In this document: one piece after another, positions 1 through 64,000 of the stretch
Layout of the letters: each line of letters starts with the position of its first letter
Position numbering within the stretch: position 1 is the stretch's first letter
Assembly: GCA_022843175.1 (NCBI GenBank)
Contig: JALHOE010000006.1
Span: 13,985 to 77,984, forward strand
DNA from: Deltaproteobacteria bacterium
GTDB taxonomy: Bacteria > Myxococcota_A > Polyangia > Polyangiales > JADJMO01
Direction: 5' to 3'
Length of the DNA stretch: 64,000 nt
Made by a program: the position numbers and the translations under genes
Notes under the pieces: model-generated
The model's database searches: none
Told to the model about the DNA's origin: nothing
Seen by the model: the letters and a program-made list of their open reading frames with translations, nothing else

Positions 1-2358
1 GTGCAGGGCCGCGGCAGCGCCGCCAACAGCGCCATCTGTTACTGCCTCGGGATCACCGCGATCGATCCCATCGGCCGCGAGATGCTCTTCGAGCGGTTCC
101 TCTCCGAGGGCCGCGCGGAGCCGCCGGACATCGACCTCGACATCGAGCACGAGCGGCGCGAGGAGCTCCTCCAATACGTCTATCAACGCTACGGCCGCAC
201 CCACGCAGCGATGGTCGCGGCGGTGCACACCTACCAGCCGCGTGCGGCGGCCAAGGACGTGGCGCGCGTGCTCGGCCTGTCCGTCGAGCAGGGCGCCTCG
301 CTCGCGAGCCTGTGCGACCGCTTCGTTGGGATGGAGCCGTGGGGCGGCAGCCACCGCACCGGAGCCGCCGCGCCGGTGCCCGCACAGGGCCTCGACCTCC
401 GCCGCAACAAGGAGGACCGAGCCGCGCTCGGCAACGGCACGTGGCGCGAGGACTTCCTCCGCGAGCACCCGCGCAACACGGTCAAGAACGCGCTCCGTCC
501 CAAAGCACAGACCCACGAGAACGCCCCCGGCGACGGCTACGTCCATCGCATGGACAAAGACCGCCTCAAGGATCCGGAGTCCCTGCGGGCCGCCGGCCTC
601 GACCCGAACGACCGCCGCGTCGCGATGGTGCCCTGGTTCGTCGATCGCATGGTCGGCTTGCCGCGCCATCGCGCGATCCACACCGGCGGGTTCGTGCTGT
701 CGGAGCGTCCGATCGGCGAGGTGTGTCCGGTCGAGTGGGCGGCGATGCCCGGCCGCTCGATCCTCCAGTGGGAGAAGGACGACCTCTCCACGCTCGGCCT
801 CGTGAAGTTCGACCTCCTCGGTCTCGGCATGCTCACGGTCATCGCCAAGCACCTCGACCTCATCGAGCAACACCGCGGCGTGCGGCTCGACCTCTGGCAG
901 CTCCCCCACGAGGACGAGAGCGTGTTCGACATGATCTGCAAGGCAGACACGATCGGCCTCTTCCAGATCGAGTCCCGCGCGCAGATGAACACGTTGCCGC
1001 GCCTGCAGCCGCGCCAGTTCTACGACCTCGTGGTGGAGGTCGCGCTCATTCGGCCGGGGCCGATCCAGGGCGAGATGGTCCACCCCTACCTCCGTCGGCG
1101 CCGCGGCGAGGAGCCGATTACGTATCTCCACCCGGACCTCGAGCCGCACCTCGCGCGCACGCTCGGCGTGCCGCTGTTCCAAGAGCAGGGCATGAAGATC
1201 GCCATCGAGGTCGGCGGCTTCTCGCCGACCGAGGCCGACGAGCTGCGCCGGGCGATGGCGCACAAGCGCTCACGCAAGGCGATGAACGAGCTCGGCGAGA
1301 AGCTCATCTCGCGCATGACCGCCAAGGGCTACGACAGCGGGATCGCCGAACGGATCGTCAAGCAGCTCACCGCGTTCGCCGACTACGGCTTCCCCGAGAG
1401 CCACGCCGCGTCGTTCGCGCTGCTCGTGTGGGCGTCGGCGTATCTCAAGTACCACTACACGCCGGAGTTCCTCGCGGCGATCCTCAACTCGCAGCCGATG
1501 GGCTTCTACTCTGCATCCACGCTGGTCGAGGACGCGAAGCGCCACCACGTCGTCGTCCGCGCCCCCTGCGTGATGAGCTCCGAGTGGGACTGCACGCTGG
1601 AGCCCATCTCGCCGCTGACGGCGCCGCGCGGCGAGCTCCAGCCCTTCGCGACACGCATCGGCCTCCGCTACGTGCGCGGGCTCGGCGAGCGCACCAAGCC
1701 GTGGATCGCGCGGGCGATCTCCCCGCGACCGCGGTCGATCGCCGACTTCGTGCGGCGCGCCAGCCTCGAGCACGGCGGGCTCGACGAGGGGCAGCTCTTG
1801 TCGCTCGCGCACGCCGGCGCGTTCGACGCGCTCGAGCCGGAGCGACGCCGCGCGATCTGGGAGGTGATGCGCCTCGCGCGTCTGCCGGCGGGCCCCCTCG
1901 ATCTCCCCGGCATCGAGCGCGATCCGCCGCGGCTCCCGCAGCAGAGCGAGGCCGAGCTCGTGTCGGCAGACTTCCTGCGCGTGGGCCTCACCGCGCGCGA
2001 CCACCCGATGTCGTTCCTCCGCGGCGAGCTCGACGCGCGCGGCGTCGTCGCGGCGGTCGCGCTCGCCAAGTGCCACCGCCGGCAGGTGAAGGTGGCGGGC
2101 CTGGTGATCTGCCGCCAGCGTCCGGCCACCGCCAAGGGCTTCGTCTTCATCACGCTCGAGGACGAGGGCGGGATGGTCAACATCATCGTCGAGCCGCAGC
2201 TGTTCGAGCGTCAGCGCGGCGCGATCGTGCAGAACTCGGCGCTGGAGATCGACGGCGAGCTCGAGCGCCAGCAGGACGTCATCAACGTCAAGGCGAAGCA
2301 CATCCGAGCCCTCGCGCTGCCATGGGCAGCGGGGGCGAAGTCGCATGATTTCCACTGA
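1..2358 (+). CDS. dnaE2: Error-prone DNA polymerase DnaE2/ImuC, 5'-truncated by the window edge
   Basis: The frame is open from nt 1. The translation QGRGSAANSAICYCLGITAIDP...PDIDLDIEHERREE...IHTGGFVLS...FQIESRAQM...FPESHAASFALLVW is the Pol III alpha core in its DnaE2-type form. Stop is TGA at 2356-2358. Confidence 0.9.
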   Translation: MQGRGSAANSAICYCLGITAIDPIGREMLFERFLSEGRAEPPDIDLDIEHERREELLQYVYQRYGRTHAAMVAAVHTYQPRAAAKDVARVLGLSVEQGASLASLCDRFVGMEPWGGSHRTGAAAPVPAQGLDLRRNKEDRAALGNGTWREDFLREHPRNTVKNALRPKAQTHENAPGDGYVHRMDKDRLKDPESLRAAGLDPNDRRVAMVPWFVDRMVGLPRHRAIHTGGFVLSERPIGEVCPVEWAAMPGRSILQWEKDDLSTLGLVKFDLLGLGMLTVIAKHLDLIEQHRGVRLDLWQLPHEDESVFDMICKADTIGLFQIESRAQMNTLPRLQPRQFYDLVVEVALIRPGPIQGEMVHPYLRRRRGEEPITYLHPDLEPHLARTLGVPLFQEQGMKIAIEVGGFSPTEADELRRAMAHKRSRKAMNELGEKLISRMTAKGYDSGIAERIVKQLTAFADYGFPESHAASFALLVWASAYLKYHYTPEFLAAILNSQPMGFYSASTLVEDAKRHHVVVRAPCVMSSEWDCTLEPISPLTAPRGELQPFATRIGLRYVRGLGERTKPWIARAISPRPRSIADFVRRASLEHGGLDEGQLLSLAHAGAFDALEPERRRAIWEVMRLARLPAGPLDLPGIERDPPRLPQQSEAELVSADFLRVGLTARDHPMSFLRGELDARGVVAAVALAKCHRRQVKVAGLVICRQRPATAKGFVFITLEDEGGMVNIIVEPQLFERQRGAIVQNSALEIDGELERQQDVINVKAKHIRALALPWAAGAKSHDFH

Positions 2359-2374
2359 ACCGCGGCATGTCCAT

Positions 2375-2511
2375 GCCCGTGCCCGTGCCCGTGCCCGTGC
2401 CCGATTCCCACCGCGCTCGATCAAGCGCGTCGACTTCGCGTGAAGGCGGAGGAGGCCACGGACGTCGCTGACCCGACGGGCACGGGCACGGGCACGGGCA
2501 CGGGCACGGGC
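2375..2511. repeat. Inverted pair of hexanucleotide tandem arrays: (GCCCGT)~5 and (ACGGGC)6
   Basis: Read directly from the sequence. GCCCGT repeats run from 2375 to 2403. The exact reverse-complement unit ACGGGC occurs six times from 2476 to 2511. The two arrays are 72 nt apart. The region sits between the dnaE2 stop and the arsR-like start. Confidence 0.9.
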
Positions 2512-2569
2512 AACCACGCGATCGGAGCTCGCCCCCCCGATGAAATTCGCACGGGTCCCCTTGCCATTG

Positions 2570-2601
2570 TTCGATGAGCATCTAAATAGATACCCATCGA
2601 A
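2570..2601. promoter_or_regulatory. Imperfect 32-bp palindrome abutting the ArsR-family start codon (candidate autoregulatory operator)
   Basis: The sequence is TTCGATGagcATCTAaaTAGATaccCATCGAA. The outer 7-bp arms and inner 5-bp arms are exact reverse complements. The region is locally AT-richer than its surroundings. The last base is the A of the ATG at 2601. Confidence 0.4.
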
Positions 2602-2897
2602 TGACCGCGCCCTCCCCCTTCGCCGCCCTCGCCGACGAGACCCGCCGCGAGATCCTCGCGCTCCTGCGAGACGGCTCGCGTCCGGCGGGGGAGATCGCGG
2701 ACGCATTCGAGCTGTCGAAGCCGACCATCTCCCACCACCTCAAGGTGCTCGAGAGCGCCGGTCTCGTCCGGTCGGAACGGCGCGGCACCAGCATCGTCTA
2801 CACGCTGCAGTCCAACGTCCTCGAAGATCTCGCGCGCGGCCTCTACGACCTCGCCGCGGGGCTCGGGGGCCGCCGGAAGAAGAGGGTGAGCCCATGA
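2601..2897 (+). CDS. ArsR/SmtB-family (SdpR-like) winged-HTH transcriptional regulator
   Basis: 98 aa. The translation [50 protein letters not shown] is the canonical ArsR HTH_20 signature. Its stop overlaps the next start (ATGA at 2894-2897). Confidence 0.88.
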
Positions 2898-3535
2898 ACA
2901 AGTCTCGCATCGACGCCGTCTCCCTCGCGCTCCTCGGGCTCGCGTCGGCGATCACCGGCGCGGTCTACGGCCGGCTGCCGCAGCAGATGCCGGTGCACTT
3001 CAACCTCTACGGCAAGCCGGACGGCTGGATGGGTAAGCCCGTCGGCGCCTGGCTCCTCCTCGGGCTCACGCTCGTCACGTGGCTGCTCGTACGCTTCGGC
3101 GCTGCGCTCCTCCCGAAGCAGGCGCGCGAGCGCATGGCCGCGTCGCCGGTCGCGCTCGTCGGGCTCCTCACGGTCGGCTTCTTCGTCGGCCTCCAACTGC
3201 TCGTCCTCCACGCGGCGCTCACCTCTGCCGCATCGATGGGCAGCTCGTTCGGCGTGCTGTTCGGCGTCTACTGGATCGTCCTCGCCCAGGTGCTCCCGCG
3301 CGTGCGCCGCAATCCCTTCATCGGGATCCGCACCGCGTGGACGCTGAGCTCGGACGAGAACTGGGCGCGCACCCACCGCTTCGGCGCCCGGGCGTTCACC
3401 CTCGGCGGGCTCGTCGCGGTGCTCGCGGCGCTCGCCTCGATGCCGGCCATCGCGATCGGCGCGATCCTCGTCTCGGCGCTCGCGCCGGTGGTCTGGTCGT
3501 TCGTGGTAGCCCACCGCCTCCCGCCGGAGGCGTGA
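2894..3535 (+). CDS. SdpI/YhfL-family membrane protein (DUF1648 + SdpI domains)
   Basis: The start is an internal ATG of track ORF 2540..3535. It has multiple hydrophobic helices. [18 protein letters not shown] matches DUF1648 and [25 protein letters not shown] matches the SdpI motif. It is translationally coupled to the ArsR gene. Confidence 0.8.
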
Positions 3536-3541
3536 GCCCCG

Positions 3542-6001
3542 CTACACGCGCTGCGCGGCGCCGAGCGCCCTGGTTGCGGCGATCGCCTTCTGCTGCGCGG
3601 CGTCGATCTCCGCGTCGGTCAGGGTGCGGGCGCCCTTCGGGTCGCGATAGGTGAGGCGGAGGGCGATCGACTTCTTGCCCTCGGCCACGCCCTTGCCGCG
3701 ATAGACGTCGAAGACGTCGACCGAGGCGCAGAGGGGTCCCGCGCCCTCGGCGAGCGCGCGCAACAGATCGCCCGCGAGCGTGGGCTCGTCGACCTCGAGC
3801 GCGACGTCGCGCGTGCTCGACGGAACGGCCGGCAGCGCTTGAAAGCGCGGGATGCGCTCGCCGAGCTGCTCGATCGCCCGGAGATCGATCTCGACGACCA
3901 TCGCCGCGCCGTCGAGATCGAGCCGCTCGACCACCTCGGGATGGAGCGGACCGAACACGCCGACGGTGCGCCCCTCGACCACCACGCGGGCTGCGCCGCG
4001 CGGGTGGAGGTGCGACGGTCGATCGCCATCGAACAGCGGGGCGACCTCGGGCGTGATCCTCGCGAGGCGCGAGACCAACTCGACCGCGACACCCTTGGCG
4101 TCCCACACGTCCACGTCCTCGCCCTGCCCGAGCCACGCGTCGCGCGGGCCGGCGAGCACGGCCGCGAACGACAGCACCTCGTCGCAGAGCCCGACGTCGG
4201 CCTCGGCGCCGCCCTCGAGGAAGCGCATGCCGACCTCGAACAACCGGACGTGTCGCTCGCCCCGATTGCGCGAGCGGCGAAGCCCGCCGAGAAGCCCGGG
4301 GAGCAGCGAGGTGCGCATCACGCTCCGCTCCTCGCCGAGCGGGTTCTGGAGGAACACGACCGGCTTCGGCGCGCCGACGATCTCGAGCTCGCGCGGCGAC
4401 GCGAAACCATAGGACACCGCCTCCGACAGCCCGAGCTCGCGCCCGAGGTGACGCGCGCGGCGCTCGACCACGCCGACGGTGCGCGGGGGCTGCGGGCGAA
4501 TCGCGGGGAGGACGGTGGGGATCGCGTCGAGGCCGCGGACGCGCGCGATCTCTTCGATCAGATCGACCTCGAGGGTGAGGTCGGGGCGATGGGTCGGCGC
4601 GAGGATCTTATCGCCCGCGAGCTCACAGCCGAGCCGCTCGAAGATCGCGCGGGCCTCGGCTTCGGGCACCTCGACGCCGAGGAGCTGCTCGAGCCGCGCG
4701 TGGCGGAACGGGATCGCGGCGCGCTGCGGCTCGGCGACGCGCACGTGGAGCGCCTCGCGTGCGGCGCTGCCACCGGTGAGCGACACCGTGAGCGCGGAGG
4801 CCGCGGCGAGCACCGTGGCGACGCCAGCCGGGTCGACGCCGCGCTCGAAGCGGTGCGAGGACTCGCTGTGGAGGCCGTGCCGCCGCGCCGTGCGGCGAAC
4901 GCCGCGCGGATCGAAGTACGCGCACTCCAGGAGCACGCGCCGGGTCGACTCCGAGATCTCGCTGTTGCCCGCGCCCATCACGCCGGCGAGCGCGACCGGC
5001 TTGCCGCCGCTCGGGCCGCCGTCGCAGATGACGAGGTCGTCGGAGGTGAGCGTGCGGGTGACGCCGTCGAGCGTGACGACCTGCTCGCCCTCGCGCGCGA
5101 GGCGCACGTGGATCGCCGGGCCGTCGAGGCGGTCGAGATCGAAGGCGTGCAGCGGGTGGCCGTACTCGAGCATCACCAGGTTGGTCACGTCGACGGCGTT
5201 GGAGATGGAGCGCACGCCGAGCGCATGGAGGCGGTATCGGACGGAGAGCGGCGACGCGGACACGCCCACGTCGTGGATCGCGACGGCCCCGTAGTGGGGA
5301 CACCGAGCGCGCGCCGCGTCGTCGATGGAGACACGCGCGAGCTCGCCGGTCGCCTGCCCGAAGGTGCGCTCGGCCGCGCGCGGCGAGGGATAGCGCCACG
5401 GCAGCGCGAGGAGCGCCGCGAGCTCGCGGGCGAGCCCGACGTGACCGAGCGCGTCGGGGCGATTGGGGGTGACGCCGATCTCGAGGATCTCGTCGGACGC
5501 CGACGGGACCACGTCGACGAAGCGCGCGCCGGGCGCGGCGAAGTCGTTGGGGAGCACGAGGATGCCCGCGCTCGCCTCTTCCTTGCCGCCGAACGTGAGG
5601 CCGAGCTCGGACTCCGAGCAGAGCATGCCCTCGCTCACGACGCCGCCGATGGGGCGCGCGGCGATCGTCATCCCGGTGGCCGGCAGGTGGGTGCCGAGCG
5701 GCGCGAGCAGCACGAGGCCGCCCGGCGGAGGGACGTTCTTGGCGCCGCACACGACCTCTTGCGAGCCGCCGCCGCGGTCGACCGTGACGAGCTGCAGGCC
5801 CGACTTGCTCGGGTGGGGGCGGACCGAGACGACCCGGGCGACGAGCACCGGCTCGATGCCCTCGCCGAACCGGCTGATGCCCTCGACCTCGAGGCCGGCC
5901 GCGGTGAAGCGCGCGGCGACGGCTCGACCGTCGATCGACGCATGCTCGGTGCCTTGCAGAGAGGGGATCAGCGCGCGCAACCAGGCGACGGAGACCTTCA
6001 T
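3542..6001 (-). CDS. pheT: Phenylalanine--tRNA ligase beta subunit
   Basis: 819 aa. It begins MKVSVAWLRALIP with a tRNA-binding N-domain, followed by B3/4 and B5 regions, and ends with an FDX-ACB-type region (KKSIALRLTYRDP). The architecture is full-length PheT. Confidence 0.95.
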   Translation of the reverse strand: MKVSVAWLRALIPSLQGTEHASIDGRAVAARFTAAGLEVEGISRFGEGIEPVLVARVVSVRPHPSKSGLQLVTVDRGGGSQEVVCGAKNVPPPGGLVLLAPLGTHLPATGMTIAARPIGGVVSEGMLCSESELGLTFGGKEEASAGILVLPNDFAAPGARFVDVVPSASDEILEIGVTPNRPDALGHVGLARELAALLALPWRYPSPRAAERTFGQATGELARVSIDDAARARCPHYGAVAIHDVGVSASPLSVRYRLHALGVRSISNAVDVTNLVMLEYGHPLHAFDLDRLDGPAIHVRLAREGEQVVTLDGVTRTLTSDDLVICDGGPSGGKPVALAGVMGAGNSEISESTRRVLLECAYFDPRGVRRTARRHGLHSESSHRFERGVDPAGVATVLAAASALTVSLTGGSAAREALHVRVAEPQRAAIPFRHARLEQLLGVEVPEAEARAIFERLGCELAGDKILAPTHRPDLTLEVDLIEEIARVRGLDAIPTVLPAIRPQPPRTVGVVERRARHLGRELGLSEAVSYGFASPRELEIVGAPKPVVFLQNPLGEERSVMRTSLLPGLLGGLRRSRNRGERHVRLFEVGMRFLEGGAEADVGLCDEVLSFAAVLAGPRDAWLGQGEDVDVWDAKGVAVELVSRLARITPEVAPLFDGDRPSHLHPRGAARVVVEGRTVGVFGPLHPEVVERLDLDGAAMVVEIDLRAIEQLGERIPRFQALPAVPSSTRDVALEVDEPTLAGDLLRALAEGAGPLCASVDVFDVYRGKGVAEGKKSIALRLTYRDPKGARTLTDAEIDAAQQKAIAATRALGAAQRV

Positions 6002-6038
6002 GGCGGAGCGGGGGTTAGCACGGGCGGCGCGGAGAGTC

Positions 6039-7490
6039 CTACCGCCAGATCCCCACCGAGAGGCCGTAGTTCCAGAAGTTGTGGGTGACGTCGACGGCCA
6101 TGGTCACGCGCCACGAGGTCCCCTCCTCGTAGAGGCCGAACACGCGCCACTTGAACAGGTTGAGGTCGAAGCCGGCGGTGACGTGCTGGCGGAACGCCTT
6201 CCAGTCGGGCGTCATCGTGAAGCGCGACGGCTCGATGTACGTGCCGATCCGCGGCCGGAACACGTGCGGCACGATCTCGGTCTCGACCCCGGCCCGCGGC
6301 GAGTAGGTGACGACGGCGCCAGCGCGGGTCACCTGCTGCGTGAAGAACGACTCGAGGCTGATGCCGTTGGCCGTCGGTCCGGTGATCAGCATGCCGAGCG
6401 AGAACAGGATGTGCTCGCGCGGCAGCTGCCCGTACCTCGCCCGGGCCATGCGCGCGTAGCGCTTTCCGAACTCGCGGATCTCTCGATCCTCGGCGGCGTG
6501 GATGGTGGCCTCGTCGGCGTCGAGCTGCTTCTTGCGCGCCTCGCGCAGCTCGGCCGGGGTCGCGGTGAGCGCGGCGGCGTGTTCGAGCGCGCGCCGCGTG
6601 CGGGCCTGCCGAATGTCCTCGAGGAAGTATTCGCGATCGTCGTGCGGGTTGGCCCAGTGGATGTTGAGCGGGCGGCCCCCGCCCTGCATCGCGACGCCGA
6701 GGTCGATCTCCCACGGCAGGTTGACCGACTGCGGGATCCACCAACGATCGACCTGCGCGGCGTCCTCGTGCCCGCTGTCTCCCGTGCTCACTGCCATGCG
6801 GTAGGTGGCGCCGATGCGGAACGAGTGCTCGGCCGGCCGGTAGAGGAATCCCGCCTCGGGGGCCATACCCTGCACCGTGACGAGGCTCTTGGTCTCGCCC
6901 GCGGCCGTGGTGCCGGACACGTCGAAGCCGATGTGCCGGAGACCGCCGCCGATGACCAGATCGCCGTCGAAGAACGTGCGTCCGGCGAGCAGCTTGGTCT
7001 TGCTGAGGAAGCCGCGGTAGCTCTCCTCGCCCCTGCCGCGCTCCGGGGTGAGATCGAACCGCGAGAGGTCGGTGGTGACGCCGATGCCCCACGGACCGAG
7101 CTGCGCGTTCGCGCCGAGCGTCACGAACACGAAGCCGGAGTAGTTGAAGCCCTCGGCGACCCCGTCGTACTCGAGGTCGTCGAGCGTGCGGAACGGCGTC
7201 GGGATGCTGATCGACGCGTCGAGATCGTAGTCGAACCACTCCCACGACCAGGGCGTGCGCACCGCGGGCGCCGCGGCGTTGACCGCGTACCCGGCGAGCC
7301 CCTCGGCGATTCCCTGGTAGGCGCCGCCCAGGCCGAGAACCCGGCTCGCGGCGAACACCGGGCCGGTCACGACGTGGAGGCGGCAGCTGCGGATCGCCTC
7401 GTCGCGCGCGCCCTGCACGCACTGCGCGTCGCTCGGACGCGCGGCGAGGACTCCGGCGCAGACGAGCAGCGGCAGGGCTAGACGCTTCAC
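6039..7490 (-). CDS. Secreted/outer-membrane hypothetical protein (signal peptide, beta-rich, internal charged helix)
   Basis: A GTG start gives VKRLALPLLVCAGVLAARPSDAQ, which reads as a signal peptide. The body has alternating beta-like segments and a charged helical insert (ELREARKKQLDADEATIHAAEDREIREF). I recognise no family. It starts 1 nt after the upstream regulator's stop. Confidence 0.6.
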   Translation of the reverse strand: MKRLALPLLVCAGVLAARPSDAQCVQGARDEAIRSCRLHVVTGPVFAASRVLGLGGAYQGIAEGLAGYAVNAAAPAVRTPWSWEWFDYDLDASISIPTPFRTLDDLEYDGVAEGFNYSGFVFVTLGANAQLGPWGIGVTTDLSRFDLTPERGRGEESYRGFLSKTKLLAGRTFFDGDLVIGGGLRHIGFDVSGTTAAGETKSLVTVQGMAPEAGFLYRPAEHSFRIGATYRMAVSTGDSGHEDAAQVDRWWIPQSVNLPWEIDLGVAMQGGGRPLNIHWANPHDDREYFLEDIRQARTRRALEHAAALTATPAELREARKKQLDADEATIHAAEDREIREFGKRYARMARARYGQLPREHILFSLGMLITGPTANGISLESFFTQQVTRAGAVVTYSPRAGVETEIVPHVFRPRIGTYIEPSRFTMTPDWKAFRQHVTAGFDLNLFKWRVFGLYEEGTSWRVTMAVDVTHNFWNYGLSVGIWR

Positions 7491-7491
7491 C

Positions 7492-8103
7492 TCACTCGGA
7501 TCTACCGCCACCGAGCAGAAAGCGCGTCAATGGTTCGGCGTCGACCTTCGCCGTGGCGAGCAGCGCGTCGAGCAGCGTGCGACCGAGCTTCGAGAGCTCG
7601 AGGAGAGCCCGCACGCGCCGCACCTGGAGGTCGATCTTCGCGCGGAGCGCGTCGTCGGTGCGCGCGTCTCGTCGCTTGAGCTCGAGGCTCTCGATCGCAT
7701 GTTCGAAGGCCTCGACGGCGCTGACGATCTCAGCGCGCTCGCGCTCGCCGAGCACCCGCGAGATCATGCGCCAGAGCGCGACCTCGCCAACGAAGAAGTC
7801 CTTGCGCTCGCCCTGGACCCACACCTTCTTGACCACGCCCCAGCGCGTCAGCTCGGCGAGCGTCATGCTGACCGCGCCCGAGGAGATTTGCAGGAGGTCC
7901 TTGAGGTCTGCGGCGGTGAGCGGGTGCGGCGACAGATACATGACGGCCCACACGCGGCCCATGTTCCGCTTGAAGCCCCAGAACTCCATCAACCGCCCGA
8001 CCGCGTCGGTGACGGCGATCTCCGGCTCGGTGAGCGACAGGCCCTCCGCGCGCCCCACCTCCTTGGAGGTGGGCTTCTTGCGCTTGCGGGCGGCGCTCGT
8101 CAT
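7492..8103 (-). CDS. GbsR/MarR-type winged-helix transcriptional regulator
   Basis: 203 aa. The translation LMEFWGFKRNMGRVWAVMYLSPHPLTAADLKDLLQISSGAVSMTLAELTRWGVVKKV matches the GbsR/MarR_2-like HTH pattern. Confidence 0.7.
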   Translation of the reverse strand: MTSAARKRKKPTSKEVGRAEGLSLTEPEIAVTDAVGRLMEFWGFKRNMGRVWAVMYLSPHPLTAADLKDLLQISSGAVSMTLAELTRWGVVKKVWVQGERKDFFVGEVALWRMISRVLGERERAEIVSAVEAFEHAIESLELKRRDARTDDALRAKIDLQVRRVRALLELSKLGRTLLDALLATAKVDAEPLTRFLLGGGRSE

Positions 8104-8119
8104 GGCGCCACTCTAGCGC

Positions 8120-9268
8120 TCACGCGATGCGCGCGGCGAGATCTCGGGCGACACGGGCGAGCGCCTCACGGGCCGGGCCACGCGGGACGCCCTCGAGGGC
8201 AGCGAGCGCGCGGTTCGACTCGCCGAGCGCGCGGGCGCGGACCTCGTCGCACGCGCCCGAGGCGACGATGGCGGCGGCGATCTCGGCGGCGAGCGCCTCG
8301 TCGGCCTCGCCGTTGCGGAGGCGGCGCACGCGCTCGAGGATCGAGGGATCGCGCGCGACGGCGCGGAGCAGCGGCAGCGTGGGCTTGCCCTCCTTGACGT
8401 CGCCGAGGAGCGCCTTGCCCGTTCGCTTCGGATCGCCGACGAAATCGAGCAGATCGTCGACGATCTGAAACGCGACGCCGACGTGCGCGCCGTAGGCGCC
8501 GAGCGCGGCGGCGACCCGCTCGTCGGCGAGCGCGGCGCGCGCGCCGCTGCGGCACGCCCACGCGAAGAGCGAAGCGGTCTTGCCCTGCACGACGCGCTCG
8601 TAGGTGAGCTCGCTGAGATCGAGCGACGCGCGCCCGCGGAGCTGAACGATCTCGCCCTCGACCATCTTGCGTAGCGTGGCGAGCAGATCGCCGAGGATGC
8701 GGCCGTCGGCGCCGTCGAGCGGGTGTACGACCTCGAGCGCGTGGGTGAGCAGGAGATCGCCGGCGAGGACCGACACCGCGTTGCCCCACACCACCCGCGA
8801 CGTCTCGCGACCGCGTCGCTCGCGGCTGTCGTCGATCACATCGTCGTGGAGGAGCGTGGCGGAGTGGATCAGCTCGGCGGCCAGCGCGACGGAGCGCGCG
8901 CGCGCGGCGCGGTCGCCCGAGAGCCCGTTGGCGGCCGACGCAGACAGGAGCACCGCCACCGGCCGGACGCGCTTGCCGCCGGCGTTGACCAGGTGCGCCG
9001 CCGACTCGGCCGCAGGGGACGGGCCGCGATCGCAGGCGTCGGCGAGCTCGGAGGACAGCCACGCGAGGTCGACCGAGAGCGCGGCCGTGACCTGCTCGAG
9101 GTTCTCCCGGGCGCGGTCATCCACCCGGGGATCGCGGGCGACCTCGGAGAGGGACTCGAGCGGCTGCTCCGCTCGGGAGTGCTCGAGCGGCTGCTGGGCG
9201 TGTTCGAGCCCGGCGCGGGCGCCGCCGGTCATGGCTTTTCCAGTAATTTCCGGGGCATGCGCGGCCAT
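8120..9268 (-). CDS. Long-chain polyprenyl diphosphate synthase (IspB-like)
   Basis: Two Asp-rich motifs are present: LLHDDVIDDSRERRG and FQIVDDLLD. The track ORF begins at a TTG at 9283. I prefer the in-frame ATG at 9268 (MAAHAPE), but the start is uncertain. Confidence 0.85.
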   Translation of the reverse strand: MAAHAPEITGKAMTGGARAGLEHAQQPLEHSRAEQPLESLSEVARDPRVDDRARENLEQVTAALSVDLAWLSSELADACDRGPSPAAESAAHLVNAGGKRVRPVAVLLSASAANGLSGDRAARARSVALAAELIHSATLLHDDVIDDSRERRGRETSRVVWGNAVSVLAGDLLLTHALEVVHPLDGADGRILGDLLATLRKMVEGEIVQLRGRASLDLSELTYERVVQGKTASLFAWACRSGARAALADERVAAALGAYGAHVGVAFQIVDDLLDFVGDPKRTGKALLGDVKEGKPTLPLLRAVARDPSILERVRRLRNGEADEALAAEIAAAIVASGACDEVRARALGESNRALAALEGVPRGPAREALARVARDLAARIA

Positions 9269-9278
9269 GGTCGGACCT

Positions 9279-9294
9279 TTCAAAATATTTTGAA
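9279..9294. promoter_or_regulatory. AT-rich perfect 16-bp palindrome TTCAAAATATTTTGAA in a divergent promoter region
   Basis: Read directly. The half-site TTCAAAAT and its exact reverse complement are adjacent. It lies between the polyprenyl synthase start and the GT2 gene start at 9381. Confidence 0.45.
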
Positions 9295-9380
9295 CGAACC
9301 GACTGTAGGGGGCGCCGTCCGGGGGTCAAGGGCGCTAAGTCCTTTGACCGCGGCGCGAGGCGGGATACGAGCCGTGTCGC

Positions 9381-10112
9381 ATGTCCGAGGGCGACCGCGC
9401 GCTGATCGTCACGCCGACCTACAACGAGCGCGACAACCTCGAGCCGTTTCTCGAGGGTGTCTTCCGCTGGGCGCCCCGCGCCAATGTCCTCGTCGTCGAC
9501 GACAACAGTCCCGACGGCACCGGCAAGCTCGCCGACGAGATCGCCGCGCGCGATCCTCGCGTGAGCGTCATGCACCGGCCCGGCAAGATGGGCCTCGGCA
9601 GCGCCTACCGCGAGGCGTTCGCCAAGGGCCTCGCCGACCCGCGCTACGACTACTTCCTCGAGATGGACACCGACCTCTCGCACGACCCGCAGTACCTGCC
9701 GCAGTTCTTCCGCGCGCTCGACAGCGGCGCGGACGTGGTCATCGGCTCGCGCAACATTCCGGGCGGCGGCGTCGAGGGCTGGGGCGTCGGTCGCCACGTG
9801 CTGTCCAAGGGCGGCTCGCTCTACTCGCGCACGATCCTCGGCCTCGCGGTCCGCGATCTCACGAGCGGATACAAGGCCTTCCGCCGTCGCGCGCTCGAGG
9901 CGATCGACCTCGCGAGCATCCGCAGCGAGGGCTACTCGTTCCAGATCGAGATGACCTACCGCTTGCTCCGCAAGGGCTTCCGCGTCGAGGAGGTCCCGAT
10001 CATCTTCGTCGACCGCCGCCAGGGCGCTTCGAAGATGAGTCGGAAGATCTTCGCCGAGGCCATCGGCGTGGTGTGGAAGCTCCGCGCCGACGCCGTCCGC
10101 GGGAAGCTCTGA
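9381..10112 (+). CDS. Polyprenol/dolichol-phosphate mannosyltransferase (GT2, Dpm1/Ppm1-like)
   Basis: 243 aa. The translation is LIVTPTYNERDNLEPF...VLVVDDNSPDGTG...MDTDLSHDPQYLP...GSRNIPGGGVEGW. Confidence 0.88.
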   Translation: MSEGDRALIVTPTYNERDNLEPFLEGVFRWAPRANVLVVDDNSPDGTGKLADEIAARDPRVSVMHRPGKMGLGSAYREAFAKGLADPRYDYFLEMDTDLSHDPQYLPQFFRALDSGADVVIGSRNIPGGGVEGWGVGRHVLSKGGSLYSRTILGLAVRDLTSGYKAFRRRALEAIDLASIRSEGYSFQIEMTYRLLRKGFRVEEVPIIFVDRRQGASKMSRKIFAEAIGVVWKLRADAVRGKL

Positions 10113-10118
10113 CCGGAT

Positions 10119-10177
10119 GGGCGCTCGCTGACGCGCGCCTGTCTCGTCTCCACCGGCGCGCGCGTCAGCGAGCGCCT
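10119..10177. repeat. REP-like element, inverted pair (copies 1-2 of 6)
   Basis: GGGCGCTCGCTGACGCGCGCCT lies at 10119-10140 and GGCGCGCGCGTCAGCGAGCGCCT at 10155-10177. They are reverse complements of each other. The pair sits between convergent stops at 10112 and 10187. Confidence 0.85.
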
Positions 10178-10186
10178 ATTGGCACT

Positions 10187-10429
10187 TCAACACACGCCCG
10201 ATGGGCGGCCGATGCACTTGCGCGCGACGGCGACGGCCTCGGGCTTGCTCTCCGGATCCAAGCGGGCCGCGCGATCGGCGCAGTCGAGCGCCTGCTGATC
10301 GCACCCCATTCGCTCGAACATGCGCGCGAGGATGAGGAGCGCGGGGGCATCGAGCCCGTCCGGATCGCGCTCGTAGGCTTCGAGAAGCCCTTCGATGGCG
10401 GCCGGCGGGATCGAGTAGGGATTGGACAT
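10187..10429 (-). CDS. Small hypothetical protein (80 aa, helical/TPR-like)
   Basis: This is an ATG-started tail of track ORF 10187..11026 (MSNPYSIPPAAIEGLLEAYERDPDG...). The codon pattern looks coding. No family was recognised. Confidence 0.5.
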   Translation of the reverse strand: MSNPYSIPPAAIEGLLEAYERDPDGLDAPALLILARMFERMGCDQQALDCADRAARLDPESKPEAVAVARKCIGRPSGVC

Positions 10430-10528
10430 CGCGGGGGCCGAAGAACGTAGCACAAACGCCGCGATATGCCCGCCGACCCAGATCAAGTCTTGTTTCGCGG
10501 GCGGCGCTGCGGTTCGACACACGAGCAG

Positions 10529-12691
10529 ATGTCGCCCGAGCAGTTCGAACAAGGGCTGAATCCATCCCAGCGCGCCGCGGTTGTGCACGGCGACGGTCCG
10601 CTCCTGGTGCTCGCTGGCGCCGGGTCCGGCAAGACGCGGGTGATCACCATGCGCATCGCGCGCATGCTCGCGATGGGCGTGCCGGCGACGTCGATCCTCG
10701 CGGTGACCTTCACCAACAAGGCCGCCGGCGAGATGCACGAGCGCGTGATCGCGCTGACCGGCGCGCGCGCCGCGCAGGGGCTCACGATCTCCACCTTTCA
10801 CTCGTTCGGCCTCGGCTTCCTCCAGCGCGAGGCGCGCTACCTCGGGTTCGGGGGCGGGTTCACCATCTTCGACCAGTCCGACGCGGTCGGCACGCTCCGC
10901 GAGCTGATGCGCGAGCTGCACATCGACGACGCGCGCCGCGGAAGCGCCGACGACAGGGCCGGCGGGCGCAGGCTCGACGCGGCGGCGATCCTCAACCGCA
11001 TCTCGCTCGCGAAGAACGCGTTCCACACCCCCGAGTCAATGCCCGACGGCGGCGATCTCGAGGGCGACGCGGCGACGTATCAGGCGGCCGCCAAGCTCCT
11101 CTACGGCAAATACATCCGCGCGCTCAAGGGCTTCCACGCGCTCGACTTCGACGATCTGATCTGCGAGCCGGTGCACCTGCTCACGCGGTTCGCGGAGCTA
11201 CGCGACAAGTGGCAGCGTCGCTTCCGCTACATCCTGGTCGACGAATACCAGGACACCAACAAGGCGCAGCTCGAGCTCCTCCGCAACGTCGTCGGCAGCC
11301 ACCAGAACATCACCGTCGTCGGCGACGACGACCAATCGATCTACGCGTGGCGCGGCGCCGACGTGACCAACATCCTCTCCTTCGAGGAGCACTTCGCGGG
11401 CGCCAAAGTCGTGAAGTTGGAGCAGAACTATCGCTCCCACGCGCCGATCCTCGAAGCGGCCAACGCCGTCATCGGCGCGATGCCCAACAAGAAGTACAAG
11501 AAGGAGCTCTTCACCTCGAAGCACGGGGGCGAGAAGCTCCAGCTCGTCAACTGCGCGCTCCCCGAGGTCGAGGCGTCGTTCGTCGCGAGCGAGATCGAGC
11601 GACTGGTCACCGAGGGCAAGCGCCCGTCGGAGATCTCCGTGATCTACCGCTCCAACAAGCAGGCCGAGCTCATCGAGACCGCTCTTCGCGAACGCGGCAT
11701 CGCCTACGTGCTCGTCGGCGGGCAAGCGTTCTTCGAGCGCAAGGAGGTCAAGGATCTCCTCTCCTATCTCAAGCTCGCGATCCACCCGATGGACGAGATC
11801 GCGCTCCGCCGGATCATCAACTACCCGACCCGGGGCATCGGCGAGCAGGCGCTCGCGAAGCTCGAGGCCTACGCGATCGCGCGTGACGTCCCGCTGTTCC
11901 GCGCCGTGCAGCGCGCGAGCGAGATCGATCTGTCCCCCGCCGCGCGCGCCGGGTGCGCGGCCCTCGCAGACGTCGTCGTCGACGCCAAGGCAGCGCTCGA
12001 TCACGGCAAGCCGCCGGCGGTCGTCGCGCGCGAGCTGTGCGAGAAGGTTCGGCTCAAGGAGGATCTCTACGGCGGCTCGCCCACCGGCAACGCGGCCGAG
12101 AAGCGGTGGGGCAACGTCGAGAACCTCTTCCGCTCGCTCGAGCGCTACTACAAGCGCGCCGAGGAGTCCGCGTGGGACCTCGACGCCAAGCGCACGCCGT
12201 CGATCGCCGAGTTCCTCCATCGCCTCACGCTGCGGTTCGCAGACGAGGAAGAGGACAAGACCGAGGTCGTCACGCTCACCACGCTGCACGGCGCCAAGGG
12301 CCTCGAGTACGACGTCGTGTTCCTGATCGGGCTCGAAGAGGGCATCCTCCCTCACAAGCGCACGCTCGCTCCGAGCGTGACCGACGTCGTCGAGTTCAAG
12401 ACCGACGCGTCCGGCGCAGCGGTGCTCTCCGAGGACGGGATCGACGAGGAGCGCCGCCTCTTCTACGTCGGCGTCACCCGCGCCAAGGAGCGCCTCTACC
12501 TCTGCCGCGCGCGCGCCCGCGCCGCCCGCGGCCAGCCGGTCGCGCGCATCCCGTCCCGGTTCCTCGCCGACGTGCCCGAGCACCTCTGCGAGACCCGCGA
12601 GGTCGCGGAGGTGATCCGCCAGTCGCCCCAGCAGATGAAGCAGAAGACCGCGCAGGCCCTCTCCACCTTCGGGGCTCGCCCGAAGTTCTAG
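10529..12691 (+). CDS. ATP-dependent DNA helicase, UvrD/PcrA/Rep family (SF1)
   Basis: Motifs present are LVLAGAGSGKTRV (Walker A), ILVDEYQDTNKAQ, VGDDDQSIYAWRGA, TLHGAKGLEYDVVFL and FYVGVTRAKERLYL. I chose the ATG at 10529 (MSPEQFEQGLNPSQ) over the track start at 10466. Confidence 0.92.
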   Translation: MSPEQFEQGLNPSQRAAVVHGDGPLLVLAGAGSGKTRVITMRIARMLAMGVPATSILAVTFTNKAAGEMHERVIALTGARAAQGLTISTFHSFGLGFLQREARYLGFGGGFTIFDQSDAVGTLRELMRELHIDDARRGSADDRAGGRRLDAAAILNRISLAKNAFHTPESMPDGGDLEGDAATYQAAAKLLYGKYIRALKGFHALDFDDLICEPVHLLTRFAELRDKWQRRFRYILVDEYQDTNKAQLELLRNVVGSHQNITVVGDDDQSIYAWRGADVTNILSFEEHFAGAKVVKLEQNYRSHAPILEAANAVIGAMPNKKYKKELFTSKHGGEKLQLVNCALPEVEASFVASEIERLVTEGKRPSEISVIYRSNKQAELIETALRERGIAYVLVGGQAFFERKEVKDLLSYLKLAIHPMDEIALRRIINYPTRGIGEQALAKLEAYAIARDVPLFRAVQRASEIDLSPAARAGCAALADVVVDAKAALDHGKPPAVVARELCEKVRLKEDLYGGSPTGNAAEKRWGNVENLFRSLERYYKRAEESAWDLDAKRTPSIAEFLHRLTLRFADEEEDKTEVVTLTTLHGAKGLEYDVVFLIGLEEGILPHKRTLAPSVTDVVEFKTDASGAAVLSEDGIDEERRLFYVGVTRAKERLYLCRARARAARGQPVARIPSRFLADVPEHLCETREVAEVIRQSPQQMKQKTAQALSTFGARPKF

Positions 12692-13008
12692 GCGCGGGCC
12701 GAGAGCGTCTCGAGCGCCGTCTGGATCTCGGAGAGCGCGTGGCTGTCGCCCTTGCTCCGCGCGCGCTCGAGCCCCTGCTCGTACCACGCGCGGGCCTCGT
12801 CCTTCTGGCCGAGCGCCTCGGCGACGCCGCCGGCCATCAGGTACTGCGGAACGTACGCGGGATCGACCTCGCGGAGCTCCTTGAACGCGGCGAGCGACTC
12901 GTCGTTGCGACCGAGGCCCTTGAGCTCCATCGCGAGTGCATAACGGGTGAATGCATCGCGGTTACCGGCGGCGAGCATCTTCTGGATCGCTTCGAGGCGC
13001 TTGGACAT
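12688..13008 (-). CDS. Small tetratricopeptide-repeat protein (106 aa)
   Basis: This is the tail of track ORF 12688..14274 starting at an ATG (MSKRLEAIQKMLAAGNRDAFTRYALAMELKGLGRNDESLAAFKEL...). The spacing is TPR-like. Its stop overlaps the helicase stop (CTAG). Confidence 0.65.
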   Translation of the reverse strand: MSKRLEAIQKMLAAGNRDAFTRYALAMELKGLGRNDESLAAFKELREVDPAYVPQYLMAGGVAEALGQKDEARAWYEQGLERARSKGDSHALSEIQTALETLSARA

Positions 13009-13019
13009 GGGGGGCCAGT

Positions 13020-14159
13020 CTACCGCCGGAGCGCCGTCGCGAGCGCATCGACGACGCGATCGAGCTCGTCGCTGTCCAGGCCGGGATCGATCGGCAGCGC
13101 CAGCGACTCCGCGGCCGCGCGCTCGGCGTTGGGGAACGAGCCCTGCGCGTCGGGGAGGGCGGCGAGCGCGGGCTGCCGCGGGAGCGTCTCTGGATAGTAG
13201 ACGGCCGTCTCGATGTCCCTGCCGAGGAGCTCGGTGCGCACCGCGGCGCGGCGCGCCGCGGCGACCCGGATCACGAACTGGTTGAACACGTGCTCGCCAC
13301 GCACGACCCGCGGCAGAAGCACGACGTCGTCGCTCGGGATGGGCTGCCCCTCGTTGGGCGCGCCGAGGCCGCACGAACGCAGGCGATCGACGTAGCGCGC
13401 GGCGATCTGCGCGCGTCGCGCGGTCTTGCTCGCGAGCAGGGGGAGCCGCACGCGGAGGAACGCGGCCTGGAGCGCGTCGAGCCGGAAGTTGCCGCCGACG
13501 ATCTCGTGGCGGTGCTTCTCGCGCGCGCCGTGGACGCGGAGCGCGCGGATCCGCTCGGCCAGCGCCGGATCGTTGGTGGTGACGAGCCCACCGTCGCCGA
13601 GCGCGGCGAGGTTCTTGGTCGGGAAGAACGAGAACGCCCCGAGCGCGCCGACCGTGCCGACCGCGTGGTCGCCGAGGCGCGCGCCGATGGCCTGCGCGGC
13701 GTCCTCGACGATCGGCACTCCCGCGTCGGCCGCGAGCTCCGCGAGCGGGTCGAGCTCGGCCGGTTGTCCGAACAGATGAACCACCACGATGGCGCGGGTG
13801 CGCGCGCCGATCCGCGCACCGATGGACCGAGCCGGCGACATGAAGTCGCGGAGGTCGATGTCGACGAAGACCGGGGTCGCCCCCGTGCGGACGATCGCTC
13901 CAGCCGTCGCGAAGAACGAGTAGGCCGGCGCGATCACCTCGTCGCCGGGGCCGACGCCGAGGGCGAGGAGGGAGGTCAGGAGCGCGTCGGTCCCGGACGA
14001 GACCCCGATCGCATGCGCCGCCCCGAGGTGCGCGGCGATCTCCTGCTCGAACGCCGCGAGCTCCTCGCCGAGAATGAGCTGACCGCTCGCGAGGACGCGG
14101 TCGAACGCGGCGCGGAGCGCGTCCCGCTCTCCCTCGTCGAATCGGGTCGGGTCGACCAT
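13020..14159 (-). CDS. DegT/DnrJ/EryC1/StrS-family PLP aminotransferase (WbpE/WlbC-like)
   Basis: The ATG at 14159 gives MVDPTRFDEGE... Supporting motifs are GVSSGTDALL, EVIAPAYSFFATA and FSFFPTKNL (the PLP lysine context). It is the tail of track ORF 13020..14609. Confidence 0.88.
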   Translation of the reverse strand: MVDPTRFDEGERDALRAAFDRVLASGQLILGEELAAFEQEIAAHLGAAHAIGVSSGTDALLTSLLALGVGPGDEVIAPAYSFFATAGAIVRTGATPVFVDIDLRDFMSPARSIGARIGARTRAIVVVHLFGQPAELDPLAELAADAGVPIVEDAAQAIGARLGDHAVGTVGALGAFSFFPTKNLAALGDGGLVTTNDPALAERIRALRVHGAREKHRHEIVGGNFRLDALQAAFLRVRLPLLASKTARRAQIAARYVDRLRSCGLGAPNEGQPIPSDDVVLLPRVVRGEHVFNQFVIRVAAARRAAVRTELLGRDIETAVYYPETLPRQPALAALPDAQGSFPNAERAAAESLALPIDPGLDSDELDRVVDALATALRR

Positions 14160-14164
14160 CCGGA

Positions 14165-14662
14165 TCACGGGCGCCGCTCGCCGTTCTCGTCGACCCAGCC
14201 GACGATTCGCGCGGGTGTGCCGACGACCAGTGCGTGATCGGGCACGTCGTGAGTGACGACCGCGCCCGCACCAACGAAGGCGTACCGCCCGATCGTCACA
14301 CCACACACCAGCGTTGCGTTGGCCCCGATCGTGGCGCCGGCGCGGATCCTCGTGGCGGCGCGTACGCCGACCCGTCCGGCGCGTGGGTTCTTGACGTTGG
14401 TGAGCACGCAGCAGGGGCCGAGAAAGACGTCGTCCTCGATCTCGACGCCGTCGTAGATCGACACGTGGTTCTGCACGCGCACCCCGTCGCCGAGGACCGC
14501 GCCGGAAGCGACGAACACACCCTGGCCGAGCATGCAGCGCGCGCCGATGCGGGCTCCCGGCATGACGTGCACGAAGTGCCAGACCACGGTGCCGACGCCG
14601 ATGGAGCAACCCTCGTCGATGCAGGCGGTCTCGTGGATCCGAGCGCCGTCGCGGTCGATCAC
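14165..14662 (-). CDS. Left-handed beta-helix (hexapeptide) N-acetyltransferase, WbpD/WlbB-like
   Basis: The GTG start overlaps the upstream stop (GTGA). The hexapeptide-repeat run is IGVGTVVWHFVHVMPGARIGARCMLGQGVFVASGAVLGDGVRVQNHVSIYDGVEIEDDVFLGPCCVLTNV. Confidence 0.82.
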   Translation of the reverse strand: MIDRDGARIHETACIDEGCSIGVGTVVWHFVHVMPGARIGARCMLGQGVFVASGAVLGDGVRVQNHVSIYDGVEIEDDVFLGPCCVLTNVKNPRAGRVGVRAATRIRAGATIGANATLVCGVTIGRYAFVGAGAVVTHDVPDHALVVGTPARIVGWVDENGERRP

Positions 14663-15513
14663 AGCGGCCCCGGGTTCTGGCAGTGGGCGACGCCCTCGGC
14701 GAGGTGGACGACCGACTCCGAGAGCTTGCCCTTGAGCGCGGAGACCGCGCTGTGCTCGCCGACGAAGAAGTCGACCATGTCGTTCTTGACCGCGCCGCCG
14801 ACGTCGTCCGCGCGCACGCATCCGTCGTGCACCTTGCCGGCGGCGGGCGACGGGAGCTGCAGGCCGTCGAGCTCGGGCACGTAGTACCAACGCCCCATCG
14901 CGAAGCTCTTGGGATCGATCGCGAGCGAGCGGAACGGCGTCGCGGGGCGGCCCGACGCGGTGATCCCCCACGGGAACTCCGCGCCGACGGCCACGAAGCA
15001 GAGCGGGTTCACCTTCTGGACCCCGACCACCCGACCGTCGCAGAGCTTGGCCGAGCCCTGCATCGCCGCGGACTGCTTGAACGCCTGCGAGACCATGGCG
15101 ATCGACCCGCCCCCACACTTGGGCAGCGGCACCTGCGGGGGATCGGGGCACTTCTGCGCAGCGATGTGATAGAGCGTCATCCGCACGGCGCGCCCGGTCA
15201 CCTTGGGCTTCTCGCGCGGCGCCGCGACCGTGCCCGGCGTCGCCGTCGGCGCTCCCGGGGGCCCGGATTCGGGTGCAGGGAGTGAAGCCGCCGGTTGTGT
15301 CGTCGCCGACCGGGGCCCGCACCCGCCGGTGAGGATCCCGCCCGCCACGACGGCCGCCGACACGGCGCAGCACAGGGAGCCGAGAGCCGCGACCGACTCC
15401 GGACGCAGCACAAAACGAGCATCGAGCGCGCGCAGGGCGCCAAGAACCCGTCGCGCGGACGCGACTGCTCGCCGGGGTAGCGAAAGCCCCGCGACCCGCC
15501 CGCGCGAGGTCAT
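14659..15513 (-). CDS. Probable lipoprotein with C-terminal 3D (MltA-like) domain
   Basis: 284 aa. The hydrophobic N-region ends in LTGGC. The C-terminal sequence SLAIDPKSF...DGCVRADDVGGAVKNDMVDFFVG resembles the three-Asp '3D' domain of MltA-type lytic transglycosylases. Confidence 0.6.
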   Translation of the reverse strand: MTSRGRVAGLSLPRRAVASARRVLGALRALDARFVLRPESVAALGSLCCAVSAAVVAGGILTGGCGPRSATTQPAASLPAPESGPPGAPTATPGTVAAPREKPKVTGRAVRMTLYHIAAQKCPDPPQVPLPKCGGGSIAMVSQAFKQSAAMQGSAKLCDGRVVGVQKVNPLCFVAVGAEFPWGITASGRPATPFRSLAIDPKSFAMGRWYYVPELDGLQLPSPAAGKVHDGCVRADDVGGAVKNDMVDFFVGEHSAVSALKGKLSESVVHLAEGVAHCQNPGPL

Positions 15514-15639
15514 GGCCGGAGGCTAACACAGCCCGATTGCATTCCGAGGGTGCGAGAAACGTTGACTCCTTCGACGCTGGCCGGGAAGATCGCCCTGCCG
15601 TTCGCTGTCGTCCCGCCTCACCCCTGCTCGAGGTCCTTC

Positions 15640-16413
15640 GTGTCCCAGCCGCTCCGCATCGAAGTCGTTGGCGAGACGAACGTCGGGATGAAGCGTAATC
15701 ACAACGAGGACAACTTCGCGATCCTCGAAGAGGAAGGCCTCTACATCGTCGCCGACGGGATGGGCGGCCACGCTTCGGGCGAGGTCGCGAGCCAGCTCGC
15801 GGTCGATACGATCCGCGACTTCTTCCGCGCGACCAGCGCCGACCCGGACAAGACGTGGCCCTACAAGATGGACCGCGGCAAGGGCTACGAGGAGAACCGG
15901 CTGATCACCGCGATCAAGCTCGCGAACCTCAAGATCTACGAAGAGGCGCAGGGCAACATCGGCAAGCGCGGCATGGGCACCACGGTGGTCGCTGCGTTCG
16001 CGGTCGAGGGCGGCGTCTACCTCTCCCACGTCGGCGATTCGCGCATCTACCGCATCCGCGACAACAAGATCGAGCAGCTCACCGAGGACCACTCGCTGCT
16101 CAACGACTACATCAAGATGAAGCGCCTCTCCGCCGAGGAGATCGCCAACTTCCCGCACAAGAACGTCATCGTTCGCGCGCTCGGCATGAAGGAAAACGTC
16201 AAGGTCGACACGCGCTTCGAGGCGCCGCGCGCCGGCGACATCGTGCTGCTCTGCAGCGACGGGCTGTGCGGCCCGGTCGACGATCCGGACATCCTCGCCA
16301 TCGTGCGGTCGTCGAGCGATCTCAAGGGCGCGGTGCGCCGGCTGATCGCCCGCGCCAACGAGAACGGCGGCCCGGACAACATCACCGCCGTGCTCCTTCG
16401 CTGGGTCGCCTGA
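15640..16413 (+). CDS. PP2C-family Ser/Thr protein phosphatase
   Basis: The translation is RIEVVGETNVGMKRNHNEDNF...YIVADGMGGHASGEVAS...LLCSDGL...NGGPDNITAVLL. I chose the in-frame GTG at 15640. The track ORF starts at 15550. Confidence 0.9.
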   Translation: MSQPLRIEVVGETNVGMKRNHNEDNFAILEEEGLYIVADGMGGHASGEVASQLAVDTIRDFFRATSADPDKTWPYKMDRGKGYEENRLITAIKLANLKIYEEAQGNIGKRGMGTTVVAAFAVEGGVYLSHVGDSRIYRIRDNKIEQLTEDHSLLNDYIKMKRLSAEEIANFPHKNVIVRALGMKENVKVDTRFEAPRAGDIVLLCSDGLCGPVDDPDILAIVRSSSDLKGAVRRLIARANENGGPDNITAVLLRWVA

Positions 16414-16426
16414 GCCGTTGGTGACG

Positions 16427-16520
16427 TAGGCGCTCGCTGACGCGCGCGCCTATCCCGTCGCGCGCATGAGCCACGCAGGCGCGCGCGCAGCCAGATAGGC
16501 GCGCGCGTCAGCGAGCGCCT
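16427..16520. repeat. REP-like element, inverted pair plus a degenerate middle copy (copies 3-4 of 6)
   Basis: TAGGCGCTCGCTGACGCGCGCGCCTAT lies at 16427-16453 and ATAGGCGCGCGCGTCAGCGAGCGCCT at 16495-16520. A partial copy CAGGCGCGCGCGCAG lies around 16477-16491. The element sits between convergent stops at 16413 and 16540. Confidence 0.85.
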
Positions 16521-16539
16521 CTCCCGTCGGCGCCTCGAT

Positions 16540-17880
16540 CTAGCCGGTGAGACGCGCGAGCGGGCCCGTGCAGTAGGCCGGATTACCAAACGTCTTCTGC
16601 TCGCCGAGGCCCATCGCGTGGCACAGCGAGACCAGCAGATTGTTGTGCTTGGTGCCCGCCGGGTACTTCAGGTAGCGGCCGGTCTTGAAGTAGCCGCCGC
16701 AGCCGCCGGCCATGACGAACGGCACGTCGCGGCGCGTGTGGCGGTTGCCGACGCCGAGCTCGTTGCCCCACACGATGACCGTGTTGTCGAGCATCGTCCC
16801 CGACCCCTCGGGGATCTTCTTCATGGCGGCGATGAGGTAGGCCATCTGCTCGGCGTACCACTTGTTGATCTTCACGAGCTTGTCCTGCGACGCCGCGTCG
16901 GAGTCGCCGTTGTGCGAGAGATCGTGGTGGCCCTCGGTGATCCCGAGCCACGAGTGCACCTTGCCTCCCACGCTGTTCGACCACTGGATGGAGCCGACCC
17001 GCGTGAGATCGCACGCGAGCGCCATCACCAAGAGGTCCATTTGCATCCGGCCAATGTCCGGGAACTTCGTCGCGTCGGTGAGCGACGAGATCGCCGGTCG
17101 CGACGGCTTCACGCACGCTCCGCCGAGGAGCCCGCCGGCGTCGAGGCGGGTCTCGATGTCGCGGAGCGCGTCTGCGTACTGCGCGACCTTCGCGCGGTCC
17201 TCGCTCGCGAGCTTCGGCTGGAGGCCGGCGAAGTCCTTGGTCACCGCGTCGAGCACGCTCTGCCGCCGGGCGCGGAGCTTGGCGAGCCCGGTCGGATCGG
17301 CGCCGAGCGCGCCGAACACGCGATCGAAGGCCTTGCCCGGATCGTTCTCCGGGGGCACCGGCTGGTTCGCGGCGCGGTAGGACATGCGCGACCACACCGT
17401 GGCGCCGCTCACCTGCACGCCGAGCTCGAGCGACGGGAACTTGGTCGTCGCGCCTACCGTCTTGGCGATGTGTTGATCGACGCTCGGCCCCCCGCCCCAA
17501 CCCGCGGTGCCCGAGTCGCCGCCGCCCTTGAACTCGGTGCCGGCGAGCAGCTCGATGCCGGTCCACAGGCTGCCCATGCCGGTCTGGTGACCGTCGCCGG
17601 GCCCGTGGTGCGCGGACTCCATGTCGACGTTGTCGAGGATGAGCAGCTTGTCGCGGTGCGGCGCCAGCGGCGCGAGGATCGACCCGAGCGTGAAGTCGGT
17701 CTCGCCCCCGCCCGGCGTCCACGCCCCGGGGATGGTGCCGTTCGGCGAGAACATCAGCACGAGCCGCTTGGGGAACTCGGTCGGCGCCGCCGAGACGTGG
17801 CGGCGATCGACGAAGTTGAGGAGCGGCAGCGCGAGCGCCGAGCCGCCGGCCGCGCGGAGGAAGTTGCGACGGTTGATCAC
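16540..17880 (-). CDS. DUF1552-family protein with twin-arginine signal
   Basis: The GTG start (GTGA overlap with the upstream stop) gives VINRRNFLRAAGGSALALPLL. Further matches are PKRLVLMFSPNG, ESAHHGPGDGHQTG and HHDLSHNGD. It is the tail of track ORF 16540..19083. Confidence 0.85.
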   Translation of the reverse strand: MINRRNFLRAAGGSALALPLLNFVDRRHVSAAPTEFPKRLVLMFSPNGTIPGAWTPGGGETDFTLGSILAPLAPHRDKLLILDNVDMESAHHGPGDGHQTGMGSLWTGIELLAGTEFKGGGDSGTAGWGGGPSVDQHIAKTVGATTKFPSLELGVQVSGATVWSRMSYRAANQPVPPENDPGKAFDRVFGALGADPTGLAKLRARRQSVLDAVTKDFAGLQPKLASEDRAKVAQYADALRDIETRLDAGGLLGGACVKPSRPAISSLTDATKFPDIGRMQMDLLVMALACDLTRVGSIQWSNSVGGKVHSWLGITEGHHDLSHNGDSDAASQDKLVKINKWYAEQMAYLIAAMKKIPEGSGTMLDNTVIVWGNELGVGNRHTRRDVPFVMAGGCGGYFKTGRYLKYPAGTKHNNLLVSLCHAMGLGEQKTFGNPAYCTGPLARLTG

Positions 17881-19610
17881 AGCGCACCTGCCTTGCGGAA
17901 GCGAAACGCGTCGGTCTGCGTGAGCGCGACGACCAGCTCGCGGACGTCGTAGTTCGCCTTGGCGAACGCCTCCTCGAGGCGTTGGAGCGAGCACTGGTCC
18001 GCCTCGGCCTCGCCGCGCCCGTAGGCGAAGCGGAACCACTGGGTGACCATGCACGCCTTGACCTGCTGGCTCTTGGCGAGCTTCTTCGCGAGCTCGACGC
18101 CGCCGGTGAACGTCCCGTCGGCGTCGGTGGACGCGAACACCTCGCCGTGGGCGTCGACGTCGAACTTGCCGTCCTTGGTGCGGTAGCGACCGATCGCGTC
18201 GTAGTGCTCGAACCCGAAGCCGATCGGATCCATCAGCTTGTGGCAGCCGGTACAAGCCGGGTTCACCGAGTGCTCCTTGAAGCGATCGCGGGTGGACAGG
18301 CCGGGGTCGAGATCGGGCGGCTCGATCACGATGTCGTTCGGCGGCGGCGGCAGCTGCATGCAGAGGAGCCGCTCGCGCACGAACTTGCCGCGGTGCACCG
18401 GCGACGACTGGTTCGACTTGGCGTGGAGCGCGAGCACCGACGGCTGGGTGAGGATCCCCGCGCGCTGCGCCGGATCGAGCGCGACCCGGGCGAACCCGCT
18501 GCTGCTCGGCGCGCTCACGCCGTAGAGGCCGGCGAGCTTGCTGTCGACGAAGCTGTAGGGCGCGAGCAGCATCTCGTCGAACGAGCCGGTCTGGAAGAAG
18601 ACGCTGTCGAGGAAGGTCTCGGTCTCCTGCTTCATCGACGTGCGCAGCGCGGCGTCGAAGTCGGGGAACAGCGCCGGATCCTTGGACGCGGTCTCGAGCT
18701 TGCCGAGTTCGAGCCACTGCGCGTGGAAGTTCGCGATCGAGTGCTTGGCGCGGGGATCCTTCAGCATCCTTCGCGCGACCTCGGCGATCCCCTCGGCGGT
18801 CGCGAGCTTGCCGCTCTCGGCGTCCGCGAGGAGCGCGTCGTCGGGCGTCGACGCGAACAAGAGGAACGAGAGCCGGCTCGCCTGCTCGTAGCCCGTCAGC
18901 TGCACCACGCCGTCCTTGAGCGTGGCCGGATCGCCGTGCTCGACGCGGTACATGAAGAACGGCGACTGGAGCATCCGCTGAATCACCAGCGCGATGCCCT
19001 GCGCGTACCCGCCGTCGGCGCGCCCCTTCTCGAAGAGCGCCACGAGCTCTCCGATCTCCTGCTCGGACAACGCGCGGCGCCACGCGCGTTTGCCCCAGGT
19101 GGTGACGAAGCGGCGCGCGCAGGTGGCCTCGCCCTCCTTCGCGGTGTCACATGCAGGTGCGAGGGTGGCGAGTTTTGTCGCCGCCGTCCCCGCCACCTTC
19201 TCGGCGGCCTCCATCAGCTGCTCGGCGAGCAGCCCGCTCATCCCGAGGGCGTCCGCGTTGTTGTCGAAGCCCAGCGACTCCTCCTCGGGGACGAAGGAGC
19301 GCGCCGGCTTGCTGTTGTCGCCGAGCAAGTCGCGGACGGCGTTGTCGATCTCGAGGCGCGTGAGCCGGCGAATCGGCGAGCGACCGGGTTCGATCGCCCC
19401 TTTGCACTGCGGGCTCTGCTGGGTGCCCGGCGGCCGCGGATCGTCCGGCGATCCGACGCGTCCCGAGTCGTCTCCGATCGTGCCCGTACACCCCGCGACG
19501 AACGCGAGGCCGACCGAGGCGCACATCGTCACCGCAAACTTCAGATTTCGCGAGGCGGTTCGCGGTATCGTTGTTGCGAGCGTTCGGACCACGTCGGTAC
19601 GCTGCTGCAT
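17877..19610 (-). CDS. DUF1587/DUF1592/DUF1595/DUF1588/DUF1585-family lipoprotein
   Basis: Matches are IRRLTRLEIDNAVRDLLG, FVTTWGKRAWRRALSEQE, AGILTQPSVLALHAKSNQSSPVHRGKFVRERLL and NPACTGCHKLMDPIGFGFEHYDAIGRYR. A lipobox FVAGC is present. The start is uncertain: ATG 19610, GTG 19592 or ATG 19526. Confidence 0.85.
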   Translation of the reverse strand: MQQRTDVVRTLATTIPRTASRNLKFAVTMCASVGLAFVAGCTGTIGDDSGRVGSPDDPRPPGTQQSPQCKGAIEPGRSPIRRLTRLEIDNAVRDLLGDNSKPARSFVPEEESLGFDNNADALGMSGLLAEQLMEAAEKVAGTAATKLATLAPACDTAKEGEATCARRFVTTWGKRAWRRALSEQEIGELVALFEKGRADGGYAQGIALVIQRMLQSPFFMYRVEHGDPATLKDGVVQLTGYEQASRLSFLLFASTPDDALLADAESGKLATAEGIAEVARRMLKDPRAKHSIANFHAQWLELGKLETASKDPALFPDFDAALRTSMKQETETFLDSVFFQTGSFDEMLLAPYSFVDSKLAGLYGVSAPSSSGFARVALDPAQRAGILTQPSVLALHAKSNQSSPVHRGKFVRERLLCMQLPPPPNDIVIEPPDLDPGLSTRDRFKEHSVNPACTGCHKLMDPIGFGFEHYDAIGRYRTKDGKFDVDAHGEVFASTDADGTFTGGVELAKKLAKSQQVKACMVTQWFRFAYGRGEAEADQCSLQRLEEAFAKANYDVRELVVALTQTDAFRFRKAGAL

Positions 19611-19652
19611 CCCGTTGGGTCCGAGCAACGACCGCGCCTGCGAGACCACGAA

Positions 19653-21077
19653 ATGCGCGACGCTGGAAAATTCCTCAAACACCTCATCTTCGCAGCAGTC
19701 GCAGTCGCAACCCTCATCCTCGGTTTCTCCGCGGCGTTGCCCGGGGAAGCGCGAGCTGCCGACCGTGTGGTCGTCTTTCATGCCGAGGGCGATGGCGCCG
19801 ACGCCATCGCCGACGACGTCAAGGACGGGATGCCCAAGGGGCTCGTCGCCGGCGATCCGAAGAAGTTCGAGACCGCGCTCGGCAAGGCCGGTCACAAGGG
19901 CGCGATGGGCAAGGCGCTCGACAGCACCAAGACGCGCGACAAGCTGGTGGAGAAGATCCGCAAGGCCGCGCAGTCCGCGAAGGCCGACGTCGTCGTCGTC
20001 ATTCGCGTGAAGAAGAACAAGAAGGATCGGACGGTCACCCTCCTCGTCGTCGATCCCGCGTCGAGCGCGCTCGCCCGCGAGGACGAGATCACCCTTCCGC
20101 TCAAGAAGGGCAAGGACGACAGCAAGGCGGTGATCGCCTCGGTGACGCCCGCGCTCGAGAAGTTCGGCACCGCGACGCCGCCCCCGCCGCCGCCGAAGAA
20201 GGACGACGACAAGAAGGACGACAAGAAGGACGACAAGAAAGACGATAAGAAGGACGACGACGACGACGACAAGAAGAAGGACGACAAGAAGGACGACGAC
20301 GACAAGAAGAAGGACGAGCCCGCGCCGTCCGACCGCAAGGTCTCCGATCCGGCCCACTCGCTCTTCGTCATCGGCGCGGGCGTCGAGCTCGGCATCCGGC
20401 AGTTCGAGTACAACCAGCCGATCACCAAGAACCTCCGCGCCTACCGAGTCGTCGGAGCGCCGATGCTGGGCCTCAACGGCGAGCTCTATCCCCTCGCCGG
20501 GAGCAAGGGACCGCTCGCGGGCATCGGCATCATCGCGAACTACGCCCAGGCGCTCGCGCTCCAGTCGGCCGCGGCCGGCGGGGCCAAGGTGTCGACGCGC
20601 TGGAACCGCTACCTGATCGGACTTCGCTATCGGATCGTGCTCAGCGACAAGGGCGCATACATCGCGCCGACCGTCGCCTACGGCGGCCAGAACTTCACGT
20701 TCAGCGGCCTCGACGACAAGACCAACCGCGAGTCACCGGCCGCGCGCTACAGCTACTTCCGACTCGGAATCGACGGGCGAATCCCCCTCGGCCCCGTCGG
20801 GATCATGGCGGGGTTCGGCTACCTGGTGACCTCGGTGCCCAAGGGCAACGAGAACATCGAGCTCGTGTCCGGTCGCTTCCCCAACGTCAGCGTCGGCGGC
20901 ATCGACGCCGACATCGGGCTCGGGATTGGTGTGACCAAGGGCCTCGAGGCACGCTTGATGTTCCACTACTCGCGCTTCTTCTACTCCATGAATCCCACGC
21001 CGGGCGACACGTACGTGGCCGGCGGCGCGCTCGATCAGCTCTCCAGCCTTCATATTGGAGCTGCGTATGTCTACTAG
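19653..21077 (+). CDS. Outer-membrane beta-barrel protein with N-terminal soluble domain and K/D-rich linker
   Basis: The ATG at 19653 gives MRDAGKFLKHLIFAAVAVATLILGFSAALPGEARA, which reads as a signal peptide. A PPPPPPKKDDDKKDDKKDD... linker follows. The C-terminal half has alternating beta strands and ends in IGAAYVY (terminal aromatic). It is the tail of track ORF 17982..21077. Confidence 0.75.
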   Translation: MRDAGKFLKHLIFAAVAVATLILGFSAALPGEARAADRVVVFHAEGDGADAIADDVKDGMPKGLVAGDPKKFETALGKAGHKGAMGKALDSTKTRDKLVEKIRKAAQSAKADVVVVIRVKKNKKDRTVTLLVVDPASSALAREDEITLPLKKGKDDSKAVIASVTPALEKFGTATPPPPPPKKDDDKKDDKKDDKKDDKKDDDDDDKKKDDKKDDDDKKKDEPAPSDRKVSDPAHSLFVIGAGVELGIRQFEYNQPITKNLRAYRVVGAPMLGLNGELYPLAGSKGPLAGIGIIANYAQALALQSAAAGGAKVSTRWNRYLIGLRYRIVLSDKGAYIAPTVAYGGQNFTFSGLDDKTNRESPAARYSYFRLGIDGRIPLGPVGIMAGFGYLVTSVPKGNENIELVSGRFPNVSVGGIDADIGLGIGVTKGLEARLMFHYSRFFYSMNPTPGDTYVAGGALDQLSSLHIGAAYVY

Positions 21078-21594
21078 GTTCACCCTTGCTTCGATCGGTG
21101 CTCTCGCGCTCGCGGCGCTCGGCGGCGCGATCGTCGGCTGTCCCGGCACGCTCGACGACGAGTCCCGCTTCACGACCGACGGCGGCACGCAGCCGGCGAC
21201 CTGCACCGACGCTCCGACGGTGGTCTTCGTCCCGAGCTGCGCCACGGCCGGATGCCACAACAAGGCCGACTCACCCTCGTCCGGCGGGCTCGATCTCGAG
21301 AGCCCCGGCATCGTCGCGCGCACCAAGGACGTGAAGGCGAAGGGTGGGTCGGGGCTGCTGATCGACTCGGCCAACCCCGACAAGAGCGTCATCTACACCA
21401 AGATGAAGAGCCCGGCGCCGTTCGGAGCCCGCATGCCCCTCGGCGCGATGCAGCTCCCGGCCGACAAGCTCGACTGCGTACTGAACTGGATCAAGAAGGA
21501 GGCGGGGGGCCCGGGCCCCGCCGACACGGGGACCGCCCCCATGGACACCGGGGCCACGGACACCGGCGCCGCCGACGCGCCCGCGGGGGGCTGA
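21067..21594 (+). CDS. Small lipoprotein with PSCyt1-like (planctomycete cytochrome c-like) domain carrying CX4CH
   Basis: The ATG at 21067 overlaps the OMP gene by 11 nt. A lipobox AIVGC is present. VVFVPSCATAGCHNKADSPSSGGLDLES...ARMPLGAMQLPADKLDCVLNWIKKEA resembles the PSCyt1 pattern (C..CH...GGL.L...MP...L...WI). Confidence 0.6.
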   Translation: MSTRFTLASIGALALAALGGAIVGCPGTLDDESRFTTDGGTQPATCTDAPTVVFVPSCATAGCHNKADSPSSGGLDLESPGIVARTKDVKAKGGSGLLIDSANPDKSVIYTKMKSPAPFGARMPLGAMQLPADKLDCVLNWIKKEAGGPGPADTGTAPMDTGATDTGAADAPAGG

Positions 21595-21664
21595 GCCGTC
21601 ACGTCGGCGGGACGACTGACCACCCGGTCGTCACGCCGTCATGACGGTCAGAGCCGCGAGTCCC

Positions 21665-22402
21665 TCAATCGAACGCGTCGAGGATACGCCCCTCGAGGAT
21701 GCGCTTCGGGCCGTCGATGAAGAGCCTCGTGACCGTGGCTTCGTCGTGGAGCGTGCGGAGCCGATCGATCGCGCGCGCGACGCCGTCGGCGTCCTCCGGG
21801 CGGTGGGCGTCGCTGCATGCGGCGTAGTACGCCTCGTGTTCGAGCAGGATCTCGGCGGTGCGCTGCGCCTTGCTGCCGTACTTGCCGACGAGCGCAGCCA
21901 CGTCGAGGAGGAGCACGCCGCCGGCGCGCCGGAGGCTCTCGCTCTGACCGCGCGGGTCCTTCATGACGGGCTCGTAGCGCTCGGGGTGCGCGACCACCGG
22001 TCGCAGCCGCTTCATGCGGAGATCGAAGAATCGATCCTTGAGGGCGATCGGAAAGCGATCGTTCGCGAACTCGACGAGGGCGGCGCGGCCGATGCCGTAG
22101 GGAAGCCCCTCGCCGCGGACGAGCAACCCGTAGACCGTGTCGTCGAAGAAGTGCTCGGCCGCGAGGCTGACCGCCGGCAGGTTGGGTTCGCCGGCCAGAC
22201 GCGGCGAGAGCGCGGCAAAGGCTTCGCGCAAGCGGCCGGGCTGGTTGTCGAACATCGACGGGCGGATGTGCGGGGTCGCGACCACGTGGTCGAACCCGAC
22301 CGCCCGAAGGCCGCGCAGCAGGGCCACCGAGTCGTCCTCTGCCCGCACCCCGTCGTCGACGGCGGGGATGTAGTGACAGTGGAGGTCGACGAAGCCGCGC
22401 AC
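21665..22402 (-). CDS. PHP-domain protein-tyrosine phosphatase (CpsB/YwqE family)
   Basis: 245 aa. The translation is VDLHCHYIPAVDDG...VVATPHI...VAHPERY...CSDAH. The His/Asp metal-ligand pattern is that of CpsB-type phosphatases. The start is GTG. Confidence 0.82.
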   Translation of the reverse strand: MRGFVDLHCHYIPAVDDGVRAEDDSVALLRGLRAVGFDHVVATPHIRPSMFDNQPGRLREAFAALSPRLAGEPNLPAVSLAAEHFFDDTVYGLLVRGEGLPYGIGRAALVEFANDRFPIALKDRFFDLRMKRLRPVVAHPERYEPVMKDPRGQSESLRRAGGVLLLDVAALVGKYGSKAQRTAEILLEHEAYYAACSDAHRPEDADGVARAIDRLRTLHDEATVTRLFIDGPKRILEGRILDAFD

Positions 22403-22454
22403 GGGGGCTTGGGTGTATCACGGCGCCGGCGAATTCACGGATAGACTCGGAGCA

Positions 22455-23717
22455 GTGCCCCTCGACCTCGGCCGTCGCCTCCTCGCTGCCGGCACCGTCG
22501 TTCCCGGCGAGGCGCGGCGCGCCCTGTTCGACGCGATCACCACGGAAAAGCCGTTTCCCCGCGCCCTCGCCGACAGCTCGGTCGCCGCACGCGCGCTGCT
22601 CGGGAGCGCGCTGGCGGACGGCGAGCACCCCGCGCTTCGGGGCGTCGTCCCCGACCGCGAGTTGTGCTCCCAACTCCCGCCGGGGCTCGCGGCGCGCCTG
22701 TTGGCGATCCCCGTCCGGCGGGATCCGCGCACCAGGGTCGTCGATTTCGCCGTCGTCGATCCGCTCGACGGCCACCTGGCCAGCGAGCTCGCGTTTCACG
22801 TCGGGGGCAAGGTCCGGCTGCTCGCCGCGCCGCTCGCCGAGCTCGAGAGAGCGCTCCTGCTCCTTCCGCCACGATTCCAGCGAACGACGACCGCAGACTT
22901 CGAGGCCGCGCCGCCCAGCCCGCCGGCCCCGGCGCGACCGCCCGAGGTGCGCGCGCTCGTCCAGCCGGTGAGTCAGCCGCACGATGACGCGGTTCCGCTC
23001 GTGCGCCGAGCGGGGGGCGGGGCCTCGCCGTCGATGGGGCCGCCTCGGCCCGCCTCCGAACCGCCCGAGGCGATCCCGCTGTCGCGCACCCGGGTGTCGA
23101 TCGCGCCGCCGAACACCACGCCGATCGAGCAGCCCGAGGAGAAGGCCGACGCGGCGCCCGTGCAAATGATCGTCGACTTCCGGCGCGCGTCGCGCGCCGA
23201 GAGGAGCGAGAGCGAGCAGGGGGTGGTCAAGCGGAAGCTGGAGCCGAGGCGTCCGCCGTTCTCGTCGCTCACGAAGGTGCTCGAGGCGATCGACGCGGCG
23301 GGCGACCGCGCGGCGCTGATCGAGGCGATCCTGCGCGGACTGCTCACCACCTCGGTCGCCGCGGCGCTGTTCGCGCCACGCAAGGGGAGCTTCGTCGGCG
23401 TCGGTGCCATCGGCGACGTGGAGCCGGAGCGCATCCGCACGGCGACGGTCCCGCCGATCGGCGCGGTCGCCGACGCGATCGCCAAGAACGAGCGCCTCGG
23501 CACGCTCGATCCGCAGACGGACAGGGACCTCTACGTCGCGCTCGGCCTCGAGCGCTTCTCGTCGGTCCACGTGCTCATTCATCCCGCGTTCGTCGCCGAC
23601 CGGGCCGCGCTGCTGCTCGTGTCGTTCGGCCTCGGGGACGTGCTCGAAGCCACCCGCCGCGCGCGTGTGTTGTCCACGTCTGCGGCGGCGGCAATGGAGC
23701 GGATGATCCGCAAGTAG
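22455..23717 (+). CDS. Hypothetical protein with T2SS-E N-terminal (MshEN)-like domain and Pro-rich linker
   Basis: PLDLGRRLLAAGTVVPGEARRALFDA...LPPGLAARLLAIPVRRDPRTRVVDFAVVDPLD...VRLLAAPLAELERAL resembles the GspE_N fold pattern. The start is ambiguous (GTG 22413 or GTG 22455). The function is unknown. Confidence 0.5.
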   Translation: MPLDLGRRLLAAGTVVPGEARRALFDAITTEKPFPRALADSSVAARALLGSALADGEHPALRGVVPDRELCSQLPPGLAARLLAIPVRRDPRTRVVDFAVVDPLDGHLASELAFHVGGKVRLLAAPLAELERALLLLPPRFQRTTTADFEAAPPSPPAPARPPEVRALVQPVSQPHDDAVPLVRRAGGGASPSMGPPRPASEPPEAIPLSRTRVSIAPPNTTPIEQPEEKADAAPVQMIVDFRRASRAERSESEQGVVKRKLEPRRPPFSSLTKVLEAIDAAGDRAALIEAILRGLLTTSVAAALFAPRKGSFVGVGAIGDVEPERIRTATVPPIGAVADAIAKNERLGTLDPQTDRDLYVALGLERFSSVHVLIHPAFVADRAALLLVSFGLGDVLEATRRARVLSTSAAAAMERMIRK

Positions 23718-23732
23718 CTCGTCGACGGCTCG

Positions 23733-24026
23733 CTACATGCCCTTCTTGACCTTGTCGAGATCCGCCTGCTCGAGGGCGAAGCGGATGAGCGCGCTGCGGT
23801 TCGCCTTGGTGAACCCGCGCCGCTTGAGCTCGTCGACCATGCCGTCGAGGCGCGCCAGGTCCTCGTTGTAGAGCGAGATGCAGATCACCTTGTAGTGCGC
23901 GGGCCGCTCCTCCTCGACCGCGCGCAGCTCGGCGCGCGGCTGCACCGCTCGCGCCTTGTAGTACGTGCCCGAGAGAACCTCGGCGACCTCTTCTCCGTCG
24001 AACAGCTTCTTCGTCGCGCCGCTCAT
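23733..24026 (-). CDS. Ribbon-helix-helix (CopG/ParG-like) DNA-binding protein
   Basis: 97 aa. The ATG is preceded by a GAGGAGGA Shine-Dalgarno sequence. The C-terminal sequence YKVICISLYNEDLARLDGMVDELKRRGFTKANRSALIRFALEQ has the RHH strand-helix-helix pattern. It lies 11 nt downstream of the ParA-like gene. Confidence 0.72.
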   Translation of the reverse strand: MSGATKKLFDGEEVAEVLSGTYYKARAVQPRAELRAVEEERPAHYKVICISLYNEDLARLDGMVDELKRRGFTKANRSALIRFALEQADLDKVKKGM

Positions 24027-24037
24027 GGTCTTCCTCC

Positions 24038-25165
24038 TCAGGCCACCGCGACGTCGAGGTCGCTGCTGGTTTCGCCGCTGTCGATTCCGTTGAGAAGCGC
24101 GTCGACCACGACCTCGTAGTCGCGCGCTGCGTTCGAGTCCCCTGCCCACTCGAAGATGGTCTTCTGCTGGGCCGGCGCCTCTTTGATCTTCGCCGTCGCG
24201 CGCACCGGCGGCAGGCACAGCTTGCCGAAGTGCTCCCGCAGCGTGGAGAGCGCGTCCTGACAGATCTTCGCGCGCGCGTCGTACATCGTCGGGACGACCG
24301 CGCCGATGCGCACCGGGTGGTGGAGCAGCTGGTTGACGTGCTTGACGGTCCGCAACACCTGCCGGACGCCGACCAGCGACAGGTAGTCGCACGCCACGGG
24401 GATGATCAGCGACTCGGCGAACACCAGGGCGTTCTGGTTCATCAGCGACAGCGACGGGCTGCAGTCGAGCACCACCACGTCGTAGAGCTGCGAGGTCGAG
24501 GACAACCGATCGCGCAGGACGCGATCGCGCTCGCGGCGACCGGCGAGGTAGAGCTCGGCGGCGGCGAGGGTCTCGTTGGAGCCGAGCACGTCGAGGTTGG
24601 TGCGCACGGGCTGAGCGGCCTCGGCCGGCGCGAGGCCCATCACCAGGACGTGATAGAGCGACTTCTCGCACCGGAGCCCGAGCGACGCGGCGACGTTGCC
24701 CTGGGCGTCGGTGTCGACCAGCAGGACGCGCTTGCCGCGCGCGGCGAGGCCCGCCGCCACGCTCACCGCAGTGGTGGTCTTGCCGGTGCCGCCCTTGTGG
24801 TTGAAGACCGCGATACGCCGCGGGAGGCGGTCGCCCGGCCCGCGCGAGAGAGGCGGGCTCGGCGCCGGCCCCTGGAGCTTCTCGCCGAGACGCGCGCCGT
24901 TGGCCTCCGCGAGCAGCTGCTCGCGGCACTCCATCCGGCAGGCGTACTGACGGGCGCCCCGCGAGGCGACGACCTGCGAGACCAGCTCGACGACGAACCG
25001 CTTGCCGCACGCCGCGCACGGCACGCCGCGCGAGTCGGTCGCGCTCGCCTCATAGCACCCCCGCGAGCAGAAATAGGAGAACGCGCCGTCGCGTTCCTCC
25101 ATCTGCCACCGCAGCTGGACATCGAACTGCTTGCTGCACACGCTGCAGGTCTCCGCGATCGCCAT
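24038..25165 (-). CDS. ParA/MinD-family ATPase with N-terminal tandem zinc-ribbon (TRASH-pattern) domains
   Basis: 375 aa. It has the deviant Walker A FNHKGGTGKTTTA and LLVDTDAQGN. The N-terminal 80 aa contain C7-x2-C10-x22-C33-x3-C37 and C50-x2-C53-x22-C76-x3-C80. Confidence 0.85.
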   Translation of the reverse strand: MAIAETCSVCSKQFDVQLRWQMEERDGAFSYFCSRGCYEASATDSRGVPCAACGKRFVVELVSQVVASRGARQYACRMECREQLLAEANGARLGEKLQGPAPSPPLSRGPGDRLPRRIAVFNHKGGTGKTTTAVSVAAGLAARGKRVLLVDTDAQGNVAASLGLRCEKSLYHVLVMGLAPAEAAQPVRTNLDVLGSNETLAAAELYLAGRRERDRVLRDRLSSTSQLYDVVVLDCSPSLSLMNQNALVFAESLIIPVACDYLSLVGVRQVLRTVKHVNQLLHHPVRIGAVVPTMYDARAKICQDALSTLREHFGKLCLPPVRATAKIKEAPAQQKTIFEWAGDSNAARDYEVVVDALLNGIDSGETSSDLDVAVA

Positions 25166-25447
25166 CCGCGCTTCTCCTTGCCATCGCGTCGCACCGAGGA
25201 GCCCCGACCAGCGGGACCACCGAGCTACGCAAGTGCTTATGGGTGTGGCGTTATCTGTGAGCGTCGGCGCGGGCCAAAAAAGATGTCGTCGTTCGCGCGT
25301 GCAGCGCCCGGCGCCGAGCCCCGAGCGCCCGGGGCCGGTTCTCCGTTCTCGGCGCTCGGCCCCGGGCGCTCGGCGGGAATGAAGCGGCCAACGCCCGTGT
25401 TAGGGGTCGCGCCGGGCTCGCTGGCGCAGTTCCACCCGGCAATTCCG

Positions 25448-25475
25448 TTGACTAAACAAACGTCCCGCTTAGGAT
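25448..25475 (+). promoter_or_regulatory. Candidate sigma70-type promoter upstream of the ABC operon
   Basis: TTGACT lies at 25448-25453, followed by a 16-nt spacer and TAGGAT at 25470-25475, in the locally AT-richest part of the intergenic region. This is a pattern match only. Confidence 0.25.
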
Positions 25476-25560
25476 GCGCGGCGCTCGCCGCCCCCCGCGG
25501 ACGAGGCGGCACGCGTGTCTCGCGCGACTTTCGACCTTTGAGAAGAAAGAAAGCGGCTCG

Positions 25561-26574
25561 ATGGCTTCCGACCTGATGATCCACACCAAGGGCCTGACCA
25601 AGCGCTACGACGAGTTCGTCGCGGTCGACCGCATCTCCTTCGACGTCCATCGCGGAGAGGTCGTCGGGTTCCTCGGACCGAACGGCGCCGGCAAGTCGAC
25701 CACGATGCGCATCCTCACGTGCTTCATCTCCGCGACCGACGGCGTCGCGAAGGTGCACGGCTTCGACGTGTTCGAGGAGCCGCTCGAGGTGCGCAAGCGC
25801 ATCGGGTACCTCCCGCAGCGCGCGCCGCTCTACCCCGAGATGACGGTCCACGAGTACCTCGACTTCTGCGGCGACCTCCGCCAGCTCGCCAGCGGCGAGA
25901 CCCGCAAAAAGGCTGTCCGGCGCGTCGTCGAGGTGTGCGGCCTCCGCTCCTTCTACACCAAGGAGATCCGCAACCTCTCGCACGGTCAGCGCCAGCGCGT
26001 CGGCCTCGGACAGGCGCTCCTGCACGATCCCTCGCTCCTCATCCTCGACGAGCCGACGGCCGACCTCGACCCGAACGAGAAGCGCGAGTTCCTCACCTAC
26101 CTCCGAGACATCGGCGAGAACCGCACCGTCATCCTCTCGACCCACAACATCTCCGAGGTCGAGTACGCCTGCACCCGCACGCTGATCATCTCGAACAAGG
26201 ACGGCAAGGGCGGTCGCATCGCGGCCGACGGCCCGATCGAGGCGATCCGCGCCGGCAGCGGCACCGTGCGCTACCAGGTCGCGGCGGGCGCCTCGGCCGA
26301 GGGCACGCTGCCGACGGCGGCGCAGCTCCGCGACGCGCTGTCGGCGGTGAAGGGCGCGACTTCGGTCCGCGAGCTCGCGGCCCCGGACGCGCGCGCGGTC
26401 AAGGCCGAGGTCGTGGGCAGCAAGGACGCCGACATCCGCCGCGATCTCCGCGACGCGATTGCGGGCAAGGGCTGGGACCTCCTCGAGCTCCGTCGCGAGC
26501 TCCCCCCGCTCGAGGACGTCTTCCGCGAGCTGACGCTGGGCAGCGATCGTCGCGATCGCGCCGCCGCCGCCTGA
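25561..26574 (+). CDS. ABC transporter ATP-binding protein (GldA-like)
   Basis: The ATG at 25561 gives MASDLMIHTKGLTKRY... Motifs are GPNGAGKSTT (Walker A), LSHGQRQRVGL (signature) and LILDEPT (Walker B). A C-terminal extension is present. Confidence 0.9.
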   Translation: MASDLMIHTKGLTKRYDEFVAVDRISFDVHRGEVVGFLGPNGAGKSTTMRILTCFISATDGVAKVHGFDVFEEPLEVRKRIGYLPQRAPLYPEMTVHEYLDFCGDLRQLASGETRKKAVRRVVEVCGLRSFYTKEIRNLSHGQRQRVGLGQALLHDPSLLILDEPTADLDPNEKREFLTYLRDIGENRTVILSTHNISEVEYACTRTLIISNKDGKGGRIAADGPIEAIRAGSGTVRYQVAAGASAEGTLPTAAQLRDALSAVKGATSVRELAAPDARAVKAEVVGSKDADIRRDLRDAIAGKGWDLLELRRELPPLEDVFRELTLGSDRRDRAAAA

Positions 26575-26609
26575 TTTCGTAAGCACTTCCGAGACTTGGA
26601 AGAGGATCC

Positions 26610-27323
26610 ATGAACAGCACTCTCATCGTCGCCCGACGCGAGTTCCGGTCGAATTTCGACAGTCCGATCGGCTACGTCGTCATCGCGCTCAGCCTCCTCG
26701 GCGTCGGCGCGTTCTTCTTCCGCGACTACTGGACGATCAACCGCGCCACGATCTACCCGCTCTTCACGTGGCTGCCGTGGGCGTTCACGTTCTTCGTCAT
26801 CCCGGCGATCACGATGCGCCTGTTCTCCGAGGAGAAGCGCACCGGCACGATCGAGCTGCTGATCACCATGCCGGTCCGCGACCGCGAGGTCGTCCTCGGC
26901 AAGTACCTGGCGACGCTCGCGCTCGTCGGCGTGCTCCTCGCGCTGACGCTCACCTATCCGCTCCTGATCGGCCGCCTCGGCAACCTCGACCCCTACCCGA
27001 TCGCCGCCGGCTACCTCGGCATGCTCATGCACGCGAGCGCGGGCATCGCGATCGGCCTGTTCTTCTCGAGCGTCACCGAGAACCAGATCATCGCGTTCAT
27101 GCTCACCGCGGTCGTCCTGCTCGGCCTCTTCTCGATCGACTACCTCGGCGCGGCGGTCGGCGGCACCCTCGGCGACATCTTCGCGTTCGTGTCGTTCCAG
27201 CGCCGGCTCGCGCCCTTCGGCCGCGGCCTCATCGACCTGCGCCACGTCGTGTACTTCCTCTCGGTAACCGTCTTCTTCCTCATGCTCACGACGCGTCAGC
27301 TCGAGAGCCGCAAGTGGAAGTGA
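26610..27323 (+). CDS. ABC-2 type permease (GldF-like)
   Basis: 237 aa, six hydrophobic segments. RREFRSNFDSPIGYV is the N-terminal motif typical of ABC-2/GldF permeases. Confidence 0.82.
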   Translation: MNSTLIVARREFRSNFDSPIGYVVIALSLLGVGAFFFRDYWTINRATIYPLFTWLPWAFTFFVIPAITMRLFSEEKRTGTIELLITMPVRDREVVLGKYLATLALVGVLLALTLTYPLLIGRLGNLDPYPIAAGYLGMLMHASAGIAIGLFFSSVTENQIIAFMLTAVVLLGLFSIDYLGAAVGGTLGDIFAFVSFQRRLAPFGRGLIDLRHVVYFLSVTVFFLMLTTRQLESRKWK

Positions 27324-27332
27324 GAGATTAAA

Positions 27333-29594
27333 ATGTCCGACACCAAAGACGACGACAGCAAGAAGAACGAGAGCGGCGAGTCCGACCAATCGGTCACCAA
27401 GATCGAGAAGCGCAAGTCCGAGGCGCCCGCCGAGGAGAGCGAGCCGAAGAAGGCCGCTTCCGTCGACGACGACAGCCCGACCGGCGCCCAGACCCCGATC
27501 GCCAAGAAGTCCGAGGACGCGCCGAAGTCGGTGCGGCCCAAGGAGGGCCCGTCCACCAAGGTCGTCGTGAAAGACGAGGACGCGGATCCGCCGAAGGCGG
27601 GACGCGCTGACTCGGACGAGGACGAGGAGCCGAAGCCCAAGAAGAAGCCCGCCGCCGCCGCCGCCGCCAAGAAGAAGGCAGTGGACGACGACGACGACGA
27701 CGACGACCGCCCCGCGGTCAAGCGCCCCGCGCCCGTCCCCCGCAAGGACTCCGAGGGCGAGAGCCGCCGCACCCGCGCCTCCGGCGAGAGCGTCGGTCTC
27801 CTGCTCGTCGCAGGCGCCGTCCTGGTCGTCGGCAACCTCGCGCTCCAGAGCACGTCGCGCTTCCGCATCGACGCGACCCGCGAGGAGAAGTTCACGCTGT
27901 CGAAGAAGGGCACCGCGCACCTCCTCTCGACCCTGAACAAGCCGCTCCACATCAAGGTCTACTCCCCCGAGGGCCTCGCCACGATCGACGCGTTCATCCG
28001 CGATCTACGCGATCTCCTCGGCGAGTACGTCCGCTACGGGGACGGCAAGGTCAGCTACGAGATCATCTACCCCGACCGCCTCGAGGGCGAGCAGAAGACC
28101 AAGGCCGAGGCCGACGCGCAGGAAGCCGGTCTCAAGAAGCAGCTGATGGGCGAGTCGAAGGGCGGCGCCGGCTCGAAGTCGGGCACCATCGGCGAGGGCT
28201 TCCTCGGCATGGTCCTCACCTACGGCGGTGAGAAGGCCACCCTCGACCTCAACGAGCGCAACCAGCAGGGTCTCGAGTTCTTCATCTCGAACAAGATCCG
28301 CGAGCTGCGCGACAAGGAAGACAAGATCATCCACCGCATCGGCTACCTCCAGGGCCACAAAGAGAAGGGCTTCCAGGAGCTGCAGCGGATCTTCGGCGAG
28401 TACTTCCCCTACTACAAGCTCGAGGGCATCGACCTCGCCAAGGGCGAGAAGGACGTGGAGGACGGCCTCGACGGCCTCATCATGTCCACCCCCGACGAGG
28501 AGATCCCGAGCAAGGAGCTCCGCCGCATCGACAAGTTCTTGATGAAGGGGAAGGCGCTCGCGGTCTTCGCGAACAACATCCACCTCAAGGACGCCGACCC
28601 GGCCATGAACGTCACGTTCTCCGGCATGGGCGTCGACAAGCTGCTGTCCGGCTACGGCATCGACTTCAAGCAGGAGCTGGTGATCGACAAGACCCAGTTC
28701 TGGACGCCGGTGCTGATGGGGCCGCAGGGCATGGGCATCCAGCTCGACCCCTACCCGTTCATGTTCATGGCGGATGGGTCGCGCAGCGACGTCACCTTCG
28801 ACAACAAGTTCGCGCCCTTCTTCCGGCTGCCGCAGCTCGCGGTCCCCTTCCCGAGCGAGCTCACGGTCGACAAGGCGCGCGCGGGCGGCGATCCGGTCTC
28901 GATCACCCCGGTCGTCCGGACGTCGAAGCAGATCGTCACCGTCCAGGGCTCGTCGATCTCGGTCCACCCGAGCCGCGACAAGATGGGCGCCGGCGCGGGC
29001 GGCCAGAAGGACGAGAAGCGCGAGGCCTGGCTCGGCGTCTCCCTCGAGGGGCCGATCAAGAGCGCGTTTCCGGGCGGCGGCGAGGGCGTCGACGGCGTCC
29101 CGATCGCGGCGGCCGGCAAGGCGCGCCTCTTCGTGCTCTCGAGCGGCAACTACTTCACCAACGCCTTCCAGGAGGCCGGCAAGTCGCCCTTCGGCGGCAT
29201 GATGCCCGGCATGGACCCGAACATGGGCTCCGACGAGGAGCTGATGCGCTACGCGGCGATCTACGACCGCAACACCCGCGTCTACTCGTTCCTCGTCGCC
29301 AAGCAGACGTGCGATTGGATCTCGCAGGAGACCGATCTCCTGGCCGTCGGCGCGAAGCTCATGTCCGATCCCGAGCTCACCTATCCCAAGAGCCCGGCGC
29401 CCACGCCCTCCCCCGACGAGAAGCCCGACAGCGAGGCCTTCCGTAAGAAGAAGCAGGGCTGGATCGACTCGATCAAGGCGGAGCAGCGCTTCACCCAGTG
29501 GGCGAACATCCTCATCGGCCCGGCGCTCATCGGCCTCATCGGCCTCTACCGCTGGTGGAACCGCAACGCGAAGCGCGCCGCGGTGAAGATCTAG
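27333..29594 (+). CDS. GldG-family ABC-transporter auxiliary protein with long charged N-terminal extension
   Basis: 753 aa. FRIDATREEKFTLSKKGTAHLLSTLNKPLHIKVY is the GldG-type motif. A C-terminal TM segment is present (WANILIGPALIGLIGLYRWW). The first ~130 aa are K/D/E/A low complexity. Confidence 0.8.
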   Translation: MSDTKDDDSKKNESGESDQSVTKIEKRKSEAPAEESEPKKAASVDDDSPTGAQTPIAKKSEDAPKSVRPKEGPSTKVVVKDEDADPPKAGRADSDEDEEPKPKKKPAAAAAAKKKAVDDDDDDDDRPAVKRPAPVPRKDSEGESRRTRASGESVGLLLVAGAVLVVGNLALQSTSRFRIDATREEKFTLSKKGTAHLLSTLNKPLHIKVYSPEGLATIDAFIRDLRDLLGEYVRYGDGKVSYEIIYPDRLEGEQKTKAEADAQEAGLKKQLMGESKGGAGSKSGTIGEGFLGMVLTYGGEKATLDLNERNQQGLEFFISNKIRELRDKEDKIIHRIGYLQGHKEKGFQELQRIFGEYFPYYKLEGIDLAKGEKDVEDGLDGLIMSTPDEEIPSKELRRIDKFLMKGKALAVFANNIHLKDADPAMNVTFSGMGVDKLLSGYGIDFKQELVIDKTQFWTPVLMGPQGMGIQLDPYPFMFMADGSRSDVTFDNKFAPFFRLPQLAVPFPSELTVDKARAGGDPVSITPVVRTSKQIVTVQGSSISVHPSRDKMGAGAGGQKDEKREAWLGVSLEGPIKSAFPGGGEGVDGVPIAAAGKARLFVLSSGNYFTNAFQEAGKSPFGGMMPGMDPNMGSDEELMRYAAIYDRNTRVYSFLVAKQTCDWISQETDLLAVGAKLMSDPELTYPKSPAPTPSPDEKPDSEAFRKKKQGWIDSIKAEQRFTQWANILIGPALIGLIGLYRWWNRNAKRAAVKI

Positions 29595-29644
29595 TCGGAG
29601 TCTCAGTCCAGAGTCCGACGTAACCAGGCCCCCCGGAAACGACC

Positions 29645-30730
29645 ATGGCGACCACTCCCTCCTCGAAGATGAACCAGATCTACATCGGCATCGGCGCGCT
29701 CGCCGTGGTCGGTGCGCTCTACTACATGAACACCAAGAAGGAGGCGGCCAACACCAACACCACCTTCACTCAGGGTTCGAAGGAGGGCGCGGCTCCGCAG
29801 GTGAAGGTCGTCCCCGAAGAGATCGACAAGCTCACGCTCCGGGCCAAGGACAAGCCGGAGATCGTCCTCGAGAAGAAGGACGGCAACTGGACGATGGCCG
29901 CGCCGACGGCGGGCGCGAAGGTGCAGAAGAGCGCGGTCGACGACCTGCTCAACGGCCTCAAGGGGCTCACCTTCAAGGAGCGGATCGCCACCGGCGCGAA
30001 CCAGTTCGCCGCCTACGAGCTCGACGAGGGCAAGGGCATCCACGTCGTCGCCACCAAGGCCGGCGCCCCGATCGTCGACCTCTGGCTCGGTGCGACCAAG
30101 TCGCGCGGCCAGATGGCGCGCCTCGGCAACGACGCGGTCGGCAACGTGTGGAGCGTCACCGGCGTGTCCTCATGGACGTTCGACAAGGCGCCGAAGGACG
30201 TGCGCGAGAAGAAGATCTGGGATCTCTCCCGCGACAACATCACCACCATCGAGCTCAAGGACGCGAAGGGCGGCTTCGTGTTCACCAAGAACGAGTCCGC
30301 GGCCGGCGACGCCGGCGCCACCGACGCGTCGGCGGGCGACGCCGGCGTCAAAGCGGCGTGGAGCGGCACCCTCGACGGCAAGCCGATCGCCGGCCTCGAC
30401 GCCGCCAAGGTCGACGACCTGTTGAGCGCGTTCACCCTCGGCGGCGTGCTCAACGCCGACGACTTCGGCGACGGCAAGTCCGACGCCGAGACCGGGCTCA
30501 AGTCGCCCGAGGCCACGGTCCTCTCGTTCAAGGGCAAGGACGGCGTCGCGCAGAAGATCACCCTCGGCAAGAGCGACGGCACCAAGCGCTACGCCCTCCG
30601 CGAGGGCGACAGCACGGTGTACCTCCTCGCCGAGAGCCCCTCGGGCTGGGCCGAGGCGGGCGTCGACAAGTTCGTTCCCGCGCCGACCGCCGGCGACGCC
30701 GGCGACGCCGGCACCGACGCGAAGAAATAG
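29645..30730 (+). CDS. DUF4340-domain protein
   Basis: 361 aa with an N-terminal TM segment (IYIGIGALAVVGALYYM). The repeated beta-rich modules (NWTMAAPTAGAKVQKSAVDDLLNGLKGL) are typical of DUF4340 genes that follow gldG-like genes. Confidence 0.7.
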   Translation: MATTPSSKMNQIYIGIGALAVVGALYYMNTKKEAANTNTTFTQGSKEGAAPQVKVVPEEIDKLTLRAKDKPEIVLEKKDGNWTMAAPTAGAKVQKSAVDDLLNGLKGLTFKERIATGANQFAAYELDEGKGIHVVATKAGAPIVDLWLGATKSRGQMARLGNDAVGNVWSVTGVSSWTFDKAPKDVREKKIWDLSRDNITTIELKDAKGGFVFTKNESAAGDAGATDASAGDAGVKAAWSGTLDGKPIAGLDAAKVDDLLSAFTLGGVLNADDFGDGKSDAETGLKSPEATVLSFKGKDGVAQKITLGKSDGTKRYALREGDSTVYLLAESPSGWAEAGVDKFVPAPTAGDAGDAGTDAKK

Positions 30731-30788
30731 GCGCGCGCGTCAGCGAGCGCCTACGCGAAGAAACAGGCGCGCGCGTCAGCGAGCGCCT
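30717..30788. repeat. 36-bp tandem duplication carrying two direct REP-like copies (copies 5-6 of 6)
   Basis: ACGCGAAGAAATAGGCGCGCGCGTCAGCGAGCGCCT at 30717-30752 is followed immediately by the same 36-mer with a single T>C change at 30753-30788. Unit 1 contains the TAG stop of the DUF4340 gene. Unit 2 contains the last codons and stop of galE on the other strand. Confidence 0.9.
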
Positions 30789-31750
30789 GAAGTGTGAAAC
30801 CGCGCCGCAGTCTCGATCAGCTCCCGGATGTCCGTATACCGCGGCGTCCACGAGAGCACCTGCTTGGCGCGCGTCGGGTCGGCGACGAGCGACGGCGGAT
30901 CGCCCTCACGGCGCGGTCCGAGCGTGTGCGGCACCTTCTTGCCGAGGACGGCCTCGACGGTCGTGATGATCTCGCGCACCGAGTTGCCGGTGCCGGTACC
31001 GAGGTTGACCGCCTCGCTCGCCCCGCCCGCCGCGAGGTGGCGGAGGGCGCGCACGTGCGCGTCGGCCAGATCGAGGACGTGGATGTAGTCGCGGACCGCG
31101 GTGCCGTCGGGCGTTGCGTAGTCGGTGCCGAACACCGTCAGCGGCGGCCGACGGCCGAGCGCGGCCTCGATCGTGAGCGGCACGAGGTGGGTCTCCGGAT
31201 CGTGGCGCTCGCCCATCGTGCCGTCGGGGTGTGCGCCTGCGGCATTGAAGTAGCGGAGGGCCATCCAGCGCAGCCCGTAGGCGTCGCCGTAGGAGCGGAG
31301 GATCATCTCGACCGCCAGCTTCGTCGCGCCGTACGGGTTGACGGGGGCGAGCCGGTGGTCCTCGCGCAGCGGCAGCGTCTGCGGATCGCCGTAGGTCGCG
31401 GCCGTCGACGAGAAGACCATGTTCTTGACCCCGCTCGTCACGAGCGTGTCGATCAGCGCAAAGGTCTTGAGCGTGTTGTTGGTCCAATAGGTCCGGGGGT
31501 CGCGGACCGACTCGCCCACGGCGGTGAACGCTGCGAAATGGACCACTGCCTCGATCCGATGTTCGTCCACCACCCGCGCGACCAGCGCGCGGTCGCCCAC
31601 GTCCCCCTCGACGAACGGCCCGAACCGGACGGCGTCTCGGTGACCGCGGCCGAGGTCGTCGAGGACGACCGGCTCGAACCCCTGCTCCGACAGCGCGCGG
31701 GCGGTGTGGCTGCCGATGTACCCGGCACCGCCGGTGACGAGGACGCGCAT
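30776..31750 (-). CDS. galE: UDP-glucose 4-epimerase
   Basis: The ATG at 31750 gives MRVLVTGGAGYIGSH. Also present are YGATKLAVE (the YxxxK motif), ALRYFNAAGA and DYIHVLDLADAH. It is the tail of track ORF 30776..32506. Confidence 0.92.
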   Translation of the reverse strand: MRVLVTGGAGYIGSHTARALSEQGFEPVVLDDLGRGHRDAVRFGPFVEGDVGDRALVARVVDEHRIEAVVHFAAFTAVGESVRDPRTYWTNNTLKTFALIDTLVTSGVKNMVFSSTAATYGDPQTLPLREDHRLAPVNPYGATKLAVEMILRSYGDAYGLRWMALRYFNAAGAHPDGTMGERHDPETHLVPLTIEAALGRRPPLTVFGTDYATPDGTAVRDYIHVLDLADAHVRALRHLAAGGASEAVNLGTGTGNSVREIITTVEAVLGKKVPHTLGPRREGDPPSLVADPTRAKQVLSWTPRYTDIRELIETAARFHTSGAR

Positions 31751-31789
31751 GATGGGCTCATACCATGCCTCGTGGTACGCGATGGGGCG

Positions 31790-32632
31790 ATGAGTCCGCG
31801 TGACGAGGAGCAGCTTCTGCGCTGGGCCATCAGCGAGATCTGCCGCGGGCAGGTGCGCCGGCTCGCGGCCGCGGTCGCGCAGCCGGGCGTGCGACTGGTG
31901 GCCATCAAGGGAGTCCACATCGCCGCGCTGACGGGGCCGGGTGAGCGCCCGATGAACGACGTGGACGTGGTGGTCGCGGCAGGCTCCTTCGCCGACGTCG
32001 TCGAACGCGCGGTCCGCAGCGGCGAGTTCAGGATCCGCAGCGACGACTGGTCGACCAAGACGCTCGAGCACCGGAACGGCGGCCCGCCGGTCGACGTCCA
32101 CCGGCTGCCGCTGCCCCCGCTGTTCGGCGCGATGAGCACCGCGGCGCTCCTCGAGCACGCGGTCCCGGCCGAGGGCCTGGGTGCGTCCGTGCTCTTCCCC
32201 GATCCCGCCGACGCCGCGGTCATCAGCCTCGTCAACATCTTCAAGGACGTCTTCGGCTATTTCGGCCGATACCACCTGCACCACGATCTCGACGCGCTCG
32301 CGGCCGCCGGCCTGACCCCGGCCGCGCTCGCCGAACGCCTCCGCCTCTACCGTTTGCGCCGGATCGGGATCCTCACGCTCCGCGAGCTCACCCGGCGCGA
32401 CGAGCGGTATCGCCCCTGGCTCGATGCGTGCGCCCCCACACCCGCCGACGAGCTCACCGCCGATCGGCTGGAGCGCCTGATGCGCAAAGCGGCGCCGCTC
32501 GGACACAATGTCGCGTTGCTTGCGGCCCGGCTCGTGGGCGACCGCCCGCTCGACGTCGTGGCCTCCGGCGGATTCGGCGCCGCCCGCCTGTTTAGGGACG
32601 GAACGCGGGCGTTATGGGCGAGGGTTCGCTAG
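31790..32632 (+). CDS. Uncharacterised nucleotidyltransferase-family protein (NTP_transf_5-like)
   Basis: The ATG at 31790 (MSPRDEEQLL) is in the tail of track ORF 30794..32632. VRLVAIKGVHIAALTGPGERPMNDVDVVVAAGSF matches the PF14907-type pattern as I recall it. Confidence 0.55.
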   Translation: MSPRDEEQLLRWAISEICRGQVRRLAAAVAQPGVRLVAIKGVHIAALTGPGERPMNDVDVVVAAGSFADVVERAVRSGEFRIRSDDWSTKTLEHRNGGPPVDVHRLPLPPLFGAMSTAALLEHAVPAEGLGASVLFPDPADAAVISLVNIFKDVFGYFGRYHLHHDLDALAAAGLTPAALAERLRLYRLRRIGILTLRELTRRDERYRPWLDACAPTPADELTADRLERLMRKAAPLGHNVALLAARLVGDRPLDVVASGGFGAARLFRDGTRALWARVR

Positions 32633-32745
32633 CTGCATAGGCATAGCCCCTCACCCGCTCCGGTGCGGCAGGTTGTCGCGCCGGGGTTGCCGCAGAACTG
32701 GCACCACGAAACCGCCGCGCGTACCGTCTAATCTCCGAGAGACCC

Positions 32746-35109
32746 TTGGCCGAAGAGAGCAAAGTCTGCACGACGTGCGGTCGCCGGTTCGGCGACGACG
32801 CGGTGTTCTGCCCGAAGGACGGCACCGCGCTCGTCCCGTCGACCGGCTCCGGTCAGGGCAAGGACTCGTTCCTCGGCCGCGAGATCCTCGGACACATCGA
32901 GATCCGCTCCCTGATCGGGTCCGGCGCGATGGGCCGGGTGTATCGCGCGCACCAGCGGGGCATCGACCGCGACGTCGCGGTGAAGATCCTCCACAAGGAG
33001 CTCGCGCAGAACCCCGATCTGGTCTCGCGCTTCCTCCGCGAGGCCAAGGTCGCCTCGCGCCTCAACCACAACAACCTCGTGCAGGTGCTGCTCGCCGGTC
33101 AGCTCGACGACAGCACGATGTACCTGGTCATGGAGTACCTCGACGGCATCTCGCTCCACTCGGCGCTGCTCGCCGCGGGGGGCGCGCTGCCGCTCGAGCG
33201 GGCGCTCCATATCGGTCTGCAGATGTGCGACGCGGTCGGCCAAGCGCACGAGGCCGGCGTGGTTCACCGGGACATCAAGCCCGAGAACATCATGCTGGTG
33301 CGCCGCGCCGACGACCTCGACTTCGTCAAGGTGCTCGACTTCGGGATCGCGCGCCTCGCGAGCGGCGATCCGGGCCGCTCGGGGATCGAAACGCAGGCCG
33401 GCCTGGTCTTCGGCACCGCGCGTTATTTGTCGCCCGAGGGCGCGCGCGGCGAGCCGGTCGGCCCGCCGAGCGACAACTACGCGATCGCCACCGTCATCTA
33501 TCAGGCCATCGCAGGTCGCACGCCGTTCGAGAGCGACTCCTCGGTGTCGCTGCTCGTCGCCCAGATCCACGATCCGGCGCCGCCGCTCCGCAGCCATCCC
33601 CGCGCCAGCCGCGTGCCGCCGGGGGTCGAGGCGGTGATCATGAAGAACCTCGCCAAGGACCCGGCGCAGCGCGACGCCGACGCGCACACGTTCGGCCGCG
33701 CGCTGCTCGACGCGGCGATCGCCGCGGGCATGTCGTCCGACGATCTGCTCGTGCGCCCGGCCGTCGCGCGCTCGCGTCGCTCGCCGTCCGGCGGCCAGTT
33801 CCCGGTGCTCGGGACACCCGTGTTGTCCGGCACCCACGCGGTCACGCCTCCGCCCGGCCTCGGCAAGCCGCTCGCGTCCACCCAAACGCAGCTCGCGCCC
33901 ATGAAGCCCGACGGGATGAAGCCGCCCGAAGGCATCTATCACCCCTCCTACAGCGGTCGCCCGGCAGACGGCGCGCCCGCCGCGCCGCCTCCCGCGCAGC
34001 GTCGCGTGGCCAAGACGGTCGACGACGAGCCCGACCAACCGAAGGTCAACGCCGCCGGGACCGTGGCGATGCCACCGCAGCCCACGCCGTCCGGCGAGGA
34101 GTCGATCCTCGGCACCGCGTCCACCCCGCGCGACGAGAGCCTGATGGCCGCGGGCGTTCCGCGGCGCGGTCGCTGGACGGCGCTGCTCCTGGTCGGCGCC
34201 CTGGTCGGCGTGTTCGGCGTCGGCATCGCCGCCTACCGCCTCGGCTGGATCGGTCAGCACAAGGTCGACGACAAGAAGACCGAGGTCGAGGAGCTCCTCC
34301 GACGCGCGCAGAGCGCGCTCGACGCGCGCAAGTGGGACAAGCCGCCGGGCGAGAACGTCCTCGAGCTCACCGACAAGCTCCTCGCGATCGCCCCGAGCGA
34401 GACCCGCACCTTCCAGATCCGCAACGCCGCCGCCGACCGCATCGTGCGCGAAGCGCTCGACAAGAAGGCCCACGACGACCTCACCGGTGCGCTGGCGCTC
34501 TACCAACTCGCAGCCAAGCTCTCGCCGCCCGACAAGGGCCTGCAGGAGGAGATCGAAGAGGTCGAGGCCACCCTCGCCAAGGATCCGAGCACCGCCCAGC
34601 TCGTGACCGACGGCGGCGCCGCGCGCTTCTCCGCGACCACGCGCATCGGGGGCGACGAGGCGATCAAGCCCAACGAGCCGGTGACGATCGTGGCCACCAT
34701 CACCGGGGAGACGCCGAAGGAGGGCGATCCCAAGGCGCACTTCACCATCTCGGGGCCGAGCCTCGAGAAGCCGAAGGAGATCGAGGCGCGCGCCGAGACG
34801 CCGACGCGCTACGTCGGCTCGTTCGTCTTCCCGATGAACGGCAAGTACAAGGTGAAGTTCTTCGCGCGGCCCGAGGGGTATCCGGTCGCGGCGGACGCCG
34901 AGCGCCTCGTCGGCTCCGCGGCCCCCGCGCCCGTCGCCACGCCCAAGTCGAGCGGCGGCTGGCCCACCAAGCCGGTGGGCACCTGGCCGACGAAGCCCGT
35001 CGGCACGGCGCCCACGGGGCAGCCGACGATCATCCTCACGCCGGATCCCGTCCCGCTCCCCGCGCCGACGACGGCGCCCCCGCCTCCGCCGTTCCCCACG
35101 ATGCCGTGA
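32746..35109 (+). CDS. Ser/Thr protein kinase with N-terminal zinc ribbon, one TM segment and a large C-terminal extracytoplasmic region
   Basis: The start is TTG. The sequence has CTTCGRRFGDDAVFCPKDG, then GSGAMGRVY...VAVKIL...HRDIKPENIM...DFGIA...YLSPE. The TM segment is WTALLLVGALVGVFGVGIAAY. Confidence 0.9.
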   Translation: MAEESKVCTTCGRRFGDDAVFCPKDGTALVPSTGSGQGKDSFLGREILGHIEIRSLIGSGAMGRVYRAHQRGIDRDVAVKILHKELAQNPDLVSRFLREAKVASRLNHNNLVQVLLAGQLDDSTMYLVMEYLDGISLHSALLAAGGALPLERALHIGLQMCDAVGQAHEAGVVHRDIKPENIMLVRRADDLDFVKVLDFGIARLASGDPGRSGIETQAGLVFGTARYLSPEGARGEPVGPPSDNYAIATVIYQAIAGRTPFESDSSVSLLVAQIHDPAPPLRSHPRASRVPPGVEAVIMKNLAKDPAQRDADAHTFGRALLDAAIAAGMSSDDLLVRPAVARSRRSPSGGQFPVLGTPVLSGTHAVTPPPGLGKPLASTQTQLAPMKPDGMKPPEGIYHPSYSGRPADGAPAAPPPAQRRVAKTVDDEPDQPKVNAAGTVAMPPQPTPSGEESILGTASTPRDESLMAAGVPRRGRWTALLLVGALVGVFGVGIAAYRLGWIGQHKVDDKKTEVEELLRRAQSALDARKWDKPPGENVLELTDKLLAIAPSETRTFQIRNAAADRIVREALDKKAHDDLTGALALYQLAAKLSPPDKGLQEEIEEVEATLAKDPSTAQLVTDGGAARFSATTRIGGDEAIKPNEPVTIVATITGETPKEGDPKAHFTISGPSLEKPKEIEARAETPTRYVGSFVFPMNGKYKVKFFARPEGYPVAADAERLVGSAAPAPVATPKSSGGWPTKPVGTWPTKPVGTAPTGQPTIILTPDPVPLPAPTTAPPPPPFPTMP

Positions 35110-35827
35110 ACAGCGTCTGATAGGTCTCGGGCGTGTAGCTCTCCGAGGCGGTGCGCACGTGCCAGGGCGGCGCGATGGCGAGGCCACCGATCCGCCCGGG
35201 CTTTGCCTCGATGAGCACGACGTCGGCCTCCTCGCCCTCACGCGGATGAACGAACCGCATGCGCTTCGCGTGCAGCCCGACTTCGGCGAGCTCGCCGAGC
35301 GTCTCCACCAGGCGCGCGACCGGCATCGACAGCACAACGCGCCCGCGCGGCGCGAGGAGCCTTCGCGCCGCGACGACGAACGCGTGGAGTGTGCCGCGGG
35401 TAAACGCGCGCGCGGCTGCGCGCGACGAGCCGGTCGCGAGGGGCCCGGATTCCGGCTCGAACCAGGGAGGATTGGCCACGACGAGCTCGCTTCGAATCCC
35501 GCTGACCGACGCGACGTCGGCCTCGATGACCTCCATCGACGCGGCGTTGGCGACCGCGTTGCGCCGCGCCAGCTCGGCGTGGTCGCGATCGATCTCGATC
35601 GCGACCGCACGCTCCACCCTGCCCGCGGCGAGCAGGCACAAGGCCACCGCGCCCGGCCCCGACGCGAGATCGATCAGGGAGCGGAACGGCCGCGCGCGCC
35701 CGAGGGCCGCGAAGCGAGCCAGCATCGGCGCCTCGAGCGCCACGCGGTAACCGTGCGCCGGCTGCTCATACGTGACCAGACCGCCGAGCAACGAGTCGCG
35801 GGTCGTAGCGATCTCGAGCGCCCTCAC
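35036..35827 (-). CDS. SAM-dependent N6-adenine-type methyltransferase (TrmN6/YfiC-like)
   Basis: 263 aa. LIDLASGPGAVAL is the SAM motif I and LVVANPPWFEP is the NPPW catalytic motif. Its 3' end overlaps the kinase 3' end by 74 nt. Confidence 0.68.
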   Translation of the reverse strand: MRALEIATTRDSLLGGLVTYEQPAHGYRVALEAPMLARFAALGRARPFRSLIDLASGPGAVALCLLAAGRVERAVAIEIDRDHAELARRNAVANAASMEVIEADVASVSGIRSELVVANPPWFEPESGPLATGSSRAAARAFTRGTLHAFVVAARRLLAPRGRVVLSMPVARLVETLGELAEVGLHAKRMRFVHPREGEEADVVLIEAKPGRIGGLAIAPPWHVRTASESYTPETYQTLFTASWGTAEAGAPSSARGAGRDPA

Positions 35828-35855
35828 CGGCGCGAGCTCGGGCCCGAACTCTGGG

Positions 35856-35927
35856 AGGTGAGGACGGGATTCGAACCCGCGTATAACGGTTTTGCAAACC
35901 GTTGCCTAACCACTTGGCTACCTCACC
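35856..35927 (-). tRNA. tRNA-Cys (anticodon GCA)
   Basis: The reverse complement is GGTGAGGTAGCCAAGTGGTTAGGCAACGGTTTGCAAAACCGTTATACGCGGGTTCGAATCCCGTCCTCACCT. Folded by hand, it gives a 7-bp acceptor stem, the anticodon stem ACGGT/ACCGT with loop TTGCAAA, the T-arm GCGGG-TTCGAAT-CCCGT, and discriminator U. CCA is not encoded (the following bases are CCC). Confidence 0.93.
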
Positions 35928-35942
35928 GTTGCGACGAGTCGT

Positions 35943-36587
35943 TTAGCTGTTCGCCCTTGGCTCGTCAAACTGTCGTGCGCCCATGAACTCGGGCATCGTC
36001 GCGTGCCCCTCGCTGCTGATCCCCTCGCGCAACAGCACCGCCCGCAGGGTGCGCCACAGGATGCGGGCGTCGAGCCGGAGGCTCCAGTTGTCGACGTACC
36101 ATACGTCGAGCTCGAACTTCCGATTCCAGTCGATCGCGTTGCGGCCGTTGATCTGTGCCCAGCCGGTGATGCCGGGGAGCACCTCGTGACGGCGCGCCTG
36201 CTCGGGCGAGTAGCGCGGGAGGTATCGCACGAGCAGCGGGCGCGGACCGACGAGGCTGAGATCACCCGTCAGCACGTTGAACAGCTGCGGCAGCTCGTCG
36301 AGGCTCGACGAGCGTAGCCACGCTCCGACGAGGGTGAGCCGCTGCTCATCCGGAAGGAGCCGCCCCTCTGCGTCTGTGGCGTTGGACATCGTGCGAAACT
36401 TCACCACGCGGAACGTCTTGCCGTGGCGACCGGGGCGCTCCTGGCGGAAGAACACCGGCGCCCCCATGCTCGCGCGCACCGCGACGGCGGCGGCGGCGAT
36501 GATCGGCGCGGTCACCACGAGCCCGGCCGCCGCCGCTGCACGGTCGCACGCGACCTTGACGAAGAGCCGCCAGCCGGCTTGCTTCAT
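35943..36587 (-). CDS. Small polyprenyl-phosphate sugar-phosphate transferase (PglC/WbaP C-terminal type, 'bacterial sugar transferase')
   Basis: The ATG at 36587 (ATGA overlap with the upstream stop) gives MKQAGWRLFVKVACDR... Matches are PVFFRQERPGRHGKTFRVVKFRTM, LDELPQLFNVLTGDLSLVGPRP and GITGWAQINGRN. Confidence 0.9.
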   Translation of the reverse strand: MKQAGWRLFVKVACDRAAAAAGLVVTAPIIAAAAVAVRASMGAPVFFRQERPGRHGKTFRVVKFRTMSNATDAEGRLLPDEQRLTLVGAWLRSSSLDELPQLFNVLTGDLSLVGPRPLLVRYLPRYSPEQARRHEVLPGITGWAQINGRNAIDWNRKFELDVWYVDNWSLRLDARILWRTLRAVLLREGISSEGHATMPEFMGARQFDEPRANS

Positions 36588-37834
36588 GCGCGACCCTGCT
36601 CTCGCACCAGGCGGTCGAGCACGTCGAGGTATCGTTGGGCGAGCGCCTCGCGCGTCGCATTGGCGAGCACCCACGCGCGGCCCCGCTCGCCCAGCTCGCT
36701 CCTGAGCGCGGGCTCGTCGGCGAGGCGGCGGATCGCGTCGGCGATCGCTCGGGCGTTCTCCGGCTCCGCGAACACGCCTGCGCGCGCCTGGTCGCATACC
36801 AACTCCCGCGCGACCCCGTCGATCGCGAGTAGCGTGGGCCGCGCGCACGCCATGTAATCGAATACCTTGTTCGGGTAGACCGTGCGGAACGTTGGGTTGT
36901 TCTGCAGCACCGCGGCCCCGACGTCGGCGGCTCGCACGATCGCCGGCATGCGGTCCTTGGCCACTGCGCCATGAAAGCGAATGTTGTCGAGGCCGCGCGC
37001 TGCGGCGGCCGCCTGCAAGCCCGCGCGCTCGGGGCCGTCGCCGACGCACGCGATAAGGATGTCACTCCGGTCGCGGAGCAACGCGGCGGCTTCCACCAGC
37101 TGACCGAGAGCGTTGGCTCGACCGTGCGCGCCGGCATACATCACGACGAACCGATCGCCCCACCCGAGCTCGCGGCGGGCGTCGTTGTCCCTCGGACCGG
37201 GCGTAAACAGCTCGACGTCGGCGCCGTTGGGCACGAACACGATCTTGGCGCGATCGGCGAGGCCGCGCGCAACGATGTCCTCCTCGAAGGCAGGCGTCAG
37301 CACGTTGATCCGGTCGGCGGTGCGATAGGCCCACGCCTCGATGGCGTAGAGCCCTCTCGTCAGGAGGGATTCCTTGCGAAGGACGCCCGTGGTCACGGCG
37401 CTCTCGGGCCACAGATCGCGAACCTCGAAGACCCAGGGCTTCTTGCGCCCGGCGAGGTGCGCGGCGATCCAACCGGGAATCGCCGCGAGGAGCGGCGGAG
37501 ACGTGGCGATGACGACGTCTGCGTCGTCGAGCGCGCGGGTGGCCCACGCGGCCGACATCGTGTAGCCGGCGAAGGCCATCATTCGCCCGAGGTAGCCCTT
37601 GGCATAGACCGGTGGCACCCAGCAGCGACATACCCGCACGGAGCCGTCCTGCTCCCAAGTCGTGAGCCTGCCGCGGTAGCGCTCCGGGACGGTGCCTGTG
37701 CCGTAGTCGACGGTGCCTGCGATGACCGTGACCTCGTGTCCCGCGTCGGACCACAACCGCGCGAGCTCGTTGAACCGTGAGCCGCCGGACATTCCGGGCA
37801 TGAGGTAGTACTGGTGAACCACCGCGATCTTCAT
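36584..37834 (-). CDS. Glycosyltransferase family 4 (WcaI-like)
   Basis: The ATG at 37834 gives MKIAVVHQYYLMPGMSGGSRFNELARLW. A GT4 C-terminal E-x7-E-type region is present (PNKVFDYMACARPTL). The gene has ATGA overlaps at both ends. Confidence 0.85.
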   Translation of the reverse strand: MKIAVVHQYYLMPGMSGGSRFNELARLWSDAGHEVTVIAGTVDYGTGTVPERYRGRLTTWEQDGSVRVCRCWVPPVYAKGYLGRMMAFAGYTMSAAWATRALDDADVVIATSPPLLAAIPGWIAAHLAGRKKPWVFEVRDLWPESAVTTGVLRKESLLTRGLYAIEAWAYRTADRINVLTPAFEEDIVARGLADRAKIVFVPNGADVELFTPGPRDNDARRELGWGDRFVVMYAGAHGRANALGQLVEAAALLRDRSDILIACVGDGPERAGLQAAAAARGLDNIRFHGAVAKDRMPAIVRAADVGAAVLQNNPTFRTVYPNKVFDYMACARPTLLAIDGVARELVCDQARAGVFAEPENARAIADAIRRLADEPALRSELGERGRAWVLANATREALAQRYLDVLDRLVREQGRA

Positions 37835-39927
37835 CGGACGTCTCCGATCATGCCGTCCTCGATCGCGAACGAGAATTGACTCGGCCCCGCGACGACGAAC
37901 CTGCCGCGCTCGGTTCTGCCGAGCACATGCCCGGGGGCGCCGAGCACCGAGATGAGCGTCTGCGGGAGGTGCTCGGTGAAATGGGCAGCGATCGACGCGA
38001 CCGGCGTTCGCTCGCCGTAGTAGCGCGAGAGCCAGCCGCGCGGCGGAGTCTCGCTGCCGACCACGACGTCGAGCGGCACGGGACGAGCCGTGCCATCGAA
38101 GACCCCCACGGAGAAGGGCCCCTCGGCGGTCAGGAGCTCGACCGCGGCTCCCTCGCGTCGGTGCTCCGCGACGCCAGCGAGCCACTGCAGACCGATCCGG
38201 CGCGCGCCGGTGCCCTTGACCCGATCGACGACCACCCAACATTCGTCGCCGAAGCGGAGGACCGACCGCCGGTGCACACAGGGGCCGCCGGGAAGCCGCT
38301 CGTACCCGAAGTGCTCCCCCGCGAACAAACCGTACCGCCCGTGCGACTCGAACTGGAGCGTACGCGCGCGCGTCCAGTAGAGCGGCTTGAACCGCCGCCA
38401 GTGGAGCATCTGATCGGCGTCGTCGATGACGACGGTGTTGTGGCTCGCGGTGCGGAAGAAGTGTTGATGCCAGACCGGCGGGCCGTTGTAGAGGAAGCTC
38501 CCGCCGTCGGCGAGGACGTTCACCCCGCGGAAGAAGACGTCGACGTGGAGCATATCGATCTGAGAGAAGCGCTCGGAGAGCGAGCCGCAGCGCATCGTCG
38601 CGAAGGAGCGTTCGTCGTCTCCGCGCAGCACGTGGTAGCCGGAGCTCGCGAAGCTCGCGCTGCATCGCGGACGAGCGCGGAGCGGCAGGTCGAGCGCGCT
38701 CGCTCCCTGCCACCACACGAGCTCTTCGTCCCACGGACCGCGGTCGTAGAGGCGCTCGCCGCGCGTGAGCGCGCTGACGGTCTGCAAAATCGGTCGAAAG
38801 TCGGAGAAGTCGCAGGTAGAGAGCTGAGTCTGATGCGCGCCGTCGTTGGCGCCGAAGTTGGGGAGTCGGCCGTCGGTCGGACACTGGTGCGCGTAGAGGA
38901 AGTCCAACGACCGCTCCATCGCTGCGAGCCACACCGAGGGGACGGCGCGCCCGGCTTGCTGGAGGAGGCGCGCGCTCCACACGTAGTTGATGAGCGCGAC
39001 GCGATGGTAGTTGTGCGAGTGCTGGATGTACGCACCGTCCGGATAGATCTGACGGTCGGCCTCCTGCGTCAGCTCTTCTACCCCGAGGGCGAGCCAGCCG
39101 GCCGACTGCTTGGTGGGCACCACGAGCCCAGCGAGCAGCAGGCCGAGCGCCTCCGACAGAAGGTGGTTGTTGTAGACGGCGAAGCGCGCGTAATCGATGA
39201 TCGACTCGATGTGAACGGCGGAGCGGTGGAGCTGCACCGCGAGGGGCTCCGCGAAGCCGTCGAGCGATTCTCCGTTGCGTTCGAACACCGCGGCCGCGAA
39301 CGCCCACGCCATCATGCGGAACGCGACCTCTTGGCCCGAGTTCCAGTGAACGCCGAAACCGTAGGGGTTGTTGGAGACGAAGCTGCGCACCTGCTGCACG
39401 AACGCGTTGCCAAGGGTCGGGCGGAGCTCGGGGAAGAACGTCGCGGCACGCGCGAACCAGTAGGCCTGTGGGAACCGCGCGACCTCCCAGGTCAGCTTCA
39501 CGTCGCCGACGCGTGGCTCGTCCGCGAGGGCGACCGAGTGCGGACGCTCCGCGGCCCACCGCTGCCCGTTGGTTGGGTTGACGTGCCAGTCGATCGGATC
39601 GCCGTAGTCCGCGACCCACCGCCCGAACGCGCGGATCTTCCCGTCCGCCGCTTGCTCGGCGAGCTCGCGGAGCTGTGCGAGTCTTTCGCGACCGAGGACC
39701 TCGGCGAGGGCTTCACGCACGTCGGCCGGCCGCGCGAACGGCAGGCGGTCGGCGAGCCGCTCGAGGGAGACCGGCTCGAGGAGCTCGGTGGTCGGCACCG
39801 CGGCGCGCGGGCGCACGAAGGCGTCGCTCCGGCGCCGCAGCTCGTGGCGTACCCGAAAGAGCACGCGCCGTAACCCGAGCTCGCGGAGCTCCTGGGTGCC
39901 ATTACGGAGCGAATCGAGGATGTTCAT
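37831..39927 (-). CDS. Heparinase II/III-family protein
   Basis: 698 aa. An alpha/alpha-toroid-like N-terminal half is followed by C-terminal matches HNYHRVALINYVW and HVDVFFRGVNVLADGGSFLYNG...ASHNTVVID, typical of Hepar_II_III. Confidence 0.72.
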   Translation of the reverse strand: MNILDSLRNGTQELRELGLRRVLFRVRHELRRRSDAFVRPRAAVPTTELLEPVSLERLADRLPFARPADVREALAEVLGRERLAQLRELAEQAADGKIRAFGRWVADYGDPIDWHVNPTNGQRWAAERPHSVALADEPRVGDVKLTWEVARFPQAYWFARAATFFPELRPTLGNAFVQQVRSFVSNNPYGFGVHWNSGQEVAFRMMAWAFAAAVFERNGESLDGFAEPLAVQLHRSAVHIESIIDYARFAVYNNHLLSEALGLLLAGLVVPTKQSAGWLALGVEELTQEADRQIYPDGAYIQHSHNYHRVALINYVWSARLLQQAGRAVPSVWLAAMERSLDFLYAHQCPTDGRLPNFGANDGAHQTQLSTCDFSDFRPILQTVSALTRGERLYDRGPWDEELVWWQGASALDLPLRARPRCSASFASSGYHVLRGDDERSFATMRCGSLSERFSQIDMLHVDVFFRGVNVLADGGSFLYNGPPVWHQHFFRTASHNTVVIDDADQMLHWRRFKPLYWTRARTLQFESHGRYGLFAGEHFGYERLPGGPCVHRRSVLRFGDECWVVVDRVKGTGARRIGLQWLAGVAEHRREGAAVELLTAEGPFSVGVFDGTARPVPLDVVVGSETPPRGWLSRYYGERTPVASIAAHFTEHLPQTLISVLGAPGHVLGRTERGRFVVAGPSQFSFAIEDGMIGDVR

Positions 39928-41864
39928 CGCACCTCGACGCGCCGCTCGATCGGCGCGCTACGCGCCACGGACGCGCTCGGCGCGTCGAGGAACACGCGCG
40001 CCCACTGTTCCAGGCTCAGGAGCTTCCACACGACGTCCGCCCACTGCGGCGAACGGGGGTTGTCGAGCATCGCCTCGACGTTCGCCGCGTTGAACCATCC
40101 CCGGCTGCGCGCCGACGAGGAGAGCAGCGTGTCGCGCACATAGTCTCGGTGCATGCCCTGCATCCAAGCGGTGGTCGGTGTGTCGAAGCCCACCTTGCGG
40201 CGATTGAGCACCGTGGGCGGGATCACGTCGGCGACGGCGCTCCGGAGGATCCACTTGCTGGAGCCGCCGCGAATCTTGAGATCCGAGGGGACGCGAAACG
40301 CGTGACGGACCACGCGCGGATCGGCAAGGGGAACGCGCGACTCGAGGCTGTGCGCCATGCTCATGCGGTCGTCCTGCATGAACAGCCCGGTGAGGTACGT
40401 TCGAACATCCCAGTAGAGCACCTTGGTCACCGGGTCGTGCGATGCGCACTCGTCGATCACGTCGTCGAAGAGCGCGCGACACCGTTCGCGCGACACCAAC
40501 GAGGGATCGAGCACCGATCGCCAGGTACGCGCGCTGATCGTCGCGAACGTCTCGAAGTAGCGGGCGCGCCAGTCGAAACCGTGGCGCAGAGCGCCCATCA
40601 AGCGCCGGACATTGCGCACGTCGATCAGCTGCTTCTGCAGGTTGGACGTCCGCGGAGCCACCAGCCCCGGGAGCCGCGGCGCGCGCCGCGCGCTCAACCA
40701 TCCCTGAAACGTGCGGAACGGCTGGACGAGCGCGTAGCGCGCATAGCCGGCGAAGATCTCATCGCCGGCCTGCCCGCCGACACAAACCTTCACGGAGCGC
40801 GAGGCGAGCCGCGCGACCTCGTACATCGGGAACATCGCCGACCCGATGACTGGCTGGTCTTGGTACCAGAGGTGATTGGCGAGGTCCTCTGGGAAGGACC
40901 GCCCATCGAGGGTGATGAGGTCGAGCTTGACCCCGAGCGCGCGCGCCGCGGCCTCCTGGAAGGGCCGTTCGTCGATGACACCCTGATCGGTGAAGTGGAC
41001 GCCGAAGCACCGTGGACGGAGTCCCGCCCGCTTGGCGAATGCGGTGACCGCGCTCGAGTCGATGCCTCCGCTGAAGAACGCGCCGACGGGCACGTCGGAC
41101 ATCAGTTGGTCGCGGACGACGCTCGAGAGAAGCTCCTCGAGCCGTTCGGTCTCGGCGACCGGGTCGTGCGGCGCGTCGTCGAACCGCGTGAGGCGAAAAT
41201 ACGTCTGGCGCGAAGCACCGCGAGGGCCGAAGGAGACGTGTTCCCCGGCGCGTACCTGCTGAACGCCCTTGAAGAAGGTGCGCTCGAAGAGCGTGTTATG
41301 GAAGTGGAGGTACTGGTTGAGCCCCTCGGGGTCGAGCTCGCGCGGCACGTCCGGGTAGGCGAAGAGCGCCTTGATCTCGCTCGCGAACACGACCCGGTGG
41401 CCGTTGTCGTGGAAGTACAGCTGCTTGACGCCGAGGTGGTCGCGCGCGAGCAACAGCTTGCGCTCGCGGCGGTCCCACAGCGCGAAGCCGAAGATCGCGG
41501 CGGTGTCCTCGAGCGCGGCCGGCCCCTTCTCGGCGAGCAGGTGGAGCAACGTCTCGGTGTCGCTCGTCCCGCGAAACACGACGCCGTGAGCCTCGAGTTG
41601 CTCGCGGAAGCGCGCGTGGTCGTAGAACTCGCCGTTGTAGATGATCGTGAAGCGCCCGTCGGGCGTCGTCATCGGCTGCTTGCCCGAGGGCGTCAGGTCG
41701 ACGATGGCGAGTCGCCGGTGCGCGAGCGCGACGGTCGCATCTGTGAACAGCCCCTCGCCGTCGGGGCCGCGGTGCGCGATCGCGCGCGCCATCGCAGCCA
41801 CGCTCGCAGCGTCGGCTGCGCGCTCCGAATCGTCGTAGTGATACACGCCAGCGATGCCGCACAT
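39924..41864 (-). CDS. asnB: Asparagine synthase (glutamine-hydrolysing)-type amidotransferase
   Basis: 646 aa. It begins MCGIAGV (the Ntn Cys2 nucleophile). HRGPDGEG and the PP-loop motif FFSGGIDSS are present. Confidence 0.9.
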   Translation of the reverse strand: MCGIAGVYHYDDSERAADAASVAAMARAIAHRGPDGEGLFTDATVALAHRRLAIVDLTPSGKQPMTTPDGRFTIIYNGEFYDHARFREQLEAHGVVFRGTSDTETLLHLLAEKGPAALEDTAAIFGFALWDRRERKLLLARDHLGVKQLYFHDNGHRVVFASEIKALFAYPDVPRELDPEGLNQYLHFHNTLFERTFFKGVQQVRAGEHVSFGPRGASRQTYFRLTRFDDAPHDPVAETERLEELLSSVVRDQLMSDVPVGAFFSGGIDSSAVTAFAKRAGLRPRCFGVHFTDQGVIDERPFQEAAARALGVKLDLITLDGRSFPEDLANHLWYQDQPVIGSAMFPMYEVARLASRSVKVCVGGQAGDEIFAGYARYALVQPFRTFQGWLSARRAPRLPGLVAPRTSNLQKQLIDVRNVRRLMGALRHGFDWRARYFETFATISARTWRSVLDPSLVSRERCRALFDDVIDECASHDPVTKVLYWDVRTYLTGLFMQDDRMSMAHSLESRVPLADPRVVRHAFRVPSDLKIRGGSSKWILRSAVADVIPPTVLNRRKVGFDTPTTAWMQGMHRDYVRDTLLSSSARSRGWFNAANVEAMLDNPRSPQWADVVWKLLSLEQWARVFLDAPSASVARSAPIERRVEVR

Positions 41865-41889
41865 CGGCTTGAGAGCTTCCTACCAGACC

Positions 41890-43815
41890 TCAGGCGTTCA
41901 CTTCCGCAGCGGCATACTCGTGCGCGGCGTCGGTCTCCGCCGTTCGCGGCATCGCCGGTGGCCCGAGCGTCAGGCGTGACTCGGGGACGATCGCCGCGAG
42001 CTCGGCCCGAATGGTCCCCGGGTCGGTGACGCGGACGCTGAGCCGGTCGAGCCGGTCGACGACAGCGGCGATGTGCTCGGTGGACGAGGGGACGATGTTG
42101 GCGATCGAGATCTTCGGGTGGGCCGTTGCGGTGGCCGCCTCGGCGTCGAGCATGAGCTCCTCGTAGAGCTTCTCGCCCGGGCGCATGCCAGTGAACTCGA
42201 TTTCGACGTCGACGTCCGGGCGGAGACCCGACAGAGTGATCATATCCCGCGCGAGATCCACGATCTTGACCGGCTCGCCCATGTCGAGGATGAAGATCTC
42301 GCCGCCGGCCCCAAGGGCGGCGGCCTGGAGCACGAGCTGGCAGGCCTCGGGGATCGTCATGAAGAACCGTCGCATGTCGGGGTGGGTGACCCGCACCGGG
42401 CCGCCGCGCTCGATTTGCTCGCGAAAGATCGGGACCACGCTACCGGCGCTGCCGAGGACGTTCCCGAACCGCACCGCCACGAAGCGCGTCGCGCTCCAGC
42501 GGGACGAGAGTGATTGGATGTACATCTCGGCGATGCGCTTGGTCGTCCCCATGACCGAGGTCGGGTTGACGGCCTTGTCGGTGGAGATGAGGACGAAGGC
42601 CTCGGCGCCGAATCGGCCCGCCGCGTCGGCCACGGTGCGCGAGCCGAGCACGTTGTTGCGGACGGCTTCGGTCGGGTTCTCTTCCATCAGCGGCACGTGC
42701 TTGTGCGCCGCTGCGTGGTAGACGACGTCGGGCCGGCCCTCGGCGAAGACCTGATCGATGCGCTGCACGTCGCGGATGTCGGCGAGCCGAACGCTGAAGC
42801 GCAGGTCGGGAAAGGACTCGCGGAGCTCGCGTTCAAGGAAGAAGAGGCCGTTCTCGTTGTGGTCGAGGAGGATGACGTGCGCGGGGCGGAATCGCGCCAC
42901 CTGCCGAACGATCTCGCTTCCGATGCTGCCGGCCGCGCCCGTGACGAGCACCCGCTTGCCGGCAACGAACCGCTCGATCGAGGTCTCGTCGAGGTTGACC
43001 GGATCGCGCCGGAGGAGGTCTTCAATGTTGATGTCGCGGAGCAGCGAAACACGCGCGCGCCCGGCGGCGATGTCGTGCATGCTCGGGATGGTCTGCAGCG
43101 CGATCCCGAGCTCACGGCACATCGACACGATCTCTCGCGTGCGCGCCCCCGTGGCCGTGGGGATCGCGAGGACCGCGCGCTTGGCGCCGGTCTCCTCGGC
43201 GAGGGCCCGGAGGCGCTCGGGCTCGATCGCGCCCGCGATGCGGAGGCCGTGGAGGAGCGCGCCGCTCTTGTCGGTGGCGTCGTCGAGGATACCGGCGATG
43301 CGGAGGGAGGGCGAAGGGTTCCGCAAGAGGTCGCGTACGAACAGCTCGCCTGCGTTGCCGGCGCCAAGGAGAATCACCGGCGGCGCGTCGGCGGCCGCAT
43401 GCGACATCATCGAATGCCGATCGGTGAGCATGCGGATCGCGAACCGCAGCCCGCCCGTGAGCGCGAGGGCGAGCAGCCACTCGAGAACGTAGACCGAGCG
43501 CGGCAGGGCGACCCGGTGGACCATGAAGCCACAGGCTCCGATGATCACGCTGCCGATCGTCGTGGCGCGCACGATCGAGCGGAACTCCGGCATGCCGGCG
43601 TAGCGAAGGATCCCGTGGAAGAGGCCGGTCCACCAGAATGTAACGATGCGGATCGCGAGAAGCACCGGCAGCAGCCGCAGCGCGCGAAGCTTCCACTCGA
43701 CATCGATGGCGCCATCGAACCGCAGGTAGAGCGCGAGGGACAGCCCAGCCGTCCACAGCAGCGCATGGGCGACTGTCGTGATGAGGCGGCGGGTGAACCT
43801 ACTGAGCTGCATCAC
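41890..43815 (-). CDS. Membrane-anchored nucleotide-sugar 4,6-dehydratase (CapD/WbpM/PglF family)
   Basis: 641 aa with four N-terminal TM segments. It has two Rossmann regions (LLGAGNAGE and VLVTGAAGSIGSE) and the AAHKHVP motif. Confidence 0.88.
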   Translation of the reverse strand: MMQLSRFTRRLITTVAHALLWTAGLSLALYLRFDGAIDVEWKLRALRLLPVLLAIRIVTFWWTGLFHGILRYAGMPEFRSIVRATTIGSVIIGACGFMVHRVALPRSVYVLEWLLALALTGGLRFAIRMLTDRHSMMSHAAADAPPVILLGAGNAGELFVRDLLRNPSPSLRIAGILDDATDKSGALLHGLRIAGAIEPERLRALAEETGAKRAVLAIPTATGARTREIVSMCRELGIALQTIPSMHDIAAGRARVSLLRDINIEDLLRRDPVNLDETSIERFVAGKRVLVTGAAGSIGSEIVRQVARFRPAHVILLDHNENGLFFLERELRESFPDLRFSVRLADIRDVQRIDQVFAEGRPDVVYHAAAHKHVPLMEENPTEAVRNNVLGSRTVADAAGRFGAEAFVLISTDKAVNPTSVMGTTKRIAEMYIQSLSSRWSATRFVAVRFGNVLGSAGSVVPIFREQIERGGPVRVTHPDMRRFFMTIPEACQLVLQAAALGAGGEIFILDMGEPVKIVDLARDMITLSGLRPDVDVEIEFTGMRPGEKLYEELMLDAEAATATAHPKISIANIVPSSTEHIAAVVDRLDRLSVRVTDPGTIRAELAAIVPESRLTLGPPAMPRTAETDAAHEYAAAEVNA

Positions 43816-43861
43816 GTGGACCGGCAGACGCTACTTCTCGGGGTCGGGTACCGCAACGTCG

Positions 43862-44956
43862 ATGAAACCATTCCGGTGCGCGAAGTCATGGTTTCGTTCA
43901 ACCGTGCCGACTTCCAGTGAACGCCCGGTTGGTGCTACGCACCCACACACCGTGGATCACCAAGTGCTCGTCGTCGGGTGTGGCTCGATCGGGCGGAGGC
44001 ACCTCCGGAACCTGCGCTCCCTCGGCGTCGATCGCCTCCTCGGGGTCGACCCGCTCGCGGATCGCCGTGACCTGGTGGGCGCCGAGTTCGGCGCGACCAC
44101 GTTCGCCACTCTCGAGGACGCGTGGGCGGCTTCGCCGAGCATCGTCTTCGTCACCTCGCCATCCGCTCTACACGTCGAAGTCGCGGTCGAGGCGGCACGA
44201 CGAGGCTGCCATCTGTTCATCGAGAAACCGGTCTCCCACGTCAACGACGCGGCGTTGAGCGAGCTCGCCGACGAAGTCCGCGAGCGCCGGCTGGTCTCGT
44301 TGGTCGGGTGCAACCTGCGCTTCCACCCGGGCTTGCGTAAGCTCAAGGGAGTCCTGGGCGCGGGCCTTCTCGGTCGGGTTGTTTCCGCTCGAGCACAGTT
44401 TGGGCAGTACCTCCCCGACTGGCATCCGTGGGAAGACTATCGCCGCGGCTACAGCGCGCGTCGCGACCTTGGCGGCGGCATCGTCCTCGATGCGATCCAC
44501 GAGTTCGACTACCTGCGTTGGCTCTTCGGCGAGGTCGACATGGTGGCGGGGTTCGCTGGCCACCTCAGCCATATCGAGATCGACACCGAGGACACCGCCA
44601 GCGCGGTGCTGCGCTTCCGGAACGGCACGCTCGGCGAGCTGCACGTCGACTACGTCCAGCGCACGTATTCCCGCTCTTGCGAGGTCGTCGGCGATCGGGG
44701 GACCGCGATCTGGGACTTTCGCGCCCGCGAGGTCAGGGTTTACCTCGCCGAGACGGGGGCATGGACGACCGAGAAGCTCCCCGAGACCTGGGACGCCAAC
44801 GAGATGTACGTGGACGAGTTGCGTCACTTCTTCGCCTGCGTCGCGGGGCAGGAGCAGCCCGAGCAGGACATCGACGACGCGCGTCGCGTGCTCGCGCTTG
44901 CGCTCGCGGTGCTCGAATCCTCGCGAACCAACGCGATGGTGCGGCTCTCGCCGTGA
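43862..44956 (+). CDS. Gfo/Idh/MocA-family oxidoreductase
   Basis: QVLVVGCGSIGRRHLRNL is the Rossmann N-terminus. FIEKPV and a C-terminal alpha/beta domain are present. The start is ambiguous (ATG 43862 or GTG 43952); the track start at 43778 would overlap the divergent gene. Confidence 0.78.
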   Translation: MKPFRCAKSWFRSTVPTSSERPVGATHPHTVDHQVLVVGCGSIGRRHLRNLRSLGVDRLLGVDPLADRRDLVGAEFGATTFATLEDAWAASPSIVFVTSPSALHVEVAVEAARRGCHLFIEKPVSHVNDAALSELADEVRERRLVSLVGCNLRFHPGLRKLKGVLGAGLLGRVVSARAQFGQYLPDWHPWEDYRRGYSARRDLGGGIVLDAIHEFDYLRWLFGEVDMVAGFAGHLSHIEIDTEDTASAVLRFRNGTLGELHVDYVQRTYSRSCEVVGDRGTAIWDFRAREVRVYLAETGAWTTEKLPETWDANEMYVDELRHFFACVAGQEQPEQDIDDARRVLALALAVLESSRTNAMVRLSP

Positions 44957-46359
44957 CGGCGCCGCTCCTCGTCGTACGCGCGGACGCCTCCGCGGAGGTC
45001 GGAAGCGGACACCTCATCCGTTGCCTGGCCCTAGCACAGGCGTTCCGCGACTGCGGCGGCGAGACCGTGCTCGTCACGCGGGGGACCCCGCCGCCCGAGC
45101 TCGCCGACCACGCGGTGCGCCTCCCCGCTGGCGTGTCCGAAGAGAGCGAGGTCGCACAGACCGTCGCGCTCGCGGCGGAGCGGCAGGCAGCCTGGGTGGC
45201 CGTCGACGGCTACACGCTGCCGCGTGGCCTCGAGGAGGCCCTCCACCAGCGCGGCCTCCGCGTGCTGTCGCTCGACGACAGCGGGACGCGGCGCGCCGCG
45301 TACGCGGATTTGGTCCTCGACCAGACGGCCACGACCTCGGCCTACGGCGACGCGGAGGTGTTGCTCGGTCCGGAGTTCGTGCTCCTCCGCCGCGAGCTCA
45401 GGCTCGCGAGCGTGGCGAGGGAACGCGGCGCCGAGCGCGTGCTCGTCACGTTCGGCGGCAGCGACCCGCTTCGTCTCACCCGACCGGTCGTCGAGCGGCT
45501 GCAGGAGCGCGGCGGTTTCCACATCCGCGCCGTCGTCGGGCCGCACGCCGAGGCGCTGCCGCCGCTCGAGGGGGTCGAGGTCATCGTCTCGGCGCCGTCG
45601 ATGGTGCCCCACTTGGTGTGGGCCGACCTCGCCATCGGCGCCGCCGGCTCGACGACATGGGAGCTTGCGTTCACGGGCACCCCGAGCGTGCTCGTACGCG
45701 CCGCGGAGAACCAAAGGGCCGTGGTCGACACCGCCACGTCAGCCGGCGTCGCGACCGCAGCGGCGCCCGACCCGGCCGCGATCGTCGACGCGCTCGCCGC
45801 CCTCGCGGCCGATCGCGCCCGCGCGTCGCTGATGGCTGAGAACGGCCGGCGCCTCATCGACGGGCGTGGCGCGCTCAGGGTGGTCCAGATCCTGCGCGAG
45901 CGAGCCGGGCTCGACACCATCGACGAGCTCGTATTCCACGCAGCGCGTGCGGAAGACAGCGACCTCCTGCTGCGGCTGCGAAACGACGAGCAGACTCGCC
46001 GCAACTCCCTCGACTCGGGCGAGGTGCCGCTCGCCGCTCACGAGCGCTGGCTCTCGGCCTCGCTGCGGAGCCCGACCCGTCGGCTCTACGTCGTCCACGA
46101 GCGGGGCGCGCCGATCGGTACAGTGAGGTTCGACCAGCGACCGGGCGAGACCGAGCTCTCATGGACCGTTGCGCCCGAGGCGCGGGGGCGCGGGCTCGGC
46201 CGTCGGCTCCTGCTCGCGGCGCGGTGCATGGCGCGTGGCAGATTGATCGCAACAATCAAGCGTTCAAACGAGGCGTCCCAGCGCATGGCCCTGTCCGCCG
46301 GGTTCCACGACCTCGATCCAAGCCGTGAGCCCGCTACGTTCGTCCTCGACCGCCCCTGA
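44953..46359 (+). CDS. pseG: Fused PseG-like UDP-sugar hydrolase / PseH-like GNAT N-acetyltransferase
   Basis: The GTG start is a GTGA overlap with the upstream stop. The N-terminal half (RADASAEVGSGHLIRCLALAQAF, VTFGGSDP, AGSTTWELA) is GT28-like PseG. The C-terminal ~160 aa (LRLRNDEQTRRNS...HERWL...GRGLGRRLL) is GNAT. Confidence 0.82.
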   Translation: MTAPLLVVRADASAEVGSGHLIRCLALAQAFRDCGGETVLVTRGTPPPELADHAVRLPAGVSEESEVAQTVALAAERQAAWVAVDGYTLPRGLEEALHQRGLRVLSLDDSGTRRAAYADLVLDQTATTSAYGDAEVLLGPEFVLLRRELRLASVARERGAERVLVTFGGSDPLRLTRPVVERLQERGGFHIRAVVGPHAEALPPLEGVEVIVSAPSMVPHLVWADLAIGAAGSTTWELAFTGTPSVLVRAAENQRAVVDTATSAGVATAAAPDPAAIVDALAALAADRARASLMAENGRRLIDGRGALRVVQILRERAGLDTIDELVFHAARAEDSDLLLRLRNDEQTRRNSLDSGEVPLAAHERWLSASLRSPTRRLYVVHERGAPIGTVRFDQRPGETELSWTVAPEARGRGLGRRLLLAARCMARGRLIATIKRSNEASQRMALSAGFHDLDPSREPATFVLDRP

Positions 46360-46375
46360 CACCGGAGATTCGCGT

Positions 46376-47431
46376 ATGCCCCGCACCATCACCATCAATG
46401 GCCGCACGATCGGACCCTCCCATCCGACGTACATCGTGGCGGAAATGTCGGCGAACCATAACCAGGACTTCGACCGCGCGATCCGGCTCCTCGAGATCGC
46501 GAAGGAGGTCGGCGCCGACGCGGTCAAGCTGCAGACGTATACCGCGGATTCGCTCACCATCGACTCGGATCGCGAGTACTTCCGGGTCGGCAAGGGCACT
46601 CTCTGGGAGGGCAAGACGCTCTACGGTCTCTATCAGGAGGCATTCACGCCCTGGGAGTGGCAGCCGAGGCTGATGGAGGTCGCGCGGCAGCTGAAGATCG
46701 ACCTCTTCTCGACGCCGTTCGACGAGCCGGCGATCGAGCTGCTGGAGAAGATGGAGGTGCCGGCGCACAAGGTCGCGTCATTCGAGATGGTGGACCTCGG
46801 GTTAATCCGGCGCGTAGCCCGCACGGGCAAGCCCATGATCATGTCCACTGGCATGTGCACGCTCGCCGAGATCGAGGACGCGGTGAACGCCGCGCGCGAG
46901 GGCGGCGCCACGGACATCGTGCTGCTCAAGTGCACGAGCGCCTATCCGGCCCCGCCCGAGGACGCGAACCTCTCGACCATTCCTCATCTCGCCGAGGCTT
47001 TCGATGTCGCGACTGGCCTCTCCGACCACACGCCCGGTCACACCGTCCCGGTCGCTGCGGTCACCCTCGGCGCGTGCGTCGTCGAGAAGCACTTCACCAT
47101 CTCCCGCGCCGATGGCGGACCGGACAGCGCGTTCTCCCTCGAGCCTGACGAGTTCAAGGCCCTGGTCGCGGCGGTACGCATTGCCGAGCGCGCGGTGGGG
47201 CGGGTGCACTACGGCGTTGCGCCGGCCGAGGCCGCGAGCCGTAACTTCCGCCGCTCGCTCTTCGTCGTGAGAGACGTAAAGGCCGGCGAGCTCTTCACCG
47301 CCGACAACGTGCGTTCGATCCGGCCCGGCCACGGCCTGCCGCCGAAGTTCATGACGGAGGTGCTCGGACGTCGCGCCGCCGAGGACATCGCTCGCGGGAC
47401 GCCGCTCACGTGGTCGCTCCTGCGCTCGTAG
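46376..47431 (+). CDS. pseI: Pseudaminic acid synthase (NeuB family)
   Basis: The ATG at 46376 gives MPRTITINGRTIGPSHPTYIVAEMSANHNQDFDRAIRLLEIAKEVGADAVKLQTY. A C-terminal SAF domain is present (RRSLFVVRDVKAGELFT). Confidence 0.88.
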   Translation: MPRTITINGRTIGPSHPTYIVAEMSANHNQDFDRAIRLLEIAKEVGADAVKLQTYTADSLTIDSDREYFRVGKGTLWEGKTLYGLYQEAFTPWEWQPRLMEVARQLKIDLFSTPFDEPAIELLEKMEVPAHKVASFEMVDLGLIRRVARTGKPMIMSTGMCTLAEIEDAVNAAREGGATDIVLLKCTSAYPAPPEDANLSTIPHLAEAFDVATGLSDHTPGHTVPVAAVTLGACVVEKHFTISRADGGPDSAFSLEPDEFKALVAAVRIAERAVGRVHYGVAPAEAASRNFRRSLFVVRDVKAGELFTADNVRSIRPGHGLPPKFMTEVLGRRAAEDIARGTPLTWSLLRS

Positions 47432-47455
47432 CCGGCGTCGCACGCCCCGAGCAGC

Positions 47456-48136
47456 TCACGACTCGCGACCAGCGAGCTCGCGCCACGGTAGCCAGCGTTT
47501 CGCGAGCTCGTGACGCTCGAAGAGCGCGCGGACGTTCGCGAGGTCTTCGGGTGTGTCGACCGTCCACCGGAGGTGTCCGAAGCTTGGTTCGTGGCGCCGC
47601 GCGCGAGCCCTGAACTGCTCCGGATGCTCGCGCACGTAGACCGTTACGTGCTCTCGCCCGCGCGCGGTCTGGTCTGCCGCGTACGCTGCCTCGAGCGCGC
47701 GTGCGCTCACCGCCTCGACCGACAACCCGTACGGATACGTCCCGCTCGTCGTGGTCTCGATGTATTCGAGCTCGGGCGCGCCCTGCAGCTCGTCGAGTGT
47801 CTCGTCGATGAAGGCGGGGTCGACGAGCGGATTGTCGGCCGTGAGCCGTACGATGACGTCGGCGTGCGCCGCACGCGCCGCGCCAACGAAGCGTTCCAGC
47901 ACGTCCTCCTCGGGGCCGCGGTGGACCGAATACCCGAGCTGCGCGGCGAGCGCGGCGACTGGATCGTTCTCGGGCGCCACGCTGGTCGCGAGGACCACGT
48001 CGGAGATCGACCTCGCCTCGCCCGCGTGGCGCAGCGCCCACTCGACGAGCGAACGACCAGCGAGCTCCGCGAGCACCTTTCCGGGCAGCCGCTGAGACCC
48101 GAAGCGCGCCTGCACGATGGCGACGAACCGCGTCAC
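47456..48136 (-). CDS. Cytidylyltransferase (SpsF/PseF-like, CTP_transf_3)
   Basis: The GTG start is a GTGA overlap with the upstream stop. VAIVQARFGSQRLPGKVL is the N-terminal nucleotide-binding motif, and RLTADNPLVDP is also present. Confidence 0.75.
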   Translation of the reverse strand: MTRFVAIVQARFGSQRLPGKVLAELAGRSLVEWALRHAGEARSISDVVLATSVAPENDPVAALAAQLGYSVHRGPEEDVLERFVGAARAAHADVIVRLTADNPLVDPAFIDETLDELQGAPELEYIETTTSGTYPYGLSVEAVSARALEAAYAADQTARGREHVTVYVREHPEQFRARARRHEPSFGHLRWTVDTPEDLANVRALFERHELAKRWLPWRELAGRES

Positions 48137-48867
48137 AGGTACTGCCCGGCGTCGACCTTCAATACCTGACCGGTGACATGGCGGGCCCCATCGCTGCAGA
48201 AGAAGCCGACGACATCCGCGACATCCTCGGGCGTGCCGAGGCGCTTGATCGCGCACTCCTTGAGCACGAGATCACGCACCAGCTCCGGCGTACGCGCCTG
48301 CGAGGGTGTCTCGATGTAACCGGGGGCGATGAGGTTGACATTGACGTCGTAGCGCCCGAGCTCCGCAGCCGCCGTCTTCACGAGCCCGATCATCCCGGCC
48401 TTGGCCGCGTTGTAACTGATCGTTCCCACGCGACCGCGGAGGCCGTTGATCGATCCGATGCAGACCACCCGCCCGCCGCGGCGAGCTACGAACCCCTCCG
48501 AGCAGGCGCGAAGGTAGTTGAACGCCCCCTTGAGCGAGATGCGCAGAACGTCGTCCCAGTCGCTCTCGGTGGCGCTCCAGATTGGGTTGCTCCGGGCGAC
48601 GCCGGCGTTGCAGACGAGCGCGAAGACCGGCCCGAGCTGCGCCTCGACCTCGCGGACGGCAATCCCTGCTTGCTCGAAGTCGCCGACGTCGGCGCGAACG
48701 GCGTGGGCACGCTTCCCTGCGGCCGCGAGCTCCCGCTGCAACGCCATCGCAGCTGCCTCGTCCTGCAGGTAGGTGAACGCGACGTCATACCCGTCGGCGG
48801 CGAGCTTGCGGACGATCGCCGCGCCGAGCCCGCGAGAGCCCCCGGTGACGAGCGCGACGCGGCTCAC
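48133..48867 (-). CDS. Short-chain dehydrogenase/reductase (FabG-like)
   Basis: The GTG start gives VALVTGGSRGLGAAI. NAGV and YNAAKAG (the YxxxK motif) are present. Confidence 0.85.
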   Translation of the reverse strand: MSRVALVTGGSRGLGAAIVRKLAADGYDVAFTYLQDEAAAMALQRELAAAGKRAHAVRADVGDFEQAGIAVREVEAQLGPVFALVCNAGVARSNPIWSATESDWDDVLRISLKGAFNYLRACSEGFVARRGGRVVCIGSINGLRGRVGTISYNAAKAGMIGLVKTAAAELGRYDVNVNLIAPGYIETPSQARTPELVRDLVLKECAIKRLGTPEDVADVVGFFCSDGARHVTGQVLKVDAGQYL

Positions 48868-49880
48868 TTGGCTCCCCTCCGCCGGCCGACGATCCACATG
48901 TGCGACGAGAGGCCGTTCGTGGCGAGGAAATCCTGAAACTTCTCGCCGAGCTCGTCCCACCGGTCGAGGAGCACCGAGCGGAGGAGCGGTTGCTGGTCGA
49001 GCGAGTGCTCGCCCGCCAGCACGCGCTTGCGCACGAGCTCGGCGTCGAGGCGGCCGGGGGTGAATGCCTCGAGCGTCTCGAACCCGCACTCGCCGAGCAG
49101 CTTGCCGAGCGACGCGGGGTGGAAGTAATTGAGGTGCTCGACGTCGACGGCGCCGGACTTCTCGCGCAGCTCCATAATGTCGAAGCCGCGGACGTTGGGG
49201 CAGGTCAGGACGATGAGCCCGCCCGGGCGCACCTGCGCGGCGCAGTCCTCGAGGAACCGACGGGGGGAAAAGAGGTGCTCGATCACTTCGTAGCTCGCGA
49301 CGACGTCGATCGGTACGTCGAGCTTGACCTTCTCGATCGGCGCCTCGATCACCTCGAGGCCCTTGCGCCGGCAGGTCGCCGCCAGGTCGGGCGTGGGCTC
49401 GACCGAGAACACGCGCGAGAACGTGCCGATGCGCTTGATCTCCTCGCCAAAGGTGCCGAAACCCGCACCGACCTCGAGAAGCGTGCCTCCCTTGATGCCG
49501 TAGCGACCGCAGATCTCGGCCAGCCGCTCGGCGCGTGGGCGAAAGATGCGCTCACGACGCGCGTCCTCGGAAGCGGGGAAGATGAACTTGTTCCAGTACG
49601 CGTAGTTCTCGGACGTCGCGTAATACTGCTCGAGTAGCGACGGCGGCGGGCGCGGCGAGATGTAGACGGTGCCGCACCCGAGGCACTCGACGTAGCTCAT
49701 CTCGTACTTCTGCCAAGCGGGCTTGCGCGGGGCATTGGCGCACGCCGGGCAGTCAACCTCGACGAACTCGCTGCGCCGCTCAAGGAGGCGCGCGACGTCG
49801 GCGGCAAAGAGCTTGGCCTGGTCGACCATGAGATGGTCGGGGCGGATGTCGTTCTCGGAGAGCGTGGGGGTGGTCGCCAT
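48864..49880 (-). CDS. Class I SAM-dependent methyltransferase with N-terminal Cys4 cluster
   Basis: 338 aa. CPACANAP...CLGCGTVY is a zinc-ribbon-like cluster. LLEVGAGFGTFG is the SAM motif I. Confidence 0.8.
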   Translation of the reverse strand: MATTPTLSENDIRPDHLMVDQAKLFAADVARLLERRSEFVEVDCPACANAPRKPAWQKYEMSYVECLGCGTVYISPRPPPSLLEQYYATSENYAYWNKFIFPASEDARRERIFRPRAERLAEICGRYGIKGGTLLEVGAGFGTFGEEIKRIGTFSRVFSVEPTPDLAATCRRKGLEVIEAPIEKVKLDVPIDVVASYEVIEHLFSPRRFLEDCAAQVRPGGLIVLTCPNVRGFDIMELREKSGAVDVEHLNYFHPASLGKLLGECGFETLEAFTPGRLDAELVRKRVLAGEHSLDQQPLLRSVLLDRWDELGEKFQDFLATNGLSSHMWIVGRRRGAK

Positions 49881-49887
49881 GGTCTTC

Positions 49888-51060
49888 CTAGCGGTGGACC
49901 GGGCCGTAGCTGGACGGCTCGCCCCAGATGTTGTCCTTCACCCACTCGTTGTTCTCGATCCGCCACACGCGCGGATCGCGGAAGGTGTCGCACGTGATGT
50001 CGAACTCTTCTTCGGTCATGCCCACGTAGGTGAGCCAACGGCCCAGGTCGCGGCGCGGCTTTACGTGATCGTACTTACGCACCATCTCGATGGCCTGCTC
50101 ACGGGTCATGTGCCCGGCGCGCACGTCTTTGCACGCGTGATCGGAGGCGCGGCCGTATCCGAACTTGATGAACTTCAGGTAGTCGTGGATGCCATTCTCG
50201 TGCATGTCGTCGAGATTCGACATCTTGCGGTAGGTGCGTTCGAACTCCTGTTCGGCGGCCCTCCACCCGTACTTGTCGATCATGAGCTGGGTGTGCTTGT
50301 TCGCGTCCCACTTGAGGTAGTTCGCGAGGTAGACGCCACGCACGCCGACGTCGGCGATCTCGGCGTCCGACGGGTACTGCCCCCACAGGAGATCCTTCGG
50401 GCGGAGGCCCTCTTTGAGCTCGGGGCGCTTCAGCTTGTCGAGCCCCTCGTCGGTGAAGTCGTGCCAGTCGAAGCCACGGAGCGAGTGCTCGAGCCGATGC
50501 TTGGCGGTGAACTCGACGAAGTCGTTGTACGAGTACATGCCGGCCAGGTCCATGAACCCGTGCTCGCCCCAGAGCATCAGCGGCACCTTATAGCGAACGG
50601 CGACCTGAATCGGCGTGGTGAAGATGCCGCAGTGCGCGTGCCAATTCATGTCGCCCTGCAGCCGAAAGCCGAGCCGGTTCATCTTGATCAGCGCGTCGAC
50701 GCTCGGACGCACGATGATGTGATCGCAGTCGAATACCTCGCGCATGCGCTGCAGGTTGTACTCACCCTCCGGCAGGTAGTTGTTGCCGTGGTACGTGACG
50801 AGCAACGGCTTGAGGCCCAGCTCCTTGCAGATGTGCGTTTGGAAGTAGCTATCCTTGCCGCCACTAACGGGAACGATGATGTCGTAGTTGTTGTCGGCGC
50901 GGTACTCGTCGACGAGCTCCCGGAACAACTGAAAACGCGCGTCCCAGTCGACTTTCTGCGGCTGGAGAGCGACGCGGCAGCCGGAGCAGACGCCGTTGGC
51001 GTCGAACGTGAGCGGCGTGGCCGCGGCCGAGGGATACACACATCGGGTGCAGTAACGCAT
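49888..51060 (-). CDS. N-acetyl sugar amidotransferase (WbpG/WbuX/PseA-type PP-loop enzyme)
   Basis: The ATG at 51060 gives MRYCTRCVYPSAAATPLTFDANGVCSGCR. IIVPVSGGKDSYFQTH is the PP-loop. The remainder is highly conserved in this family as I recall it. Confidence 0.85.
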   Translation of the reverse strand: MRYCTRCVYPSAAATPLTFDANGVCSGCRVALQPQKVDWDARFQLFRELVDEYRADNNYDIIVPVSGGKDSYFQTHICKELGLKPLLVTYHGNNYLPEGEYNLQRMREVFDCDHIIVRPSVDALIKMNRLGFRLQGDMNWHAHCGIFTTPIQVAVRYKVPLMLWGEHGFMDLAGMYSYNDFVEFTAKHRLEHSLRGFDWHDFTDEGLDKLKRPELKEGLRPKDLLWGQYPSDAEIADVGVRGVYLANYLKWDANKHTQLMIDKYGWRAAEQEFERTYRKMSNLDDMHENGIHDYLKFIKFGYGRASDHACKDVRAGHMTREQAIEMVRKYDHVKPRRDLGRWLTYVGMTEEEFDITCDTFRDPRVWRIENNEWVKDNIWGEPSSYGPVHR

Positions 51061-51073
51061 TCGTGACCTGCCT

Positions 51074-51859
51074 TTACAGCCGAACGTCAACGCCGCCCTT
51101 CGCGAGCGCGCGCTTGCCGCCGCGATCGGAGAGCTCCTTGAAGTGCCAAATGTTCGCTGCCGCGACGGCGGACGCGCCCGCACGGATGCCGTCCACGTAG
51201 TGCTCGTAGCGGCCGACGCCGCTGCACGCGATGACCGGAATCTTTACCGCCGACGCCACCGCATGGATCAGCTCGAGGTCGTAGCCCTCGCCTGTGCCGT
51301 CGCGGTCGATGCTTTGGAGGAGCAACTCGCCGGCGCCGCGGTCCTCCGCTTGCTTCGCGAGTTCGACTGAGGAGACGCCGGTGCGCGTGCGACCGCCGTC
51401 GACCATGACCTCCATCGCTCCGTCGAAGCGCTTGGTGTCGATGCTCACGACGATCGCCTGGCTGCCGAACACCTTGGCGCCCGCGGTGATCAGCTCGGGC
51501 GTGCGGTACGCGGCGGTGTTGAGCGTGATCTTGTCGGCGCCGCGCGAGAACCGCGCGCGCATGTCGTCGACCGTCCGAACGCGCCCGCCCCAGGTGAGCG
51601 GCATGAAGCACGTCTCGCTCACGCGCTCGAGGATATCGAGGGGGTCGGACATGCCACGCACGCGGTGGTCGTCTCGACCGAGGTCGTATTTGTCGTCCCG
51701 GGTCATGTCGAGGTAGATGAGCTCGTCGACGTTCCACTCGTTGAATCGGGCGACCTCGTGAATGGGGTTGCCGATGATTTGGTGAATGTCGAACGACTCG
51801 CTCCGGACGAGCATGCCGTTCTTGAGCAACAGGACCGGGATCAGGCGCTTCTTGAGCAT
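51074..51859 (-). CDS. HisF-like cyclase subunit (imidazole glycerol phosphate synthase paralog, WbuZ/HisF2-type)
   Basis: The ATG at 51859 gives MLKKRLIPVLLLKNGMLVRSESF. Also present are DELIYLD, GGRVRT and GAGELLLQSIDRDGTGEGYD. Confidence 0.88.
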   Translation of the reverse strand: MLKKRLIPVLLLKNGMLVRSESFDIHQIIGNPIHEVARFNEWNVDELIYLDMTRDDKYDLGRDDHRVRGMSDPLDILERVSETCFMPLTWGGRVRTVDDMRARFSRGADKITLNTAAYRTPELITAGAKVFGSQAIVVSIDTKRFDGAMEVMVDGGRTRTGVSSVELAKQAEDRGAGELLLQSIDRDGTGEGYDLELIHAVASAVKIPVIACSGVGRYEHYVDGIRAGASAVAAANIWHFKELSDRGGKRALAKGGVDVRL

Positions 51860-51861
51860 GC

Positions 51862-52485
51862 TCAGCTCGCGAGGGTGACGAAGCTCTTGAGCACCGCGAG
51901 GCCCGTCTTCTGGCTCTTCTCGGGGTGGAATTGGGTGCCGAAGATGTTTTCGTGCTCGATCGCGGCCACGAATGGCGGACCGTGTTCGCAGCGGCCGGCG
52001 ACGACGTTCGGATCCTGCGGAACCAGCGCGTAGCTGTGCACAAAGTAGAACGTCGGCGACTCGCCGAGCTCGCGAAACAGTCGACTGTCGGCCCTGAACT
52101 GCACGGCGTTCCAGCCGATGTGCGGAACGCGAAAAGCATTGTCCTCGGGCAGCCGCTCGACGGTGCCGGGAATCCAGCCGAGCCCCTCGTGGTCGCCGTG
52201 CTCGGTGCCGCGCGCGGCGACCAACTGCATCCCGAGACACAGCCCGAGGTAGGGCATCCCGCCGCGGCGGACGGAGGCTTCGAGCGCCTCTCGCCAACCG
52301 CGGTCGGTGAGGTTGCGCATACCGTCGCCGAAGGCGCCGACGCCGGGGAGAATCACGCGACCGACCTCCTTGAGCGACGCGGGATGATCGGAGATTAGCG
52401 GCTCGGCGCCGACCGCGCGGAGGGCATTCGCGACCGAGCGGAGGTTGCCCATCCCGTAGTCGATGACGAGGACCTTGTTGGTCAT
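51862..52485 (-). CDS. HisH-like glutamine amidotransferase subunit (WbuY/HisH2-type)
   Basis: The ATG at 52485 gives MTNKVLVIDYGMGNLRSV. The catalytic elements LPGVGAF, GLCLGMQ (Cys) and QFHPEKS (His/Glu) are present. Confidence 0.9.
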   Translation of the reverse strand: MTNKVLVIDYGMGNLRSVANALRAVGAEPLISDHPASLKEVGRVILPGVGAFGDGMRNLTDRGWREALEASVRRGGMPYLGLCLGMQLVAARGTEHGDHEGLGWIPGTVERLPEDNAFRVPHIGWNAVQFRADSRLFRELGESPTFYFVHSYALVPQDPNVVAGRCEHGPPFVAAIEHENIFGTQFHPEKSQKTGLAVLKSFVTLAS

Positions 52486-53678
52486 CGCGCGTAGGCCGAG
52501 AGGACCTTTTGCACGGCCGCGACGACGTCGCGCAGATCGGCGTCGGTCATGGTCGGAAACATCGGCAGGGAGAGGATCTGCTCGTACGCGGCCTCGGCGT
52601 TCGGGCACAGGCCGGGGCCGTAGCCGAACTTGCGGCGATAGTATGGGTGGAGGTGGACGGGGACGTAGTGCACGTTGATCCCGAGGCCCTCGGCACGGAG
52701 GGCGGCGAAGACCTCTTTTCGAGTGACACAAAGGGCCGCGTAGTCGATGCGGACGACGTAGAGATGGTAGGCGTGCTCGACCTCGGGGCGCTTGGCGAGC
52801 GGCGCGACGTGGGGGACTCCCCGAAACGCGGCGTCGTACATCGAGGCCAGCTCACGGCGGCGCTCGACCCACCCGCGCAGCTTCGCGAGTTGGGTGATGC
52901 CGAGCGCGCACTGCAGGTCGTTGAGTCGGTAGTTCCACCCGAGGTCGACCATCTCGTAGAACCACGAGCCCTGCTGCTCGCGCTGGCGGTGATCGGTCGT
53001 GATCCCGTGGTTGCGGAATACACGCATGCCGGCGGCTAGCGCGTCGTCGTTGGTGGTGATGACGCCGCCCTCGCCGGTGGTGATGTGTTTGACCGGGTGC
53101 AGGCTGAAGGCGCTCAGCTGGACGAACGAGCCGACCGGGCGTCCGCGATGGCTCCCGCCGAGCGCGTGACAGGCGTCGGTGATGAGCGTGATCCCTCGGC
53201 GCTCACAGAGCGCCTGCAGCGCGTCGTAGTCGCAGGGCTGACCCGCATAGTCGACTGCCACGACAGCTCGCGTACGGGCGGTGAGCTTCCGCTCGACGTC
53301 GGCCGGATCGACGAGCAGAGTGGCCGGATCGACGTCCGCAAAGATCGGGGTTGCGCCCTGATAGATCGCCGCGTTGCTCGACGCGGCGAAGGTCATCGCA
53401 GGGACGATGACCTCGTGCTCGGGCCCGACTTTGGCGGCGTGCATGCACGCGTGCAGCGCGGCGGTGCCATTGCATACGGCGACTGCATGCCGCGCGCCGG
53501 TGACCTCGGCGAAGGCGCGCTCAAACGCCTCGACTTTCGGGCCAGTAGTCAGCCAGTCGGATCGAAGGACGTCGACAACGGCCGCGATGTCGGCCTCGTC
53601 GATGCTCTGACGTCCGTAGGGGAGCAGCCTCGTGCGAACGGGCTCCCCGCCGTCGATCGCGAGCCGCGCGCCGCTCAT
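52482..53678 (-). CDS. pseC: UDP-4-amino-4,6-dideoxy-N-acetyl-beta-L-altrosamine transaminase-like (PseC, DegT family)
   Basis: 398 aa. LLPYGRQSIDEADIAAVVDVLRSDWLTTGPKVEAFE...CNGTAALH...SLHPVKHITTGEGG matches the PseC-type N-terminus and Lys motif. Confidence 0.85.
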   Translation of the reverse strand: MSGARLAIDGGEPVRTRLLPYGRQSIDEADIAAVVDVLRSDWLTTGPKVEAFERAFAEVTGARHAVAVCNGTAALHACMHAAKVGPEHEVIVPAMTFAASSNAAIYQGATPIFADVDPATLLVDPADVERKLTARTRAVVAVDYAGQPCDYDALQALCERRGITLITDACHALGGSHRGRPVGSFVQLSAFSLHPVKHITTGEGGVITTNDDALAAGMRVFRNHGITTDHRQREQQGSWFYEMVDLGWNYRLNDLQCALGITQLAKLRGWVERRRELASMYDAAFRGVPHVAPLAKRPEVEHAYHLYVVRIDYAALCVTRKEVFAALRAEGLGINVHYVPVHLHPYYRRKFGYGPGLCPNAEAAYEQILSLPMFPTMTDADLRDVVAAVQKVLSAYAR

Positions 53679-54655
53679 CGCATCGTCTCGATCAGCTTGC
53701 GCAGCTCATCGACGCGGAGCCATTCGGTGTTGGTGTCGCTCGCGTACCGGAAGCCCTCGGGGAGGCGCTTGCCGTTGTCGTACTTGACCTCGCGCCACCA
53801 CGGGTGCGACGGCTCGATGACGTAGAGGTCTTCGAGCTCGATGCTCGTCCGAGCCTCGTCCTCGGAGAGGAGCACCTCGTGGAGCTTCTCGCCCGCCCGA
53901 ATGCCGATGTGATCGATCTCGCAGCCGGGCGCAACCGCCTCGGCGAGATCCATGATGTTCATACTCGGGATCTTCGGGATGAAGGTCTCGCCGCCCCGCA
54001 TGAGCTCTGCTGCACGGAGAACGAGCGCCACGCCCTGCTCGAGGGTGATCCAGAAGCGGGTCATCCGCTTGTCGGTGATCGCGATGCGGCCGGTCTTGCG
54101 TTGGTCGAGGAACAGCGGGATGACGCTGCCACGACTGCCGACCACGTTGCCGTAGCGGACGACCGCGAGCTGGGTGCCCCCGACGCCCGAGTAGGCGTTG
54201 CCCTGGACGAAGACCTTCTCGGCGCAGAGCTTGGTGGCGCCGTAAAGGTTCGCGGGAGCGACCGCCTTGTCGGTGCTCACACCGATCACCTTCGACACCT
54301 TCGCGTCGAGAGCGGCGTCGATGATATTCTTCGCACCCATCACGTTGGTGGCGATGGCCTCGAACGGGTTGTATTCACAGGCGGGCACCTGCTTCATCGC
54401 GGCCGCGTGGACGACGATGTCAACACCGTTCATGGCGCGACGCAGGCGCTCGCCGTCGCGGACGTCGCCGATGAAGTAGCGCAGCTCGGGCTGGTTGAAC
54501 CCACCGACCCGCATCTCGTGCTGCTTAAGCTCGTCGCGGCTGAAGATGATGAGCTTCCGCGGACCGTGGTCGCGGAGCAGGATCTGCGTGAAACGCTTGC
54601 CGAAGGAGCCGGTTCCCCCGGTCAGCAGCACAACCTTGTCTTTCCACCATGTCAT
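53675..54655 (-). CDS. pseB: UDP-N-acetylglucosamine 4,6-dehydratase (inverting), PseB/FlaA1-like
   Basis: 326 aa. Matches are VLLTGGTGSFGKRF, AAAMKQVP and YGATKLCAEK. Confidence 0.88.
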   Translation of the reverse strand: MTWWKDKVVLLTGGTGSFGKRFTQILLRDHGPRKLIIFSRDELKQHEMRVGGFNQPELRYFIGDVRDGERLRRAMNGVDIVVHAAAMKQVPACEYNPFEAIATNVMGAKNIIDAALDAKVSKVIGVSTDKAVAPANLYGATKLCAEKVFVQGNAYSGVGGTQLAVVRYGNVVGSRGSVIPLFLDQRKTGRIAITDKRMTRFWITLEQGVALVLRAAELMRGGETFIPKIPSMNIMDLAEAVAPGCEIDHIGIRAGEKLHEVLLSEDEARTSIELEDLYVIEPSHPWWREVKYDNGKRLPEGFRYASDTNTEWLRVDELRKLIETMR

Positions 54656-54790
54656 GGGGCATAGGCCCGCCGGTCATCGCGAACGCGTGGCGGGAGGGCA
54701 CTCCTCCGAGGCTTAGTTGTCGGGCCACCTGGCTCATTCAAGCGGCACACTCGGATACCCCGACGGGGGCCCAGGGGCAACCGTTCACAC

Positions 54791-56035
54791 TCACCGCACG
54801 TACCACCACGCATCGTGATTCCACGAATTGTCGCCCCCGATCCCAGCCCCCCAGTATTGGCCGAGCGCCGAGCCCCCCGAAAAGAGCACCAGACTAAGCG
54901 ACCCGTCGTCGACGCGGGCCTGCCAACGGGTGGCATCGCAGATGAACATCCGCGCCGCCTTGAGCGGGTCCGTCGGCGAGAGGCGGTACTGGAAAGTCTC
55001 GTCGAGCCCCGAACAGGGCACCGGCCCGCCGTTGAACGCCTTCAGACCGGCCTTGTATTGGAAGATGACGAGGCGCGATGCAGCGACCGCGGCCGCGGGT
55101 TCGACCATGTCGATCGTGACCATCATCTCCGTGTGCATCAGGTTGGGGAGCAGGGAGGCCGCGCGGCCGTAGGTCGTCGCGTCGTCGGCGCGGTCTGCTC
55201 GATACGTGCCGGTGTCGACCCCGAAGAGAGTGCCCCCGACGTAGTCCTGGTTTACGTGGGCGAGGAACGTCCATCCGCCGCCCGCCGTCACCATGTCGCA
55301 ATAAACGTCGAGCTCGGTGCCCGCGCCCGCGCCGTCGGGATCGATTTTGTAGATGCCGCTCGTGAGCCCAGGGGCCGCGGCGTGGAGCGCGCTGCACGAG
55401 GGCGGGCGCGCGCAGACGCCGGCGGCACAGAAGCTCGTGACGCAGCTCGCCGCCCCGCTGCACCCCTTGCCGAGGGCGCACCGCGGACAGACGGTGCCCC
55501 CACAGTCGACGTCTGTTTCGTCGCCGTTTTTGACGCCATCGTCGCATTTGGACACGCCACATATGCCGCCCGAGCACGTGCCGCTCGCGCAGTCGGCTGG
55601 CTTTCCACACTTGCGCCCGTCGGCGCACGCGTCACAGCTGCCGCCGCAGTCCACGTCGGTCTCGTCGTTGTTGCGGGTACCGTCCGCACAACTGTCGACG
55701 CAGCGCCCCATCGCGCACTGTCGCGAGATGCAATCGCGCGCCTCGACGCACGCGCGCCCCCCGCCGCACGCGCCGCAGACGCCGCCGCCGCAGTCGACAT
55801 CCGTCTCGGCGCCGTTCTTGACGCCGTCGCCGCATTCGGTGACCGGCACGTCCGCGGGCTGGGTGTCGGTCGAGACCTCGCCGGCGGTGTCGACCTCGAC
55901 CTCACCATCTTCGACGCGGGCGTCGGTGGGCGAGCTCGCGGTGCCACCCTTGTCGAGCGAACACGCGAGGGACGCACCGAGCAGCGAGAACGAGATGCAG
56001 GCTCCGAGCGCTTTGATCTTTGAAAGGAACTGCAA
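54791..56035 (-). CDS. Lipoprotein with three Cys-rich repeats and a C-terminal fibrinogen-like (YCDxxxxGGGW) domain
   Basis: 414 aa with lipobox ASLAC. There are three ~44-aa repeats of the form C.DG.KNG.ETDVDCGG.C..C..G..C....C.S..C..G.C. These are followed by GIYKIDPDGAGAGTELDVYCDMVTAGGGWTF and the tail WNHDAWWYVR. Confidence 0.8.
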   Translation of the reverse strand: MQFLSKIKALGACISFSLLGASLACSLDKGGTASSPTDARVEDGEVEVDTAGEVSTDTQPADVPVTECGDGVKNGAETDVDCGGGVCGACGGGRACVEARDCISRQCAMGRCVDSCADGTRNNDETDVDCGGSCDACADGRKCGKPADCASGTCSGGICGVSKCDDGVKNGDETDVDCGGTVCPRCALGKGCSGAASCVTSFCAAGVCARPPSCSALHAAAPGLTSGIYKIDPDGAGAGTELDVYCDMVTAGGGWTFLAHVNQDYVGGTLFGVDTGTYRADRADDATTYGRAASLLPNLMHTEMMVTIDMVEPAAAVAASRLVIFQYKAGLKAFNGGPVPCSGLDETFQYRLSPTDPLKAARMFICDATRWQARVDDGSLSLVLFSGGSALGQYWGAGIGGDNSWNHDAWWYVR

Positions 56036-56050
56036 AGCGAAACGTCCCCC

Positions 56051-57280
56051 TCAGGCCAGAGCGACCGTCGGTCGAACCAAGCGCGTCGCCGCAGCGCGAA
56101 ACGCGACCATCGACGCCAGCCTACCGCACAGGAACACCGCAGCGAAGATCCGGAGATCGCGGGACGTAAAGCTCGCGATGGCCAAGCCCACGACCACGAC
56201 TACCGCCGCAACCGCGTGCAACGCGATCTGCACGCGCAGTTGGTTGGTGGCTGTGAGCGCGATCACATATTGGTTCGAAATCTCGACAACGACCCCGGCG
56301 AGGATCAGGGCGAGCGCGGTCTGATCGAGATGGTGCCTCGGGAAGATGCGGTCCCAGATGCGACCGGCCAGCCACAGGCCGAGGAGGGCACCGCCCGAGC
56401 CGAGCACAAACAGGCGCAGCGCGAGCCGCTCGACCGCCGCGAGGAGCGCAGCGGGGTCGCGACTGGCGCCATATTCGTAGAGCAGGCGCGGCATGGCGTA
56501 CTGATTGACGACGTTGGCGACGACCAGGCCCACGCTCACCGCAAGGAGGTGCACCGAGTAGGTGCCGTAGAGATCACGCGGCAGCATCGCGCCGAGCCAG
56601 ATTCGATCGAGCAGAAGACCGGTGTTGTAGACCACGGCGGCTCCGAGCAGCTGCACCCCGTCGCCGAGGAGATCGCGCATTCGATCGACGCGCGGGCGGC
56701 GAGGTCTCACGCCCGCGAGCCCGAAGACAAGCGTCCCGATGCCGACGACCGAGAGCACCGCCGCGTCTCCGAGCAAGAGCGCCTCCGGGCGAACCCGGTG
56801 CGCGAGCGAATACGCGAGCAGCGCGGCAGCAGCTGCTTGAACGAACATCAGCGCGCCGAACAAACCGGTCCGGAGCCTACTTCGAACGTCGCGGACCGCG
56901 ATGGAGAAGACCGAGGTCCCCGCGATGAACGTGGCGATCGAGAGGCCGGGGACGAGCACGCGACGGAGCGGCGGCACCGAGCAGACGACCACAAGGGCAA
57001 CCGCGAGGGCCGCCTGCGCGCCCAGAAGCAGCGTGAGCGTCTCGTTGCGCAGGCTCCGTGCCCCTTCGTCGTCCCCGGCTCCGAGCATCAGCGGTAGCCG
57101 TCGCGCGAGCGCGTCGATTAGGCCGACCGTAAGCAGCGGCACGCCGTAGGTGCCGAGCGCGGCGAGCCACGAGTAGAGGCCGAACGCCTCGCGCGGGAGC
57201 GAGCGGCCGAGGTAGGTGAGGCGCGCGAAGTTGAGTGCCCCGCCAGCGAGCATCAACGCGACGTAGAGGATGCGTGTCAC
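56051..57280 (-). CDS. Polytopic membrane protein, probable Wzx-type oligosaccharide flippase (MOP superfamily)
   Basis: 409 aa with about 12 hydrophobic segments. Its position in a glycan locus and its size fit Wzx. No strong motif was found. Confidence 0.5.
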   Translation of the reverse strand: MTRILYVALMLAGGALNFARLTYLGRSLPREAFGLYSWLAALGTYGVPLLTVGLIDALARRLPLMLGAGDDEGARSLRNETLTLLLGAQAALAVALVVVCSVPPLRRVLVPGLSIATFIAGTSVFSIAVRDVRSRLRTGLFGALMFVQAAAAALLAYSLAHRVRPEALLLGDAAVLSVVGIGTLVFGLAGVRPRRPRVDRMRDLLGDGVQLLGAAVVYNTGLLLDRIWLGAMLPRDLYGTYSVHLLAVSVGLVVANVVNQYAMPRLLYEYGASRDPAALLAAVERLALRLFVLGSGGALLGLWLAGRIWDRIFPRHHLDQTALALILAGVVVEISNQYVIALTATNQLRVQIALHAVAAVVVVVGLAIASFTSRDLRIFAAVFLCGRLASMVAFRAAATRLVRPTVALA

Positions 57281-58539
57281 GCGGTCGCGGGCTCGAGGCC
57301 CTCTGCTGCGTGCTCCTCAGCATCCACCGCCTCGGGACGCGAGAGCATGACCCCGAGCGCGACCCAGAACAGCATCGTTACGTTGATGTGCGCGGACGAA
57401 CCCGTGAGGATCAAAGTGGCGCCGACGAAGGGCACAACGATGCGCATCCCGCGCGAGACCTCGCGCCGACGCATCTGACGGACCAGCACCCAACCGATGC
57501 TCCCGAACAGCGCGAGCGCACCGAGCGCGCCGAACGAGATGACGTAGTTGAGGTACGCGAGGTGAATGTAGTGGTGATGCTCCTCCTCCACCTGCACCTC
57601 CCAGCCGAAGCCTTGCCCGAAGAGCACCTCGCTCGGCGTCGACAGGTAGTTCATCGCGAGGTCGACCTCGATGTTACGGCCGGACGACGCTCGATCGAGG
57701 TCCTCCGTGTCGACGGTGCGGTCGTACTTCTCCACTACGCGCCCGACGGTGGTCGTCCGATCGAACATCCGCGCGTCGGCAGCGTGCTGCACGGCCGCGA
57801 GCAAGCCCGCGAGGAGGGTGCCGGCGATCACGACCGCGCCCAGTGCCCGCGCGATCGACGCGCCGCGCTGGATGGTAAGCATGTACGCGAGCATGACGAG
57901 CGACGCCACGAGCGGGCCGCGCTTCCCGCAAAGCACCATGAGTACGACGACGACCGCGACCCACCGCCAACGCTTGGCGACGATGAGGACGGCGAGCGGC
58001 AGGAGTAGCTGGCTCGTGGGATAGCCCATGTACGCGCCGCCACCGCCGTATCGATAGAGCTCGATGAAGATGTAACCGAGCACGCTCGAGATCACGATCC
58101 CGATGGCGACGGGCAGCAGCCACCGATCGATGACCGGCCAGGCCTCGGCGGCCGCGAACCCAATGTTGAGGCCGGCGAACATGATCATCCAGTGGTAGAC
58201 TTGGCCCATAAATGGGCGGCCGAAGTCGTGGCCACGGAGCGCTGTCATCACGAGCGCATACGCGAGCAGCGCGATGCTCAAGAAGTTGAAGGAGCGTGAC
58301 GCAGGCGTGCGGCTCCGGCCGAGCGAGACCACGCCGATCAACATGAACAAGATGTTGACCCACTTGTCGTAGTAGCCAATCTCGGGCATGCGCGCGACGC
58401 GGACGTAGTAGATCCACATCGCCAACCCGTCGTAGGCAAACAACAGCGCCACGACCGCGAGCGCGCACCGCACCGCGACCTGACCGGCGAAGTCGAGCCC
58501 GGAGCTCGGCCGGGTGTGCGCTGCGGCGGGTGCGTTCAT
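57277..58539 (-). CDS. Polytopic membrane protein, probable O-antigen polymerase/ligase family (Wzy-like)
   Basis: 420 aa with about 10-11 hydrophobic segments. It has a central loop followed by LCGKRGPLVASLVML (resembling the SRGALLAL region of Wzy_C). Its 3' end overlaps the start of the Wzx-like gene (56051-57280) by 4 nt (57277-57280). Confidence 0.5.
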   Translation of the reverse strand: MNAPAAAHTRPSSGLDFAGQVAVRCALAVVALLFAYDGLAMWIYYVRVARMPEIGYYDKWVNILFMLIGVVSLGRSRTPASRSFNFLSIALLAYALVMTALRGHDFGRPFMGQVYHWMIMFAGLNIGFAAAEAWPVIDRWLLPVAIGIVISSVLGYIFIELYRYGGGGAYMGYPTSQLLLPLAVLIVAKRWRWVAVVVVLMVLCGKRGPLVASLVMLAYMLTIQRGASIARALGAVVIAGTLLAGLLAAVQHAADARMFDRTTTVGRVVEKYDRTVDTEDLDRASSGRNIEVDLAMNYLSTPSEVLFGQGFGWEVQVEEEHHHYIHLAYLNYVISFGALGALALFGSIGWVLVRQMRRREVSRGMRIVVPFVGATLILTGSSAHINVTMLFWVALGVMLSRPEAVDAEEHAAEGLEPATA

Positions 58540-58551
58540 GGGGCCGGGAGC

Positions 58552-61500
58552 TTACTCACGCCGAGAACGACGTCGAACGGCCAGCAGCTGGATGGCTCCC
58601 AACAGCGCGAAGAACGCGCCGACGCCGCCGCCCCCAGCGGGGGTCTGGCACGAGCAACTCGAACTACCGCCGTCGCCGCCGGCGCCCGCGTCGCCGCCCG
58701 CGTCGTCGCCGGGGCCCGCGTCGCTCCCGGGGCCCGCATCCGTACCGTCCGGGGTGACCGTGACGCCGTCGCTCGCCACATCCGGGCCGGGCTCGCCGGC
58801 GGGCGTGAGCGCGCGGACCGCGACCGCATAGTGCGCGCCAGGCGTGAGCGTCGCGTCGATCGTCGCCGTGTCGACGTCGCCCACGTTCTTCCAGGTGCCC
58901 AGGTACTTGCCGTCGGAGCCGATGGCGGCGACCTCGTACGCGGTCGCGCCCGTGACCTTGCCCCAGGCGACGACGAGCTGCGTGCGCGAGCTGGTCACGT
59001 CGACGTCTGTGGTGCCGGCGCTGCCGGGCTCGAGATCGCGCACGTCGGTCGGGCCGCCGACGCGCTCCTGCCGCAGACCGTAGATGTAACCGTCGCCGAC
59101 GCTGACGATGATCTCGTCCTTGCCGTCGCCGTCGGTGTCGCCGAAGATCGGCGAGCCGACCGCGGAGCCGAAATCGTGCGCGAAGACGAGCGACGAAGCG
59201 CACGGGTCGACGGCGTACATGAAGCCGTCGGTCGACCCGACGAGCGCAAGGGGGCGCGCCTTGCCATCGAGATTGCTGTGGACGTTCACCGACGAGAGTT
59301 GTCCGAGAAAGGCCTTCGCCTTGGCCGCAGCCTCGTCGGGATAGGACGCGCCGCCCGCGAGCACGAGGCTCGTCGACATGCCCGCCGACGCGCCGCTCAT
59401 CTTCGTGAGCTTGATGCGCGCGGTGTTGAGCACCGACGTCGAGATGAACACAGGCCCGCCCGACGCACAGGTCGCGACGGCACCGGACGGCAGGGGCTTG
59501 TCGTCCACCTTGTCCTGCCAAACGAACGTCTTGAGGTCCTGCTTGAGCGTGCCCGCGGCGCCGGGGCCGCCGTGCAGGGTGATCTCGAGCGCGCCGTCGC
59601 CGTCGACGTCGGACAGGATGGGCAGCAGGTAGCCGGCGCCCAGGCCGCCACTCGCGATCTCCACGCCGTCCTTACCGGAGAGCACGCGCGTCGCGAGGCC
59701 CTGCCACACGACGTCGTCGGTGCCGTCCTTGTTCCAGTCGCCAATCGAGTAGGCCGATGGTTGCCGGCCTGCGCCCGGGTTGACCGGCGCGGCGTTCCAG
59801 ATCGCCTTGCCCGTCGCGCCGTTGATCGCCCGCGTCTGCACGAAGAGATCGCCGCTGTTACCCCACTGAAGGACCAGATCCGGCACCGCGTCGCCGTCGA
59901 TCTTGGCCGGCACGATGTCGTTGAAGGCGACGCCGTCGTAGGGGTGAGTCCACAGCTCTTTGCCATCCGCAGTGAGGGCGGCGACCGCGCCGGCGCCGCT
60001 GGCCGTGCGGCACACAATCCCCGGAGCAGTGCCGTTGAGCCCGGCGACGATCGCGGGCGCGGTGGTGTTCGGCCGCGACCACTTCGGTGTCGGTCCGACC
60101 GAAAGCGTGGCGCCCTCCGGGTCGAGGCGAAGCAGGTAGCCACGGCTGTCGGGGACGAGGATCGACTCCCCCTTGCCACTCCCGAGCTTGCCGACGACGG
60201 GCGTGGTCGCAAAGGAGCGGAAGCCGCCCGACGCGAGGTAGCCGCCAAAGCGCACGCCGACGCCGACGGGCTTGAGCGCCGCGTCGAGGACCGCAAGGCT
60301 GCCGTCGTTGCGCGCAAGCGCGACCTGCGCGCCGGGCGCGGTTACGCCTGGCGTGAGCCACACCCCTGAGAACGTGGTGCCGGCCGGGACGACGTAGGCA
60401 CCGGCGGATGCCGGCGCCGCGCCGAGCGTGTACGCCCGGATCTCCGAGGTGTTGCGAACGAACAGCTCGGGGGACTTGTCGCCGTTCACATCGAGCTCGA
60501 GCGTTCGGGTCCCGAACGAGTTGAACCGCGCGACCGCCCAATCCTGCACAGAGGTCACGCGTCGGTCGTCGATCTTCCACTCGGTCGCCAGCGCGGGGGT
60601 GGCGCCGCGCGTGAACTTGTGGCCGCTGAGCGTCTTGCCGTCGGAGACCAGCGCCGTGGGCTTAGCGCCCGAACTGGCGATGCCCTCGGGCCACACGCCG
60701 ACGATCTGCCCGAGCTCGTCGCCGGTGAGGACATCGAGGATGTAAGTGGTGTACTTGCCAGCCGTCGGCGCGCCGAGCATGAGCTCTTTTTTGCCGTCGC
60801 CGTCGAGGTCCGCGACAACCTCGTTGCCCCAATAGACGAAGCCGTCTGTGTCGCCGAGGTCCTTCGACCACACAACTTTTGCGGTCGCGGGGCTCGCGAC
60901 CGTGTCGAACTTCACGAGGAATGCGCGGTGACCCGACGGCTTGATGAAGCTCGCATTGGCGATGCACATCAGCTCGTCGCCCGGCGCTCCGTCGACATTG
61001 ACGGGGAGGCAGTTGCTCGCGCCGACGAGCGCGCCGAGGTCGGGGGTCGTCGCGATCGTCGCGCCGGTGGCGCCATTGACCAGGGTGAGGCCCTGGTTGG
61101 TGCCATTCGCGACCTCGAGCTTGCCGTCGCCGTTGGCGTCGAGCACCGCGAGCGAGCGCTCGCCGCCGCATACGGCTTGAGGCAGCGTCCAGAATTGCTC
61201 GGGCGCCGAGAAGCCCTTGGCAAACCGATACGCAAAGCCCGTCTTGCCGCTCGCAATCGCGCAGCACGCGCACTCCTGCACGACGATGTCGGCCTTCTTG
61301 TCGCCGTCCAGATCGGCAACTCGCACCGCGCCGAGCGTGCCCATCTCACCTTCGGGCTCGGCCCACTCGAGCGCGCCGGTCTTGCCGCTGAAGACGAGGA
61401 CGCGATCGCGCGTGGCAGCGACGATGTCGACGACCCCGTCGCCGTCGAGATCGTCCGCCGCGACGAGCCGGTTCACGTTACTCAGCGCGGTCTGCCAGAG

Positions 61501-61785
61501 GACCGAGTCGTCGGCGCGCTTGGCGACGATGCGTCCGTTCGAAGAGAAGACGAGCTCCGCCTTCATGTCTCCGTCCAGATCCACGGGGATCATGCCCAAC
61601 GGATCGAGGGTACCGCCCAGGAACGCGCGCCAGTACGGCACCGGCTTCACGAGATCGGAGGTGCCCGTCGCAGCGCCGGTGCGCTGCGGATCGTGGCGTG
61701 AGCTCGGCCAGTCGGCGTGCGCCGAGGTGGATAGGAGCAGCGAGAGGAGACAACCGGAAGCGAAGAGCGATCGTCGCGCGATCAT
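58552..61785 (-). CDS. Large secreted FG-GAP/VCBS-repeat (beta-propeller) protein with FN3-like module and MYXO-CTERM-type tail
   Basis: 1077 aa with a signal peptide ending in SAHADWPSSRHDPQRTG. DLDGDG..D/ADLDGDKKAD Ca-binding FG-GAP motifs recur. The tail is GGSSSCSCQTPAGGGGVGAFFALLGAIQLLAVRRRSRRE. Confidence 0.82.
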   Translation of the reverse strand: MIARRSLFASGCLLSLLLSTSAHADWPSSRHDPQRTGAATGTSDLVKPVPYWRAFLGGTLDPLGMIPVDLDGDMKAELVFSSNGRIVAKRADDSVLWQTALSNVNRLVAADDLDGDGVVDIVAATRDRVLVFSGKTGALEWAEPEGEMGTLGAVRVADLDGDKKADIVVQECACCAIASGKTGFAYRFAKGFSAPEQFWTLPQAVCGGERSLAVLDANGDGKLEVANGTNQGLTLVNGATGATIATTPDLGALVGASNCLPVNVDGAPGDELMCIANASFIKPSGHRAFLVKFDTVASPATAKVVWSKDLGDTDGFVYWGNEVVADLDGDGKKELMLGAPTAGKYTTYILDVLTGDELGQIVGVWPEGIASSGAKPTALVSDGKTLSGHKFTRGATPALATEWKIDDRRVTSVQDWAVARFNSFGTRTLELDVNGDKSPELFVRNTSEIRAYTLGAAPASAGAYVVPAGTTFSGVWLTPGVTAPGAQVALARNDGSLAVLDAALKPVGVGVRFGGYLASGGFRSFATTPVVGKLGSGKGESILVPDSRGYLLRLDPEGATLSVGPTPKWSRPNTTAPAIVAGLNGTAPGIVCRTASGAGAVAALTADGKELWTHPYDGVAFNDIVPAKIDGDAVPDLVLQWGNSGDLFVQTRAINGATGKAIWNAAPVNPGAGRQPSAYSIGDWNKDGTDDVVWQGLATRVLSGKDGVEIASGGLGAGYLLPILSDVDGDGALEITLHGGPGAAGTLKQDLKTFVWQDKVDDKPLPSGAVATCASGGPVFISTSVLNTARIKLTKMSGASAGMSTSLVLAGGASYPDEAAAKAKAFLGQLSSVNVHSNLDGKARPLALVGSTDGFMYAVDPCASSLVFAHDFGSAVGSPIFGDTDGDGKDEIIVSVGDGYIYGLRQERVGGPTDVRDLEPGSAGTTDVDVTSSRTQLVVAWGKVTGATAYEVAAIGSDGKYLGTWKNVGDVDTATIDATLTPGAHYAVAVRALTPAGEPGPDVASDGVTVTPDGTDAGPGSDAGPGDDAGGDAGAGGDGGSSSCSCQTPAGGGGVGAFFALLGAIQLLAVRRRSRRE

Positions 61786-61943
61786 CGAAAAACTATGCTG
61801 GATGCACCGCGCCAGTGCAAGACGCGGATCGCAGTGTTCGTCGGAAGAATGCGCCTTCGCATGGTGTTGAATGCCGCGCGCGATTACAGCAACGAATCGT
61901 CCTTGCTGTCACCCGTCCCTGCGGATAGCCAGGGCTCAGCTCC

Positions 61944-63068
61944 ATGAGTCGGATCCTCCTCTCCATCCCCCATATGGGCGGTAACGAACAGCGGTACGTC
62001 CAAGAGGCGTTCGACTCGAACTGGGTCTCGACGGTCGGCCCGAATCTTGGCGCGTTCGAGGAGGCCTTCCGGCAACTCATCGGGCATCCGTGCGTGGCGC
62101 TCGCGAGCGGCACCGCCGCGATCCATCTCGGGCTGCGACTGCTCGGCGTGGGTCCGGGCGATGAGGTCGTCTGCCCCACGTTGACCTTCGTCGCCACCGT
62201 CAATCCCGTTGTGTACCTGGGCGCGCGCCCGATCTTCGTCGATAGCGACCGGCTGAGCTGGAACCTCGACCCGCTGGCGCTCGCCGAGCTGCTGGAGTTA
62301 CGCGCGCGGGCAGGCATTCGCCCGAAGTGCGTCATCGCCGTCGACCTCTTCGGGCAGAGCGCCGACATCGACGCGATCCAGGAAATCTGCGCCCACTACG
62401 ACATCCCCGTGCTCGAGGACGCCGCCGAGGCGCTCGGCGCCACCTATAAGGGCGTGCCCGCCGGCAGCAAGGCGCCGATCTCGGTGTACTCCTTCAACGG
62501 CAACAAGATCATCACCACCAGCGGCGGCGGCATGCTCGTCGCGCACGACCAAAAATTGATCGATCGTGCCCGACACTGGTCGACGCAGGCTCGGGAGCCC
62601 GGGCTCGCGTACCACCACCTGGAGATGGGCTACAATTACCGGCTGAGCAACGTCCTCGCGGGCATCGGCCGAGGGCAGCTCGAGGTGCTCGATGAGCGCG
62701 TGCGGCAGCGTCGCGCCGTCGCCGCGCGCTATCGCGCGGCCTTCGCCGGGGTGCCGGGGCTCGAGGCGATGCCCGACGCCCCGTTCGGGGTGCCGACGAA
62801 CTGGCTCAGTGTGTTCCTGGTAGACCCGGCAGCGTTCGGCGCGACCCGCGACGAGCTCATCGCTGCGCTCGACCGCGCGGCCATTGAGTCTCGCCCGGTC
62901 TGGAAACCCATGCACCTTCAGCCGATCTACGAGAGCGCGCTGCGGCACCGCGGCGCGATCGCCGAAGACCTGTTCGCTCGGGGAATCTGCCTCCCGAGCT
63001 CGAGCTCGCTCTCGACCACCGATCAAGACCGCGTGATCGAGGTCGTCCAGGCGACGGCGCGTCGCTGA
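61944..63068 (+). CDS. DegT-family aminotransferase (PglE/EpsN-like)
   Basis: 374 aa. Matches are LSIPHMGGNEQRYVQEAFDSNWVSTVGP, SGTAAIHL and YSFNGNKIITTSGGG (the PLP Lys). Confidence 0.86.
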   Translation: MSRILLSIPHMGGNEQRYVQEAFDSNWVSTVGPNLGAFEEAFRQLIGHPCVALASGTAAIHLGLRLLGVGPGDEVVCPTLTFVATVNPVVYLGARPIFVDSDRLSWNLDPLALAELLELRARAGIRPKCVIAVDLFGQSADIDAIQEICAHYDIPVLEDAAEALGATYKGVPAGSKAPISVYSFNGNKIITTSGGGMLVAHDQKLIDRARHWSTQAREPGLAYHHLEMGYNYRLSNVLAGIGRGQLEVLDERVRQRRAVAARYRAAFAGVPGLEAMPDAPFGVPTNWLSVFLVDPAAFGATRDELIAALDRAAIESRPVWKPMHLQPIYESALRHRGAIAEDLFARGICLPSSSSLSTTDQDRVIEVVQATARR

Positions 63069-63078
63069 GGAGCTTCAG

Positions 63079-64000
63079 GTGAAGGAGGCGGGCAATGCGG
63101 CCGAGAACAGCGCCGCTACGACGCTGGCTGCTGTCGCAGCCCCGCTGACGATCGCATTGCTCCTGTTCGGTGGGGCGATCTGGTGGTCGCTCGTCGCGAT
63201 CGCCCTCGCGGTCACCACGTCCGGAGTACTACTCCGACGAAGGCTCTACGCACTCCCAGCGCGCGGGCCGATGCGTTGGGCTTCCCTCGCGCTCTGGGGC
63301 ATGGCGCTGTGGTCCTTGATCCAGCTCGTCCCCCTGCCCCTCGGCTTTCTGCGCGTGATCGCCCCCCGAGTCGCCGCCGACTGGGCCGACGCATTCACGG
63401 CTATCGAGCCGGCGAGGTGGGCTGCGCCCCTCAGCCTCGACCCGCCGGCGACCGCGTTCATGGCGCTGACGACAGCCGTCGCAGCTGCGACGTTTGATGT
63501 CACGTCGTCGATGGCGCGTCCGCGCGGCGGCCGCTCGATGGTCGCCAGCGCCGTGCTGATCGCGCTCACCTGCTTCCTCGTCGTCGCGCTCGCCCACCCG
63601 CTCGCGGGTCTCGATCGACCGTACGGTATCTACGCACCGCTCGAGATCCGTGTCTTCTACCTCCCGATCCTTCCCACTCTGCTGAACCCGAACCACGCCG
63701 CTGCCGCCGCGGCCATCGCGCCACCGCTCTTCATCGCCGTCGCGCTCGATCGCGAGCGGGGTGCCGTTCGCGGGCTCGCGGCCGTCCTCGCGATCGTCGC
63801 CGCTGCCGTGACGCTCCTCACCCTCAGCCGTAGCGGGGCGGCCGTGGTGATCGCCGAGATGCTCGTCATGACCGGCTACGTCCTCACACGCGGCTCGCGC
63901 TCGACGCGCGCGCGCGCGGCCGCGCTGGCCGTCGGAATTGGGGGTGCGGCGGCGCTCCTCGCGGGCATCGTCGCGCTCCCCGCACTGTTGCGCCAGGCCG
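63079..64000 (+). CDS. O-antigen ligase (Wzy_C)-family membrane protein, 3'-truncated by the window edge
   Basis: This gene is not in the ORF track because it has no stop inside the window. My own translation from the GTG at 63079 is VKEAGNAAENSAATTLAAVAAPLTIALLLFGG...LLNPNHAAAAAAIAPPLFIAV...LLTLSRSGAAVVIAEML. It is hydrophobic throughout, and NPNH plus TLSRSG are typical ligase-family motifs. Confidence 0.6.
   Translation, partial: MKEAGNAAENSAATTLAAVAAPLTIALLLFGGAIWWSLVAIALAVTTSGVLLRRRLYALPARGPMRWASLALWGMALWSLIQLVPLPLGFLRVIAPRVAADWADAFTAIEPARWAAPLSLDPPATAFMALTTAVAAATFDVTSSMARPRGGRSMVASAVLIALTCFLVVALAHPLAGLDRPYGIYAPLEIRVFYLPILPTLLNPNHAAAAAAIAPPLFIAVALDRERGAVRGLAAVLAIVAAAVTLLTLSRSGAAVVIAEMLVMTGYVLTRGSRSTRARAAALAVGIGGAAALLAGIVALPALLRQA

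Follow-up and report, generated by a model that had tools for sequence, protein, structure and literature searches.

Gene context of the element

The window, by which we mean the whole 64-kb stretch of DNA that was analyzed, starts within dnaE2, a gene for an error-prone DNA polymerase of the III alpha type. The 3′ part of this gene occupies positions 1–2358 of the plus strand and ends with the stop codon TGA at 2356–2358, as read from the list of open reading frames and from Pfam; the domains DNA_pol3_alpha, finger, HHH_6 and OB were recognized in the ORF. The encoded fragment matches the 1172-aa protein P0001 with 100% identity, and its homologues are labelled ‘error-prone DNA polymerase’ by their sources; the nearest named homologues belong to metagenome-assembled genomes of Polyangiales and Myxococcota. 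The first gene downstream (2601–2897, plus strand) codes for an ArsR-family HTH regulator of 98 aa (Pfam HTH_5, 4.8e-18; HTH_20). Its end is overlapped by the gene of an operon partner, an SdpI/DUF1648 membrane protein (2894–3535, plus strand; Pfam SdpI, 1.2e-17; DUF1648). In most relatives the pair of arsR and sdpI genes follows dnaE2 with this order kept.

A promoter-like site of the arsR operon was found by eye at 2561–2588 of the plus strand; it consists of TTGCCA (2561–2566) and TAAATA (2583–2588) at a distance of 16 nt and falls below the threshold of the promoter scan. Overlapping this site is a palindromic operator-like sequence, the inverted repeat TTCGATGAGCATCTA/TAGATACCCATCGAA at 2570–2601 (plus strand), which is separate from the hexamer element described below and is kept in four relatives (L001, L002, L125 and L126). 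The promoter/operator block, CTTG..TTCGATG.G.ATCTAAATAGA, is the sole part of the dnaE2–arsR spacer conserved in the relatives. Since this block lies at 2561–2601, the hairpin formed by the hexamer element has the end of dnaE2 on one side and an independent promoter region on the other.

A pair of inverted hexamer arrays past the dnaE2 stop codon

Direct reading of the spacer reveals two arrays of one hexamer in opposite orientations. The left, C-rich arm (2368–2403) is TGTCCA followed by (TGCCCG)x5, and the right, G-rich arm (2477–2512) is (CGGGCA)x6; the outermost unit on the left, TGTCCA, is a degenerate sixth one, hence there are six units per arm. Tandem Repeats Finder reported the left array at 2374–2403 (period 6, 5.0 copies, 100% matches) and the right one at 2476–2512 (period 6, 6.2 copies, 100% matches). 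The repeat search joined them into an inverted repeat with arms of 36 nt, 94% complementary, situated 73 nt apart and perfect over 30 nt. It also returned perfect sub-alignments of 30, 24, 18 and 12 nt, each shifted by 6 nt, in agreement with the suggestion of the initial annotation that the stem can form in several registers. The unit, the copy numbers, the spacing and the mini-hairpin that it had described were likewise recovered by direct reading, by Tandem Repeats Finder and in the minimum-energy fold. This mini-hairpin (2412–2429, plus strand; CGCGCT at 2412–2417, a 6-nt loop and AGCGCG at 2424–2429) is present in the minimum-energy folds of both RNA and DNA; it belongs to the 73-nt spacer (2404–2476), which is predicted by both folds to make a branched multi-helix junction.

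The element is intergenic. The inverted repeat starts 9 nt past the dnaE2 stop codon, with the first perfect GCCCGT unit 16 nt past it, and ends 48 nt before the promoter-like −35 hexamer and 88 nt before the next start codon (ATG); thus the upstream stop codon (9 nt) is nearer than the downstream ATG (88 nt). Counting occurrences of the 18-mer (ACGGGC)3 with up to three mismatches, we obtained 8 matches, all of them within the two arrays, against 0.37 expected; none of 100 shuffled sequences reached this number. The RNA fold of the element has an energy of −117.5 kcal/mol, compared with −80.7 ± 4.5 kcal/mol in shuffles (z = −8.15), and the DNA fold is as extreme (z = −8.07). The hexamer hairpin is therefore real and highly non-random; chance is excluded. 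No second hexamer pair exists in the 64-kb window. The Rfam covariance models produced three chance-level matches in the region 2000–3000 (E = 1.8–7.3, far under the gathering scores), and none of these covers 2368–2512.

A GC-rich stem located directly downstream of a stop codon, here at 9 nt, is what one would expect of an intrinsic terminator, and a strong terminator or an insulator was among the roles initially suggested. With 9 nt to the preceding stop codon and 48 nt to the promoter-like site that follows, the position of the element agrees with this suggestion, and, as we shall see, the whole class stays close to stop codons. The features of a canonical terminator are missing: a T-run after the stem is absent from both strands (there is none in the sequence AACCACGCGATCGG downstream), the branched loop measures 73 nt as opposed to the usual 3–8 nt, and the stem of 30–36 bp is several times longer than a typical one. 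In addition, the promoter/terminator scan of positions 2000–3200 returned no terminator; its one promoter-like match was on the minus strand, inside the end of dnaE2. A canonical Rho-independent terminator of dnaE2 is thus a very unlikely interpretation of the hairpin.

Comparison with orthologous spacers

Below 100%, the closest DnaE2 in the protein collection has 88% amino-acid identity; no nearer strain was available for comparison. The spacer between dnaE2 and arsR is 242 nt long in the window (DnaE2 identity 100%) and contains the hexamer pair. In L001 (88%) it measures 113 nt and in L125 (86%) 49 nt, in both cases with no arrays; in L002, L126 and L128 (83–87%) it is about 400 nt long and has a small minus-strand ORF inside. 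When the spacers from L001, L002 and the window were aligned, the match was confined to the arsR operator/promoter block, the remainder being too diverged. Among these relatives the spacer is highly plastic. If the 145-nt inverted repeat is removed, 97 nt of the window spacer are left, which is close to the length in L001. As the spacer devoid of the element resembles that of L001, the hexamer pair would be a lineage-specific, recent gain.

Hairpins of other kinds were found at the same place in two relatives. In L127 a long, non-homologous hairpin starts not more than about 10 nt from the dnaE2 stop codon (−117.6 kcal/mol, z = −9.9); its arms contain a tandem octamer, CACGGAGG x2 and CCTCCGTG x2, around about 170 nt. 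In L003 the hairpin, also long and non-homologous, is GATGGCACAGGGAG...CTCCCTGTGCCATC, again within about 10 nt of the stop codon (z = −4.3). Furthermore, both L002 and L003 carry palindromic heptamer-array insertions that are in frame inside dnaE2.

One could speculate that the window element is dedicated to the SOS mutasome, either as a replication or recombination pause site or as a slippage-prone contingency switch tied to DnaE2. It directly adjoins dnaE2, two relatives have long hairpins right after this gene, and palindromic repeats are inserted in the gene itself in some relatives. However, the closest relatives, L001 and L125, have no hairpin at the site. More observations that bear on this idea came from other genomes.

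Recurrence of hexamer pairs in genomes and metagenomes

The initial annotation had proposed a search for other (GCCCGT)n/(ACGGGC)n pairs. Such pairs do exist. A scan for (ACGGGC)4 in one genome per species gave at least 120 loci, mostly from Myxococcota, Actinomycetota and Planctomycetota; among the loci listed, related genomes gave several matches each. About half of the listed arrays are coding, with dipeptide repeats HG, TG, PV, RA or PC as products. Among the others, an inverted partner of the same hexamer within 600 nt was present, which makes about 10 of the at least 120 loci listed (those in question are L025, L031, L032, L073, L121, L023, L098, L111, L114, L010 and L091). Viral contigs, used as a control, contained 36 hexamer arrays, none of them paired.

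In metagenomes, the pattern (GCCCGT)3-N60-90-(ACGGGC)3, which has the C-first topology of the window element, was matched in 97 contigs. Their hosts are Myxococcota, Planctomycetota and a low-GC Chlamydiae-like lineage. Clustering of the loops divided these pairs into 65 singletons and several families; the loop of the window element, compared with 103 other loops, found no homologue and is a singleton as well. Family A has 14 copies with a common 51-nt loop and outer terminal inverted repeats of 19 nt, CTAGGGNNTGTCCCTGAAT...ATTCAGGGACANNCCCTAG. Since the loop is common to the copies while the flanks are unrelated, and outer terminal repeats are present, Family A is a dispersed, MITE-like element. 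We considered the window copy as a possible member of this family and rejected the assignment: the outer repeat CTAGGGNNTGTCCCTGAAT has no match in the window. Family D is characterized by arms of about 35 nt, CCGTACG(CGTGCC)3.5ACACGATC, and by variable cores; the hexamer-pair copies of Gemmataceae have flanks in common.

Pairing is not restricted to this hexamer. The fetched DNA, about 1 Mb, contained 208 perfect arrays with units of 4–12 nt, and for 36 of them there was an inverted partner within 400 nt. Other paired units include (GTCCGA)n after the sdpI-like gene of L002 (z = −5.0), (GATTGCA)n, twice in L026, (CGTGCT)n in L103 and (CGTCGA)n in L122. As other units are paired too, and heptamer insertions occur inside dnaE2, inverted microsatellite pairs are a general feature of these genomes, untied to dnaE2.

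Repeats of this kind in a metagenome-assembled genome may raise a suspicion of assembly error. The source of the window is apparently such a genome, and its DnaE2 protein is a singleton. Nevertheless, the same architecture is seen in 97 independent metagenome contigs and in about 10 genome assemblies from different projects, and the elements are found within long contigs, flanked by intact genes. Moreover, nine loci, considered below, were recovered identically from independent samples. We regard an artefact as barely credible.

Yet another possibility is that each array folds separately on its own G-rich strand into a G-quadruplex, with an i-motif as its counterpart, and serves as a DNA or RNA roadblock or a protein-binding site; the hairpin would then be a competing state. 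The right arm offers six G3 tracts with 3-nt spacers on the plus strand (2477–2512) and the left array five on the minus strand (2374–2403), so that (GGGCAC)n fits the G3N3 quadruplex motif; G4 and i-motif structures have been obtained in vitro with the analogous heptamer repeats (PMC4692102), and many of the metagenome arrays have exactly four C/G tracts (26 nt). On the other hand, the arms are complementary within one strand, and the predicted hairpin, at −117.5 kcal/mol, should outcompete a quadruplex of three tetrads. Many pairs of the class, those of Family D, have only 3.5 units, i.e. three tracts, too few for an intramolecular quadruplex, and the paired units GTCCGA, GATTGCA and CGTCGA contain no G-tracts. 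We consider a role of this type improbable.

Position relative to genes and equality of arms

Neighbouring genes were called in high-GC contigs, with duplicates removed, by a crude procedure (GC3-filtered ORFs, start codons, a limit of 300 nt), and the figures that follow should be read with this in mind. Measured from the element, the adjacent stop codon is a median 28 nt away (n = 57), with most values between 2 and 60 nt, and the adjacent start codon a median 84 nt away (n = 44). When both neighbours were within 300 nt, the arrangement was convergent in 10 cases, tandem in 19 and divergent in 4; of the 19 tandem elements, 14 were nearer to the stop codon than to the start codon. An extreme example is the element of L025, situated 3 and 9 nt from two convergent stop codons. 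The window element obeys the same rule, with 9–15 nt to the stop codon versus 88 nt to the next start. A location at the 3′-end does not have to mean a function; it could follow from the tolerance of insertions there.

Of 92 pairs, 30 had two perfect arrays of exactly the same length, compared with 10.7 expected by permutation (the maximum in 2000 permutations was 21). As this excess goes beyond the permutation expectation, it argues for concerted copying of the arms or for selection on their pairing. Strong expansions of one arm were observed as well (12 versus 5.7 units; 4 versus 16.7 units), which indicates that slippage does occur over evolutionary time.

For nine loci, all with elements other than that of the window, sequences from two samples each were available at 99.3% identity or higher, and in all nine the copy numbers were identical. 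There is thus no sign of hypervariability in the number of units, in a nine-pair comparison of limited power. This result bears on the earlier idea of a slippage-prone contingency locus. A phase-variable contingency SSR finds no support for the window element: the arrays are situated between the stop codon (2358) and the −35-like site (2561). Since they lie outside the ORF and outside the −35/−10 spacer, changes in the number of units cannot switch expression through a frameshift or through promoter spacing.

The broader idea of a mutasome element can now be assessed. At about 100 loci the neighbours of this hexamer pair are unrelated genes, a similar pair follows the sdpI-like gene in L002, and the loci of the nearest dnaE2 orthologues have no such element. 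Together with the constancy of copy numbers in the nine same-locus pairs, these observations leave a dedicated element only a slim chance; under the main reading given below the element has no specific link to DnaE2 mutagenesis, and neither the special tie to the error-prone polymerase suggested earlier nor the contingency locus is supported.

Relation to known repeat classes

The initial annotation did not recognize the element as a known type. A closely related class had, in fact, been described. Rehm et al. (2015; PMC4692102) reported heptamer arrays, (GGGAATC)n in Xanthomonas and GGGGA(C/T)T in Nostoc; the Xanthomonas genomes contain 70–75 inverted pairs each, and 89–93% of the arrays are intergenic. 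These arrays are located at a mean distance of 28 nt from the upstream ORF versus 160 nt from the downstream ORF, are scarce between divergent ORFs and are mostly transcribed; the heptamer repeats were found to form G4 and i-motif structures in vitro, and no function could be assigned to them (PMC4692102). The similarity to the window element is extensive: a perfect tandem array of a short G3-tract unit in about four or more copies, pairs of arrays on opposite strands able to form a stem-loop or cruciform, and, for the hexamer pairs too, a location that is overwhelmingly intergenic, nearer to the upstream stop codon and rarely between divergent genes. There are differences as well. The unit in the window is a hexamer, GGGCAC, rather than a heptamer, GGGNATC; the hexamer is hosted by Myxococcota, Planctomycetota and a Chlamydiae-like lineage; the C-first orientation of the window pair contrasts with the convergent pairs of that paper; and certain hexamer pairs are members of dispersed MITE-like families that possess outer terminal repeats, absent from the paper’s account. 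Literature searches for the hexamer repeat in bacteria found no mention of it. We conclude that the window feature is a hexamer variant of an inverted-SSR class that has already been reported.

The STRR hairpins of cyanobacteria, also described before, are another parallel: short tandem units form an intergenic hairpin near the 3′-end of the preceding gene, e.g. between hupS and hupL, and roles in transcript stability or termination were proposed, neither of them proven (PMC2670836). The STRR units differ from that of the window in being 7 bp long and AT-richer; their hairpins are far weaker (about −10 kcal/mol is quoted), and they come from a different phylum. REPINs (PMC3116915) share with the window element two inverted arms, a spacer of roughly 70 nt, a long hairpin and an extragenic location, often downstream of genes. 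However, the arms of REPINs are imperfect palindromes with conserved tags, and REPINs are present in tens to hundreds of near-identical copies along with a RAYT transposase; in the window the arms are non-palindromic microsatellites and a single copy is seen in 64 kb. We therefore rejected REPIN as an assignment for the window element, its arms being non-palindromic and no further copy being present in the 64-kb window. With MITEs it has in common that it is small, non-coding, flanked by inverted repeats and apparently a lineage-specific insertion; unlike a MITE, the window copy has no outer terminal repeats, no clear target-site duplication and no homologous copy. Its flanks, AACCGCG (2358–2364) and AACCACGCG (2512–2520), make a weak, imperfect direct repeat, and the inverted repeats are the hexamer arms themselves, a non-palindromic microsatellite.

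Origin and possible role of the window element

Our main reading, to which we assign a probability of roughly 0.55, is that the element is a recently gained, selfish or neutral G3N3 hexamer pair of a widespread inverted-SSR class, and that it acts as a hairpin barrier or insulator in the dnaE2 3′ UTR. This lineage would have acquired it, as repeat DNA of a selfish or neutral kind, in one of two ways: by insertion of a small palindromic element, or by local slippage, after which one arm was copied from the other through template switching. Arm-from-arm template switching would hold both arms at six units. Mobility of the window copy can be called putative at most and is unproven, because there is a single copy in 64 kb and its loop has no homologue among the 103 others.

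Judging from its position and stability, the hairpin would be transcribed as part of the 3′ UTR of dnaE2, giving a GC-rich RNA stem of 30–36 bp. Such a stem could block 3′-to-5′ exonucleases and/or be cut by RNase III, for which a duplex of 30–36 bp is a plausible substrate. It may also hinder read-through into the arsR–sdpI promoter 48 nt downstream. The stem would then protect or define the 3′-end of dnaE2 in the way of a REP-type hairpin or an insulator, unlike a hairpin-plus-U-tract terminator. REP hairpins are known to stabilize upstream mRNA. With regard to position, stability and the behaviour of REP-type hairpins, a barrier or insulator effect seems the most likely one.

According to the main rival, the element has no influence on expression and is nothing but selfish or neutral DNA, either a MITE/REPIN-like palindrome in a decayed or minimal form or a by-product of slippage and template switching, tolerated on the 3′ side of a gene. 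This reading is compatible with the same origin, and the two are not mutually exclusive. The clear dispersal of Family A (14 copies, the 51-nt loop, unrelated flanks, the repeats CTAGGGNNTGTCCCTGAAT...ATTCAGGGACANNCCCTAG), the Gemmataceae copies with common flanks, the in-frame palindromic heptamer arrays inside dnaE2 of relatives and the closest orthologous spacers devoid of the element are all consistent with it. Still, the window copy lacks outer repeats, a homologous loop and a second copy in 64 kb, while the clustering 2–60 nt past stop codons and the scarcity between divergent genes are equally predicted by a function at the 3′-end. We find an element with no effect at all doubtful, even as the first among the alternatives.

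By itself the window element matters little; under the main reading, a barrier in the 3′ UTR, it probably caps the dnaE2 transcript and separates dnaE2 from the next operon. One could speculate further that an undescribed class of self-propagating hairpins, spread across phyla, has the arm pair (TGCCCG)n/(CGGGCA)n as its functional module. Some members would be bare and some would possess IS-like outer terminal repeats; the arms would be equalized by copying; and by landing or growing after stop codons, the elements would create 3′-end hairpins de novo, sometimes ending up in frame inside genes such as dnaE2. We consider this generalization unlikely; if true, it would be a way in which new terminators or insulators arise.

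What is new here is the hexamer unit, the host phyla and the evidence for dispersed MITE-like members in some genomes. For the question raised in 2015, that of the role of the repeats and of the matching of their arms, a larger and more diverse data set with candidate mobile families is now at hand. Inverted-SSR hairpins are not peculiar to Xanthomonas and Nostoc: the hexamer version is common in Myxococcota and Planctomycetota, where it likewise lies about 28 nt past stop codons, and it extends even to the low-GC (0.40–0.46) Chlamydiae-like lineage, in which many nested copies of the hexamer pair were observed.

Hairpins and a conserved palindrome downstream of dnaE2

Looking at relatives that carry dnaE2, we saw long hairpins after this gene in two loci, L127 (3900-4112; z = -9.9 for fold energy against shuffled sequences) and L003 (9683-9892; z = -4.3), both starting within about 10 nt of the stop codon. 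These two hairpins and the inverted (TGCCCG)5/(CGGGCA)6 arrays of the window are mutually unrelated; also, the right arm of the L127 hairpin is the exact contig end. In a third relative, L002, an inverted (GTCCGA)n/(TCGGAC)n hairpin (11003-11150; -103.9 kcal/mol, z = -5.0) was located 3' of an sdpI-like gene, two genes past dnaE2.

The sole block of the dnaE2-arsR spacer conserved between the window and the relatives was a palindrome, TTCGATG.G.ATCTA/TAGA....CATCGAA (window 2570-2601), with counterparts in L001 (3829-3858), L002 (about 10000-10032), L125 and L126. It overlaps a promoter-like TTGCCA-16 nt-TAAATA, and its end is the start codon of arsR. The palindrome is probably an autoregulatory operator of the ArsR/SdpR-type repressor, and the transcript would be near-leaderless.

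Heptamer repeats inside and beside dnaE2

The dnaE2 coding sequences of L002 and L003 contain in-frame insertions built from inverted heptamer arrays, with units (GGTCGAA)n...(TTCGACC)n and (CAGTCGA)n...(TCGACTG)n; these were observed at L002 8814-8898, at L003 6965-7030 and, again in L003, at the homologue of the L002 insertion site. The insertions lengthen the protein by about 20-35 residues, which the protein encoded in the window lacks, and recall the palindromic elements of Rickettsia. A short (TTCGACC)2.5 run is present at 3755-3780 in the array-free dnaE2-arsR spacer of L001, the closest relative. As the same heptamer occurs in this spacer and in the inverted insertion within L002 dnaE2, the TTCGACC unit is suggested to be a recurrent SSR of this clade.

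Hexamer arrays in other genomes

Outside the window, hexamer arrays were found in elements of several kinds. A MITE-like family (L148, L156, L163, L167, L169, L170, L181, L182, L199, L200, L206, L217, L218 and L219, with L073, L197, L221 and L138 also listed) has outer terminal repeats CTAGGGNNTGTCCCTGAAT, inner repeats CCCGTACA, arms of (CGTGCC)4-5 and a core of 51 nt that is conserved. Its copies have mutually unrelated flanks, thus the family is dispersed; CTAG at either end could be a target duplication or else the repeat's own sequence.

Gemmataceae-type copies (L098 4716-4863; L111, L114, L185 and L193) have a loop of 9 nt (ATTCCAGAC) and palindromic flanks GGTTCAGAAACGGGCCGTTTCAGGTGGCGCGGGT in common; they are a dispersed palindromic element centred on the hexamer array. 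Another locus, L091, carries a higher-order repeat with a period of about 95 nt (4044-4610), in which the array unit shifts between copies from CGTGCC to CTTGCC to CTTGAC; inverted arrays of GGCAAG, GTCAAG and CGGGCA come next, forming a long composite hairpin 27 nt downstream of a stop codon.

Many copies of the same GC-rich hexamer arrays, one of them of 16.7 units, were present in contigs with GC content of 40-46% (L010 7398-7640; L129, L135, L139, L149, L151, L191, L201, L204, L208, L213 and L224), one of them labelled as a Chlamydiae metagenome-assembled genome. Modules of 40-60 nt, some in direct and some in inverted order, are nested with these arrays. Such abundance of GC-rich arrays in an AT-rich genome is striking.

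Other repeats within the window

The 20-mer GCGCGCGTCAGCGAGCGCCT defines a second dispersed repeat family in the window (six copies versus 0.36 expected), located at 10117-10179, 16428-16520 and 30717-30788. Two occurrences are inverted pairs that make hairpins, the arms measuring 22 and 38 nt; a further one is a 36-mer duplicated in tandem. The family looks REP/REPIN-like. A complex low-complexity region of GACGACAAGAAG-type repeats (20196-20317; periods 12, 36, 39 and 51) presumably encodes an Asp/Lys-rich segment.

Follow-up and report, generated by a model that had tools for sequence, protein, structure and literature searches.

The window, i.e., the whole 64-kb stretch of DNA analysed in this study, has a G+C content of approximately 70% and carries 54 genes with 3.3% intergenic DNA; of the junctions in its gene map, 10 are convergent, 10 are divergent, and 33 are tandem. 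Copies of a 24-nt GC-rich repeat unit, AGGCGCGCGCGTCAGCGAGCGCCT, lie at three of the convergent junctions (sites 1 to 3) in one or the other orientation. The flanking genes were identified by Pfam and synteny, and the bit scores in the following list are those of the covariance model described below.

Site 1
9381-10112, + strand: GT2 glycosyltransferase (dolichol-phosphate mannosyltransferase-like) gene, upstream of site 1; stop codon 10110-10112
10119-10140, - strand: unit 1a, 22 nt, left arm of an inverted pair, + strand reading GGGCGCTCGCTGACGCGCGCCT; 34.9 bits
10154-10177, + strand: unit 1b, right arm of the inverted pair, CGGCGCGCGCGTCAGCGAGCGCCT; 44.6 bits
10187-10429, - strand: conserved 80-aa gene, converging on site 1; stop codon 10187-10189
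Site 2
15550-16413, + strand: PP2C phosphatase gene, upstream of site 2; stop codon 16411-16413
16428-16451, - strand: unit 2a, exact 24-mer in complementary orientation, preceded by GT, + strand reading GTAGGCGC; 45.2 bits
16477-16492, + strand: truncated half copy, AGGCGCGCGCGCAGCC, between the arms of the inverted pair (units 2a and 2b)
16497-16520, + strand: unit 2b, exact 24-mer
16540-17880 (start approximate), - strand: DUF1552 (HXXSHH) gene, converging on site 2; stop codon 16540-16542
Site 3
29645-30730, + strand: DUF4340 gene, upstream of site 3; TAG stop codon 30728-30730
30717-30752, + strand: first 36-nt tandem unit, comprising the final 11 nt of the DUF4340 gene, the TAG stop codon, and unit 3a (30729-30752); 45.6 bits
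30753-30788, + strand: second 36-nt tandem unit, comprising unit 3b (30765-30788) and, ahead of it, the duplicated gene tail ACGCGAAGAAAC
30776-31750 (start approximate), - strand: NAD-dependent epimerase/dehydratase gene, converging on site 3; 3' end inside unit 3b

Copy number and placement of the repeat

The 24-mer contains a 17-nt core, which was written as GCGCGTCAGCGAGCGCCC and, more precisely, as GCGCGTCAGCGAGCGCC. Their copies in the window are located as follows.

Exact 24-mer: 16428-16451 (-), 16497-16520 (+), 30729-30752 (+), and 30765-30788 (+)
24-mer with one mismatch: 10154-10177 (+)
17-nt core: 10120-10136 (-), 10160-10176 (+), 16429-16445 (-), 16503-16519 (+), 30735-30751 (+), and 30771-30787 (+)

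Four exact copies of the 24-mer and one copy with a single mismatch were detected in the 64-kb window, against 0.00 expected in shuffles, and the sixth copy (10119-10140, - strand) has one GC dinucleotide fewer than the 24-mer. Over 24 nt, or 26 nt including the flanking TA, four copies have the same sequence; TA is found on both flanks in only two of the six copies. The core occurs as six exact copies, whereas only 0.68 copies were expected even when two mismatches were allowed, and none of the 100 shuffles reached six copies, confirming the number of occurrences given in the preliminary description. A covariance model built from the repeat family and used with the filters off assigned 35-46 bits to the six window copies; with the same model without filters, the rest of the window scored 16 bits or less, and no degenerate or decayed units were found in it. 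This separation between copies and background indicated that the window holds exactly six units, corresponding to a local density of three loci and six units per 64 kb, a count that refers to the window only.

The repeat occupied 3/10 convergent, 0/10 divergent, and 0/33 tandem junctions (hypergeometric p = 120/23426 = 0.005). The distance between a unit and the stop codon was 0-19 nt, the stop codons being overlapped at site 3. The element had previously been described as confined to three intergenic gaps between convergent genes: the convergent placement stood, whereas a strictly intergenic location did not hold at site 3, where the units overlap the last codons and the stop codons.

Hairpin structure and covariation

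The unit, an imperfect GC-rich palindrome of 24 nt, has an outer stem (5-6 bp) that is separated from the inner stem (2-3 bp) by a G.A mismatch or by tandem G.A/A.G mismatches, and its loop is a G-N-N-A tetraloop. A single window unit folded into 6 bp, a G.A mismatch, 3 bp, and a GTCA loop, with predicted energies of -16.7 and -15.7 kcal/mol on the two strands. This agreed with the earlier proposal that a lone unit forms six outer and three inner pairs around a GTCA loop, with the addition of the G.A mismatch between the stems.

At site 1, units 1a and 1b form an inverted pair with a spacer of 13 nt (10141-10153), and the predicted fold of this pair (-54.4 kcal/mol; z, -7.1) has an outer stem of approximately 22-25 bp. 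The preliminary description had placed the start of an outer stem of approximately 22 bp 7 nt after the stop codon of the GT2 gene; on the coordinates, the first unit does start at the seventh nucleotide past this stop codon, and the estimated stem length agrees with the computed one. The 80-aa gene on the opposite side is 93% identical to its ortholog in a related contig (L114), and the C-terminus is the same. Site 2 (16428-16520) consists of an inverted pair together with the half copy: units 2a and 2b form a hairpin of approximately 27 bp plus an inner stem, and the fold of the whole site was -95 kcal/mol (z, -8.2). The z scores of inverted-pair folds ranged from -5 to -9.

Thirteen distinct units from the window and its relatives were aligned without gaps, and compensatory changes were found in three stem pairs: G-C to C-G at 3-22, C-G to G-C at 6-19, and G-C to C-G at 9-16. 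The covariation score was 0.176, compared with 0.035 in shuffles (0/500 reached the observed value), and slid registers all gave lower scores. The covariation among the 13 units comprises few independent events and is supportive rather than conclusive with regard to a constraint on the hairpin. The loop was invariably G-N-N-A (GTCA, GCAA, GCGA, GAAA, GCTA, or GCCA), and positions 7/18 and 8/17 were G.A or A.G in most units. Since both RNA and single-stranded DNA can form stable GNRA-like loops and tandem sheared G.A pairs, selection on RNA and selection on single-stranded DNA fit these data equally.

Rewritten gene ends at site 3

Site 3 is a 36-nt tandem duplication (30717-30788), and the duplicated block includes the final 11 nt of the DUF4340 gene. 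The AG of the TAG stop codon of this gene is supplied by unit 3a, while the minus strand of unit 3b encodes the C-terminus of the epimerase, S-G-A-R, and its TGA stop codon (30776-30778, corresponding to TCA of the loop). Relative to L124, in which this site is empty, the insertion came with replacement of the previous 9-nt spacer and of the final four codons of the epimerase, the C-terminus being ...RFHTSGAR* in the window and ...RFHTRRSD* in L124; no target-site duplication was recognisable between the filled and the empty site. The repeat units therefore rewrite gene 3' ends (both stop codons and a new four-amino acid C-terminus at site 3), which matters for the annotation of metagenome-assembled genomes (MAGs).

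Each of the two stop codons at site 3 lies within one hairpin, and a second hairpin is located 24-35 nt further on in each transcript. Because the stop codon is inside the hairpin, a terminating ribosome would melt that hairpin, and as a result of the duplication each of the converging mRNAs would retain one hairpin that the terminating ribosome does not reach. Liang, Rudd and Deutscher (2015) reportedly found that protein output is lowered, through ribosome stalling, when E. coli REPs lie within approximately 15 nt of a stop codon.

The repeat family in related contigs

Syntenic metagenome contigs were compared with the window, their nucleotide identities to it being 89-90% (L123/L124), 79% (L114/L121/L122), 78% (L117/L111), and 75% (L119); the identity between L114 and L121 is 99.2-99.6%. 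The named homologs of the DUF4340 gene belonged to MAGs of 'Polyangiales bacterium' and 'Deltaproteobacteria bacterium'. Site 3 was empty in L124, which is 90% identical to the window (gap of 9 nt), and in the contigs carrying P0003 (gap of 8 nt), and the repeat was also absent from this site in L116 and L111. Site 1 was empty in a contig with a 94%-identical GT2 (gap of 12 nt), and L117-L120 had no repeat there, their gaps of 29-33 nt containing small hairpins of their own. In L114/L115/L121/L122, site 1 held a single copy of a sister variant with the sequence AGCCGCGCGCGTCAGCGAGCGGGT; compared with AGGCGCGCGCGTCAGCGAGCGCCT of the window, the core is identical and the stem ends differ. The 79%-identical genome carried this variant at site 2 as well, there in three to at least four copies with a 79-nt tandem unit.

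The number of units at site 2 varied from two and the half copy in the window to four in L114, three in L121, at least four in L122, one in L117, and none in L119. In L114, a 79-nt block repeated twice gives two tandem inverted pairs. The contig of L122 ends inside the tandem array of site 2, and that of L115 ends 5 nt past the unit of site 1; such repeat arrays may break metagenomic assemblies.

Another convergent junction, UvrD|TPR, carried inverted pairs in L114 and L117, the latter (13270-13335) with a fold of -58.1 kcal/mol (z, -7.6). The pair in L114 occupies a gap of 70 nt and is missing from L121 and L122, which are 99.3% identical to L114 and have a gap of 13 nt with a 13-nt mini-palindrome. 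Single units were detected by the covariance model and a motif scan as follows.

L111, 17180-17203: single unit, 9 nt past a kinase gene
L117, 923-946: single unit, after dnaE
L116, 5160-5183: single unit, in a divergent gap

The further units in the relatives thus lay at the convergent UvrD|TPR junction of two lineages, in a divergent gap, and in two gaps between tandem genes, and all of them were extragenic.

The copies of each genome match one another and not their orthologous counterparts, with one stem variant per genome. Since copies of the same genome are alike even at orthologous junctions, they point to replacement or homogenisation within genomes rather than simple inheritance in place. 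These comparisons showed that the repeat family is copied within genomes, is gained and lost at orthologous 3' junctions, and shifts in copy number via tandem duplications of 36-79 nt; the picture from the related contigs is one of a dynamic family of repeats rather than of three terminators at fixed positions. On the other hand, since sites 1 and 2 are occupied in genomes that are only 79% identical, the elements there could also be old and selected, rather than recently mobile.

Searches outside the window

The core GCGCGTCAGCGAGCGCC gave at least 110 single matches in a genome collection, in unrelated phyla and mostly inside genes. As their flanks shared nothing with the repeat among the matches listed, these were attributed to chance and rejected as family members. 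Chance matches in coding regions are plausible in GC-rich genomes, because the core is reverse-complementary to GCGCTCGCTGACGCGC, which can be read as Ala-Leu-Ala-Asp-Ala. In 241 million metagenome records (JGI), the exact 24-mer had a single match (L113, 904-927, in a 138-aa ORF on the minus strand), which was located inside a coding region and also treated as chance; the absence of the 24-mer from the other records indicates a very narrow distribution of this variant. A degenerate 24-mer found no matches in viral contigs. No Rfam family was obtained at a permissive E-value, the only hits being to mir-9456 (31-37 bits versus a gathering score of 80); these sub-threshold matches to a miRNA precursor were obtained because the query is a long hairpin.

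Origin and possible function of the repeat

The six copies are likely to represent a lineage-specific REP-like DNA repeat family in an uncultured Polyangiales-like myxobacterium. Architecture and dynamics, with the copies counted in the window only, support a REP/REPIN/BIME-like non-autonomous palindromic element as the best reading. With a length of 24 nt, the unit is a short stem-loop palindrome in the range of 20-40 nt. The repeat shows a bias toward 3' ends (3/10 convergent versus 0/43 other junctions), and the units in the relatives are extragenic. It is arranged as single units, as inverted doublets folding into one long hairpin (REPIN-like; sites 1 and 2, site 2 of L114, and 13270-13335 of L117), and as local tandem arrays (BIME-like). 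Insertion/excision polymorphism is evident from the empty sites 1 and 3 in the closest relatives and from the UvrD|TPR pair that distinguishes L114 from L121/L122. Strain-variable locations and a genome-specific sequence variant are known traits of REPs (PMC3337134; bioRxiv 10.64898/2026.03.23.713779).

A REP/BIME-type element had already been suggested in the preliminary description. The palindrome, doublets, clusters, presence/absence pattern, and homogenisation bear this suggestion out, whereas the sequence tags do not. GTAG at the 5' foot was found in two of the six window copies (16426-16429 and the complement of 30751-30754) and in none of the units of the relatives, the remaining copies having ATAG, ATGG, AGAG, or TCAG at this position; CGTC does not form a terminal tag. 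No PF01797/Y1 or other transposase was present among the window genes or in the Pfam lists of approximately 150 kb of relatives, a sample in which a single-copy gene is rarely captured. The RAYT-REP system, of which the present family is a candidate member, is marked by a single-copy RAYT gene (Y1/HUH transposase) with the same REPs on its flanks and by tens to hundreds of REP copies per genome.

Spread of the repeat to new sites would be driven in trans by a RAYT, i.e., an IS200-IS605-type transposase acting on single-strand hairpins, or by recombination. Insertions would survive mainly between convergent genes, because no promoter would be disrupted there. Once transcribed, the U-tract-less hairpins would act bidirectionally, both as roadblocks to exonucleases at 3' ends and as partial terminators. 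Judging from their predicted stability (-16 to -95 kcal/mol, with no U-tract), these hairpins probably also serve as bidirectional roadblocks or stabilisers of 3' ends. In E. coli, REPs are partly Rho-dependent terminators and block mRNA decay, and they correlate with higher expression of both convergent genes. If confirmed genome-wide, the repeat would be a candidate for ending or stabilising transcripts in a region in which U-tract terminators do not exceed chance.

As the main alternative, it is possible, if rather unlikely, that the unit is a dedicated sequence-specific bidirectional terminator similar to the TRIT of Mycobacterium, with a host factor that reads the hairpin in RNA without a U-tract and with copies that spread by selection at 3' ends. 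U-tract terminators were not above chance in the window (8 versus 5.9, 10 versus 7.8, and 9 versus 8.8 expected); at the three loci, no canonical intrinsic terminator was called and no T-run follows the stems. The units are 0-19 nt from stop codons, with overlap at site 3, which is comparable to the position of approximately -8 given for TRITs (PMC3152330). The core and the G and A of the loop are kept across genomes with 75-80% identity, in which the stems covary, and junctions without the repeat often have unique hairpins of their own (-20.3 kcal/mol in L119; -37.8 kcal/mol at 21595-21664 of the window). However, in the closest relatives only 8-12 nt separate the genes of these convergent pairs and the hairpin element is missing, indicating that the motif is dispensable there. 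A junction may hold from one to at least four copies, with differences between 99.3%-identical strains, as is typical of selfish or neutral repeats, and units also occur in one divergent gap and in tandem gaps.

Identity of 24/24 nucleotides across sites needs copying whatever the function. Since independently arisen hairpins would not be identical to this extent, the family of U-tract-less bidirectional terminators that the preliminary description had offered as a second possibility cannot be the whole story; the relatives with gaps of 8-12 nt also argue against it in this form. What remains of that proposal, termination without U-tracts, is compatible with the data as a consequence of the hairpins, and the REP-like and TRIT-like readings are not mutually exclusive. 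We regard as quite doubtful a variant that does without a RAYT, in which a lineage-specific factor would recognise a structure-constrained RNA/ssDNA hairpin, with its G-N-N-A loop, sheared G.A pairs, and covarying stems, and bring about U-tract-independent bidirectional 3'-end formation in Polyangiales; the repeat would then be a counterpart of TRIT that spreads by some copy mechanism.

It is very improbable that the repeat is a DNA-level array of binding sites for a protein of nucleoid structure or topology, in the way that gyrase or IHF binds the BIMEs of E. coli, and serves to relieve positive supercoils between convergent genes. Positive supercoils do accumulate at convergent junctions, and inverted pairs and clusters are also the architecture of BIMEs. 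However, no result of this study speaks for protein binding, the compensatory stem changes point to intrastrand pairing and not to a duplex recognition sequence, and a chromosomal site that is required would not be expected to be present in some close relatives and absent from others.

We attach hardly any credence to a classical IS-derived MITE with terminal inverted repeats, target-site duplication, and a DDE transposase. The ends of the master copies, TAGGCGC...GCGCCTA, could be read as TA-flanked inverted repeats, and one relative (L114, 2841-3014) does contain a genuine MITE with TA duplication; nevertheless, the repeat unit has only 24 nt and no internal sequence, TA borders both sides in only two of the six copies, and no duplication separates the filled from the empty site 3 (L124). 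Chance recurrence, or the independent and convergent evolution of hairpins rich in G+C in a genome of 70% GC, to which the 17-mer core in at least 110 unrelated GC-rich genomes (mostly inside genes) and the single 24-mer in a metagenomic coding region might be referred, is effectively refuted by six copies versus 0.68 expected, all within 3.3% of the sequence, by the four copies identical over 24 nt (26 with TA), and by sister variants at the same junctions in relatives.

Comparison with known terminator and repeat families

Canonical intrinsic terminators, like the repeat of the window, are GC-rich hairpins directly downstream of stop codons; on the other hand, the stems of the repeat are far longer and more stable, have no T/U run, and share one sequence at unrelated genes. 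A closer functional parallel is TRIT ('tuberculosis Rho-independent terminator'), a conserved palindromic motif described by Gardner et al. 2011 (PMC3152330), which occurs 147 times in one Mycobacterium genome, is mostly bidirectional, lies at approximately -8 of the stop codon, and was reported to be restricted to Mycobacterium. Both are repeated, lineage-restricted GC-rich stem-loops without a canonical U-tract, located at gene ends and often overlapping the end of the coding sequence (PMC3152330). No sequence relationship is apparent, the likeness being functional and positional only, and insertion/excision polymorphism and tandem amplification, which were shown for the window family, are not noted for TRIT in the available part of that source (PMC3152330).

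The superfamily of CGTC-tagged REPs consists of small palindromes with loops of 4-5 nt and stems of 8-9 bp, as does the window repeat, and both are mostly head-to-head dimers with no dedicated transposase found alongside (PMC3733652). In the CGTC-tagged REPs of Di Nocera et al. 2013 (PMC3733652), CGTC is terminal and unpaired, the first pairs of the stem are A-T, and the tail is CCA-like. In the present family, in contrast, CGTC is internal and appears only in the loop region of one subfamily, that with the GTCA loop (GCGTCAGC), the other subfamilies having GCAA, GCGA, or GAAA; the stems are G-C rich, and no CCA tail is present.

The best-known REP/REPIN-type repeats are those of Gamma- and Alphaproteobacteria. 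Like the window repeat, the REP/BIME of Enterobacteria and the REPIN of Pseudomonas are extragenic imperfect palindromes of 20-40 nt with a bias toward 3' gaps, and in both cases single units, inverted doublets, and clusters occur at strain-variable locations, with each genome having its own variant. The REPs of E. coli are distributed over convergent (approximately 60%), tandem (approximately 40%), and divergent (approximately 1%) gaps and are found in approximately 30% of the convergent gaps (bioRxiv 10.64898/2026.03.23.713779), an occupancy similar to that in the window (3/10). In contrast to REP/REPIN, the window repeat has no conserved unpaired GTAG, and no RAYT was seen in the window or in approximately 150 kb of relatives; it is also more GC-rich, has a G-N-N-A tetraloop and G.A mismatches, and its host belongs to Myxococcota, for which no description of REP/REPIN was found in the literature searched. 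The REP-like repeat is a familiar kind of element of an otherwise ordinary class, in a host group without a description in that literature, and, if confirmed genome-wide, would extend the REP phenomenon to large myxobacterial genomes of 70% GC.

Matches to the 24-nt element elsewhere

One exact match to the 24-mer of the element was found in an unrelated metagenome contig, where it was located inside an ORF (L113, 904-927), and the 17-nt core matched at least 110 unrelated GC-rich genomes (L001-L110 among the matches listed). Therefore, naive genome-wide counts of the motif in GC-rich bacteria would include coding false positives.

Other features of the window

A different type of intergenic hairpin, unrelated to the 24-nt element, was observed at 2368-2512, in the 242-nt gap from the end of dnaE (2358) to an HTH gene (2601). 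Its arms, each of 30 nt, were 100% complementary and separated by 79 nt:
2374-2403, (TGCCCG)x5 array, left arm
2483-2512, inverted (CGGGCA)x5 array, right arm

A long imperfect periodic repeat (20178-20332; period of 12-15 nt) encoded a low-complexity Lys/Asp-rich (KKDD) stretch within a 474-aa ORF (19653-21077), for which the Pfam search gave no match. The 24-nt element had no copies within 35943-54655, a large gene cluster of the surface-polysaccharide/nonulosonic-acid type containing genes for a sugar transferase, GT4, a heparinase II/III-like protein, asparagine synthase, two Polysacc_synt_2 dehydratases, NeuB, a CMP-sugar cytidylyltransferase, a DegT aminotransferase, and a HisF/HisH-like pair. 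Two further ORFs showed an apparent convergent overlap of 74 nt (35036-35109), which is either real or caused by one mis-called stop/start in the crude gene map:
32647-35109, + strand, Ser/Thr kinase
35036-35770, - strand, methyltransferase

Gene content and heptamer arrays in relatives

Metagenomic contigs from relatives, syntenic with the window, carried a UDP-glucose/GDP-mannose dehydrogenase gene (L123, 1371-2705; L117, 20306-20744), flanked by a 175-179-aa gene on one side and a CpsB/CapC-like gene on the other. This gene was absent from the window, in which the counterpart of the locus was a 70-nt convergent gap (21595-21664) with a unique hairpin (predicted fold, -37.8 kcal/mol; z of -2.8).

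Several contigs from the relatives ended within or adjoining repeat arrays, suggesting that such arrays break short-read assemblies:
L122, 17338-17358, contig end
L115, 1651-1679, contig end
L123 end/L124 start

The relatives also carried a gene for a 118-aa PF05635 protein, located between the ABC-auxiliary and DUF4340 genes (9590-9946 in both L116 and L111); PF05635 is the "23S rRNA intervening sequence protein", a four-helix bundle. Only a 50-nt gap (29595-29644) with a small hairpin was present at this position in the window. In both contigs, the gene had inverted heptamer arrays, (GGTCGAA)n ... (TTCGACC)n, on either side, and arrays of this type were also found in L114:
L116, 9500-9533 and 9947-9981, heptamer arrays
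L111, 9499-9527 and 9947-9982, heptamer arrays
L114, 7923-7985, heptamer array
L114, 2841-3014, heptamer inverted array, 174-nt insertion

The last of these was missing from L121, a contig 99.3% identical to L114. Since the insertion was flanked by a duplicated TA and bounded by terminal inverted repeats of ~15 nt (GTTCGCGATTCTCGA vs GTTCGCAATTCTCGA), it looks like a MITE.
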